From NCBI GenBank assembly GCA_030390025.1, contig CM059431.1:120344001-120408000 (forward strand): DNA of 64,000 bases. The letters run 5' to 3'. The number at the start of each line of letters is the position of its first letter. Positions within the stretch are counted from its first letter, which is position 1. Of the stretch, positions 1-64,000 are shown one piece after another. This DNA comes from Squalus acanthias. Lineage: Eukaryota. The position numbers and the translations under genes are program-made. The notes below the pieces were generated by a model. It was not told the DNA's origin and ran no database searches. It saw only the letters and a list, made by a program, of their open reading frames with translations.

Positions 1-1022
1 ACAGGGGATCCAACCTTTATAAGTTAAAGGTAACTGCAGACAAGTATCACATGATCAAATGTCACATAATCAAACCTCCAGGAATGTGTCCAACTAAAGT
101 TGGCAATCCTAGCAGCTGCTCCACTACTGCTCATTTTACGACTTCCACTTAAGATGAACGTTCTGTGCATTCTTTTTGCACAGTACAAGAGGATTTTATT
201 TTCTCGGCTAACATAACATATGCAGTAATAAAGGCATTCGACTCAAACTGGTACTCATGGTATAACCAGAGGTCCAGACAGAGCTCAATCTGTAGGTAGA
301 TAGTCATGGCACAATAAAATGGGCATTACTAGTCCAAATAAACCCCTCCTACAATAATCGTATAACCACTTTTAAGGGAGGAATACAGAAGCGTAATTAC
401 AGCATTAGTCTTGGTGCCTCAGGACAGCATGTGTTATTACAATTACATACAAGGCGTTTCCGCTGTTCAGGATGTATACGATTGCTATTTGCACAATGTC
501 CCTTTCACCCTGTTCATACAATTACTACTTTCTGCTATCCAGGACATGACATTATAGTAAGTGTTTGTATCAAACTAAAGCTGATTCAAATCCCAGCTCT
601 TTGGATGACAGATACTCCCCTCAGCATTGCAACCTGTTGCAGACCAGGCAACATATCTTAATTCACATAACACATACTACCAGTTGAGCTAATCTCTACT
701 ATCAGCTGTTATAGGCTGATAATCATTCTTCTCCATTGTCATCAGTCTTTATTAGTACCTTTTGTTCATAGTTTCACAGTCATACCCCAAACTTATTATA
801 CACTAATTCTATTCTATGCTCCATCATGCCATACAGCAAATTCTGCTACAATCCATTTCCTCAGTGGTATTAACTGGGTTGGTACAAAATGCCTCAGTTG
901 ATACGGATTGATGGAATTAATAACCTTTGTTCAATCAGCCCCAAACCTCTGGAATCTTGAAAATTGGTGACCAAAGTAGATGACAAACCTGCTTTACCTC
1001 AACAGGAATAAAATTGCTTGTT

Positions 1023-1199
1023 AACATAAGAACATAAGTAATAGGAGCAGGAGCAGGACATTTGGCCCTTCGAGCCTGCACCACCATTCAATAAGATCAT
1101 GGCTGATCTTCTACCTCATCTCCACTTTCCTGCACTATCCCCATATCCCTTGATTCCCTTAATATTCAAAAATCTATCGATCTCTGTCTTGAATATACT
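1023..1199 (-). mobile_element. CR1-type LINE 3' end
   Basis: Reverse complement ends in a (CTTATGTT)n tail; near-identical to the + strand copy at 22953-23128. Confidence 0.85.
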
Positions 1200-2172
1200 A
1201 AGATTGTTAGCCAATGATTGGTTGGCTGATTTTGGCCTTTCTGCCCTAATATATATTTTTAATTAAAGTTAAGCCTGAATTTCATTTCAACATTGATTTT
1301 AATGATCCAAAGCCAAGACCATAAAAAATAATATTACTGCATATGAGACAAAAGAGATTGTAATATATGTGGGTAGAACAAATGAAAGACAGAGACAGGA
1401 TAAGTTGCTTGTCCATGTGCTTGTTTTATTAGGCCAGAGCGTACTGAGCATGCTCATACCAAACCATGTGACAAACCATGTGATAATACATTACAGAAAT
1501 GAAATAAACAATATGACTGATATGTTTCATAGATCTTAAACATTTTCTTTTACGAAACACACTTGTGCCTAGAAATTGGAGGTGTTAGCACTGGTCAGTA
1601 AGGCCCGTTTTAATGAAAAAAATGGCGGCCGCCTGACTTCCGCCTGCTCCCAGTGAGTCCCGCGGCGGCCACCATTTTCAGCAAGTCGGCAGCGCTGCCA
1701 TTACCTGCGCTCGCGGCAAGTATTTTAATTAGCAGGAGCAGTGCAACGGCGAATTGACGCAAGCTCATCCATTTTGGAGCTCGCCACTCCTCTTACCGCT
1801 CTCTCCAAAGCACACTTGTGCGTGCAGCCATTGACAGCATTGGAGAAACGGGAGAAAGCAGCAGTGAGCTAGAACCCATACAGTAAACAACTGCTGCGAT
1901 AACTGTTCATTATGGAGAGCTCAGAATATGTCATTAGAGTGAAAACTGCTTCCAATTAGATGCATCAAATCTCCCCCCTGGTCAGTCAAACATTATAGGA
2001 GGTAAATAGTTTTAAAATAAATTGTACTGTACTACAGTTGTAATATTCTCAGGAAAAATCAAAGCTGCATTTCCTTAAATTTTATGATGTGGAGATGCCG
2101 GTGTTGGACTGGGGTGGACAAATGTGAGAAGTCGCACAACACCAGGTTATAGTCCAACAGCTTTATTTGAAA

Positions 2173-2208
2173 TCACAAGCTTTCGGAGCGCTGCTCCTTG
2201 TCAGGTGA
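2173..2208 (-). ncRNA. Degenerate minimal hammerhead ribozyme (family A)
   Basis: TCAC-CTGAC(-)AA-GGAGC agc GCTCC-GAAA-GC-TT-GTGA; G of CUGANGA deleted. Confidence 0.6.
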
Positions 2209-2413
2209 AGTGAAGAGATGCATATAGGCACAGCATATATAGTCAGAGAACACTGCCAGATGATTACAGTTAATCTTTCTTACTGCCCTTTATCACACCT
2301 CGGCAGAGAGATTATCTGCCGAGGTGTAATAAAGGGCAGTAAGAAAGATTAACTGTAATCATCTGGCAGTGTTCTCTGACTATATATGCTGTGCCTATAT
2401 GCATCTCTTCACT

Positions 2414-2449
2414 TCACCTAACAAGGAGCAGCACTCCGAAAGCTTGTGA
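2414..2449 (+). ncRNA. Degenerate minimal hammerhead ribozyme (family A)
   Basis: TCAC-CTAAC(-)AA-GGAGC agc ACTCC-GAAA-GC-TT-GTGA; same deletion plus two substitutions. Confidence 0.5.
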
Positions 2450-3744
2450 TTTCAAATAAAGCTGTTGGACTATAACCTGGTGTTGTGCGACTCCTTACAT
2501 TTTAGACATGGGGTTTTTTAGCTTAGGACCTGATAAAATGATATGCAAAGTTTGGAAGTCTGCTTTTAAAACTTGACAGCATATTCTCACCAAGAGTTCT
2601 TCAAAAGTCTGCTGCTGTTAAAAATTTAATTGAACTCTCTTCTACACCAGTTACACCAAGAGTTCATATTCCCCTTTTTAAAAATTTATTTTCATTGATG
2701 TCTTATAGAACAGTTTAAGGATATCTGTGCCACAGTCTTTATGTGAAGTTTCCAGTGACAGTCCCTCCAGATCTGAGCCTGTGCTTTAAGAGCCACTCAC
2801 CGGGGAGTGAATCTCCAATGCGATACGCAGGCTAGCACACTGTCACTGCTAGCTGCAAGACGGTGCATCCCCAACCCCTCCACAACAAACCTCCAGACAG
2901 CAACCATCTGGGCGAAAGATCTGCGGAGCTATGGGAGCCAGCGAAGGTGGGAGTACCAGGCAGTCTGGAACCCATTTGTGGACCCCACACAAGACCCAGA
3001 CAAATGTCCGCAAATGTAAGAGGGGAGCCGTGGACAAACAAATGCCTCGTGATGTGCCACAATGCAGAATGCTCCAACCTACAAGGACCATCAGCAGACT
3101 CGCTAACAAAACCCAGGAGCCGTCACCAAATGATCAGACACAGCACATTGTCTGAGAACGCCGCCCAATCCTTCAGACGCGACCTTCGGCCTCCTGCTCA
3201 GGTTAGCGCTGGAAAGAGCCCATTGCACAACAGATTCTCCACTCCGCTCATGTAAATTAGCAGGAAACACCAAAATAATGGTGCAACCTGCGCTTTGTTT
3301 GTAGGCGGCCGCTAACCCTGACCTGCACTGTTACCGGCAGGCTTGCGGCCTACTCAAATTTCTAGGCTTTGATCACTTACTACCTTTAAAAGAGCTTATT
3401 CTAGATGAACTTGTAGCCAAGCAATAAGTGTGTCAGCTTCACAATCTATGTGAAATGTCACACATTTAAATCAATGGCAGAGGAGGTCTAGTACAGTTCA
3501 GGGGTATCAAATTGGTTAAGGATAAGGCTTTTTCTTTTCATTTTCATTTTTAACCCTTAGTACTGTTCTGTTTAGTGTAAAGTGAATAGTCAAACCTTCT
3601 CCTTGTAACCATATTTGGAAGGAGTGCTGGACACAGTTGATAGGACAAAACCATTTATTAAGACCCAGAGCAGCAGGTTAAAAACAAAACAACAGCTGAA
3701 TTAGCCGAGCAATGTTTAATTCAATTAAAATAACTGGACACAAA

Positions 3745-4950
3745 GGGCTGAATTTTAATGGGAAGGCGGGTTGGGGGTGAGGGGGCAAGGGGGCTCCGAG
3801 ACGGTCGGGAAACCTGGGAGAACGGGTTTCCCGCAGGCCCTGCCAACTTTAACGGCAGGGCCTGATTTGCAAGGAAAGCCTCTGTTTCCCACTCGCAGTC
3901 AGCCAGATTGAGAGGCTGACTGGCTCCGGGTGGGTATGCCTGCGGCACTAGGCCGCACAGAGGAGGGAGGGATCACGTGGGGGCCGGGGCCAGCTGGAGG
4001 AGAATGGTGGGGGAGCGGTGGGGAGAGATTGGAGTGGGGCTGGAGGATCGGGAGGAAGGGAGAGAAGACTGAAGCACAAATACTCCCACAACTAGTGCGA
4101 TATCTGTAGCCCACAGGGTTTGATCGGAGTGTTGTATAAATGCTCTCTCTAGATGTAACCCAAATCGGCAGTTCCATGCTGACGTCCATCCCATCCAGAA
4201 GCTGCAGTCTGCAGGTCAGAACCGACTTACTGTTGCCTGCCATGGGGATGTGCACCATGGTCCCGGGGGCCGGAGGGTCGGGGGGTGGGAGAGATAGTTG
4301 GGGCCGGGGGATCAGGGAGGAGGAAGAGAAGTTCGGGGCTGGAGGATTGGGATGTGGTTAGGGAGGGAAGCATTGGGGCCGAAGGATCTGGGGTTGGGAG
4401 ACAAGCATCGGGGCCGGAGGATCAGGGTGGTGGGGAGTGAGGGAGGGAAGCATCTTAGCCGGAGGATCATGGGGGAGTGGTAGGAGGAAGCATTGGGGCC
4501 GGTCTGAGTATCATCGGTGGTGGGGGGAGAGGGGGCTTCCGGGAAGGCGATCAGAGGCCTCATGAGGAGGTCTCCGATCGCAGGGGGTAGGTTAGATAGG
4601 GATCCTGGATTCAGGAGGGAGGAGTAAAGGCACTTACCTCCTGGATGCAGCAGCCCTTGCCTTACTGTAGCTGCTGGGTTTAACAAGGTGTGTAAAACCC
4701 TACCAGCTACAGTTAAACACAAAATGGAGGTTAAAGACGAGGCTTCCATCCTCATTATAATATTTAAATAGCCCGCCCGCCTCCTGGCAGCGGGTTGACT
4801 GCCTGCCCCCGTTCCGGCTTCCATTCTGCCTCCATTAAAACTGGAAGTGGGCGGGTTGGAGGCGGGTTCAGGCTAGGATTCATATTTCTAGCACTTCAAT
4901 TACCCCCACGCTCCTAACCCACCCTTTTTTTCAAGGTTGAACTTCCCTCC
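3745..4950. mobile_element. Non-autonomous Harbinger-type TIR element with G-rich minisatellite core and a captured foreign segment
   Basis: Starts GGGCTGAATTTTAA, ends TTGAACTTCCCTCC (imperfect TIR); AAA duplicated at 3742-3744 and 4951-4953; left part homologous to 44004-44663. Confidence 0.65.
4166..4258 (-). pseudogene. Captured fragment of an EPB41L4B/EPB41L5-like gene (start of FERM domain)
   Basis: Translates MVHIPMAGNSKSVLTCRLQLLDGMDVSMELP versus recalled EPB41L5 [29 protein letters not shown]; no flanking splice sites; paralog not resolvable. Confidence 0.8.
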
Positions 4951-5387
4951 AAATACACAGTTTCACATACAATAATTGTATTGTTATCTTGAGCTCCATT
5001 TGCTGTTGTAGGTACGCTTTTACTACCTACACTTAGATTGGGAATGGGAGAGAGAGAACGAGAGACTAAGCCTAGTGAAGATAAAAGAAAAGAAGATGGA
5101 GAGCAGTCTGGTTGCACCTGCAGTTATACTTAAATGCGCTTGGGGTTATCAATAAAAAATTAGCAGGGCTATGCGTTAAATGCCATCTTTGCCTCGCCCT
5201 TTCCATCTAGGATGATTGGTTCAGATTTATGAGTCCTTAGTTCACGGCTTTGGAAAATGCAGAAGTCGAGCTGCTGACTTCCGAAACTAGTTCATTAACA
5301 TTTATGTACTCCTCTTTCTGAAGGCTGGTCAAGACATATTTTACCAGGTTAGATTTCAAATACCTCTTCACCATTTCAAAAGTCATT

Positions 5388-5560
5388 GGGATACATCTTG
5401 ACTTTGTGCCATGGTGTAAAGTAGGTGATAGCGAGTCGGCAAACCGTTTTATATCTCTCCCATTGAAATCAATGGAAATGAAAATTGGGAGCGATGTAGA
5501 ATGGGCTGCTGACTCACTATCACCCATTTTACACGATCGCACAAAGTCAAGATCTACCCC
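5388..5560. mobile_element. 173-bp palindromic MITE
   Basis: GGGATACATCTTGACTTTGTGC ... GCACAAAGTCAAGATCTACCCC; ATT TSD (5385-5387, 5561-5563). Confidence 0.85.
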
Positions 5561-5563
5561 ATT

Positions 5564-7785
5564 GTCAGCTGTGGTTCAGTGGGTAGCATTCTTGCCTCTG
5601 CGTCAGAAGGTTGTGGGTTCAAGTCCCACTCCAGAGACTTGGGCTGCGATTTCGCCTACTGAGGTGGGTCCGGGGCGGCCGGGGTCGATGGCGGGGTGCG
5701 ACCCGGCTGCTAGCTCCATCCCGCTCTGTGAAAGGAATTTACATAGATTGGGCTTGTTAAGCCCGCCCAACGCGTTTCCCAGCCAATTGAAGGAAGCGGG
5801 TCTGATGACATCATTTGATGACGCATCATCAGCCGGTTTCCATTCAGGGGCCATGTCCAAATTGATTTTGACAGTTCTGCTGTCAGTGTTCTACAGTATT
5901 GAGGTGCTGCAAACACTGACAATCACTGCACAGAGGAGCAGGACTTTACCCAGGCTCTCCCATGACTCCCTCCATATGTTTATGCTTATGGAGGGAGTCA
6001 CAGCACGCAGGGAGGCCCTCTTTGCTTCCCATGGGTGGAGAAGACCTCCCCAGGAGATCTACACAGCCTGGTTACACATTGCACAGGAGGACACAAGGAG
6101 GGATGTCGTTAGGAGGACCTGGCGGTAGTGGCGCAAACCTTTCAATGATCTCAGTAGAACACGAAACACTCAACCTCATCCTGCTGTGCCACTCATCACA
6201 TCGCCATCACTCTGCCTTCCCTACCCTACTCCTGCACATCCTTACTCACACCAACTTACCTTGCACCTCCACCCCACCCATCCCCCTCTATCTACATTAT
6301 CACTTCCCCATCTCACTAGCCACCCCTCACACTCACCCTCATCCTTGTCCAATCATACCAACTAACAACACACAAGGGTCGGCACTTATGTGTTTTAGCC
6401 AATGTTCATGTGAAGTTTCTGTTAATGTGGTGTCAAACATTGAAATCTTTATTTTCAACACTTTGCATTCTGTGACAGATTTGTGTGCACCTTTGGAAGT
6501 GGCTTAGTGAGTTGCAGTGAATGGTGAGACATAACGGCACCCCCTGCAATGCTGATGAGTGTAAAAGGAATGTCTTGGGCATTGTAGGGATGCTTTATGG
6601 TGTTGCTCTGGGGTGGTGCCAACCTGGCGCATCATGTGGCAGCCAGGGTGTGCAGTGTCAAGTGAAGTAAATCTGGCCATGGTGAGGCCATCCCTGGCCT
6701 CCCGGGCAGCAATGTGGTCGGGTACTGATGTCCTGTGTCCTGTGCAGCATCAGTTGATTGCGGAGAAGGTTGGTATTTTTGTTGGTGCTGCTGGTGTTGG
6801 GGCTGATCGTGGTGTGATTCTGAGGACCAAGGTGAGAGAGTGCAAACCGTACCCATTCTGATGTAATGGATGGAAGATGAGGGTGAGATGACAGACGCCA
6901 ATCTGTCAATGCTGAGAGAGGTTGTTTCAATGAGGTGGCACTGGATAGAGAGTTTGCTCCAAAAACTTGCAAGCTGCATAAAGCTCAATCTGTCTTCCAA
7001 ATGCAGTAACCAACAGTTTCTGAGCTTGGAAAGTGAACAGCTGTGTGATGGGAGCTTTTATACAAATTTTGCAGCCGTCAGGTAATAAGATAATTCAATG
7101 CTGAATCCACTCATGACATGCTGAGCTTACATGATCCCCGAGCAGCATGTAACCCGTTGGGTAACATGTAAAATTGAAAGGTAAGTATAAAATAATAATT
7201 AATTGCCTCTTAGCAATCTCTCTAATGATCTAAATTGCCACCCCCGCCACTTGGTGTCGGGTCTGTTCAACGATGACAGACCCGACACCTGGGAGACTAG
7301 CATGGAGGCGATTTGACAGTGGGTTCCCGACCCGCTGTCAAAACATTTCTTTCCCACCGTACCTCCCACCAAACGCTCCCAATGACACCCTGAAAAGCTC
7401 CCCCCTTGAGCACACAAATCTAGGCTGACAATCCAGTGCAGGGTTGAGGGAGTGCTGCAGTGTCGGAGGTGCCATCTTTCAGATGAGATGTTAAACGGAG
7501 GCCCCTTCTGCTCTCTCAGGTAGACATAAAAGATCCCATGGCAATATTTCGAAGAAGAGCAGGTGAGTTATCCCCGGTGTCCTGCCCAATATTTATTCCT
7601 CAATCAACGTAACAAAAACATTATCTAGTCTTTATCACACTGCTGTTTGTGGGAGCTTGCTGTGCGCAAATTGGCAGCTGCATTTCGTACATTACAACAG
7701 TGACTACACTTCAAAAGTACTTCATTGGCTGTAAAGCCCTTTGGGCGTGAAAGGCTCTATATAAAAGCAAGTCTTTCTTTTTTCT
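5564..7785 (+). mobile_element. tRNA-derived Deu-domain SINE, split by insertion 5641-7404
   Basis: A/B-box head 5564-5640; resumes at 7405 with Deu core GGAGGTGCCATCTTTCAGATGAGATGTTAAAC; collinear with intact copy 36397-36839. Confidence 0.85.
5641..7404 (+). mobile_element. ~1.76-kb non-autonomous Harbinger derivative, copy 1
   Basis: CTT TSD (5638-5640, 7405-7407); decayed Myb/SANT exon ~5920-6160; homologous to 9614-12103 and 39685-41440. Confidence 0.85.
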
Positions 7786-8306
7786 TATTGTCACTTGCAA
7801 ACTTAACATTCACTGCACATAGAATTGTGCAGTCTTAAAATTCTTACAGCTTTAACTTTCCTAAACAATCTGATCTGTTACATTAGAAACATCAACTGAC
7901 TTCAAGCAATCTTATATTGATGATTCACTGGACAGGCCTACAGAATGTGAAACCAGAGAGGTTTTAAGATTTGAATCAGAAAGGACAGCAACAATCTGAT
8001 TTTAATGATATCAGTCTGGGGTCTGCCTCGGTACACCACGATTGTTGCTGTGTGATTGATTGAAGTTGTCCTTCTGCAGATATGATACACTGCCATTTTT
8101 TCCTCTATCGTCCATCTTCTAACATGTACAGAGCCTCCGGGCAGTCAAGGTGCAAATTTGAACTTTCTGCCATTCAGTTGTGAGTTAAGTGTTCGACAGT
8201 TATGACTTCCAGCTCCACTCCTGCATGAAATTTAAATATGAGCTGGGCTCATAGATCACATAATTAAACATTGAAATGAAAATTGCTCATGTTTCTTTGT
8301 ACTTAC

Positions 8307-8336
8307 CAGAATAGGTTTCCCAGAATCCAAGTGTGA
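8307..8336 (-). other. Candidate 30-nt host micro-exon (alternative acceptor gives 54 nt, 8307-8360)
   Basis: ctcttctcAG|TCACAC...ATTCTG|GTAAGT in repeat-poor DNA; TGCATG and a (TG)n tract upstream; no homology recognised. Confidence 0.3.
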
Positions 8337-9613
8337 CTGAGAAGAGGATTGTGGATATTACTTAGATACATACAAACACACATGCACGCACACACACACA
8401 AAATAAATATGTGTTTAAATGCAGTGAACTGCAATGTTGCATATAATCAATTTCCAATCAAATGCAAATAATAGTGGCAGATCTAGCCTTCTTACAAAGA
8501 ACAAAACTAAAAGAAAAAGCAAATTGACTGTGAAGTTGCACTGTGAAGGTTACCTAACCTGAATTACCAGACATTCCTACATGATTCACATCCGCCTCTG
8601 CAGATTGTTTTTCTATTGCAATTGTGGTTACTGATGTACATGCTGAGTGGGTGTCTGTGCTGACATTAAGTGTTACTATTTTTTAATTATAGGCAATTAA
8701 GTATCCTAAACAAGTCAAATGACACGTATCAGTTTTTGATCTGCATGTACTTTAACCTCAAAACATCGAGAAATTTCCTGAAAAATTAAATGCTTTAAAT
8801 TATGTAGTGAAACCTCATATTAGTGATTTTTTTCTCCAAGATGCCAATTAAAGCACATTTAAAAACAATGTTTTCGCTCACTAAATTGAGCTTTGACTCA
8901 AAATTGAGGAAATTTAATATTAGGAACTAACAGCCCACCTGAGATGGTTGAATGCAGCTGTGCTAAAGTGTGTACAACTAAATGTGGCCACTTTTCAAAC
9001 TAAAAAAGTAATAGGTCATGAGACTGATGAAGAACATGAATATGTATTCAACATGCATCCCCAAAGAATACAGTAACATTTCCTACTTGGCAGCCAACAA
9101 TCCTATTCTTTTGAGAAATAGGAGAAATGTGCTTTTTCATAATAACTAACAAATCAAGATTATCAATGAAGAACCTGTGCAGCATACCACAGCTGCACAG
9201 TAAAATTGAAAAGTGAAGTATTTGACTCTGGCAGCAGTAGGAACATTCATAGAGACATAGGAATAGGAGTGGGCCATTTAGCCCCTCAAGCCTGTTCCAA
9301 CATTCAGTTAGATCATGGCTGATATGTATCTCAACTCCATTTATCGATCTTTGCTCCACATCAATTGATATGCTTTCCTCACAAAAATCGAAATATCTCA
9401 GTCTTGAAAATTTCAGTTGACTTGGTATCCACAGCCTTTTAGGGGAGCGAGTTCCAGATTTCCACTATCCTTTGTGTGAAAATTGCTTCCTGATTTCACT
9501 CCTAAATGGCTGTACTTTCAGGACTATGTCCCCCTTATTCTTGATTCCCCCATCGGAGAAAATAGTTTCTCTGTATCTACTCTATCAAATCCTTTTAACA
9601 TTTTAAACACCTT

Positions 9614-12103
9614 GGCCACGATTTTGCTGATCTCGGCGGGTCCGGGGCGGGTGACGTTGGTGACGGGTCGCGACCCCGCTGCCGGCTCCACCCCGCTCTG
9701 AAATGAATTTCCCTTGATGGGACCTGTTAAGCCCGCCCAGCACGTTTCTCGGCCAATTAGAGGAAGCGGGTCTGGTGACGTCATTTGATGACGCGTCATC
9801 AGCCAGTTTCCTGAAAGGGACCACGGCCAAATTTATTTTGACATTTGTGCTGTCAGTGTTCTACAGCATTGAGGTGCTACAAACACTGACAATGACTGCA
9901 CAGAGGTGCAGGGCTGCACCCAGGTTCTCCCATGACTCCCTCCATATGCTTATGGAAGGAGTTACAGCACGCAGGGAGGTCGTCTTCCCTTCCCATGGGC
10001 GGAAGAGACCTCCCCAGGACACCAACACAGCCTGGTTGCACATTGCACAAGCAGGGATGTGGTCAGGAGGACCTGGGTACAGTGCCGCAAACGTTTCAAT
10101 GATCTCAGTAGTTCACGAAATGTTAGTACAAAGCCACACTCAACCTCATCCTGCTGTGCCTCTCCTCAAAACAACATCACTCTGCCTTCCCTACCCTACT
10201 CCTGCACATCCTTACACCAACTTACCATGCACCTCCACCCATCCTCCTCTATTCATAATGGGCCAGAAATTTGGCTATTGTCGGGTGAGTACGCGCTGTG
10301 TACTCACCCGTAAGGCCACCTGAAGTGTCGGTTTCTTGCATGCACTGCGCATGCATGGGAAACCGGAACTTCCGTTCCCCTGAAGGAAGGGGTTCAGAAG
10401 TCGAACGCGTGCACGGTAGAGGCAGCGCGCACGCAGCGAACTTTGTTTTTTTTTCCAGATTTCTCCGGGAGGGTAAGTATGGAGAAGCTGCACTTTTAAA
10501 AAGGAGGCGCAAGGCCTGTTTTTAATGAGGTAAGTGGTTAATTATTTACAATTTAAACATTTTTTCAACAGGTTTATCTTTTTTAGATACTTTAAAGAAA
10601 GGTAAGTTTATGTTTAGCACCGTTAAAAAGTATAATTAATTTTTTCAAAAATTTATTTTTTTGTTTAAAGTAGTTAATTTATGTAACTTATAGTTATTTT
10701 AAAAATGTGATGTTTTAAAAAAAAATTATTTGAAGTTTAAGTGTGGTTTTGGGGCCGATCTCTATTCATAGATTTGACAGGTCTTCCTGTCAAATCTATG
10801 AATGAAAATGCCCTCCTCTTATTGGCTCTCCATGGCCCACGTGATCCCAGGGGACGCTTCGAACTAACTGCGCCCCTGGGATACGCAAGCACTGCGCGCC
10901 AGCAGCTGCAGGAGGCCCAGGACCTGAAGTCCTCGTGGGCCCAAAGCACAACAGCAGGCGCGGTAGGTAAGTACGCGCGCGATGCTTGCACCCGCAGGAA
11001 GCCGGAGAGCCGAATTTCTGGCCCATTATCACATCCACATCTCACTAGCCACCCCTCACACTCACCTTCAGCCATACCAACTAACAACACACAAGGGTAG
11101 GCACTTGGGTCTTTTATGCAATGTTTATGTAAAGTTTCTGTTAATGTGTTGTCAAACATGTAAACCTTTATTTTCAACACTTTGTGTTCTTGGACAGATT
11201 TGTGTGCACCTTTGGAAGTGGCTTAGTGAGTTGCAGTGAATGGTTAGACATAATGGTTATGAGTGTGAAAGGAATGGCTTGGGCATTGTAGGGAAACTTT
11301 ATGGTGTTGGTGTGGGGTGTTGACAACCTGGCGCATCATGTGGCAGCAAGGGTGTAGTGTCAAGTGAAGTCAATCTGGCCATGGTGAGGCCATCCCTGGC
11401 GTCCCGGGCAGCAATGTGGTCGGGTGCTGATACCCTGAGTCCTGTGAAGCATCAGTTGATTGCAGAGCAGGTTGGTGTTGTTGGTGCTGCTAGTGTGCCT
11501 GGTGCTGCTGGTGTTGGGACTGATCGTGGTGAGATTCTGAGGACCAAGTTGAGAGAGTATAAAGGGCACCCATGCTGATGGAATAGATAGCAGAAGAAGT
11601 AGAGATGACAGAAGCGATCTGTCAATGGTGAGAGAGGTAATGAGGTCAGACTGGATGGAAACTTGTGTAAAGACTTGCAGCATGGTGAATCTGTTGTGGA
11701 AATGCAGTGAGGAAGAGCTTGTGTCTGAGGGAAGATATATCTGTCAGGTGGGAGCTTTTATTTTACATTTGAAGCTGTCAACTCATCAGCTGATTCAATG
11801 GCCACTGAACTCCCGCCTCAACTTGACAGACATGGTCCATGACCAACGTGGACCCGTGGGTGAGCTGTCAAATGCAAAAGGTAAGCTTGAAATCATTCTT
11901 AAAGGGCTCTAAACAAGCCACTAATTACCTGAATTGGGTCCCCCGCCACTGCATGTCGGGTCTGCTCAGCGCTGACAGACCCAACATCGGGAAAGGCGCG
12001 TGGCGGCGAGTTCACAGCCGGGTCCCGATCCACTGTGAAAAAAGCACTTTCCCATCCAATCTGCCACCGGTCGTGCCTGCCGACACCCCGCAAAATTCTG
12101 GCC
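9614..12103 (+). mobile_element. Non-autonomous Harbinger derivative, copy 2, with nested MITE
   Basis: TIR GGCCACGATTTT / AAAATTCTGGCC; CTT TSD (9611-9613, 12104-12106); Myb remnant RRTWVQCRKRFNDL. Confidence 0.85.
10260..11024 (+). mobile_element. ~765-bp MITE, hairpin family, copy 1
   Basis: TIR GGGCCAGAAATT / AATTTCTGGCCC; flanks AAT/ATT; collinear with 19947-20712. Confidence 0.9.
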
Positions 12104-13242
12104 CTTGATCATATCACCCATTAAATCTTCTATAAAACACGGAATACTAGCAAAGTTTATACAAACTGTCCTCATAATCCAACCCTGGTATAATTTACGT
12201 GAATTTTTGCTGCACCCCACTGCAAGACCAATATATCTTTCCCGAGGTTCGGTGCCCAAAACTGAACGCAGCACTCCAGATGGGGTCTGAACAAGACTCT
12301 GCACAACTCAAGCATCACATCCTCATTTTGTATTCAAACCCTCTTTAGAGGAAGTCCAATTTTTCATTAGCTTTCTCGATAAGTTTCTTTTTACCTGTAC
12401 ACTAGATTTTAATGATTTGTGTACATGAACACCTAAATTCTTCTGCTCATTCACAGCTTCTAGTCTCTCACCATTAAGAAAAGATTCCTATTTGTCTTTC
12501 TCAGATCCAAAGTGGATGATCTCGCACTTCCCCACATTGAAATCCATCTGTCATAGTTCTGCCCACTCACTTATTCTGTCTATATCTTTGTAACTTTCAG
12601 TTCCCATCTGCACAACTTGCTGTGCCTCGTAAATTAGTATCATTTGCAAACTTGGATATACAACTCTCTATTACTTTGTTCAAGTCATCAAAATATATGG
12701 TGAAAAGCTGAGGCCCCAGTACAGAACCCTGGGGGAAGATCACTTGTCATATCCCACCAATCAGTGAATATTCCCTTTATCCCTAATTCTGTCTCCTACC
12801 TCCCAGCCAATACTCCAACCCATATCACAAGGTTACTTCCAATACATGGCACTTTTATTTTTGCTAATAAACACTTGGGGGAAACTTATCAAACGCCTTT
12901 TGGAATTCCATATAGACAACATCCACAGACACTTCCCTGTCCACTATGCTAGTGAACTCCTCAAAACTGTCAACCAGATTAATCATAAGAGATGCTGGTC
13001 TGCTACTCCGGCCTGGAAAACTGGCATCTCCACTGGTATGGTCAAGTATGCAGTGACAGACTGCAGTGTAGACAATCATTGGCCCAACATTCAAAATATC
13101 ATGTAGATATATGACTGATATATTCACCCTGTGTTCCAATAGCCTAAATTGGAAAACAGGCCCACTAAGGTCAGTAGCCTCATAAAATGTGTGAGTGGTA
13201 CTTAGGGTGCTTCACATCTGCCTTGTTCAAGCTCATTCCTCA

Positions 13243-13556
13243 TCAACATTTATTGCCCATCCCTAGTTGTCCTGAGAAGGTGGTGATGGCTTGATACAAC
13301 TAACTAGCTTCCTAGGCCACTTCAGAGGGCAGTTAAAAGACTACCACGTTGGTGTGGGAGTGGAGTCACATATAGGTCAGACCAGGTAAGGACAACAGAT
13401 GTCCTTCCCTAAAGAGCATTAGTGAACCTGGTCACTTATACTGAAACCAGCATTTATTTCCAGATTTTTTTAATGCATTCAAATTCTCAAATTGCCATGG
13501 TGGGATTAACACACTTACCTTGGATTACTAGTACAGCAATATAACCAGTACACTAC
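13243..13556 (-). mobile_element. Second tRNA-derived SINE family (central domain MetaSINE-like, from memory)
   Basis: Core GGTTCACTAATGCTCTTTAGGGAAGG; 3' tail matches the LINE end at ~63470-63520. Confidence 0.6.
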
Positions 13557-14062
13557 AAGTAAGGAGAGTGATGGAATACTCACCACTTGCCTGGGTAAGT
13601 GCAGCTCCAACAACACTCAAGATGCTCGACACCATCCAGGACAAAGCAGCCCGCTTGATTGGCACCTCATCCACAACCTTAAACATTCACTCCCTCTACC
13701 ACTGGTGTACCCTGGCTGCAGTTCTACCATCTACAAGATGCACTGCAGCAACTCACCAAGACTTCTTCGGCAGCACCTCACAAACCCGCGACCTCTTCCA
13801 CCTAGAAGGACAAGGGCAGCAGGCGCATGGGAACACCACCACCTCCAAGTTCCCCTCCAAGTCACACACCATCCTGACATAGAAGTATATCGCCGATCCT
13901 TCATCGTCGCTGGGTCAAAATCCTGGAACTCCCTCCCTAACAGCACTGTGGAAGCACCTTCACCACACAGCTCACCATCATCTTCTCAAGGGCAATTAGA
14001 AATGAGCGATAAATGCTGGCCTTGCCAGTGACACCCACATACCGTAAAAACAAATTTTAAAA
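13557..14062 (+). mobile_element. CR1-group LINE (second family) 3' fragment
   Basis: MEYSPLAW...LDTIQDKAARLI remnant and A-rich tail; homologous to 14193-16052 and 62188-63560. Confidence 0.85.
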
Positions 14063-14192
14063 AACTACCGCAACCTAATTGTGCTCAGTGTCTCACTTTG
14101 TAATTTCTCCCATAGAGTACATTTGTGTTGATTTTTGCTTCAAGTAGGATTGTTCATTTTTGACAATTAGGTGAGTGGTCTTCTTTGAATTC

Positions 14193-16052
14193 AGGTGACA
14201 ACCTGGGGAAGCTGCAACACAGGAATACATGCATGCTAAAAAGCGGCAGCAGCATACTATAGACAGGGCTAAGCGATCCCACAATCAATGGATCAGATCA
14301 AAGCTCTGGAGTCTTGCCACATCCTGTCGTGAATGGTGGTGGACCATTCAACAATTAACAGGAGGAGGAGACTCCATGAATATCCCCATCCTCAATGATG
14401 GTGGAGCCCAGCACGTGAGTGCAAAAGACAAAGCTGAAGCGTTTGCAACCATCTTCAGCCAGAAGTGCCAAGTGGATGATCCGTATCAGCTTCCTCCTGA
14501 GGTCCCCACCACCACAGAAGCCAGTTTTCAGCCAGTTCAATTCATTCTACGTGATATCAAGAAATGGCTCAGTGCACTGGACACTGCAAAGGCTGTGGGC
14601 CCCGACAACATCCCGGCTGTCGTGCTGAAGACTTGTGCTCCAGAACTAGCCACGCCTCTAGCCAAGCTGTTCCAGTACAGATATAACACTGGCTTCTATC
14701 CGACAATGTGGAACACTGCCCAGGTATGTCCTGTCCACTAAAAGCAGGACAAATCCGGCCAATTACTGCCCCATCAGTCTACTCTCAATCATCAGCAAAG
14801 TGGTGGAAGGTGTCGTCAACAGTGCTATCAAGCAGCCCTTACTCACCAATAACCTGCTCACTGATGCCCAGTTTGAGTTCCGCCAGGACCATTCAGCTCC
14901 AGACCTCATTACAGCCTTGGTCCAAACATGGACAAAAGAGCCGAATTCCAGAGCTGAGGTGAGAGTGACTGCCCTTGACATCAAGGCAGCATTTGACCAA
15001 GTGTGGCATCAAGGAGCCCTAGTAAAACTGAAGTCAGTGGGAATCGGGGGGATAACTCTCCACTGGCTGGAGTCATACCTAGCACAAAGGAAGATGATTG
15101 TGGTGGTTGGAGGTCAATCATCACAGCCCCAGGACATTGCTGCAGGAGTTCCACAGGGCAGTGTCCTAGGCCAAACCATCTTCAGCTGCTTCATCAATGA
15201 CCTTCCCTCCATCATAAGGTCAGAAGTGGGGATGTTCGCTGATGATTGCACAGTGTTCAGTGTCATTCACAACTCCTCAGATAATGAAGCAGTCCATGCC
15301 CACATGCAGCAAGAACTGGACGACATTCAGGCTTGGGCTGATAAGTGGCAGGTAACATTCGCGCCACACAAGTGCCAGGCAATGACTATCTCCAACAAGC
15401 AAGAGTCGAACCACCACCCCATGACATTCAACGGCATTACCATCGCCGAATCTCCCACCATCAATATCCTGGGGGTTACCATTAACCAGAAACTTAACTG
15501 AACCAGCCACATAAATACTGTGGCAACGAGAGCAGGTCAGAGGCTGGGTATTCTGCGGTGAGTATCTCACCTCCTGACTCCCCAAAGCCTTTCCACCATC
15601 TACAAGACACAAGTCAGGAGTGTGATGGAATACTCTCCTCTTGACTGGATGAGTGCAGCTTCAGCAACATTCAAGAAGCTTGACACCATCCAAGACAAAG
15701 CAGCCCGCTTGATTTGCACCCCATCCACCACCTTATACATTCACTCCCTCCACCACCGGCGTACCGTGGTTGCAGTGTGTACCATCTACAAGATGCAGTG
15801 CAGCAACTCGCCAAGGCTCCTTCGGCAGCACCACCCAAACCCGCGACCTCTACCACCTAGAGAGACAAGGGCAGCAGGCGCATGGGAACACCACCACCTC
15901 TAAGTTCCCCTCCAAGTCACACACCATCCTGACTTGGAAGTATATCACCGTTCCTTCATCGTCGCTAGGCCAAAATCCTGGAACTTCCTCCCTTACCGCA
16001 CTGTGGAACTACCTTCACCACACAGACTGCAGCGGTTCAAGAAGGTGGCTCA
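14193..16052 (+). pseudogene. CR1-group LINE ORF2 reverse transcriptase, disrupted
   Basis: KAVGPDNIP, LDIKAAFDQVWH, GVPQGSVLG, FADD motifs split by stops (ORFs 14229-14741, 14800-15501, 15622-15903). Confidence 0.9.
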
Positions 16053-16169
16053 ACTTCCAGCATGCATTGGAAAATTTACCTCAGTGTGCAAATCATAGAA
16101 GACATGATTATTATACTGCATATCAATAGTTCTGAGCACTTTCCAATCTGCAGTGATCTCAATCCTGGA

Positions 16170-17830
16170 CATTGTAAACCTTTTTGTCTTCCTTCAGTGG
16201 TTGATAAAATACTAGAGTATATTATACGGGATGAAATTATTAAGCAATTGGAGAAACATGGGCTCATCAAGCCAATCAAAGGGAATTTCATGCTTGACCA
16301 ACTATATGGATTTCTTTGAAGAAACACCTCAGAAGATAAGGTAAATGCAGGGTGTGGTTTACATGAATTTCAAAAAGCAATCGATAAGATACCATATAAT
16401 GGCACATGGAATAAACAACAAGAACGTGCATCAATATAGCATCTTTAATGAGGAAAAATGTCCCAAGATGCTTCACAGCGGCATAATCAAAAAAATGGAT
16501 GCTGAGGCAAAGATGAAAATATTAGGAGGAATGATCAAATGCTTAGTCAATGAGATGGCTTTTAAGGAAGATCTTAAAGGATAAGAGGTAGGTGGAGAGG
16601 CAGAAGGATGTCGGGAGGCAATTCCTAGACGGCTGAAGACACAGCTTCCAATGGTGCGATGAAGGGAGGGGTGGTAGAACAAAAGTCCAGAATCAAAGAA
16701 ATAGACCGTTTGGGGGATTGTAGGGCTGGAGGAATTTATAAAGACAAGAATGGGTGAGGCCGTTAAGTTAAATATGAGAATAAGAATTTTAAATTTGAGG
16801 TGTGGGGTTCTTGGAGCCAATATAGATCAGTGAGGTTAGGAGGGTGATGGGTGAGCATTATTGGTGCAGGATACAATATGTGCAGAGGTTTTGGATAAGT
16901 GTACAGAGGGTGGAAGATGGGTGGCCACACAGATAATATGCCACATGGATGAAGAAATGGTTAGATGGCAGAAAACAAAGGGAGGCTTCTCACACTACAA
17001 ATATTTGGTGTGTGGTGTTTCACAGGATTTTATATTGGACAGCTCTTATTACCCATATACATAAATGATCTGGACTTAGGAATTGGGGGAACAATATCAA
17101 ATTTACTGATGACTCCAAATTGGGGGTTAAGGCAAATTGTGACAAGCACCATAAGGAGGACATAATAGAATAGGTAGATTAGAGACAAATGCAGTTCAAT
17201 GTAGACAAAGGTGAAATAATATATTTTGGAAGTAAGAATAAGGAGAAGTACACCTCAAATAGTAAAATTTTAGTTCGGGTAGAGGAGAAGAGGCACCTTG
17301 GTGTGCAGATCAATAAAAGTGGCAACGGCACTATCTAAGGTCATAAAAAAGGTAAATTGAATCCTTGGTACCTGGAGGCATAGAATAAAAGTGCAAGGAA
17401 GCAATGTCAAACTTGCATAAAGCCATAATTAGCTGGCTGACTGCTTTCAGGAACTCAACAGCCAGCAGACCTTGATGTTTTATCCTTTTGAATTAATGGA
17501 TGGAAAACTAGGGGCTGTGGGTCCACAATTTCCTAATCAGCACTCCCTGTGGGCAACGTTCCTTACCGGAAATGCCCAGTCAGAGAATCAATCCTATTGT
17601 GTGCTATCTTTGACACCCCATTATAGGAAGCATATAAAACCAATGGAATAGGTGCAAAGCAGATTCATGATAATGTTACTATGAATGAGGGCTTACAGTT
17701 ATGAAGACAGACTTGAGAAGTTAGAGCTTATTCCCTCGAAGTGAGAAGTTTAAGGAGTAACCTGATGGGGTTTTCATGATTATGAAGCATTGAATTAAAG
17801 TAAATAGATTAATTCCAATGGTCAATGTGA
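16170..17830 (+). mobile_element. Highly decayed CR1 remnants with an antisense L2-type fragment (~16415-16930)
   Basis: Scattered RT remnants (VVDKILEYIIRDEI, IYINDLDLGI); L2 piece similar to 26313-26506. Confidence 0.55.
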
Positions 17831-18197
17831 TGGTAATGAGAGAGAAAAAATGTAAGACAATTGCTGGGTCAAATCCTGGAACTCCCTCCCTCACAGCTTT
17901 GTTGGAGGAACTTCACCACATGGACAGCAGTGGTTCAAGAAGGAGGCCCACCACCAACTTCTTAAATAAAGAAAGAAAGACTTGCATTTATATAGCGTCT
18001 TTCACGACCTCAGGATGTCCCAAAGTGCTTTACAACCAATGAATTACTTTTCAAGTGTAGTCACTGTTGTAATGTAGGAAACCCAGCAGCCAATTTGCGC
18101 AGATCTCCTAAGAATAACTAGGGATAGGCAAAAATGCCAGTGACACCCACATCTCAATGAATGATTTTAAAAAGTGCTGCTGTTTGACAGTAATGGT

Positions 18198-19321
18198 TGA
18201 AGGGATAATTACTAGTCCTAGCCCCTTTAGGGCTACCCTGGATCAGGCGTATTCCTCAGACGTTCACTTTCAACTAAAGTTTGAGGTAGCCGAATCCTAA
18301 AGACGCTTAACTGGGTTTAAAGGTCTGGACCATCTCTCCCTAAAGGAAAGGAGCAACCTGAAAATGTTACCGTCCTCCAGATAGCACTTTTAATAAGTTT
18401 AGCTAGACTGTAACGTTCTGGATATTATGAGAGTCCGGAAAACTCCCCCAGAATTTTGCAACTCCTCACCAAAGAGTGTACAGATATTGAGTTCACGAGT
18501 TTTTGATACAGAAGTCTTATGTGAGACAATTCTAAAAATATATAGATTTATTAAAGAACCGATATGTAATTTACAGTTGGTGAGTTAATCACAACATTAA
18601 CCATTCCAAAAAGAGAAAGCTTATAATCTTATTATCAGAGAACCTTACTCTCAAATCTTAACTTTGCTACAGTTTTACAGTTCTTAAAGTTCTATTCAGG
18701 ATATCCACCAAAATCAAATACCTTTGCTCCCCGAGGTACAAAGAGTTGGAGACTTACAGAGCCTCCTCTGAAGCCGAGAATCGCTTTGCCCGATTAAAGC
18801 AAATCTGTTATCCCATTTGAGAGTTCAATATTTATACCCTTTTCCAGTGGTATTTCCTTTAAGGTTTTCTGCTGATGTAAGCTAATTATCTCTAGTCATT
18901 TTTCTGCCGACCCCTGCAATTCTTACAGTCACCTTAACTGGTAGCATTACAGAATTATGTCTCCTCTCTAGGTGTTCTAAGTTTACAATAAAAAACAGTG
19001 TGACGGCAGGTGTGTTTTTTACTTGATGTCATTTTTATGAAGGCAGATGTTTGTGCTTCTTTATGAGGTGTAAATTAGAACACCTTATCCAGGGTGAACC
19101 ATTGTTTCGTCAGCCTGTCGGGAGCCTTTAACCTTCTGTTTCAATAAGGTTATTGATTCAGTGTCAACAACTATCTTAGCTCAATAGCCAGAATGCTTTC
19201 ATAGCTATTTCATAGTTAGGTTTCTAAATTTCCAAACCCAGTTTGTCATGTTTTAATAAGGCCAGAATTCTTTCATGAGATAGTGCTTTTTTCTGAATAG
19301 CTTATATGGCTTATTCCTTCA
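18198..19321 (-). mobile_element. Solo LTR, 1124 bp
   Basis: TG..CA ends with inverted repeat TGAAGGGATAA / TTATTCCTTCA; flanks AATGGT / CATGGT; minus-strand TATAAA ~18831-18836 and AATAAA ~18547-18552. Confidence 0.7.
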
Positions 19322-19946
19322 CATGGTCATGCCTAACCTTTGTGCTTTTTAAAACCATGCAGCTTCTATATGGATCTCCAGCCAGTCTGAGTAATTGATG
19401 CCACATTGACTCTTTTCAGTGACAGCATGTCACTGAAGGTGGCAAAAACATAGCTAAAAGATATGCACGGAGAGCAAGCTCCTATCCTTTCGATGTTTAA
19501 AGCAATTAATGAGTTAACAATGGGTACATCAGGTGAATTTTGTTGTGTGATAGACCATTTTACACGGAACACAACTACATTCAAAGTCTAGGATCAATAT
19601 TCTTTGGAAAGCATAGAATATAAAATATACTTACAATGTGAAAAGATGCCTTTAAATAAAAACACTTATAATTAGAGGAGCTGTCCCCACATTTTCTCCT
19701 GTCTGACATTTTAATAGCCTCCACGGAGAAAAGTTCTATTACATTCTTTTCTTAGTGTGCCAGTGATTGTTGTAGCCGTAAGTATTCCTCTGGCTGCACA
19801 TGCCTCCTGGTTAAGTATTACCGTTATTTAAATATTATTGCAAATCTCTTTCCTCCTCTCTTGAAACTGTTTACTCCTTGCTTTGGCATGGTTCCATGGA
19901 CATTGGTCAACCTTTTGTAACTCAGCCAAGTGGGCAATTTGACATT

Positions 19947-20712
19947 GGGGCAGAAATTCGGCTGTTGTCGGGTGAGTACGTACTGTGTACTCACCCGTGG
20001 ACGGAACAAAAGTGCCGGTTTCTTGCATGCACTGCGCATGCGCGGGAAACCGGCACTTCCGTTCCCCTGAGGAAAGGGGTTCAGAGGTCGAACGCACACG
20101 CCAGAGGGCCAGCGCGTTCGCCTCACACTTCGGATTTTTTTACAGGTTCCTCCGTGAAGGTAAGCACGGAAAAGATACACTTTTAAAAAAGATGCGCAAG
20201 GCCTTTTTTTAACAAGGTAAGTGTTGATTTTATTAAAATTTAAACACTTTTTTCACAGATTTATCTTTTTTAATTACTTTAAAGAAAGGCTAAGTTTAGT
20301 TTTAGCCCCGTTAAAAAATGTAATTAATTTTTTCAAAAATTTAAATTTTTGTTTAAAATCGTTAATTAATGTAATTTATAGTTATTTTAAAAATGTGATT
20401 TTTAAAAAAGAAATATTTGTAGTTTTAGGGATGTTTTGGGGCCGATCTGTATTCATAGATTTGACAGGTCTTCCTGTCAAATCTATGAATGAAAGATGGT
20501 CTGCTGCCATTGGCTCTCCATGGCCCACATGATCCCAGGGGACGCATCGCACTAACTACGCCCCTAGGATACACAAGCACTGCGCGCCAGCAGTTGGGGG
20601 AGGCCCAGGAGCTGAAGTCCCCGTGGGCCTAGAGGTCAACGGCAGGCGCGGTAGGTAGGTGCGCGCGCGATCCTTGCACCTGCGGGAAGCCTGGGAGCCG
20701 AATTTCTGTCCC
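19947..20712 (+). mobile_element. ~765-bp MITE, hairpin family, copy 2
   Basis: TIR GGGGCAGAAATTCGGCT / AGCCGAATTTCTGTCCC; ATT TSD. Confidence 0.9.
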
Positions 20713-20968
20713 ATTATCCTTCTTTAAGAAGCTTTTTTCGAATATCTTTATGCATATCACACCACATTCTTATTTCTTGAGATCACACTTAATAAATAAG
20801 CAAATCCTCTCACTCAGTCCTTTGTTTTCTGGAAACCAGTGAGTTCTACTCTGTCCCAACATTAAGATGGCATCCTACTGACTTGAACCTTACACATCAC
20901 CAGTGACTTATGTGTTTCAGATTTTTCTTCTTTAATTCCCCATTGCACCCATTTTCCCCAATAACATT

Positions 20969-21729
20969 GGCCCAGATATTCCGATCCCTACGGGTGGGTA
21001 CGCGCTGTGTACCCACCCGTAGGGAGATCGGAAATGCCAGTTTCAGGCATGCACAGCGCATGAGCTGAAAACCGGCATTTCTGATCTGTCAAGAATGGTC
21101 TTGACAGATCCTCTGGCTGCCCTGGAGAAGGGCCTCTGCAGGCACATAGTTCCGCTTTTTGGAGACCCTCCGCCCGCAGAAAACCCTTACAATTCTTACG
21201 CCTGGTAAAAGCAGGCATAAGGCCTGCTTTTACCAGGATAAGAGTTGAAAAAAGTAAAAAATATATATATTTTTTCCACTGATTTATCATTTAAAAATAC
21301 TTAAAAACAGGTAAGTTTATTTTTAGCCCCGTAAAAAACTTTAATTAATTTTCTCAAAAAATTAAATTTTTGTTTAAAATACTTAATTTATTGTAATTTC
21401 AAGTCATTTTAAAAATGTGATGTTTTTTAAAATTTATTTAAAGTTTTACTATGTTTTTTCATTGATCTCCATTCATATATTTGACAGGTCTTCCTGTCAA
21501 ATGTATGAAGGGAGATTCCCTTCTGTGATTGGCTCCCCATGGCCCACGTGATCCCAGAGACACTGCGAACTACATGCGCCCCTGGGATACGTGGGCCCTG
21601 TGCACTTCAAGTTTCGAGAGGCCCAGGAGCGGAAGCGTGTGTGTCCTGGGAGCCCTCAGGTAAGGGCGCAGATTTTTCCAGATCGCAGGCCTCCGCTCGC
21701 GGGAGGCCTGCGATCGGAAAATACGGGCC
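20969..21729 (+). mobile_element. ~760-bp MITE, diverged sister of the hairpin family
   Basis: TIR GGCCCAGATATTCCGATC / GATCGGAAAATACGGGCC; ATT TSD; same internal hairpin and A/T core. Confidence 0.9.
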
Positions 21730-22039
21730 ATTAACTTTGGACTTATTCATATGGGTCAAACCTTCCAGTTTGTTGAGATGTTTTCTCTTTTCCAGTTTCT
21801 CTGAGGAAGGACCTAGCAATGAAAGTACAGTGATCATTTCCTTTAATTACATAATGGCTAATATATAAGAACGATTCGAAGTATATTCATGTTCAATTCT
21901 CCAGCAAATTCCTCACTTTAATTATTGCAAAATTCCCAAATAAATTTTTTCTTATAGATATGGAGGCTCAGTCATTGAGTATATTCAAAAATGAGAAGTC
22001 GCACAACACCAGGTTATAGTCCAACAGATTTATTTAATT

Positions 22040-22078
22040 TTACAAGCTTTCGAAGCAGTTCGCTCCTTCGTCAGGTAA
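22040..22078 (-). ncRNA. Minimal type-I hammerhead ribozyme, intact core
   Basis: TTAC-CTGACGA-A-GGAGC gaact GCTTC-GAAA-GC-TT-GTAA. Confidence 0.8.
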
Positions 22079-22296
22079 GTTAGCAGTGAGAGAATCTCCC
22101 AGAATTCACAATTTAAACACAGACAAAATCTATTCACATCTTTCCCTACAACAAAGAGCACAGCCAAGACAATGAGATGTATCCCAGGGGGTCCAACGTG
22201 TCAAACCACCTGCTGGCTGCATATCCTGTCAATTTGTGTTCTTGTGTTAGTCTTTTTAAAAAAAAAACACCTGGGAAGACCGGCCATGATGTCAAG

Positions 22297-22661
22297 TCAC
22301 ATTCTGTATCGTGACATGAACCCGATATCGCGATTGAGGCCATCCTCATGAGTGCGGAACTTGGCTATCAGTTTCTGCTCTATGATTTTGCGCTGTCGTG
22401 TATCTCGAAGGCCGCCTTGGAGAACGCTTACCCGCAGATCCGAGGCTGAATGCCCCTGGCTGCTGAAGTGTTCCCCGACTGGGAGGCAACCCTCCTGCCT
22501 GGCGATTGTTGCGCGGTGTCCGTTCATACGTTGTCTCAGTGTCTGCATGGTCTCGCCGATGTACCATGCTCTGGAGCATCCTTTACTGCAACGTATCAGG
22601 TAGACAACGTTGGCCGAGTCACATGAGTATGTACCGTGTACCTGGTGGGTAGTGTCCTCAC
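22297..22661 (-). pseudogene. Penelope GIY-YIG endonuclease C-terminal fragment
   Basis: NVVYLIRC...WYIGETMQTLRQRMNGHR...PVGEHF...EQKLIAKFRTHEDGLNRD. Confidence 0.9.
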
Positions 22662-22846
22662 GTTTTTAAAAAGACTAACACAAGAACACAAATTGACAGG
22701 ATATGCAGCCAGCAGGTGGTTTGACACGTTGGACCCCCTGGGACACATCTCATTGTCTTGGCTGTGCTCTTTGTTGTAGGGAAAGATGTGAATAGATTTT
22801 GTCTGTGTTTAAATTGTGAATTCTGGGAGATTCTCTCACTGCTAAC

Positions 22847-22885
22847 TTACCTGACGAAGGAGCGAACTGCTTCGAAAGCTTGTAA
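22847..22885 (+). ncRNA. Minimal type-I hammerhead ribozyme, intact core
   Basis: Exact inverted copy of 22040-22078; predicted cleavage after 22881; AATAAA at 22891. Confidence 0.8.
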
Positions 22886-24288
22886 AATTAAATAAATCTG
22901 TTGGACTTCTCATTTTTGTCCACACCAGTCCAACGCCGGCATCTCCACATCATGAGTATATTCAAGACAGAGATCGATAGATTTTTGAATATTAAGGGAA
23001 TCAAGGGATAAGGGGATAGTGCAGGAAAGTGGGGATGAGGTAGAAGATCAGCCATGATCTTATTGAATGGCGGAGCAGGCTCGAAGGGCCAAATGGCCTA
23101 CTCCTGCTCCTATTTCTTATGTTCTTATATAAAACATGACCAAATCAACAATTAAGAGCTGGTAATGTAGATATAACTCACTAACAACCAGAAGGTTTTT
23201 TTAATTAAAAAAAATCTGTCATTCATATCTGAAATGACTTTTTGTAATAATGAAATAAAGACTATATTGCCTACAGCCAGGTTAAAAATTGCCAACATAA
23301 TTCTGGTGAATACTGCCTTTGACTGTGGTCCTGACATGTTTGCACACCCATAATTTTAAATGTATCTGTGACTTAAGTGGTCACAATGAGATTTCTTGCC
23401 TCTAAGTAACCCCCATCACCTATGTGGGTAAGGTAATCAACACTGACAGTCATTTGCTGTTGCCTGATCATCTGACATAACATGCAATTATAGAATGGGA
23501 CAAGGTGAACATTTACAGTCTTCCACCTTCCTCTAAATTAGGACGCTCTGCCGTCACAAAGCCTCCCTCCTGGGAACCACACTATCAACAATTGCTTATC
23601 ATATCAATTAAGACAGGTGGATTTCTGTGACAGCTGATCCATCTGGCACTTGAAACTATGTCCATCTGCTGATTAAACAGCATGATCACCACGGGGGCGG
23701 GGTACTGCTACACTGTCACCATTTTGCAGTAGTTAATAAAATAGGTGCATTTTATGTGTATTTCTTTTTGAAGTTCTTTAATTACTTCGGTTGGAGGTCA
23801 ACAGGATTGTCCACTCATTGTTAGTTTAGTGCCTTGGGACACTTTTCTCGGTCAAATGCAAGTTGTTGCTGTTGTTACTGTGTTGCAGCCTATTTTTTGT
23901 GAAAAAATCATTTCAATCGGTGTTAGACCGAGAAGGGATTGGTTTGCATTTTGCTGATCACAATTTTAGTTTTCTCAAGTATCATGCATGCACAGTTTCA
24001 ACAATTACAATTTCTCTAAGCAGATTAAGTTGTGCTAAACAGAAGCACACATCTGGGCTAATTTTTGATTTCAGTTTGCTACTGGGATTTCAGACTGTCA
24101 AATATGATTCTAAATGTAACAGTTAAAAGCATCTGCTGAATGTTGGTGTAACTGTCATCACATCATCAAAATGCGGATTTGAATATTAACTGTATTGATG
24201 TATCAGAAGAGTAAGTAAAGTTAAGTATCAATACCTGTGTAATAAACATTTAAATCACCGCCTTCCTTAAAAAAAAATGAATGCTTTA

Positions 24289-24503
24289 TGACGTAATAAA
24301 GACTCACTACGCACTTGAACATAAAGCAAGGCTTTAATCAACTTGTAACAAAACATGGAGGTCTAGTTAGCAGTCACTAGCTTCCTGTTTCCAGATTGTC
24401 TCTGCCCAAGGTGGGCCCATGCCTGAGTATTTATACTCCCTGGACGGCGCCCCAGCTGGCCACCCAGTAGTACTTCCTGAGTTGTTACTTGCGATTTATG
24501 ACA
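24289..24503 (-). mobile_element. Short solo LTR, 215 bp
   Basis: TG..CA ends; perfect 5-bp TSD CTTTA (24284-24288, 24504-24508); minus-strand TATAAA and ATTAAA. Confidence 0.75.
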
Positions 24504-25965
24504 CTTTAATTATTCTGTTTTACAAAAGTAGCCAAAGGAATTTACATTCTATTCTGGTATGAAAGGTATGAAAGTTTACAATTTGAAAGCATTATATCAG
24601 ATTCCCACAATTCAGACTAATGAATCAAAATAATTATATTTACAAATTATAATGGCAATAGTCAACATTTTTGTATTTTTGCAAAGATTAATCATATCTG
24701 AAACTATTGCTTCATATTAGTAGATAACAGTAGCTAAGAAAATGCCTGTACTGGTTAGAACTGTCTTAAAACAATCTAAAGAATGGAAACTATTGTTACA
24801 ATTGTGCTGAAATAAAGAATGAATTTGAGTTAATCCTTTTGTATTTCTCAATGGGGGTGAATTTCCGTGAGGATTCTTCCTGCTTGTCTGTTGTAACTTC
24901 GACAGAAGAGCCATGAAAACACCGGAGAGACGGTGCAAACGGTGTTTCCCCTATTTTTCCAGGATCCCCAGTGCTATTCTGCTGAAGTTATGGTGATGAG
25001 TGGGAGACCCTCATGGAAATTCCATCCACAATGCACGCCAAGGATCGTATGGATGGAAGAACAGATTGGCCCATGTGGCATCATGTAATGTTGTGCGATG
25101 TAAAAATCGGATAATAGGATATTAGTAACAATTGGGACTTATTCCCTGATTGAGTATTCCCCAGGAAATCACAGGTTCAGAGCTTGTCCGTTTAAATTAA
25201 TGGGGAAAAAAATTGGGCCGGTCTGGTTTGATGGGCGTGCAATCCTTCCCATTCAACATTCCATTTGGTGCTCTACCTAGTTAGTGCGTTGTGCCCAAGC
25301 ACTAAAGAGACAAATCTGCCTCAGAATCTCCTTCAAGAGAGGAAAATGGTTTCTTGCCACTGATGTGTCTTTCACTTCTTTCAGTTATGAAGAAAAATGG
25401 TTCTAATCAACACAAATACTAAATAATCTTTGTGGCCCTTAAATTCTGTAGGGGTTCTCCTGTCGTTTCTCTGGCGCAAGTCCTGTTCCCCCCCCCCCCC
25501 AAAAAAAAAATAGGGAAATCAGTCATAACCTAGTTACGCCAGGCATCTGCTGTTTTTTGAGGGGGGTTCCATTGGTCTGCCACCAGATGTACAAGGGGAG
25601 ACTAGGAGAAACCCAATGGAATTTCAGCACCTGGTACTATTAAATTGTTGTTTGCTGTATATTATGTAAATTGGACATTATGGTGGTATGACTTGCTTCA
25701 GTTCCACTTTAACATAGAGTGGCCTAGAAGTTGGATTGTGCCCAAACCAGGGTGTGAGCCCAGTGTAATGGATGCTGCAGGCGCCTAATGAGGCTGCTGG
25801 CAGGACCACTGCAAATTGGTCCACCAGTCTCATTATTATAGTACCGACAAGCTACAGGCACCAGTCACACCTCACCAGTGGGTGGGAAGGGTTGGCAGCA
25901 AGATCAGCCAGCTTGGATGCCAGCCAAGGGCCTCCGGAGAGCCTGGGAGGGGAAGGATGTCACCT

Positions 25966-26103
25966 CTGACAGTGCAGCATTCTCTCAGTGCTGCACTGGA
26001 ATGTCAGCCTAGCTTTATGTGCTCAAGTCTCTGGAGTGGGATTTGAACCCACAACCTTCTGACTCCGAGGCGAGAGTGCTACCAACTGAGCCACAGCTGA
26101 CAC
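25966..26103 (-). mobile_element. Deu-SINE 5' fragment
   Basis: Reverse complement of the head and body start of 36397-36839. Confidence 0.8.
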
Positions 26104-26312
26104 CGACAAGAGATTAGACATATGTCTAATGCTACTGTGAACAGTTTAGGTTGCTGGAGAGATGGGGCATACTGACAACAAAACTTCCAAGAAAAACTGG
26201 ACATCAATAGTTGCACCCTAAAAGAGCTTCTCAACAGATTGCCCAGGGGTTTGCATTGTGAATGCTCACCTGGTTCATCTATTTCAATTGTGTCTGTTAA
26301 CCAGCGCTAAAC

Positions 26313-26506
26313 CTGCTAAACCTATACATCTTTCCACCTCTCCTCCTTTAAGATGCTCCTTAAAACCTAACTCTTTGTTCAAGCATTTGGTCACCTGTCC
26401 TAATGTCTCCTTCTTTGGTGTCAATTTTTGTCTGATTATCCTCCTGTGAAATACCTTGGGTCGTTTTACTACAGTAAAGGTGCTATATAAATGCAAGTTG
26501 TTGTTG
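26313..26506 (+). mobile_element. L2-type LINE 3' end
   Basis: Ends AAAGGTGCTATATAAATGCAAGT(TGT)n, the tail shared with the Deu-SINE. Confidence 0.7.
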
Positions 26507-27336
26507 CTGCATGGAAATCAGCTAATATGTATATCCACAAGAAAGGAGCCGATCAAACCCCAATAACTGCACACCAGTATACCTACTGCCAGTCATAACA
26601 AAACTCATGGAAATTATTGTGAGTGGAAAAACTATTGCAACATCTCTGATGAGAACCTACTTACTGGTGGATGTTATAAAAATTGATATTCAGTTTGCTG
26701 ATGATACCAGCCTCTTCAGCATGATTAACTGCCCACTTGAAAGATAAACAGCAACCAAATTACTGCAGGTATACATAGACAGAATTGACCAGAAACTTTT
26801 GGCTATGATCTGTTCTGCGACCTATTTTTTGAAGTAGCAATGGAATGTATATATTCAACATAAACCGCTTGACACTTCTGTTCAAATAGTGGAGAAAGTA
26901 ATTTGATATGAGCGCACCAAGCATTCATATGATAACATCATTGATTGTAATTTATATTCTTATATGCCCTGATATTTTTAAAGTAACTAAACTACAACCA
27001 GGCTGAGCATTTGCAAAAACATTCTTATGGTCTGCCATGTGGCTAACACTAATGGAAGCCTATCATCATGTTAACAAGTTTCCCAAAAAAAATACTAAGA
27101 AATCCACATAGGTAGGGCTTCTGTTTGCTCAGCATGGCCACACTTTCTCCGTATAGGAACACATCTCTCTTAATTAAGTCCAAATAGCAACGGCTCAGGT
27201 ATCTTCAAGTCTGCAAAGGGGTACTGCTGGAATTTAGCCAGTCAAATCATACAACTAAGCAGCACAGGGCACTGGTAACTTTCCACTCCCAGTCCAAGCA
27301 GGCCACTCTACCCAAAGGGACATTAGCTTACTCCAG

Positions 27337-27520
27337 AATAACAACAGAAAACGCTGGAAAAACTCAGCAGGCCAGGCAGCATCCGTGGAGAGAGAAAGAG
27401 AGTTAACGTTTCAGGTCGATGACCTTTCATCAGAACTGGGAAGAGCCGGAAATCAAATAGATTTAAGGCCAGGGTAAAGCTGGGAAAAGGGGGAGGGGAT
27501 AAAGGAACAAAGGGGTTCCT
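27337..27520 (-). mobile_element. 184-bp Penelope family-B pLTR fragment
   Basis: 9-bp TSD TTACTCCAG (27328-27336, 27521-27529); homologous to 29912-31250. Confidence 0.8.
27401..27437 (-). ncRNA. Minimal type-I hammerhead ribozyme (family B), intact core
   Basis: AGTT-CTGATGA-A-AGGTC atc GACCT-GAAA-CG-TT-AACT. Confidence 0.8.
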
Positions 27521-27866
27521 TTACTCCAGGTTTAATTAATAACTAGGTTGGCTTTTCAAACATTAACAATGCCTTGGGGCATTGCAGACCAGCCTGGCTC
27601 AGGTATCATGTTAGTAAGTCTGAACTTTCATCACCGGGCCAGTCCAAATGAGATCTACTTTCCTCCTCCCATAGCAGGATAGCCACTAGTTGTTCTGAAG
27701 ACAATTGACAAGCATGGGTTGGAGCAGAAAGCAGGTACCAGGAGCTCTTAATAAGTGGCATGGTCAGCAGCAAACCTCACCATAAAATGTCATGGTACTT
27801 TTCTATCATAGGGTAGATTTTCTATATATTTGTACTCTCGTCACAGATTATCAAACCCAAATTCCT

Positions 27867-27922
27867 GGGGGGGGAAATTCGGTTGGTTAGCGCCTCCCGT
27901 TAGTGCCTCTGGGGGGCGCTAA
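27867..27922 (+). mobile_element. Solo terminal fragment of the 31688 Harbinger family
   Basis: GGGGAAATTCGGTTGGTTAGCGCCTCCCGTTAG matches 31689-31740. Confidence 0.7.
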
Positions 27923-29681
27923 CATATTACCAACAATTCCTGGAATCTTCTCCAGCAGTTTCACACTAGTAAAGTAGATACAATTCAGAAATCTGCCTGC
28001 TATTTACCTTAAGTATTGAGATTGGGATCTTCCATTTTAATGTCTCTTATTTGCATATGGCACAAATTGATTATAGATACAAAACATACGAAAAATGTCA
28101 GACAGGAAAAGACCTACTGGTTCATTAAGCCTGTCCCATATAATTGTGATGTCCTATGCATCAAAATACATACACTCCCTACCCCACACAGAGCCATGGA
28201 ATCTCATGGGAGAAGCAAAAATACAGAGAATGACACAGGTCAATTAGGAGGGAAAAAATCTAGAAAGTTCCTCTTCAAACTCCCTTAGGAAATCGAAACT
28301 ATTCTAGGAGCCCACTCTGGCCCTGATTCATCTTACACGGTACCTATTTCCTAACTGATTCATTCCCACTCCAAATAAACTCTTGTATTTACCAGAGTTT
28401 TCTTCTATCTTCATTCCTTTTGTAGGCTCAACATTAACAAGGCTTTCTTCAACTCTTATTCTCATTTAACGGTGGAATTCCCTGTCAAACTCCAATGCTG
28501 ATCCTTATCAAAATTCAAATGTCTCCCTGTACATACTACAATATAATTCCTTTTTCTATCCACTGGATCATTTTTTTCTTTTTCTGAATCTCCTGCTTTT
28601 ATCACATTGTTAGAATGATGGGAAACAATTACTACTGTAAACCTGATGTACTAATTATTTGTATCTAATTTGTACATATTTCTATATTCCACCTCATTCC
28701 TATTACTTATACAATCCATTGTATTATAATCATTGCTAACACTGTTCCTAAGCAACCAAACCACCACAGTTTCCCTGGAGGCAAACCTTTAATCAAATGC
28801 TTATTAACTCTGGGTGCACTCTGCGCAGCAGTTTTCCTGTAATTTGTACTGTCGTGAAAGTGAATACATTTATAATTTACATCTGAAATGCGTTAAGTTA
28901 AAATTAGTTACGAACTAATAGTTTATTGATTTCAATTAGAATGGAATGATGTTAAAACTTTAAGCTAAGCATATTAAGCAGAAATGAAATTTCCAACAAA
29001 CTTGCACCTGAAGAACTAAACTATTAAACTTTTGCTTTAAGCAAATGCAATCAGATCAGATCATAACTTTTTTTTTAGCACGTTTTGTTTGATAAAGGAT
29101 ATTTGGACTTTGTCCATTGTTTTCTGATTATCTTTTATGATTGTGGAATCATATGTAGTATCTCCCTTCAAACCGGCTATCCGACTAAAGGCTACATTAC
29201 AAACTAACCACCCAGCAAATCTAAGTTAATGTCATAACATCTTAATAAGTTGAGCAGGAGATTCCAATCCTGTTACGATCAGCTTCCCTTTGCTGAATTT
29301 CAACTGATCTTAGACTTGGCTCAATGTGGTAAACAGTTACTGCATTTGCCAGAATTTTACTTGTGAACCTGACAAACATGTTTCTACTAGTTTGGAAACA
29401 GACAAGCTCTGAAATTCCAAATCCCGCAATCCATCGCCTGAAGTGAGGCATGGCAAGACTTCTGTCCGCCCTATGGTTCTGATGCTGACTCCACCAGCTC
29501 ATTAGACTATTGCTAGGCCGGACGATGACACGATTCGCTCCAACAATTGGTGCAGCGAACCTGAGAGGCCCAGAAAATATTAGGGAGAACAGAGGAAGTA
29601 CTCTGAGATTGCAGCTGCAGCATTTCAATCAGGACTGCTCTTAAAGTGAAAGCAGAAGACATAGCTCCAACAGGAAGCAGT

Positions 29682-29905
29682 AAGAAGAGAGCAGCAAATT
29701 TCTCAGAGAATGATATAAATACTCTTCTTACTAAGACTAGGTGTAGAGAGAATACAATAGTAGGAGTGGTTGGTAGGAGATCAGCCAATACAGCAGCCAA
29801 AGCTCTGTGAAAAGAAGTAGCATGGCTAGTGAGTGGCAACTCCCTGTCGCCAGGTCCTCTCTCTAGCACAGGACAAAATTTACTAAGCTGAAAGAGTCAG
29901 CAAAT
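29682..29905 (+). pseudogene. Decayed Myb/SANT-like exon of an old Harbinger
   Basis: KKRAANFSENDINTLL...AKAL*KEVA resembles the Myb exon 1 at 35167-35403. Confidence 0.6.
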
Positions 29906-30011
29906 ATAAGTATAAAAGCAAAATATTGCAGATGCTGGAAAACTAAAATAAAAACAGAAAATGCTGGAAATACTCAGCAGGTCAGGCAGCATCTGTGGGG
30001 AGACAAACAAA

Positions 30012-30831
30012 GGGCTGGATTTTGCCAAGCTTTTGGAGGCGGGACTCCCACTTGTCGGGTTTTAGTCCCGCCTCCATCGACTTCTGGCCAACCCATGCTA
30101 TTTTCCCTTGATTGACCTTGTTAAGCCTGTCTAGCGGGCTTAGCAGGCCAATTAAGGGGAAGCTGGTTATAGAGAATGTTTCTGTCAAAAATTTTTGACA
30201 GATGAATTGTCATTGTTTGACAGCTCTGTGAAGCTGTCAAGCACTGACATTCTCTGTAGTTTGATGAGTTCTTGTATTCAAGACTCATCAAACCCCTTTC
30301 TTTAGCAGAAATTAGATGGTTGTTGCATTGGAGCATGCAGCAGCCATCTGTCATCTCTGCCACAGAGATGCGAGACTCTCTGCATCTCCAACGATTGAAG
30401 CCTGCAGGAAGAAACAAAGGTAAGTAAACATTTTCTAACACTTTCCACTTACATCACATACTCACCTCTCCACACTTGCACTCATCACTTACCTTCACAG
30501 CGCACTTTTGCATCCCTCCGACCCCCGTAGACCCACTGCTCGCCTCGCTGACCCTGGCGGGATTCGCAGCCTTTGGGAAGCCCATACTTGTGTGGGTAAA
30601 ATGGGGATAATCCTCTTATCTGCCTGTTAACTACCTGGCAGGCAGTTAAGTGGCTATAATCCCCTTCCCGCCTCCAGGAGACGGGACCCGGCGTGGGTCG
30701 GCTACCCGCGTCCTGGAAAGATGGCACGGAGGCGGGTTGGGGGTGGGATGGGCACCCGCCCCCAGATTCTGCCATTTTCCCGGCAGTCCCGCCTCCAAAC
30801 CCGCCTCCCCAGGGCTGGTAAGATCACTCCC
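30012..30831. mobile_element. 820-bp Harbinger-type non-autonomous element
   Basis: Interrupts the Penelope pLTR cleanly; AAA TSD (30009-30011, 30832-30834); GGG..CCC imperfect TIR. Confidence 0.75.
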
Positions 30832-30833
30832 AA

Positions 30834-30870
30834 AGTTAACGTTTCAAGTCCAAGACCTTTCATCAGAACT
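30834..30870 (-). ncRNA. Minimal type-I hammerhead ribozyme (family B), intact core
   Basis: AGTT-CTGATGA-A-AGGTC ttg GACTT-GAAA-CG-TT-AACT. Confidence 0.78.
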
Positions 30871-32178
30871 GGAAAAAGTTAGAGATGTAAGAGGTTTTAA
30901 GCAAGTCCATGGCACGGAAAGGGGGAGGGGAGGAAAGAACAAAAGGGAAGGTCTGTGATAGGGTGGAAGGCAGGAAAGAATGAATGACAAAAGGTATGAT
31001 GATGCTGCAAGGCAAAAGGAGATGGTAATGGGACAGGTAAAGAAACAAAAGATGGGTCTAGAGGAGCTGAAAATGACAAAAGAAGAATCATTACCAGCAA
31101 TTGCTGTTCGAAAAAATAGGAGCAGTGGTTATGGTCTGAAATTGTTGAACTCAATGTTGAGTCTGGAAGGCTGTAAAGTGCTTCATTGAAAGTGCCTAAT
31201 GAGGAACAGCATCGCATTTTCCAATTAGGCACTTTACAGCCTTCTAGAACACAGAGGTCTCCTGACACAGAACTCCATGGATATATTGAGGAACGAACTG
31301 CTGGCATTATATACTCTGGTGGCTGGGTATCTGTAGGTGGGTCTAGACTTCCTGCAATGCTGCCTTATGAGCCTGGCTTCCTGGGTTGCCTGATGGCCCA
31401 TCTCTTCTTCCTCCAACAAATAAATGGTTAAAGAAGGCAATCTCCATGGGGAGTAAAGACAAATTTGCAGCCTTCCCCTTCAGCTTAGAGAAACTCCCCA
31501 AACAGTCTGGAGGGAGACTTTCAAATGAAGTGAAGAGCCCCAAAATTAAATGCACAATAATTCCAAAGCCACTCCAAAATAAAGTAATAACTCTCTATAT
31601 AACACCACAATGAAACACAGCAATTCACCTTTAAGATTCCAGCAAGAGCCATTCTAATTTGTTGTTCGATGCTATCTTTGTTTTATAGGGGGAAAAATTC
31701 AATTGGTTGCGCCTCCCGTTAGCGCCTTAAGAGGGCGCTAATGGGGCGCAAAGCCGCTAGCGCCCGGGCGCAGTGATGTTTGCGCCGCTCGGGAACTTAA
31801 CTAGACATTGTGCGGCGGCGCTAAACTTTACCGCCGCGACGACCTGCGCGCGCAGATTGTGATGTCATTCCATGGTGCAACGCCCTTGTGGTGCCCCGGA
31901 GCGGAAATTGAGTGGCGCCCCCTGCCTTACCGCCTGGCGCATCCAACGACCGGAAGACTGGAACGCTATCAATCGCTGTGGGGCTGGGGGGGGCGCTATT
32001 TAAAGGGGGCCTCTTCCTGTCTTTTTCTGTGGTTGACATTTTTGCACCACTCATTCTGAGAGAGAGAGAGAGAGACTTCTGCATTGAGTCAACGCTTTGT
32101 GAGGTAGTTTTGCCTACTGATCCTAACTTCGCTGGTACTTTGGTTGCTGTCCTTCATAACTTTGCTTGCAAAGAGACT

Positions 32179-33339
32179 ATGGGGGCTGCACTGAATGGGG
32201 GCGTCGTCCTGCTCCAGCTGAATCGGAGGACACAGAGACGCAGAGAGAGAGTGGCAATGATGGCCAGACGGAGGAGGGCCAACAGGCATCTGTACAGGAG
32301 AGCTTACCCTCCCAGGGTATATCGTGAACAGCTCTCCTACATTCATATGTCTGAGGAGCTGTGTTTGCGAAGGCTGCGATTCAGCAAGGAGGTGGTCACT
32401 GAGCTCTGCCACCTGCTGCAGCCAGATCTGCAGCCTCAACTGAGGTCCAGGACGTCTCTGTCGGTGGCAGTGAAGGTCACAGTGGCTCTCAACTTCTATG
32501 CTACTGGCTCATTTCAAGCTGCTGCTGGGGACCTCGCCAATATCTCCTAGTTCGTGGTGCATTGCTGCATCCGGCAGGTCACAAATGCCCTCTTTAAAAG
32601 GAGACGAGAGTTCATCTCTTTCCCCATGACCCCAGACAAGCAGCGTGACCGCGCTCTGGGCTTTGCGAGGATAGCGGGCTTCCCCATGGTGCAGGGCGTC
32701 ATTGACTGCACGCATGTGGCTTTGCGTGCTCCACATGAGAATGCCGAGGAATTCCGGAACAGAAAGGGGTTCCATTCCTTGAATGTTCAGTTGGTCTGTG
32801 ACCACAGACAGCTGATACTCGCTGTCAATGCCCACTATCCTGGCAGCTGCCACGATGCTTTCATCCTGCGCCAGACTACTGTGGCAGAACTTTTCGAGGC
32901 ACCGCATCAGCCAGTTGGTTGGCTTCTCGGGGACAAGGGGTATCCATTGAGCACCTGGCTGATGACACCGCTCCATACGCCCAACACCCCTGCTGAGCTG
33001 CGGTACAACGAGAGCCATCAAGCTACCAGGAACATCATTGAGCGCACAATCGGCGTGCTGAAGCAACGGTTCCGCTGTCTCGACCATTCTGGAGGAGCCC
33101 TGCAGTACTCGCCTGAGCGAGTATCCAACTTCGTAGTTGTGTGCTGCATGTTGCATAACATGGCAATCGTCAGGACCCAGCCAATGCCACCAGGACTTGG
33201 AGCACCACCAGAGGAGGAGGAGGAAGAGGAGGAAGAGGACGAGGAGGATGATCATCAACAGCACCAAGGCGGGAGGGCGGCCCACAATGGTGAAACTGCA
33301 AGGGCCGTCCGTCAACGGCTGAAAGCAAGCCGCTTCTAG
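32179..33339 (+). pseudogene. Harbinger (HARBI1-like) DDE transposase, 386 codons, one in-frame TAG at 32548-32550
   Basis: IDCTH, RNRKGFHSLNVQLVCD, PGSCHDAFI, LLGDKGY, IIERTIGVLKQRFRCL, CCMLHN; the paralog at 59849-61051 has Gln at the stop position. Confidence 0.93.
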
Positions 33340-33637
33340 GGCCCCTGCTGTGGAAATGGTTTCTGCCATTGCTAACAACATCAATGAACCTAAGCCGGCC
33401 AAGGCACCAATGATTCCAAACACCAAACATGTATATTTTGAATACAAAAACTTATTTATTTTACAAACTCTGTGTGTGTCATTTCCTCATGACAAACTCA
33501 TAGAAATAAACACAACAAAACAATCATTAACATAACTGGTTCTCACAACCTGGAGATAATGTCCAAAACACTAGACAAAAGTTGGACCACGAACCTCAGC
33601 CTTTAATAAAAAAATGACCAGCATTTTGTCACACCTC

Positions 33638-35403
33638 CTACTTTTTGCCCTTCGAGGGTGATCTCCTTCCCTTGCGCACTTCCCCCCTTCTAACCCTACT
33701 GCTCCTCCGTAATGGGACCTCAGTGGCTGCAGCAAGGCTGGTGGAAGGCTGCTGATTGTCAGACCCTGACACTGCAGATGCCCCTGAAGGACGGCCTCGA
33801 CCAGTTCTGGGCCTGGAGGGCCCGGCTGCAGACTGCACCAACTCTGCATGGGCGGCAGCAGTCTGTCCTACAGGCGGTGGCAAGTGCAGTGGAGAAGTGA
33901 CAGTGTTGGCAGCAGGAATGCTGTCATCGTGAGCGAGGACAGCAACTCCCTGCTCGACCGACACACTGGCACTCCCACGGGGCAGCACTTCAGCATCCGG
34001 AGCAATCTGCTGGAGCACAAATTGCTGGCCTGCTGCGGCGCGGTGAGAGCCCCGGGGACATGTGAATGAACCATCGAGGTTGGCAGCAGTCAGTGCTCGC
34101 GTGGCCTCAATCTGAGTCTGCAGGAGAGCAGTCAGAGATGGGATCACGGCAGTCAGTGACTGAATTGCAGCACTAAGCATTAGTGTGGCATCCGCCTGTG
34201 CTACAGCGAAGTGCTCCACACTCCTTGCCAGTGACTCAATGCATTCGGGCAATCTTCCCACTGCACCCATGAGCTCAGTGTGCATGCCCACCGCCTGGGT
34301 GTTCATTTCTGCGATCAGCCGCTCCTCTTCTGCGTCCATTGCAGTAGGAGTCGCTGGCATACTCTCCCTCTGGGGAGAAGGCCCCCGTTCTTCCCTACCC
34401 CCATGGCGTTGCTGCAGCCCGCTGGGTCCTGGAGCTTCACCCTCATCAGACCCTTCCCCCCTGCTCCCCTCCAGGGAAGGCGTGTTCCCAGTGTGGGCAT
34501 GGGCTTCCTCAGGAGAGGGTGGCACTGATGCTCCGGCTTCCTCTTCCTCCTCGGCTGCAGCTTCACTCCCACTGGCAGCTTCAGGGCCCGTCTCCTCAGC
34601 TGGTGAATCACCATCTGAAAGCAGGGAGGTACAAGAGTGGCTTTAGCGTGAGGACAGGGTGGCAGTAAGGGAGGAATAAGTGCAGCGCGTTAGCAAGTTG
34701 GATTGAAAGTGTCAAAGGCTGGTGTTGTGAGGGACAAGTGGAAGGACAGAGGACAAAAAGGTGATGACCTTACCATTGCTGTCCAGAACGGGGTCGGTGT
34801 CTCCAGTGGCGACGGGACCGATCACCCGGCTTGCCACAATCCTGTGGACGCGCTCCTCAAGATCGCTGAGGGGTTGCAGCTGAGGCCGCCCTCCACCTGT
34901 CCATTGCTGCTGTCTCCTATTATGCGCCAGCTTGGCCTGCAAGAAAAAGGACAGCATCTGAGTAAATATACAGCCATGGTCTTGCCTGATGTGCCTCCCA
35001 TAGGTGAATAGCCCTTACTGTATGCAAAGTGTGGAATGTGTGTGTGTGTTTCATGAAATGGCCATAGGTGTTGGATGAGTGTTGTGCATTGGGGTTTTAA
35101 GACCCTCTGGCCATAGAGTGAGGTTGAGATGGAGGGATGGAGAGGTATTGAGAAAAAGCCACTCACCCTGACGACCCGAGTGAGGTCGTTGAACTTTTTG
35201 CGGCATTGAACATGGGTCCTGGGCACCATGCTCCTGGAGGAGACGCTGTGAGCCACCTCCCTCCTCACTCTTCTGTATTCGCGTGGCAAAGGCCTCCTGC
35301 CACTCTCAGGGAAGAGTATACATCTTCTGCGCTCCACCGCGCCAACCAGAGCATCCAAGGCCCGCTCGGTGAAGCGCTGAGCTCGTTCTCTCACCCTCTC
35401 CAT
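33638..35403 (-). CDS. Harbinger Myb/SANT-like DNA-binding protein, 3 exons (35403-35167, 34936-34774, 34614-33638), 458 aa
   Basis: MERVRERAQRFTE...QCRKKFNDLTRVVR|gtgagt; ttgcag|AKLAHN...|gtaagg; tttcag|...KGKK*; exons of 237+163+977 nt join into one open frame; basic C-terminal NLS-like tail. Confidence 0.85.
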
Positions 35404-36396
35404 CCTTGGCAGCAAAATGGATTCGCAGGTCTCTCCAGGCCGAGATTCAAGGCTGCAATGAGCAGGGTGTGGCTGGGGAGCAAGATGCCCCCCCCCCCCC
35501 CCCTTTAAGAACTGGCTGGCGCCAGTGTGTCTGTGTTCCCTCGCTAACTGGCAGCACCTGCGCTGCGCTCGCGCGCTGAGTTAGCGCCTCACTGCTCGGC
35601 CTTTGCGCCTTAAGACAGGTGTGCAGCGCCTGATTTAGCGCTCCACTCACCTCCCGGGGTGGTAAAAGTGAAGTTTCCAGTCAGTGGCGATAATTAGCGC
35701 CAGGCGCTAATTTTTGCGTCCAGACGATATTTGCGCCCCAAACGGGGCGCGACCTAATTTTTCCCCATAGTACCATATCTTAGATTGACAGATCTAAGGG
35801 CAGAATAATGGAATTTAGGATGGATGATATCATCCTGATTAATCCCATCGACAGCATAAAACTATTGGGGCCTGACTTTAAATCAGCCCGCTTAAAGAAA
35901 TCGGGATAGTAGTGGCCCGAAAATGGTATCAGATTACTTACCGTCCCCTTTACGCTGGCACTTGGTCACTTCCATCTTGGAATGTCTTTCAATGGGCGAC
36001 CAGAGCATCCACTTGTTTGTAGTGGCTATGCAATTTTGATATGGAAATCAGGGACCTAAGATATACATAGGATACACAATTGCAACTTTGAGGGACAAAT
36101 GGACACAGTGAGCGCCCCTTTGGTCCAGGCTGCAATTTGAAAAAATCATGAATCATAGAATGGTTACAGCACAGAAGGAGGCCATTTGGCCGGTCGAGCC
36201 CGTGCCGGCTCTCTGCAAGATGGCCCCAAATCTTTTTTGATTTCAGTTTTGTGGGGTCAGGAGGAGCAGGACTGCTCACTTCTCTCTACGATTGGTTCCC
36301 CCAGACCTACCTGCCTGCAAGCCAGCTCGGCATCCAAACCAATCAAAATGTATCCACTGTCCAACTGGCAAGCTGCAGTGGCATGCAGCTCACTTG

Positions 36397-36839
36397 TGTC
36401 AGCTGTGGCTCAATTGGTAGCACACTCGCCTCTGAGTCAGAAGGTTGTGGGTTCATAGTCCCACACCAGGGACTTGAGCACATAAAGTTAGGCTGACACT
36501 CCAGTGGAGTGCTGTACTGTCAGAGGTGCCATCTTTCAGATGAGACGCTAAACCGAGACCCCGTCTGCTCTCTCAGGTGGACGTAAAAGATCCCATGGCA
36601 CTATTTTGAAGAAGAGCAGGGGAGTTCTCCTGGTGTCCTGGCCAATATTTATCCCTCAACCAACATAACAAAAACAGATTATCTGGCCATTATCACATTG
36701 CTGTTTGTGGGAGCTTGCTGTGTGCAAATTGGCTGCCGTGTTTCCCACATTACAACAGTGACTCCACTTCATTGGTTGTAAAGCGCTTTGAGACATCCGG
36801 TGGTTGTGAAAGGCGCTATATAAATGCAAGTCTTTCTTT
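36397..36839 (+). mobile_element. Full-length tRNA-derived Deu-domain SINE (SacSINE1-like)
   Basis: A box TGGCTCAATTGG, B-box-like GGTTCAT, Deu core, L2-like tail, (CTTT)n; CACTTG duplicated at the flanks. Confidence 0.88.
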
Positions 36840-39199
36840 CACTTGGGCCATGCTAATGAGGCACTGAGCCTCAAAATGACTCAGGCCTCTCTGCTGATCT
36901 AACAGGCTGTCGGCTGTGCATCACCAGTTGGCCACTCAAAGGTCAAAGTCTACCCCTTGGTGATGGTCAGTAGTCCCAGGATGGGGGGCTTGGAGTGCCA
37001 ACGGATGTTGGAGTGATCGGGATATCATGTAGTCCGAGGTGCACACCTGCTCCTCTTGGCTCCTTTGCAAGGATTTTAGTGGCAATCACCTAATGAACAG
37101 TTAAAAATCTGCGATATTGAATTTCAGTGTGGGGGCCTAAAATAAGTGTTAGGCCCTTCTTTTACATATTTGAGGGGCCTAACGTCTGTTTCAGGCAGTC
37201 GCCAGGGATGCCTGAAAAATCGTCTGCCCCAATATTGGGTTGGACGTCTTTCAGATGCTCTTTGGGCATGGATTGTTTTTACCACAAATTGGCCCACAGA
37301 GTGTCCATTTTATACCCTTAAATTGGGCACAACGAAGTCTAATTTCTCCCTCTGTATTCCTAAAAAAGTGAATGAAGCTGCTAACTTTCCAGAACAGTGC
37401 ATTAATCACCTGCTGAATGTGGGCGGACATGCTACTGTGAATAATGACATAAAAGACATTTCCTAGTGACTGAAATTACTCTAACATTTTTGGTAGCTAT
37501 TAATCTCACATCCAGAGGGTTAGCATATTACCTCCTCCAGTGCTTTCTACAGTTTGCTAAGAATAAATTGGAGGCTTCCCTGAATTGATAAGTGGGCAGA
37601 TGTCATAGATGATGTGGTGTTGAGTCACATATCCCAGGAAAATTTCCAGTTCAGTCACAAGTCTATGCTGAGTTAACTGATCCTTGCTTGGGTGGTGCTG
37701 GGGATATTACAATTGACAGGAGAAACCGTAGGAAAATACAGCCTAAAGCAAAAAGAGAGATCCTCTAAAATGTGTGCACTGTAAGAAAAGGAGGCCCTGC
37801 AAATCCTAGGGCAAGAGATCATGGAAGGGGTTGGAGATGAGGAAGTAGCAGGACTTGTCCCAGCTCAGGTTTTGTACATACCAATTTCTCCTTTATTTTT
37901 CTCATTCAGTTCTCTCATTCACTGACTGCCAATAAATCACATGTTGAAGCACTATGTCACTCCTTCTAGTGAGAGCAATAACTGAAGGCTTCTCATGCAG
38001 ACACTGTTGTAATATCTATTCCTCTTCTTTTTCTCTGGGTATACCACAGAAAAACAAGCCAGGCCTCAGGAACACTGCGTCACCTAGCACTTCCCATCAC
38101 ACACTGTCACTCATTCTAACCCTGCTAAACAGCAGGTCAGAGGCACCAATCTGGGGGAATTTAGAAAGTGAGGTAGAAGGGGGTGCATGGAGCACCAATG
38201 CTGGTGGTAGCAGAGGAGGAGCAGGAATTGATGACCTCCAGTGCATTTGAACTGCATGGGACATGCTTTTAAAGCAGGATACATTCTGAAGCATTGGGTG
38301 TTGAGATAGTCATTGGGAACCATGCCAAATAGTATGCTGCAGATGGCAGCTCATATGCAGGAGTCCACAAGCTACACATCCACAGCCTTACATGACTGTT
38401 TCACAACACTGCATTCCATCATGAAGCGTGTGGTAACTCGAAGGATAACTGCAATGGACCTCCTCCATTCTAGTACCCTTAAAGCCAGTTGGTGACTCTC
38501 CCTTGAGTGTTCATACTGTTACAATATAAGGTTACGGGGGGAATAGGCTTAACTCTTCCAGCTTCAACAAACACAGGGATTAGCTGGAGAGAACTACGAG
38601 GCAGGGATTCACCGATACTATTGGTGCCATTACTTCTGGTGTCACCTCGATCCGTGGCTATGGTGAGGCTGTGTTCAACAGCATAGGCATGGCTAGAATG
38701 AGCACAGATAGTGACTCAGGATGGCAGCATATCTGGATCCTCCTGCCAGCCTCTTCAAATGGCTGCACATGTGACAGAAAGCATGCAAGCAGTTGTGGAA
38801 GTGGAAGAGCCTGCACCTGGCCCATCTCAGTAGTGTGCTGCCGGATGACAAGTGCCACCACATCAATCCTAAGTAGTTCTTATGCACACACACACAACAG
38901 CCAGCTACCTGCGACTCCTGATGCACTACACACTGTCTCTAAGGGGAAGGCTACGAAAGCAAAAGAAATAGGCGTACAAACACATAATATGTTTAATTAT
39001 TAAACTTCTAGTTCACTGAAGTTGTGACTAAAGACAGTGTTCTTGCAAAGGGTGGCAGGAATGGGAGATTTGTGTTGACTGAAAGGCTCTGCAGGTGAAG
39101 GAATATTAGTGGTGGGTATACAGAAGATGTAGACAGCACTGTTCTTGTAGTGGGTACATTTCCAAGTTCGCTGTAGGTGTTGCATTTGAAAGCTTGCTG

Positions 39200-39560
39200 A
39201 ATAGCTCTGCAGCGGCATTTGGTTCTGTTCTGCAGACTGTGCAGGTTTCAGTTGTGCCTTCCTCCTCCAGGCTTATCATGTTGATGCCTCTTTTCAGGGC
39301 AAAGTTGTGCAGCATGTAGCACTACCACTATCCTGGAAACCTTAGCCTGACAATATTGCAAGATGCCCCTGGATCTCGCTGGGTACTTGAAGCATTGCTT
39401 GTTGATCACTTTAGTGCATGCATACACCTGATTATACCCATTCAGTTGTCTTCCAGAAAGTTTGCCTTGATCACCAAGAAGCCACCTTGAGATTCGCTTT
39501 TTGTGGGTCAAATATTACTGCTTAAAATAAAGTCATCATGACAGCTGCCTAGGAAATGAG
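39200..39560 (-). pseudogene. Very decayed Harbinger transposase C-half
   Basis: Remnants HDDFI, WLLGDQG, LHNFALKRG in broken frames. Confidence 0.6.
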
Positions 39561-39684
39561 CATTGATTTGTATAATCAAAACTGTACAATCTAACCCCTC
39601 TGACTCAGATGCAGGAATGCTACCGTTGAGCAAGTGGTCACTCCGTCCGTACCCTACTGGATGCCAAACCAATATTTAGAGACC

Positions 39685-41440
39685 GGGGCTGAATTTTGAC
39701 AGCACTCAGAGGACGGGTTCGGAGGCAGGTCCGCTGTCAAAATAGAAAAGATTGACAGCAGGTAGGAAACCCGCTGTCAACCTGCCTCCACGCGAGTCTC
39801 CCACGTGTCGGGTCTGTCAGCGCTGAGCAGACCTGACACCAAGCATCAGGGAAGGCAACTGACACCATTAAATGGATTGTTTACATCCAATTAACTGTTA
39901 TTTTAAGCCTACATTTCAATTTTACGTGCTTTCCCATGGGATACCCACTGCTCGGGGAACACGTCAGCTCAGCATATCCTGAGTGGATTCAGCATTGAAT
40001 TATCTCATGACCTGACAGCTGCCAAAATGTATAAAAAATCCCATGTTACAGCTGTTCACTTTCAAAGCTCAGAAACTGTTGGTTACTGCATTTGGAAGAC
40101 AGATTGAGCTTTCTGCAGCTTGCAACTTTTTGGAGCAAACTCTCTATCCAGTGCCACCTCATTGGAACAACCTCTCTCACCATTGACAGGTCGCTTCTGT
40201 CATCTCAACCTCACCTGCCATCTATTCCATCAGCATCATTGCCCTTGAAAATATCTCACCTTGGTCCTCAGAATCCCACCAAGATCAACCCCAACACCAG
40301 CAACGCCAGGCACACCAGCAGCACCAACAACAACACCAACCTTCTCCACAATCAACTGCAGCTGTACAGGACACAAGACATCAGCACCCAACCACATTGC
40401 TGCCCGGAACGCCAGGGATGGCCTCACCATGGCCAGATTTACTTCACTTGACACAGTACACCCTGGATGTCACATGATGCTCCAGGTTGGCACCACCCCA
40501 CACCAACACCATAAAGCATCCCTACAATGCCCAAGCTATTTCTTTCACACTCATCACCATTGCGGGGGGTACCGTTATGTCTCACCATTCACTTCAACTC
40601 ACTAAGCCACTTCCAAAGGTGAACGCAAATCTGTCCAAGTACGCAAAGTGCTGAAAATAAAGGTTTCAATGTTTGACAGCACATTAGCAGAAACTTCACA
40701 TGATCATTGACTAAAACACACAAGTGCCTACCCTTGTGTGTTGTTAATTGGTATGATTGGACTAGGATGAGGGTGAGTGTGAGGGGTGGCTAGTGAAATG
40801 GGGAAGTGATAATGTAGATAGAGAGGGATGGGTGGAGGTGCAAGGTAAGTTGGTGTGAGTAAAGATGTGCAGGAGTAGGGTAGGGAAGGCAGAGTGATGT
40901 GGATGTGATGAGTGGCACAGCAGGATGAGGTTGAGTGTGGCTTGGCAGTAACGTTGCGTGAGCATTGAAAGGTTTGCGCCACTGCAGTCTGGTCCTCCTG
41001 ATGACACGCCTGCTTGTGCCCTCCTGTGCAATGTGGAATCAGGCTGTGTTGATCTCCTGGGGGGGTCTCTTCCACCCTTGGGAAGGGGAAGAGAACCTCC
41101 CTGCGTGCTGTGACTCCTTCCATAAGCATATGGAGGGAGTCATGGGAGAGCCTGGGTGCAGCCATGCACCTTTGTGCAGTGCTTGTCAGTGCTTGCAGCA
41201 CCGCAATGCTGTAGAACACTGACAGCACAACTGTCAAAATGTGGCCCCTTTAAGGAAACCGGCTGATGGCGCGTCATCAAATGACATCATCAGACCCGCT
41301 TCCTTTTAATTGGCCGAGAACCTCGCAGGGCGGGCTTAACAAGCCCTATTAATGTAAAATCACTTGGAGCGTGCAGGCTGGAGCAGGCAGCGGGCTGGGA
41401 CCGCGACACCGACCCACCTCGGTCGGCAAAATCACGGCCC
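39685..41440 (-). mobile_element. Non-autonomous Harbinger derivative, copy 3 (inverted)
   Basis: Reverse-complement collinear with 5641-7404; ends GGGGCTGAATTTTG / CAAAATCACGGCCC; imperfect TSD. Confidence 0.85.
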
Positions 41441-42419
41441 ACATTCGAGTCTCCACTCGCCAGAGCTGTCTGGAGTGGAGCTTAAACCCTTCAGCTTCTG
41501 ACTCAGAGGCATAAGTGCTACCACTAAGCCAAAGGCTCATTCCAAACATCCACAAACACAATGCAAATCCCAACTAGATACCATAGAGGGCATTTTGCAG
41601 ATGGTTATAATTGGGCAGTGTCGATGATTTCCTTCCACTTCATGCTGTGGTTCAGTTTCCACTAAAACTGTCAAATTCAGTTCTAAAGAAGATGATGAAA
41701 AGCCTCCAAATTGTCACAGACATAACTTGATGCGGTTGAATTATTCTTTTCCGCAAACCCCTGACGTTGGTGCAGATACTGATGGAAAGAGAATCATATC
41801 AATTTAACAGACTGGATTGACATTCACAAAACATTGGTTTAAGGCATGTTTGCAATGGAAATTATAAAAATACAAAATTAGATTTTTTAGGCTGTACAGA
41901 CAACAAATATTAGTAAAGTAATGCAGAACATTTTATTATTTGTTGATTACCATCAAAAGCACAAGCTGTTCTATATTTAAAGAAACAAAAAATAGCAGCA
42001 AAGCTAAAATGACATTTTAGCATACTTAAAGTGGAGAATAAGAAGGTTTCTTCATATAATGCTAATCAGAGATGGTTTGTTTTCTTTTATGGCATAACAT
42101 ACAAGTTTCTCAAGGAAAAATTGCTGTTTTTGGCAATAAAACGTGCTTCTGTCTACGTATCACAGCAGCAGATATAGGGGTGACTGAGTTGACCCAAGTT
42201 CTGGTATTCAGTTCAGCTAAGCTTCAACACCCTCGGTTTGGCCAGACTTGAACTAGGCCATCTGCTTCCCATTTTAAATCGACAGATAGATGGATCCTAT
42301 TAAAATTGCAACTAACTGGATATACATGAAACTATGCACATATGAATCTATGCTCCTGATAAAAAGAAAAAATCAGAACACTTTGTGAAACCAGGCTTGT
42401 TCAGTTTTGTTTAACTCAC

Positions 42420-42486
42420 CGTGCATAGGAAAGCTTGTCGCAAAATCTTGGTGGTTCCTCAGACACTGGGGCTTGTAGTAGTGCAT
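42420..42486 (-). other. Candidate first coding exon of an unidentified host gene
   Basis: ATG...MHYYKPQCLRNHQDFATSFPMH then G|GTGAGT (67 nt, phase 1) in repeat-poor DNA; no homology recognised. Confidence 0.2.
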
Positions 42487-44003
42487 GCTGTTTACTATAT
42501 CATTAGTTCAGTGTCTGGTAATTCAATTGGAGTTAGAATTGTAAGTCAATCCAGCTCAGAGTCCTCTGCTGATCGGTGATACTGCGATAGAGAGGACTTT
42601 GTCTGGAGGGCTGGTGTAATTACCAGAAAAACATGTGTAGTTGATCTAATATCATTCATGGAGAGCAAGGCTATGCTTGAAGTATGAGTGTGTAAGGATT
42701 ATGCTACAAGAAACAATACAATGTGAAATCGATTGTTTCACTTGTGAGCCAAAACTTGAGAAACAACATTATCATGTTTGAGTTACTGCCTGACTATGAG
42801 TGGAAATAAATTTCACATCCCATTGCCTCTAATAGAATGTTCTGTTTAAAATCTGTGTCTTTTGGCCTTTTGCTGGCAGTGAACATTTTGTGTAGTTATA
42901 TAACATTCAACTTTATGTTTTAGTTTATGTTTTAGTTGATGGAAGCAACATAGCAAAAATTGTGACATAGCTACCTCTGCACTATGTGCGGGATATTAGT
43001 TGAAATGAATATGTTGAAGAGAAAAGCTGTATGCCAAATAGCCTACTCCGGCTCCTATTTCTTATGTTCTTATGTTCCTATGTATAGGAGCATGTGGACA
43101 TTAAAGGATTTGGGTGCATTACAGTGGGAGCGACTAGTTTTGTGAGTATATGTAGTCATTTGCCCTTTGTTCTGTCTTTTTGTTATGATGTCTTTGTTGA
43201 AAGCAGGTTTGCCTTAAGAAATAACTCAGCCCAAGAACTGGGCATTCCATTATGCCAGAGTATCCATGACACAAGATATACCATCTGGGATAACATTGGC
43301 TTTAATGGTTAATTGAAAAGCTATTTGGATTGTTATCAGATGCTGGCTGCTACTTTATTATATAGATAGGTCATTTAAGACTAAAGGAATATACAATAAG
43401 ATGACAAATGGACTTGTCTGATATCTATTAGATGAACACAGTTCAGGTAAGATGTTCAGTTTCTGAACACTAGCATGTTGTAAGGCCATCTGCACTTTCC
43501 CCTCCTTCGCCCTTTTCTAGCAGCCTCTGCAGGTCTGTCCTGCCTTCCGTTATGTTGCTGCTCTTCCTCCTTTTTTGGCACTCTCAAAGACAACCCTAGC
43601 AGCCGCCCCATGTTGCACGATTGTACTGAAGCCCATACTGGCAAAGACTGCAGCACCACTGAAAACTCACTTTCCAAAAGCAGTGAACAGCCACATTCCA
43701 GCCAAAATAGAGTCAGAGTTACAGTCAGAGATATGTTGGGTAATAAATGAAAGTTTTAACTCCTGTTAACTTTGTTTCAGTCGGTAATAGATGTTGATGG
43801 TTCCGATGTGTTCTCGATATACTTGGAAACTGTTGTGTTGGAGTTGTTAAGAGGGTCACAGATTATTGCTTTGATTGCTTGTAATATATGGTTGAGTGTG
43901 TCATCATGAGTTTGTTCTTCCGATCTCCACTTATTTCTTGGTTGAGTTATGATTTTTCAAATGATGAGCACACTGTTCATTGCCACATCTTTATGGAAAC
44001 CAT

Positions 44004-44663
44004 GGCCCTGATATTTATGGGGAGGAGGGGAGGATGCGGGTGAGGCTGAAAACTACTGAAGAAGCCGGCAAGCCCGGGGGGCGCGGGGGGGGGGGGGGAC
44101 GCAGTGGTCCTGCTGAATTTAACGGCAAGACCTCATTAACATTTTTTTAGCTCTGTTTCCTGACCGACAGCTGGCCAAATGGACAACCGGCTGGCGGGAG
44201 GATACATCAGCAGCAGGAGGCCACAGCCAGGTATCCTTGGGGACAGTCCCCTATAATCGGGAGGTTTGAGAGGCCCACGATTGGGAGGACAGAGAGGCCT
44301 GCAATCAGGCGGGATGGGGGGGGGGAGAGGCCCACGATCGGGAGGGCTGGGAGAAGGTCGGCAATCGGGGCTGGAGGCTTCCTTGGAGGGCCTTGGGGGA
44401 ACACCTCCCGCCTCCCTTTCACTGCCAAGTGTCCCGACCCCTGGGAGCCCTGTGCAGCAGCAGTCATTTTCAAATCGGACTCCCAGTTTCACTGTGGGAG
44501 CCCGATTTAAATATGTTAATTAAGTGTCCACATGGAGTCGGATGCCCGGATATCTGCATGTGCAGCGTGATGGGGTCGCGTTCCCCATATCTCACTCTTT
44601 CACCCACCCCTGACCGTCTCCCGTGGGGGGGGGGGAGGGGAAGGGGGCTTAAAATTGAGGGCC
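44004..44663. mobile_element. 660-bp G-rich TIR element related to 3745-4950
   Basis: TIR GGCCCTGATATTTA / TAAAATTGAGGGCC; shared TTTAACGGCA...CTCTGTTTCC block and GATCGGG repeats. Confidence 0.75.
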
Positions 44664-45666
44664 ATTTGTTTGATTTTCTGTATTCATTCTTAAATGGAAG
44701 TTTTGATAAATTGTAGATAATCTGCTAGTCTTAAAATCACATCAGGACCATCAAAAACATTTAGAACCTATGGCAACTTGGAACTTTTATCTGTTATCCT
44801 CACATAGGTGGGACCGTTAACACCTGCCTTGCACATCATTGCATCTGGTGGCATTACATGAAACGCCCCGATTTTCCACAAATTATTAATTGAATAGCTG
44901 TATTTTGAAAGTATTTTTGTGCTCAATTTGATAGGAGGAAATTTACAATTTTCTTTTATCTGCTCTTATCTTTCTGTTGCATGTTGTGGAAGGTGCAGAA
45001 TGCATTACACTGTATGTAGGGAGGTTATAAAGAAGTTAAGTGAGCTCTGTTTTAAAGTCTTAAGAGGAATGTGGAGTCTAAAATCATATCACAGGCATTC
45101 ACTAGTCATCCTCCATTCTGTCAGTAGTTGCTTTTGTCTGTGTATTAATTGAATTTGAGAGGCTAATCCTCATACTGCTGTTATGTGAATGCGTTTGTGG
45201 TTATTATGGCTGATCTGCTTATTTTGAATGGTACAGATCAGTATGTTGTCAGTGGGAGGGGATGATTGAATTCACGATGTTGATTGAGAGTACTATGCCT
45301 GTTTCTGGGCAAAGGTAAAGTATTTTGCTGCATGTAGTATGGTATATACCTTTTAATCTGTGAATAATTTCATAACTGGTAGCTGTTTGAACTGAGGAGC
45401 TATATTTAGTTTCTGACAAATTTGTGAATTCTAAAATAGCGGATCCTGTTATTCACAAGAATATGAATCATGCTGGTATCACTGCAAGCTTTCCAATCTG
45501 AAAGAAAATTTAAAGCTTCATTCCGCTCTGGTTTTTTAATGAATTTAATAATGATTGCAAAATGCTTTATTTGCAGAAAAAATACATTTCATCTGGTGTT
45601 GAAATTTTAAGCTATAACAAGAGTAATGTGCACAGTTCAGTTACTACAGGAAAAAACCTTACCATG

Positions 45667-45870
45667 GTGTCAGCACTCTTGCCTCTGAGTCTGAGGGTAG
45701 TGGGTTCAAGTCCCACACCAGAGTCTTGAGCACATAAACCAAGCTGATGCTTCAGTGCAGTATTGAGGGGGTGCTGCATTGATGGAGATGCCGTCTTCCG
45801 GATGAGATGTTAAACTCAGGCAGACGTAAAAGATCCCATGGCGCTATTTCGAAGAAGAGTAGGGTTTTCT
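45667..45870 (+). mobile_element. Deu-SINE fragment
   Basis: Matches head and Deu core of 36397-36839 with deletions. Confidence 0.75.
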
Positions 45871-46733
45871 TGCAATTATTTCCTTGCAAGACAAAAACTG
45901 CTCTGTGTGGCTTTCGTGGGTGGCACTATTTTGTGTAGTAGACTATTATAATGAGAAAAAGATGGTGTCTGACATGTTTATCAAATGTTTCTAGAAATTT
46001 TATTGAGTGAGTTGTATGTGGTAATTGTTTATTATTGTGAAAATCTGTAAATGCGTTCCAAAACTAACAGCTGTTCTCTATCTTAGATAACCACCAACCT
46101 AAAACTAATGGTTTTGTAATGAATTCTTTCAGTCATAAAGGATACAAAATATAATCCTTATCCCTAGGCTAGATTTATAGAATGCTGATGAATTTACAAC
46201 AACAACTTATACTTTTACAATGCCTTTAGCATAGAAAAATATCCAGAGGTGCTTCTCAGAGAAGCAATCAGACAAAAATGGACACAAAGCCAAAGAAGAT
46301 ATTTGGAAAGGTGGTCAAAGACGTAGGATTTACGGAGGGTCTTAAAGGAAGAGAGGAAAAGGTGTTCAAAGAGTGAAGCCTAGATAGTTGAAGGGATGGC
46401 CAGCAATAGTAGGGTGAAGAGAAGACATTAAAAATGGAACTGTAATAGAGCCACCTGGTGGACTACTGATATATATAATAATAAAGCCATATGCAGTACA
46501 GTTCTTACCAGAAACCATGTTGTGCTGTTGTATATATATGCTGTGTCCCAAGATATCACAGAATTCGTGATGAGGATGCGATTGCGGATTCCCCAGCTGA
46601 AATTTTTGTTGAAGGATAATCCTGCCAACCGACGTATGGACTGTTAGAGGTTCTTCATTTTGCAGAAAACCTTAAAAATCCGAGGTAAATTTCGAGCATA
46701 CGTGGCTGAACTGTCGACGTTGCCAGAGTCCAG

Positions 46734-47880
46734 ATGGCCGCGCCTATGGGAATAATAGGACGCTTGGGTGAGTTCCATCGTGACTGAGAGACTTTCAGAG
46801 AGTATGTGGAGCGGCTAGAAATGTTTTTCACTGCGAATAGTATTGTCGAAGTCCCCGATGATGTAAACCGTAACCGGACGGTTTTAGAAATGAAGCGGGC
46901 TATTTTTCTGACTGAAGCAGGCCCCGAGGTGTATGAAACCCTGAAAAATGTGTTTGTTCCCGCCAAGCCGAAGGACACACCACTGAAGGAGATCCTAACT
47001 AAGTTAGAACAGCACTACAGTCCTGAGCCCCTGGAAATTGCTGAAAGTTATCATTTTGAAACACATGATCAATTAAATGACGAGGGTATCAGTGAGTACA
47101 TTATTTCGGAAACTTTCAGGACCGAGCTTTGTGTGACCGCTTTGTTTGTGGGTTGAAAAATGAACGTATCAGAAGTAAATTGTTGACAACCCCTAACTTG
47201 ACTTTTGACTTAGCTTGTCAGACAGCTATGTCGATGGATATGGTTGACCGATACTCCCGAGAGTTCCACACCATTTCCAGTCATCAGACAACCAAGGTGA
47301 ATCAGCTGCAGGCTAAAAGTAAAAGGCAGTTGGGACCCAAGGCCTCAGCAACTGGTCAAGGTAACAGTGCATTGAAGTCGTGCTATCGGTGCCTGGGACA
47401 ACACATCGCTCAAAGCTGTCCATATGTGAAGGCAGAGTGTTTCTTCTGCAAGAAAACTGGACATCTTGCGAAGGCGTGCCAACAGAAGAGTAAACCGACT
47501 GGCAATGCTAGAAGTAGAAATCGCGAGACACTACATACCGTTGAAGAGAAGCAGCAGGACGAGGAGTTTCTGGAGATTCATGTCATCAGGAGCAGGAAGG
47601 TGTCTAACAGCGATTCGTGAGGTATCGTCATCCAAGTAGATGTCGCAGGAAGCAGGATACCCATGGAAATCGACACTGCTGAATCCATGAGCTTAGTACC
47701 GGAATCACTATATCGCAACAAGTTGCGTGATTACCGACTAGAGAAATCGCAGGTACAGCTGCGAGGCTACTCAGGAGAGCAAATCCCTGTAGTAGGAAAT
47801 GTCACCATACCAGTGAAATACAAGGATCAATGTCAGAGCTTGCCTTTCATAGTAGTGGCAGGAGTCAAGCCTGCTTTGAT
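46734..47880 (+). pseudogene. Gypsy gag-protease, disrupted
   Basis: YVERLEMFFTAN, DRFVCGL, two knuckles CYRCLGQHIAQSC and CFFCKKTGHLAKAC, protease MEIDT. Confidence 0.88.
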
Positions 47881-48996
47881 AGGCTCATGGAATAGGTGGG
47901 TCAGTGGCAGCTTTGATAAGGAATTGACTTAAGGACAGAAAACAGCGAGTTGTGGTAAATGGCTGTTTTTCAGACTGGAGGATGGTAGACAGTGGTGTTC
48001 CTCAAGGGTCAGTGCTGGGGCCACTGCTTTTTTTGATATATATAAATGATCTGGATATTGGAATAAAAGTAGAATTTCTAAATTTGCCGATGACACCAAA
48101 CTTAGGGGGTGTGGCAAACAGTGAGGATGATACCAATCGACTGCAACAGGACATAGAAAGGCTAGCAGAATGGGCAGACAAGTGGCAGATGGAATTTAAT
48201 ACAGAGAAGTGTGAGGTGATACATTTTGGCAGAAGGAACAGGGAGAGGCAATATACACTTAATGGCACAGTTTTAAAGAGTGTGCACGGACAGAGGGACC
48301 TGGGAGTTAATGTGCATAGGTCCCTGAAGGTGGCAGGATATATTGAGAGAGTGGTTAGCAAAGCATATGGGATCTTGGGCTTCATAAATAGAGGCATTGA
48401 GTACAAAAGTAGAGAAGTTATGCTGAACCTTTATAAAGCGCTGGTTAGGCCTCAACTGGAGTATTGCATCCAGTTCTGGTCACCACACTTTAGAAAGGAT
48501 GTGAAGGCTCTTGAGAGGGTGCAGAGGAGATTTACCAGAATGGTTCCAGGGATGGGGGATCTTAGCTACAAGGACAGGTTGGAGAAGCTGGGTTTGTTTT
48601 CATTAGAGCAAAGGAGGTTGAGGGGTGATTTGATAGAGGTGTACAAGATTATGATGGGTTTGGATAGGCTAGACGGGGAAAGGCTGTTTCCACTAGTTGA
48701 TGGTACAAGGACTGGGGACACAGATTTAAGGTTTTGGGCAAGCGATACAGGGGGGAGGTGAGGGAAAACTTTTTTACGCAGCGAGTGGTGAGGACCTGGA
48801 ACTCGCTGCCGACGGAAGTGGTGGAAGTGGACACACTCAATATTTTAGAGCGGAGACTGGATAGGCACTTGAGGGAAATATACTACAGGGCTACAGGGAT
48901 AGAGCGGGGGAATGGGACTGACTCGATTGCTCTGACTGAGAGCTAGCATGGACTCGATGGGCCGAATGGCCTCCTTCTGTGCCGTTATGACTCTAT
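47881..48996 (+). mobile_element. CR1 LINE 3' portion with RT C-half (ORF 47952-48761)
   Basis: SGVPQGSVLGPLLFLIYINDL, LVRPQLEYC, LERVQRRFTRM; ACTCTATG tail. Confidence 0.92.
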
Positions 48997-49887
48997 GGGG
49001 GAGAAATTCGGTATCGCCCCATTTGGGGTGCAATTATCGGCCGGGCGCAAAGTTTAGCGCCTGGTGCTAATTATCGCCTCCGACTGCAAACTTGGCTTCT
49101 ATCGCCCCTGGAGGTGATTGGAGCGCTAAATCAGGCGCTACACACCTCTCTTTAGGCGCTAACGCCGAGGTGCGAGGCGCTACCTCAGAGCGCTGGCAAA
49201 GCTCATATGATGTCAGTTAGCAATAGAACATAGACACACTGGCGCCGGCCAATTCTTAAAGGGAAGGCTCGATCTTGCTCTCCATCCACACCTTACTCAC
49301 TGCAGCCTTGAATCTCAGCCTGGAGAGACCTGTACATCAAATCTGCTGGAAAGAACAATGGAGAGATCCAGGGAAAGAGCTCAGAGTCCAGCCCGCATAG
49401 TCTCTTCTTAATCGATGCAAGGAAGATCAAATCAAAATGAACCTGCAAAGTGCTGCTCAGTACCCAAAACTCCTCAACACAGCATTGAATATCTCCAAAA
49501 GTCTCTCCCTCTCACTCAGAATGCATGGGGCAAAAATGTCGCCAACAAAAAAAGGCAGGAAGCGGTCGCCTTTAAATAGCGCTCCCCCAGTCCCTTCCCG
49601 ACTGCAAAACGCTCCCCTCAACCTGTTGTTGCTAGCGGCAGGCGGTAAGGCAGGGGGCGCCACTCAATATCCGGTCTGGGGTGCTACCAGGGCGTTGCAC
49701 GCTCGACTGACGTCACGATCTGCAGGCGCAGGAGATCATGGTGGTAGTGTTTAGAGCCGCTGCAAAATGTCTAGTTAATTTCGTGAGCGGCGCAAACATC
49801 GCCGCCCACGGGCGCTAGTTGCTTTGCGCCCCATTAGCGCCCTCTTAAGGCGCTAATGGGAGGCGCAAACCAACTGAATTTTTCCCC
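48997..49887 (-). mobile_element. 891-bp internal-deletion derivative of the 31688 Harbinger family
   Basis: Both ends match 31688-35766 in reverse; TAT TSD; keeps only Myb start MERSRERAQ. Confidence 0.9.
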
Positions 49888-49896
49888 TATGACTCA

Positions 49897-50640
49897 ATAA
49901 TCACTCGAAGTGGGTAGATGTGTTTCCGATGCGGATAATAACAAGAAGCAAAACACTAGACAATTTGTGAAGATTGTTTTCTTCATACGGACTCCCAGAA
50001 GAAATTGTGTCTGATAATGGGCCGCAATTTTGTTCAGAAGAGTTCACACAGTTCATGAGCAGAAATTGTGTGAAACATACCAAAGTTCCACTGCACCACC
50101 CTGCTTCAAATGGTGCAGCAGAGCACACAGTACAAATTGGCAAACGTGCCCTCATCAAGCAAATGTTGGATCTAAATCCAAAGAAACGTCAGTTGTCATT
50201 GGACCATAAACTGGCAAATTTTCTGATTACCTATCGGAATACTCCTCATACCACTACTGCTCGAAAACCAGCAGAGTAGTTTCTCAAATGACAGCCACGA
50301 ACCAGATTCTCATTGTTAAAGCCAAACTTGGCACAGTCCGTAGAAGAGAAACAATCAAAGCAGAAAGAGAGCCATGATAAAGGTAGAGTTAGAGAGAGAA
50401 GTGTGAATTTGAACCAGAAGGTTAGAATGAAGAACAATCACCATAAATGGTTAAAGTGGTTACCAGGAAGAGCAGTGAAGATATGTGGCCCTCACACATA
50501 TTTGGTCAAGATGTTTGATTATGGAAAGTTTAGGTTTGTTCACATTGATCATATCTTACCTACAGAGGTGGAAGGAGTTGAAAGCTGGGATGATTCAATT
50601 TATTCTGATGAATCAGATAGTCTTGTTACAAGTACAGTAC
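49897..50640 (+). pseudogene. Gypsy integrase core and C-terminus, disrupted
   Basis: HSKWVDV, GLPEEIVSDNGPQF, HPASNGAAE, YRNTPH. Confidence 0.88.
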
Positions 50641-51119
50641 CAGTAGCAAATCCCACATCAGATGTACCAGGTGTATCGCAGATTTCTCAGAATGATACCC
50701 GGGCTAAAAGGGATAAATTATGAGGACAGGTTGCATAGACTAGGCTTGTATTCTCTTGAATATAGAAGAGTAAGGGCTGATCTAATTGGGATGTTTAAGA
50801 TGATTAAAGGAGTTGATAGGCTAGATAGAGAGGAACTATTTCCTTTGGTGGGGGAGTCCAGAACAAGCAGATACATCCTTAAAATTAGAGCTAGGCCATT
50901 CAGGGATGAAGTCAGGAAGCACTTCTTTACACAAAAGGTAGTGCAAATCTGGAACTCTCTCCCTCAATAAGCTGTTGAGACGAGTTCAATTGAGAATTTC
51001 AAAACTGAGATTGATATGTTTTTGTTAGGCAGGTTATTAAGTATTATGGAACCATGACAGGTAGATTGTAGTGAGAAGTCGCACAACACCAGGTTATAGT
51101 CCAACAGTTTTATTTGAAA

Positions 51120-51157
51120 TCACAAGCTTTCGGAGCTGCTGCCCCTTCGTCAGGTGA
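51120..51157 (-). ncRNA. Minimal type-I hammerhead ribozyme, intact core
   Basis: TCAC-CTGACGA-A-GGGGC agca GCTCC-GAAA-GC-TT-GTGA, followed by AATAAA. Confidence 0.8.
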
Positions 51158-51479
51158 AGTGAAGGAATACGAATCGGCAAAGTATATATAGACAGAGAAC
51201 AATGCCTGTGTAGCGTACAATGTCAGACGACTACAGTTAATCTTGCTGACTGCCTTTTATCACAACTCGGCAGAGAAACAATCAGGTCAGGAAGGCATTA
51301 TATCAAAGACATAGCAAGATACAGCTAAGACAATGAGGTGGGGTTACAGGGGGTCTAATGTGTCAAATGCAGTCTGTAAAAAACCATAAACTTTAACATT
51401 TTTACTTTTTTTTTAACTGGAAATCACATCTGTGAACAAGCCAACGACGACTCGAGTCTGGATGACTCTACGTCATGTA

Positions 51480-52770
51480 GCGTGACATGAACCCAAGATC
51501 CTGGTTGAGGCCATCCTCATGGGTGCGAAAACTTGGCTATCAGTTTCTACTCGATGATTTTGCGTTGTCGTGTGTCTCGAAGGCCGCCTTGGAGAACGCT
51601 TACCCGCAGATCCGAGGCTGAATGTCCTTGACTGCTGAAGTGTTCCCCGACTGGGAGGTAACAATCCTGCCTGGCGATTGTTGCACGGTGTCTGTTCATA
51701 CGTTGTCTCAGTGTCTGCATGGTCTCGCCGATGTACCATGCTCCGGTGCATCCTTTCCTGCAACGTATGAGGTAGACAACGTTGACCGAGTCACATGAGT
51801 ATGTACCATGTACCTGGTGGGTAGTGTCCTCACGTGTGATGATGGTATCTGTGTTGATGATCTGGCATGTCTTGCAGAGGTTGCCGTGGCAGGGTTGTGT
51901 GGTGTCGTGGTCGCTGTTCTCCTGAAAGCTGGGTAATTTGCTGCGAACGATGGTACTTTTGAGGTTAGGCGGCTGTTTGAAGGTGAGTAGTGGAGGCATG
52001 GGGATGGCCTTAGCGAGGTGTTCGTTGTCATCGATGACATGTTGAAGGCTGCGAAGAACATGGCGTAGTTTCTCTGCTCCGGGGAAGTACTGGACGACAT
52101 AGGGTATCCTGTTGGTTGTGTCCCGTGTTCGCCTTCTGAGGAGATCTATGCGATTTTTCGCTGTGGCCCGTCGGAACTGTCGATCGATGAGTCGAGCGTC
52201 ATATCCCATTCTTACGAGGGCGTTTTTCAGCGTCTGTAGGTGTCCATCACGTTCCTCCTCGTCTGAGCAGATCCTGTGTATTCGCAGGGCTTGTCCATAG
52301 GGGATGGCTTCTTTAACGTGGTTAGGGTGGAAGCTGGAGAAGTGGAGCATCGTGAGGTTGTCCGTGGGCTTGCGGTAGAGTGAAGTGCTGAGGTGTCCGT
52401 CTTTGATGGAGATTCGTGTGTCCAGGAATGAAACCGATTCTGAGAGTAGTCCATGGTGAGTTTGACGGTGGGATGGAACTTGTTGATGTTATCATGTAGT
52501 CTTTTCAGTGATCTTCGCCGTAGGTCCAAAGGAAGAAAATGTCGTCGATGTATCTGGTGTACAGTGTTGGTTGGAGGTCCTGTGCAGCGAAGATGTCTTG
52601 CTCGAACTTGTGCATGAAGATGTTGGCGTATTGGGGTGCGAATTTGGTCCCCATGGCTGTTCTGTGTGTTTGGGTAAAAAACTGGTTGTCGAAGGTGAAG
52701 ACATTGTGGTCAAGGATGAAGCGGATGAGTTGTAGGATGGCGTCTGGAGTTTGGCTGTTGTTGGTGTTGA
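51480..52770 (-). pseudogene. Penelope RT C-half plus GIY-YIG endonuclease, frameshifted
   Basis: TAMGTKFAPQYANIFM, RYIDDIF, SFHPNHVKEAIPYGQALR, CxxxxCxxC linker, VVYLIRC..WYIGET. Confidence 0.93.
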
Positions 52771-52776
52771 GTAGAT

Positions 52777-54096
52777 TGTAGGGGGTGGCGGTTTGTGTCA
52801 GCTTCACCTCTGACTTCTGAGCAGTTTGAATCGCTCCCACCCCTTGGTTCTAGACCTTGGACTTATTTGGGGGTTGTGATAAAAGGTGCAGCAGACAACT
52901 GAGTTTGATGAAAGAACTTCGATCTTTATTCAAGAAAGTAAAACACAACACAAACACTCTTAACACTCTAAAAGTGGGGAACACTTCGGTACAAGTGAGG
53001 GAAATAACATTAGAACAATACTTCACCCCTCCCAATCCCACTTCACTAGCTAGGTTGGACTCCGGAGAACCAGGGATAATGCTCACCAAACGAATCCTTG
53101 ACAGTTGAGAGTTAGGGTTTAGAATCTTTTGAGTAAAAGGTTTCATAAGGCCCTTGTTGCCGTGAGGAGCTGTTGGCCTTCTTTGTTGAACTGTCCTCTT
53201 CAGAGCTGTGGAATTGCCTTCTTGCAGAACTGTGGAACTGCCTTTTGCAGAACTGCTTGCTGATCTCCCTGCTGCTGTGTAACTCTACTGGAGAACTCGA
53301 ACTTGAACTGTTGTGCTGGAGAACTGAAGAACTCCCTTCTTACTGAACTGTCTTCTTTAACTGCCCAACTTGCTTCTCCTGAACTCTGTAACTCCAGCAC
53401 TGACTTCTGCTGAAAACAGGCTTTCAATTGAATTCAAAACTGCAGAACTGCCTTCTGTTGAACTTGAACTGTTGTACCTGCTGAACTGACTTCTTGAGAA
53501 AACAGCCTTTCATTTATACTAATTGAAGCTTCCTTATCAAAACCAAATCAAATCCCGGTCATTGTAAGATTTTTGGAGGCCTCGTTAACAGTAATGACTT
53601 TACTAGCGTGTTAACTGGTTTTTGGGATGGCTTGCGTCCTGTCGATCTCCTTGGTTGATCACTGGTGATTGGTTTTGTGTTTTGTGTTTCTAGGCTAGAC
53701 TCAGTCTTTTCTATAGAATGGTCCTGAGTAATTTGTATTATGCATGTTTTCTGTAATCGGTTTGATGGGGCCTGTTATTTTGGGTGGGACTGTCTTCTCC
53801 CGGTGTCTATTGTCAAAATGTTAATGGCTGCTGGGGCTTGAGTAGGGTCATCCCGGTTCCCCAGACAGTGCAATTAACTGCAATAACCAAAACTGCCTTT
53901 ACAGAGGTCGGCCCACCTTCTTTCACAGCCTTTTCTCCCTTTATAGGCCCAGAAATGTTTTTAAAATGCCAAAACTTGGTTTTTGGTCTTAAATTATGTT
54001 AAATGTTAGACCCAAATGCATTTTTATCACTCTCAGGTAGTTCCAAAGTCCTTTTTCCTTAGGTTTTGGGGATCTGTAAATTTTGGAAACCTTACA
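52777..54096 (-). mobile_element. Solo LTR, 1320 bp
   Basis: TGTAGG..CCTTACA; AGAT TSD; minus-strand TATAAA ~53513-53518 and AATAAA ~52925-52930; GAACT-based short repeats 53180-53500. Confidence 0.8.
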
Positions 54097-54189
54097 AGAT
54101 GGAGTTAAGATACAGATCAGCCATGATCTAACTGAATGGCAGAACAGGCTTGAGTGGTTGAATGGTCTACTCCTGTTCCTATGTTCCAT

Positions 54190-54705
54190 TGCTGAAGATG
54201 CAGTGGTACGATTGGATAGATAAGAGTGGAACCAAGAAAGGGCAATCCCACCGAGCTGGACAATGGAGGAGAAACATTTGAGGAGGCAAGTGATGGTCAA
54301 CTGTGTCAAAGGCTGCAGTGAGGTCGAGAAGGATGAGGAGGAATAGTGCGCATGGTCACAGTTACAGAGAATGTCATTTGTGACTTTGGATTAGAGCCAT
54401 TTCAGTGCGGTGGTTGGGGCAGAAATCTGATTGTAGAGATTCAAACATGCAGTGGTGGGAAAGATGGACATGGATTATGGAGGTTACAACACGTTCAGAC
54501 TTTGGAAAGTAGGGAGGGTAGATTTTTGAGGAGGGATGATGTCAGTAAATTTGAAGGACAGGGGCAATACCTATGGAAAGGAAACCATTTACAATGCCGG
54601 CTAACATGGGGGCCAGGAATTGAAAGTTGAGTGGCCAGCAGTTTAGTGGGAATGGGGTCAAGACAGCACAAGGTGGGTCTCATGGACAAGATGAATTCAG
54701 AGTCC
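54190..54705 (-). mobile_element. L2-type LINE ORF2 remnant
   Basis: LSMRPT..CLDPIPTKLL, AAFDTVDH, GIALSWFHSYL in broken frames. Confidence 0.7.
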
Positions 54706-55174
54706 ATCGAAATCTACCCCCTTATGAAGAAACCTGGAGCCCAGAATTTACTCAGCGCTCTTCTTGCTCTGTCACCGAAATTCCGGGCCCCCATTCTGGA
54801 CAGTCAAGATTATTCCTGTGCTCTCTTGTTGCACACTGCTGCATCTGATAGGGCAACGGTGTTGTACTGAACCAGGTGAATGACCATGGGGTGAAACACC
54901 AAGCCATTTGGCAAAGTCACAAGCTACTATCGTGGAAAATGGCTTGTACAAGAACTGAAAATGAATGCTTAAGCATTATCAAGCCGCAGAAGCTACAACC
55001 GTACTCATCAGACCATGGAGTTGAATTTCAACGGGGGTTCTCCGGATCCTTCGGCATAACTTTGGCGGAAGATTGAAGTAAACCTAGGAGAAATATTGGA
55101 AATTCAACCCCTGTTTTCTGATCACAATCCCTTTGTGTGGTTGCATGATACAAATGCATGTCTGTTGCAATGGA

Positions 55175-56612
55175 AATGTTGTGGTAAACTATTTGAAAAA
55201 GTCAAATAGATATATCTACAAGGGTAAGAATACCACCCTGGAGGATACATTATAGTGAATATTGTATAGGTGACTCTTTTACATACTTATTTGAAGGAAA
55301 TTAGTGTAATCTCCTACTGAAACAGAACCCAAGGCAGAAATTGCATGTGAATGTTGTGGCAAACTAATTTAAATAGTGAAATAGATATATCTACAAGGGT
55401 AAAACATGTTGATACATCAGTGGTGTGGTTCATAAAATGGGAACACTGTCTTCGCTACAACCTCCACTACCAAGAAGGACAAGAGCATGAATACCTTGGG
55501 AATGCCATCAACTAGTAGTTCCCCTCCAAATCGCACACCACCTTGACTTCAACATACACTGCTGTTAATTCACTGTCGGTGGGTCAAAATCCTGGAATTC
55601 CCTGCCTAAGACCATCGTGGGAAGCACCGTTACCAAGGGAACTGCAGCAGTTTGAGAAGAAGCTTTTAAGGGCAACTAAGGATGGGTAATAAATGCAGCC
55701 ATGCCAGCATCACCCACATCTAATGAGCAAAGAAAAAACATTGACTAGTCTTTCTGAAGCAATCAGGGAAAGAGAAAGAAGACTCCAGAGATGGCCAGCA
55801 ACAACTGGTCATGTAAACATTAAGGTTAAGGGATCTTGTGTGCTAGTCCAGTTTACACTGCGATTTAGCATGGATAGTTAAATCATTTCTGACTTATTTT
55901 GTTCTACCTTCTGAGGAGAGACTGTTAAGCCTTTAACTACTGTAAATCTACAGTGTTGCTGCTTCTGTTCACTTATCAATTTAATGGTTTATAAATTTGG
56001 CAGTTTAAAGCCTAAGTCACGGTCTATTGAAGTATTTATTCTACTGCCTTCCAAAATCAAGGAAGATTATGTGAGGTCACATGATATAATCAGTAACGAA
56101 AATATAGTAACAATGGTTTTGTGTTCAATTCCCTAGGATCACTATCAATTTACTAAGATATTGGTCAGTAAGATACACTCTGAGGCATTGGGAGTGAAGG
56201 CTTGCCACAGAGATGGCCTGAGATGCTGAACCCAACAAAAACATCCATGCCTAAATTTTCCAAGTGCACGCCGGCAGTGAACAACCTCAGCCATCACCAG
56301 TACATAGCCTTGTTCATTGTTGTTCAATGCTGGCACATTCGCGCACAAATTATCTTCTGGAGTAAAAAGTAACGACTGTGTTGTGCTTTTTAAATGTGTT
56401 ACTGAATTACATGATGATTCTGTAAGTGACAACAATTACTAATTAGAATGCTACTCTGGAGGATACATTATAGTGACTATTGTAGAGGAGACTCTTTTAT
56501 ATACTTATTTGAAGGAATTTAGTGCAATCACCTAATAAAACAGAACCCAAGGCAAAAATTGAATGTGAATGTTGTGGTAAACTGATTGAAATAGTAAAAT
56601 AGATATATCGAC
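55175..56612 (+). repeat. Local ~175-bp duplication (55175-55402 tandem; further copy 56446-56612)
   Basis: AATGTTGTGG recurs at 55175, 55350 and 56568; CTGGAGGATACATTATAGTGA occurs twice. Confidence 0.85.
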
Positions 56613-57903
56613 ATGCACACTGTATTGAATAATGCAAACTTAAAATATGTGACTCTGGGATCATTAAAGGAAAGAATTTGAAGCGAATTGCTCTTTACTC
56701 CTCATCATAAAATCTAATCAATTCGAGCTTTTGTTGATAGTTGTGTCATTTCTCCCATGTGAATGCTGTGTGTATTTATCTGTGTATTTTAATGTTGAAG
56801 GGCTCCACACGTTCAAGAAAAAATGATTTATTGTTTCAGTACTGGCTTACAAGTTTCTAATTCTGAGTTTCCATACACTTCATGAGTAAAGGGATTCATG
56901 CTATTGTGCCATCTGTCCATCACTGTTCAGTTGTCCATCTGTTATCTCTCAATGGAGACCTGCTTCTCACACGGAAGACAGCATGGTCTGTTTGACAAAT
57001 CGACAAATATTAATTCAAGGATGTGGAGCATTTATCTGGGTAAGTCAAGAGCTTCAATCCAGGAACAAATAGACTGTCAAGGAACACCAGAAATATTTAT
57101 ATAGACGTGAGCAGCATTTGTCAGTGGAGACCAAGATGATATAGTAAAGCTGCAGGAGGGAGCTTTTTTCAAGGCAGACATGTAAGAAGTAACCTATCTT
57201 TCTCTTTCAGAGGCTAACTTATCTCCTGTGCGTTTCCAGTGTTTTCTGTTTCATTTTTGATGTCCAGCATTCATGTTTGTTCATTTTTGTTATTTTAATA
57301 TAGATTAAACATTTGAACCAGAAATGGTTTAATCATCTTTGCACTTGTGGATCAATGGGCCCTGAAACATCAGGCTAAAGAATGATGAAGTTGGAAAAAT
57401 AGCTTAAGAGAACACGTGCAAGTCTTAGAGAGGAAGAAGATCTGAGGAAGATGGCCTGGAGCATTAAGTACAGTCAGGAGCCTAGAAGCATCCAATAAAG
57501 CAAAGGATCAGACACAAGACCAAGAGGATGGCTTGGGAAAACTGACTCAAGGGGCTAGAAATTCATTATAGCCAAGGAAAGGACGCTGTCAGTAGAAAAG
57601 TTGGAGAATTAACGCCAGGCACTAATGCATTAGACTGCACGCAAAATTCATGCTCAAAAAAATGATTCGAGTTCTAATTCAAGTCTTAAAGCCCAAGCTG
57701 ATTGGCGTTACACTCAAAGGGTGGACCAATATCAGGTGCAGTCTAATCGCAACTCATCATTGCCACAGGCTTTTTTCACTTCTTAATGGGGAGGTTTATT
57801 GATGCTGCAGCATTTCATTCTCAGCATTGCTGGCTGTGCAGCTGCCTCAGCAAGCAGAAACAGGACAAGGAGAAGGAGCCGGAGGACTGAACCAGGTGTA
57901 CTC

Positions 57904-59683
57904 ATGGCAGATCCACGCCCCAGGGAGAAAGCCTGCAGATTCTGCGATGAAGCATTGGAGGCGTTGGTTCTTGCTGTGGAGAGATGGACGGTGCTCTACC
58001 CGACAAGTGGTAGGAGGCCCTCTCCACAAGTTTACCACACCATGTGGAGGGAGATAGCGCAGCATGTCTCGGGCAGTACTGTGGTCCCCAGGACCCACAC
58101 ACAGTGCGGGAAAAATTTTAACGACCTCACTTGGGTGTTCAGGGAGAGTGAATGCTTCAACAAATGCTACATACCACCATCTGAGCCACAATCTTCACAC
58201 ACTGCCCAAAGCACCACACCCCCAGCACTCACCCACCAACAATCTCTACCTGCCAACACTCATACCCACACTCACTCACACACTTTCCTTTCTCTTGCAG
58301 GCCAAGGTGGCTCACAACAGGAGGGAGCAGGAGCACAGGCGGGGGACAAGCCAACACCCAACCACTGTCTGCGCTGGAGAATCGAGCGCTGCAGATTATT
58401 GGGTGCCAGGTGGTGGGCGCCGTGGCCACCAGCGACGTTGACCCCCTTGGGGACACAACGGTATGTTCATCCCTACTCCTTCTTCTCACATCCCACTTCC
58501 CCCTCACCCCACAAGCATTTTGCACTTTCCAGCTAATCATGCTGTATGCATGCATTTCTCCCTTCCTGCCCCCCTCCCCTCACCTTAACCCAACTCTTGT
58601 GCCCTTATACTTCAGATAATCAGCAAGCACCTGAGCAGCCTGTCCCTGAGGGCACCATGGAGAGCGAGGCCGGAAGAAGAGGAGGAGGAAGAACACATCA
58701 TGTCACTGCATGTCTCACCCGCAGGCACCAGCTCAGATACTGGCACTTACACGTTCTTTAGAGGCTAGTATAGTAGTGGAATCTGCACAGGGTGAGGCAC
58801 CGGGGACGGGTGGGCTGCAGGAAGGACAGGGTGAAATAGTAGCTCGAAGGCCAGCTCCCTGGAAAACGAGTTTGCGCGCGAGTTCTGCCGCTCAGGACTC
58901 AGATGAGGACCTCGATGGGGAGCTCTTTAGAAGAAGGATGATGGGCATGCACACGGAGATGATAGGTGCAATGGCAAGGGTGCCCGAGAGCCTCTCGGCA
59001 ATGGTAGAGAGCGTGGAGGAGTCCACCTCCAACATTGCACAAGGCTCTGTGCATACCATGGAGCCCATCATTTCCAGTCTGCAAAGGATGGTGAACTCCC
59101 AGAGAGACCGTGGCGACCCAGACCTGATGCCGCGTGTGATGGGCGATCTGGCAGCTTCCATTGCAGCACAGGCAGAAGCGACGCAATGTCTTAGTGCTGT
59201 AATAGTGCTGTAATGGTGGCATTCAATTTCAGACTGCTATCATGCAGTCTCAGCTTGATGCCATGCAAGCTGAGACTGCTGGCATCGTCGACCAGGGCTT
59301 TCACGGTGTCGCAGCAGGCCAGCAATCTGTGCTCCAATAGATTGCTGAGGTGCTGCCCCGGGGGTGTTCCAGTGGGTCAGTGGAGCAGGAACCTGCTGTC
59401 CTCTCTCACCACTGCCACTCCGCCATTGCCCTTGTCGCTGCCTGTCATCCAGCCAGCCTAGACTGCTGCCGCCCATGCCGAGGTGGTGCAGTCTACAGCC
59501 GGGCCTTCCAGGTCCAGAGCTGGTCGAGGGCGTCCTGCAAGGCCATCTGAAGTCTCCCGCATGGACACTCAGCAGCCTTTCACCAGCCCTGCTGCAGCCA
59601 CTGGGTCAACACTTCAAAGGAGCACTAGAGTAGGCAAACGCACAGTAACGAGAGGCACTAAGGGATTGCACAAGGGTGAATAG
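57904..59683 (+). pseudogene. Harbinger Myb/SANT gene, 3 exons, disrupted
   Basis: MADPRPREKACRF...QCGKNFNDL; donor 1 mutated to GA at 58144; exon 2 58301-58460; exon 3 from 58616 with frameshifts. Confidence 0.85.
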
Positions 59684-59848
59684 TTAATATTTTTGTTGTA
59701 AATATGTGTTCACTGATTGTTGATGAATTTATTAATTCACTTTGGATTCTTTTGTCACGTGTCTCATTTCAGCTTTGTGCTGTGATATGGCCTACAACAG
59801 GGATGGAATGATGGGGATGTGGTGAGCAACGGGGATCTGGGGTTTAAT

Positions 59849-61051
59849 TCATTCAAACCGCAGTCTGATGAGGCGGTCATGGACCGCCCTTCCAGAAGGC
59901 CGATTGAGTGGCTGCCTCCTCCCTCACTCCTGTTCCTCGTCCTCCTCATCCTCCTTGTCTTCCTCTTCCTCCTCATCCTCCTCCTCCTCCTCCTCCTCTC
60001 CCTCTTCCTCTTCCTCAGGTGGTACTGCAACCCTGGTGGCAAGGGCTGGGCCCTCATGATGGCCAAGTTGTGGAACACGCAGCAGACCAGCACAAAATGG
60101 GACACCCGCTCAGCCGAGTACTGGAGGGCTCCTCCCGAGTGGTCAAGACAGTGGAATCATTGCTTCAGAAGGACGATGGTCTACTCGATGATGTTCCTGG
60201 TGGTAGCATGGCTCTCATTATATGAGTGCTGGGCAGGAGTGTTGGGGTTGCGGAGGGGAGTGATGAGCCAGGTGGAGAATGGATAGCCCTTGTCTCCAAG
60301 TTACCAGCCGTGAGCTTGATGTGGTAGCTGGAAGAGTGCTGGCACACCGGTATGGTGCAGGATGAAGACATCGTGGCTGCTGCCAGGATAGCGGGCATTG
60401 GCATTGAAGATTCGCTGTCTGTGGTCGCACACCAACTGCACATTAAGTGAGTGGTAGACTTTGCGGTTACGGAAGATCTCAGGATTGTTATGTGGTGCCC
60501 ACAAAGCCACGTGGGTGCAGTCAATGGTGCCCTGCACCATGGGGAATCCCACTATCCTGGCAAAGCCACATGCACACTCGTCTTGCTTCTCTCTGGTGAT
60601 GGGGAAGGAACTGTAGTCCCTTCTCCTACTGTAGAGAGTCTCTGTGACCTCCCGGATGCAGTGATGGATGGCGAACTGCGAGATGTTAGCTATGTTTCCT
60701 GTTGCAGACTGGAATGATCCGCTGGCTAAGAAATTGAGAGCAACCGTGACCTTGACTACCACTGAGAGAGCTGTGGTCGCCCTGGTCTGAAGCTGGAGGT
60801 CTGGTTGTTGGAGATGGCAGAGTTCGGTGGTCACCTCCTTAGTGAAGCAGAGCCTTCTAATACACTGCTCCTTGCTTAATTGGATGTAGGAGAAGTGCTC
60901 TCAGAATACTCTCGGAGGGTAAGGCCACCTGTTGAGAGCCTTCATTGCCCTTCTTCTCCCTCTGGGCACATGTTCCAGTCTTTCTCGCTGCCTCTGCCCC
61001 CTCCACCATAGATCCTGGAGGGCGAGGTTGACTGCCAGTACAGCCACCCAT
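59849..61051 (-). pseudogene. Harbinger transposase, several stops and frameshifts
   Basis: IDCTHVAL, RNRKVYHSLNVQLVCD, YPGSSHD, *LGDKGY, CCVFHNL. Confidence 0.9.
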
Positions 61052-61601
61052 TAATGTTACCAAGTATAGCAGTTTGTTTCTTTGAACAATAAATGTAGTT
61101 ACTTTTTAGTTGCCACAACACTCCTGATGCAAAAGAACCTTTAAATTACTGATTGAAACTGTTGGAATATGTGAAACGGGCAAGAAACCACTAAAACTGC
61201 ACTAACCTGACAGCTGCGAGACATTGCTGATGATCTCTTTAAATAACATCCCTGGAACCGGCTTCCTGGTGTTTCACGCCAGCTCTCCCTGTCGGTGTTT
61301 ACTCCAGGCGCTAAGGTAGGTAGCGGCAATTAATTTAGCAGATCGAGCGCTCAGTGAGCATTGCACACTCACTGATGTCACGATCCACCTGGTGTTGAGG
61401 CTCCCGGCGATAACTGTTACTGATGGCACTATAGGGGGGCGGGATTTGGCGTGCGGCGGTGGATTCGCCTCCTCTCGCTCCGGTGATACTGCTCTAGCGC
61501 CAGCAGATGGCGCTAATGAGAGGTGCTAAGGAGACAAATTCCCCCCCCCAAGGTCTTTATGAATTTGTTCAGGCAACTGTGGAAGGAAACAAAAAGACCA
61601 A

Positions 61602-64000
61602 GAGGGTGAAATTCGATAAGGCCTAAAAACAGGCGGGACACCGCGGGACAAGATTTGCTCATGCCCATTTAGAACGCTCAGTCAGCACATTCATTTGGTG
61701 CTGCCTGCTAAGTTGAATGATTTTAGCGCACAGCCTAGCGATAAATGCGCTACTTCAGGTTGTGTGCTCAGCAGGAGGCCCAACGTCACGCCACTGTAGC
61801 GACACTGCATTTTCTTAAAGCAAGGCAGTCAGTTTTGAAAGCAGTCTCAGGCCCTTAAAGGTGAACTACCTTCTGAAAAAAAATTAAAATCATTCAAAAA
61901 TAGGCAGTCTTCAGCTCTTCAAGCTGAACTGCCTTAAACAGGTAAAAATTGGTAAAAGTGCTTCACACTAACACAAATGGCTCAACAGGTCAGGGAAAGG
62001 ACACCCAGGGTCTCGGATGCAGCACTCCAGCATGGTGCAGGGACTCAACATGAGATGAGTTGTCCTCTACCCAAAGGGGGCTAGGAGGGCCTCCAGAAAG
62101 AAGGATGTGGGACCAGATCGCCGAGATGGTCACTGCCAGCAGTGTCGCCCTCAGGACCTGGCTCCAGTGCCCAAAGAAGTTTCATGAGCCCATCAGCTGA
62201 CTCTCAATCATCAGCAAAGTGATGGAAGGTGTCGTCAACAGTGCTATCTAGCGACACTTGCTCACCAATAATCTGCTCACCGGTGTTCAGTTCGGGTTCC
62301 GCCAGGACCACTCAGCTCCAGATCTCATTGCATCCTTTGTCTAAACATGGACTGAAGAGTTGAATTCCAGAGGTGAGGTGAGAGTGACTGCCCTTGACAT
62401 CAAGGCAGCATTTGACCGAGTGTGGCATCAAAGAACCCTAGTAAAATTGAAGTCAATGGGAAACAGGGGGAAAACTCTCCACTGGCTAGAGTCATACTTC
62501 GCAAAAAGGAAGATGGTTGTGGTTGTTGGAGGCCAATCATCTTAGCTCCAGTACATCGCTGCAAGAGTTCCTCAGGGCAGTGTCCTAGGCCCAATCATCT
62601 TCAGCTGCTTCATCAATGACCATCCCTCCAACATAAGGTCATAAGTAGGGAATTTCGCTGATGATTGCACAGTGTTCAGTTCGATTTGCAATGCCTCAGA
62701 TAATGAAGCAGTCTGTGCCCGAGTGCAGCAAGATCTGAATGACATTCAGGCTTGGGCTGATAAGTGGCAAATAACATTTGCGCCACACAATTGCCAGGCA
62801 ATGACCATCTACAACAAGAGAGAGTCTAACCACCACCACCCCTTGACATTCAACGACATTACCATCGCCGAATCCCCCACCATCAACATCCTGGGAGTCA
62901 CCATTGATCAGAAACTTAACTGGCCCAGCCACATAAATACTGTGGCTACAAGAGCAGGTCAGAGGCTAGGTATTCTGCAGTGAGTGTCTCACCTCCTGAC
63001 TGCCCAAAGACTTTTCATCATCTACAAGGCACAAGTCTGGAGTGTGCTGGAATACTCTCCACTTGCCTGGATGAATGCAGCTCCATCAACACTCAAGATG
63101 CTCGACACTATCCAGGACAAAGCAGTCCACTTCATTAGCACCCCATCCACCACCTTAAATGTTCACTCCCTCCACCACCGACGCACTGTGGCAGCAGTGT
63201 ATACCATCTACAAGATGCACTGCAGCAACTCGCCAAGCCTTCTTCGACAGCACCGCCCAAACATGCAATCTCTACCACCTTGAAGGACAAGGGCAGCAGG
63301 TGCATTGGAACACCACCACCTGAAAGTTCCCCTCCAAGTCATACAACATCCTGACTTGGAAATATATCACCGTTCCTTAATCGTCGGTGGGTCAAAATCC
63401 TGGAACTCCCTCCCTAACAGCACTGTGGGAGTACCTTCACCACACAGACTGCAGCGGTTCAAGAAGGCGGCTCACCACCACCTTCTCAAGGGCAATTAGG
63501 GATCGGCAATAAGTACTGGCCTTGTCAATGACACCCACATCCCATGAACGGTTAAAAAAAATGACCTCAGATGAGTTGTCAAGGTCAGTGACTGCATCTT
63601 CAAAAGCCATCTCTTACCAACGATACCACTAGCCTCATACACTGCTCAATGCACTACCAACAATCTCTACCAAACACGAGGCACACTTCACATTCCTAGC
63701 TTCACCTCGCCCCCTTGGAGGAGACGGTGCTGGCCATTCTTCACATGGCATGGCTGAGCCCTTGGCCCGCAGCGGGGCCTGAAAGAATATAAGATGCCGG
63801 TATCCTCATATGTTATCCTCCTTCTCACATCCCACTTCCCCCTCATCGCACAAAATCTTCTGATGTACAAGTTGCACATGGTGTAAGCATGCACCTCTTG
63901 CTTTCCTCCCCTCTCCTCACCATAACCCTACCCTAGTGCCTTCCTCATTTCAGACACCCAAGAAATCCAGCCTGCCCAGCCAATGGTTGACCAAGAAGAG
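61602..64000. mobile_element. Third decayed Harbinger, runs off the window, split by a LINE
   Basis: GAGGGTGAAATTCG end; Myb remnant RTWLQCPKKF resuming after 63560; intron-2 sequence like 58470-58615. Confidence 0.7.
62188..63560 (+). mobile_element. CR1-group LINE (second family) 3' portion
   Basis: LDIKAAFDRVWH, VPQGSVLGP, FADD; A tail; ATGA duplicated at the flanks. Confidence 0.9.

Follow-up and report, generated by a model that had tools for sequence, protein, structure and literature searches.

The element at 3745–4950 of the 64,000-nucleotide stretch of Squalus acanthias DNA analyzed here (the window) is, with good confidence, one copy of a multicopy Pack-TIR subfamily, whose filler includes the end of an exon of the host gene EPB41L4B. 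That confidence covers a history in which a break was filled, the product transposed and the copies decayed; the further proposal that the filler was copied from spliced RNA is weaker. Multicopy Pack-TIRs are a known but rare kind of element in animals. The features of this one, and of its relatives in the window, are collected in Table 1.

Table 1. Coordinates of the host element, its insert and two related elements in the window
Feature	Positions	Strand	Remarks
Left 3-nt flank, AAA	3742–3744		probable target-site duplication
Host element, non-autonomous, Harbinger-type	3745–4950		1206 bp; AAA flank on both sides
Left terminal inverted repeat	3745–3756	+	GGGCTGAATTTT
Left arm of high-copy non-autonomous Harbinger-type family	3745–3975	+	homologous to left arm of 44004–44662
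G-rich variable core, left part	3976–4077	+	ends with GAAGCA half of repeat unit
88-nt insert piece	4078–4165		42% GC; parent not found; common to other copies
Captured 3' end (33 codons) of first FERM-coding exon, EPB41L4B	4166–4264	-	stops exactly at splice donor
G-rich core, right part	4266–4540	+	~35-nt units; 2 G-quadruplex motifs
Right arm of high-copy family	4541–4950	+	decayed terminal repeat 4939–4950 at its end
Right 3-nt flank, AAA	4951–4953		single-copy DNA outside
Autonomous-type Harbinger	31689–35767		DDE_Tnp_4 frame 32551–33339 (+); Myb/SANT-like frame 34822–35580 (-); TAG flanks
Distant non-autonomous relative	44004–44662	+	CAT flanks; no insert; only left arm alignable

We delimited the host element by the depth of contigs from sequencing runs, chiefly X1 and X11, in which single-copy depth is ~8.3 and ~7, respectively. 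At the left end, where two X11 contigs start at 3745, depth in these runs rises from 31–46 (3697–3743) to 2,500–4,600 (3744–3790), and over 3791–3978 the left arm reaches 2.5e4–7.8e4 compared with a single-copy depth of 7–9. Beyond the right end, the flank at 4966–5050 is single-copy (depth 9.28 in X1 and 7.2 in X11). Expressed against single-copy depth, the arms of the family stand at 3,500–15,600×, indicating thousands of copies, and the insert at only 5–20×. The terminal 12-mers match at 7/12 positions. The first-pass annotation had called the host a Harbinger-type MITE; the Harbinger-type assignment is supported, while at 1206 bp and with such imperfect terminal repeats the MITE label is a loose one. 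Three end positions were tried per element when flanks were compared, with a 3-nt chance match of 0.019 per end position. Among relatives in the window the flanks are CAT/CAT, TAG/TAG and TAT/TAT, with a mismatch at 10260–11024 and two elements with misplaced ends left out. Similar left ends occur at 3741–3756 and 30008–30023, both after CAAA, which hints at a target preference.

The core is the variable part of the family. Members part at 3972, where contigs have loose ends, and rejoin at ~4538 (joints 3972 to 4538). As family contigs connect the left arm with the right arm across the core, both flanks of the insert belong to one TIR element. The right part of the core is longer here than in sister copies, as seen in an X1 joint from 4294 to 4483 that carries 36 other letters at depth 17.4. 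The insert itself, 188 nt at 4078–4265, splits a single repeat unit into its GAAGCA and GGGGCC halves; no more than 2 nt are missing, and nothing is duplicated. These limits revise the earlier 4076–4262, and homology to the gene now reaches 4264, taking in the residues G-T-M.

As an empty counterpart of this element, the first-pass annotation had proposed 44004–44663. That pairing does not hold: only its left arm aligns above shuffled sequence (score 63.5 vs. 26.9 ± 3.6, maximum 37.5), and its core and right arm fall inside the shuffled range, as expected of a distant family member. Given the difference in depth between arms and insert, the family itself is the proper insert-free control. Two further runs, X6 and X7, contain low-depth contigs that are near-identical to the locus within 4270–5050 (e.g. 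4270–4433 with 2 differences and 4862–5050 with 1), which suggests either read-through transcription or DNA carry-over. That X6 and X7 are RNA is a guess; no run listed is recorded as RNA.

The gene-derived part of the insert was recognized by a phmmer search of 1.84 billion representatives, which returned 51 proteins at E ≤ 1e-3 (best 2.6e-9, with 88% identity). Pfam FERM domains are present in 6 of the 16 matches scanned; most of the others are short exon read-throughs, and three further scanned matches are unrelated repeat proteins. The FERM-gene fragment claimed at the outset is thus supported, and the minus-strand translation then given for 4166–4261 is correct as written. The first 83 residues of the best match are 100% identical to a Scyliorhinus torazame protein named band 4.1-like protein 4B; a search with this match gave 41 matches, 38 of which carry the 4B name. 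Over the last 33 residues, the window is identical to the S. torazame ortholog at 29/33 positions, to other sharks and rays at 23–28 and to bony fish at 22–25, in a comparison of 18 proteins, 2 of which do not contain the motif. A paralog test gave 28/32 identity to EPB41L4B vs. 18–20/32 to the second paralog group, which we take to be EPB41L5. The initial label 'EPB41L4B/EPB41L5-like' can therefore be narrowed to 4B. Judged from sequence, EPB41L4B from a shark-like host was the donor, and the first Met of G-T-M at the end of the homology is the donor's own residue. Pfam and PDB searches with 32–62-residue fragments did not recognize the piece, only ~14 residues of which overlap FERM_N, and an Atlas search with it gave nothing at 0.8 or above. 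Word-based protein searches with 40-residue pieces of the window gave no candidate; these blanks carry no weight, because one of the searches missed relatives that phmmer and the search with its best match found.

The homology ends where the exon ends. The motif is present in 45 of the 51 phmmer matches, and its final Pro is followed by Val in 29, by the next exon (K-x-A-K/R-G) in 10 and by something else in 6. We read the Val, from these protein sequences, as intron read-through from GT. An X6 contig of depth 3.8 agrees with the donor at 4177, 4188 and 4207; its depths per bin correspond to 2 bases of bin 4120–4166 and 4 of bin 4261–4307, so that it matches 4165–4264 only. Confined in this way, the match ends exactly at a real splice donor. 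Beyond the exon end, on the minus strand, the window reads AT rather than GT. The earlier observation that similarity stops at an exon boundary and continues without a GT is borne out by the Val read-throughs, the contig end and this dinucleotide. Base 4165 is A, as in the spliced Lys codon at the start of the next exon, where the intron would give G; agreement here has a 1-in-4 chance of being accidental. The absence of X6/X7 cover over 4073–4164 was not counted as evidence. The exon end, with this donor-like contig, gives an identifiable host parent for 100 of the 188 insert nt. The stop of the contig at 4264 and the single-copy flanks of the locus bear on whether the parent locus is itself flanked by the element, as in a segmental duplication.

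The other 88 nt, present at 7–20× single-copy depth, match neither the coding part of EPB41L4B nor the catshark intron read-through. An origin further along that coding sequence was rejected, with scores of 14.4 and 16.2 vs. ~16.4 for shuffles; the back-translated read-through scored 12.6 vs. a shuffled 12.2 ± 1.6, compared with 97.6 for the exon control, and a laxer read-through test gave no match either. The tblastn match could be extended into the core, but 10/60 and 5/60 shuffles reached as much, and this extension was likewise rejected. Rfam gave 3 chance-level matches, the metagenome and viral sets nothing, and an Atlas search with one frame no usable match. On the plus strand, 4069–4170 resembles a ZZ zinc finger: Pfam ZZ appears in 1 of 6 frames (E 0.0097, 16.1 bits vs. 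a cut-off of 21.4), and the PDB matches of this frame are ZZ proteins at E 0.66–1.6. Of the three stops in the frame, those at 4150 and 4156 are private to the copy at 3745–4950. This resemblance, a weak lead, may be accidental or may mark another captured gene, oppositely oriented. Depth in X11 is 49–76 over the 88-nt piece vs. 35.8 over the gene piece, about twofold, hinting that the 88 nt may exist elsewhere without the exon; X1 shows no such excess (70–164 vs. 92–139).

To account for this composition, we propose that one copy of a very abundant non-autonomous Harbinger-type element probably suffered a break or a stall in its G-rich repeats, and that the gap was repaired with foreign sequence. 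This filler consists of the last ~100 nt of the EPB41L4B exon and of 88 nt probably from elsewhere. With an RNA template, splicing would have joined the exon to a cryptic acceptor that lay in intron 1 or inside an element copy already holding the 88 nt, and the chimeric RNA would have been reverse-transcribed into the break. We favor a spliced-RNA template because the exon piece is joined precisely at the splice donor, for which splicing is the most likely single reason; we consider it plausible and about evenly balanced. The fuller account, in which a pyrimidine-rich minus strand or cryptic exon trapped the first coding exon of EPB41L4B and the resulting Harbinger cargo spread in sharks, falls just short of even. 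In SVA exon trapping, a cryptic acceptor within a mobile element captures an upstream exon by splicing, and the join lies exactly at the exon end. The prior for an RNA template is low, because most animal Pack-TIRs are DNA-level gap fills, as far as the accessible text of the survey goes (Tan et al., 2021, PMC8277862). In mouse zygotes, spliced mRNA at breaks accounts for 2 of 22 long insertions, a minority route according to the part of that study available (Ono et al., 2015, PMC4516963).

The best-surviving alternative keeps the whole capture at the DNA level. Two template switches, one to EPB41L4B exon DNA and one to an unrelated locus, would have made the filler, and the join at the exon end would be a coincidence aided by microhomology. 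Gap filling and microhomology-mediated fork switching are both documented animal routes in the accessible text (PMC8277862), the 88 nt are unlike both the remaining coding sequence and the read-through, and none of the X6/X7 contigs listed is a chimeric RNA contig in which the exon runs on into the 88 nt. Against this, a breakpoint is needed within ~1 nt of the splice donor, by our own estimate roughly a 1–2% event for a 100–200-nt piece, and capture from two donors is needed besides. We hold this DNA-level origin to be a serious possibility, though a tentative one.

Whatever the template, the filler is multicopy. At eight sites within the insert, summed depth is 8.5–19.7× single-copy in X1 and 5.1–10.8× in X11, and in both species the insert is multicopy while the flanks of the locus are single-copy. 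Depth suggests roughly 5–20 copies; only 'several' is safe, because overlapping contigs inflate summed depth, which is no copy number. Individual contigs were drawn from a listing of 32 of ~24,800 pieces, and variants from 40 of 408 rows. In X1, record 2 (4129–4294) diverges by 9.6%, and record 3, which represents the locus itself, by 1.1%; X11 records 12 (4059–4294) and 13 (4137–4348) are 13.6% and 7.5% divergent. Together, these three records span the middle and right insert junctions at 7.5–13.6% divergence, and 4 X11 contigs cross 4265. Bridging was scored at 31 letters on the short side. Record 13 exceeds this at the right junction (83 letters), and at the middle junction record 2 (37) and record 12 (107) do as well; the other outer-junction crossings among the listed contigs have 19–30. 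The same insertion is present in organism C, where record 16 (4.5% divergent) reaches across the right end into the flank. Depth arithmetic suggests that record 13 shares the change at 4177 of the copy at 3745–4950. The annotation took a single copy to mean a one-off repair insertion; divergent junction contigs in two species show several, and we infer that amplification started before the two species split.

These observations support a third step in which the chimera, its ends intact, would have been mobilized in trans by a Harbinger transposase to a handful of sites before the split. It is unlikely that the copies instead arose from a one-off repair insertion followed by segmental duplication or by gene conversion among element copies, without transposition. 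Conversion would be possible among thousands of similar elements, and no contig among those listed covers the whole of another copy, ends and target-site duplication included; the single-copy flanks around a multicopy insert in both species, and copies 8–14% apart in two species, speak against it. Very unlikely, and the weakest of the readings, is contiguous donor DNA, in which intron 1 would begin with the 88 nt and a founder G-to-A change would have removed its GT: AT is one transition from GT, protein similarity has to end at the exon end anyway and depth is of similar order over both parts in X1, but the catshark read-through starts with Val-Thr, misfits the window past the first two bases and scores no better than shuffles, 4165 is absent from the near-fixed differences among the 40 of 408 rows listed, and depth differs about twofold between the parts in X11.

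The final step is decay, with recurrent CpG loss altering conserved residues. Other copies have the donor base at 4177 in 92% of X1 depth and at 4207 in 90%; the donor allele at 4188 has 38% of X1 depth and 90% of X11 depth, indicating that it was lost repeatedly. Such repeated loss fits methylated, unselected DNA. The changes at 4177 and 4188 are CpG transitions, each giving a Met codon, and that at 4207 is a transversion giving Leu. Two of the three internal Met codons that had been ascribed to CpG deamination are thereby confirmed; the third, 4241–4243, lies outside the 40 of 408 variant rows listed. A 152-codon open minus-strand frame runs over the insert (3899–4357) and continues into repeats; there is no support for its being used. 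The captured piece, which has neither the start codon of the gene nor 96% of its protein, is therefore most likely a passenger; there is no sign of function, and it is probably without one.

The window also contains larger elements of the same superfamily. The element at 31689–35767 has GG-purine-ATT termini, similar in style to those of 3745–4950, with no sequence homology past the tips. It shows that the Harbinger superfamily is present in the genome and is at most a candidate mobilizer. Harbingers have a two-gene layout, a transposase and a Myb/SANT-like protein, and the accessible part of the source reports none in elephant shark (PMC9179366), which places the window Harbingers on the elasmobranch side. 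The elements at 31689–35767 and 58006–61004 are two decayed autonomous-type Harbingers, ~66–73% alike and in opposite orientation, with DDE_Tnp_4 matches at 32551 and 60301, and 48997–49887 is an internally deleted derivative of the former. Three copies of a 1.8-kb non-autonomous element with Myb-like remnants, 76–82% alike, lie at 5569–7374, 9635–12068 and 39717–41534, the second being interrupted by a 765-bp TIR element at 10260–11024. A near-perfect (96%) palindromic element of 383 bp occupies 2120–2502, and a weaker palindrome of 181 bp 5384–5564. Retroelements are represented by GIY-YIG-bearing (Penelope-like) pieces at 51547–52709 and 22297–22665, one of them enclosed by a 99.6% inverted repeat (22018–22262/22663–22907); by LINE reverse-transcriptase remnants at 14199–16129, 47928–48761 and 62189–63543, with RVT_1 matches at 14662 and 47928; and by LTR-element gag/integrase-like frames at 46788–47620 and 50292–50723, judged by eye, the two frames scanned having no Pfam matches.

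Like other animal multicopy Pack-TIRs, the shark element consists of 100–300 bp of non-TE host sequence in a short non-autonomous TIR element, with an interior break and several copies. In the accessible part of the vertebrate survey, multicopy Pack-TIRs make up 4 cases (1.4%), with about three copies in the example; known ones include the frog Pack-hAT-N8_XT, with a piece of the CAPSL 5' UTR, and Ssk-FB4 of Drosophila (PMC8277862). What sets the shark filler apart from the Pack-TIRs of Tan et al. is its chimeric make-up, its end at a splice donor and its presence in two species. The pipeline of that survey discarded intronless captures and required one parent at ≥90% identity; in the parts available, PIF-Harbinger hosts fill at least 18 rows of its table, including frogs and alligator, elephant shark has 0 Pack-TIRs and a search of the supplements met 'shark' a single time (PMC8277862).

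In its GG...CC termini, 3-bp flanking duplication, absence of coding capacity and thousands of copies, the family resembles non-autonomous PIF/Harbinger elements. It departs from them in its terminal repeats, which are ~12–14 bp and decayed, vs. 25–50 bp in the accessible text of PMC9179366, and the copy at 3745–4950 also does so in being 1.2 kb long with a variable G-rich minisatellite core. Plant Pack-MULEs, too, hold 5' parts of genes within TIR elements; these parts are GC-rich and often derive from two or more sources. They belong to another superfamily with another duplication length, and their captures usually keep introns, pointing to DNA templates. The proposed filling recalls reverse-transcript-mediated break repair, in which pieces of spliced RNA are copied into a DNA break, as described in the part of PMC4516963 available. 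Unlike the break-repair cases that involve spliced RNA, the shark insert shows no exon–exon junction. Break-repair and SVA cases are, moreover, single insertions or retrotransposons, whereas the shark product would have been spread by a cut-and-paste DNA transposon. A literature search that covered few subscription journals and no repeat databases returned no report of the element, of an EPB41L4B capture or of shark Pack-TIRs.

Collectively, our data describe a shark capture that is old, common to two species and made from coding sequence, and the accessible part of PMC8277862 contains no shark or ray case. If its template was DNA, it would be an ordinary decaying passenger, of note chiefly because it could lead to false FERM pseudo-exons being annotated in sharks. 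If its template was spliced RNA, it would fill the class filtered out by the survey of Tan et al. and link retro-type repair with the spread of a DNA transposon. Such a relay from RNA to DNA transposon would be a route for exon shuffling, and sharks, with thousands of G-rich-core elements per genome, could hold many captures of this kind.
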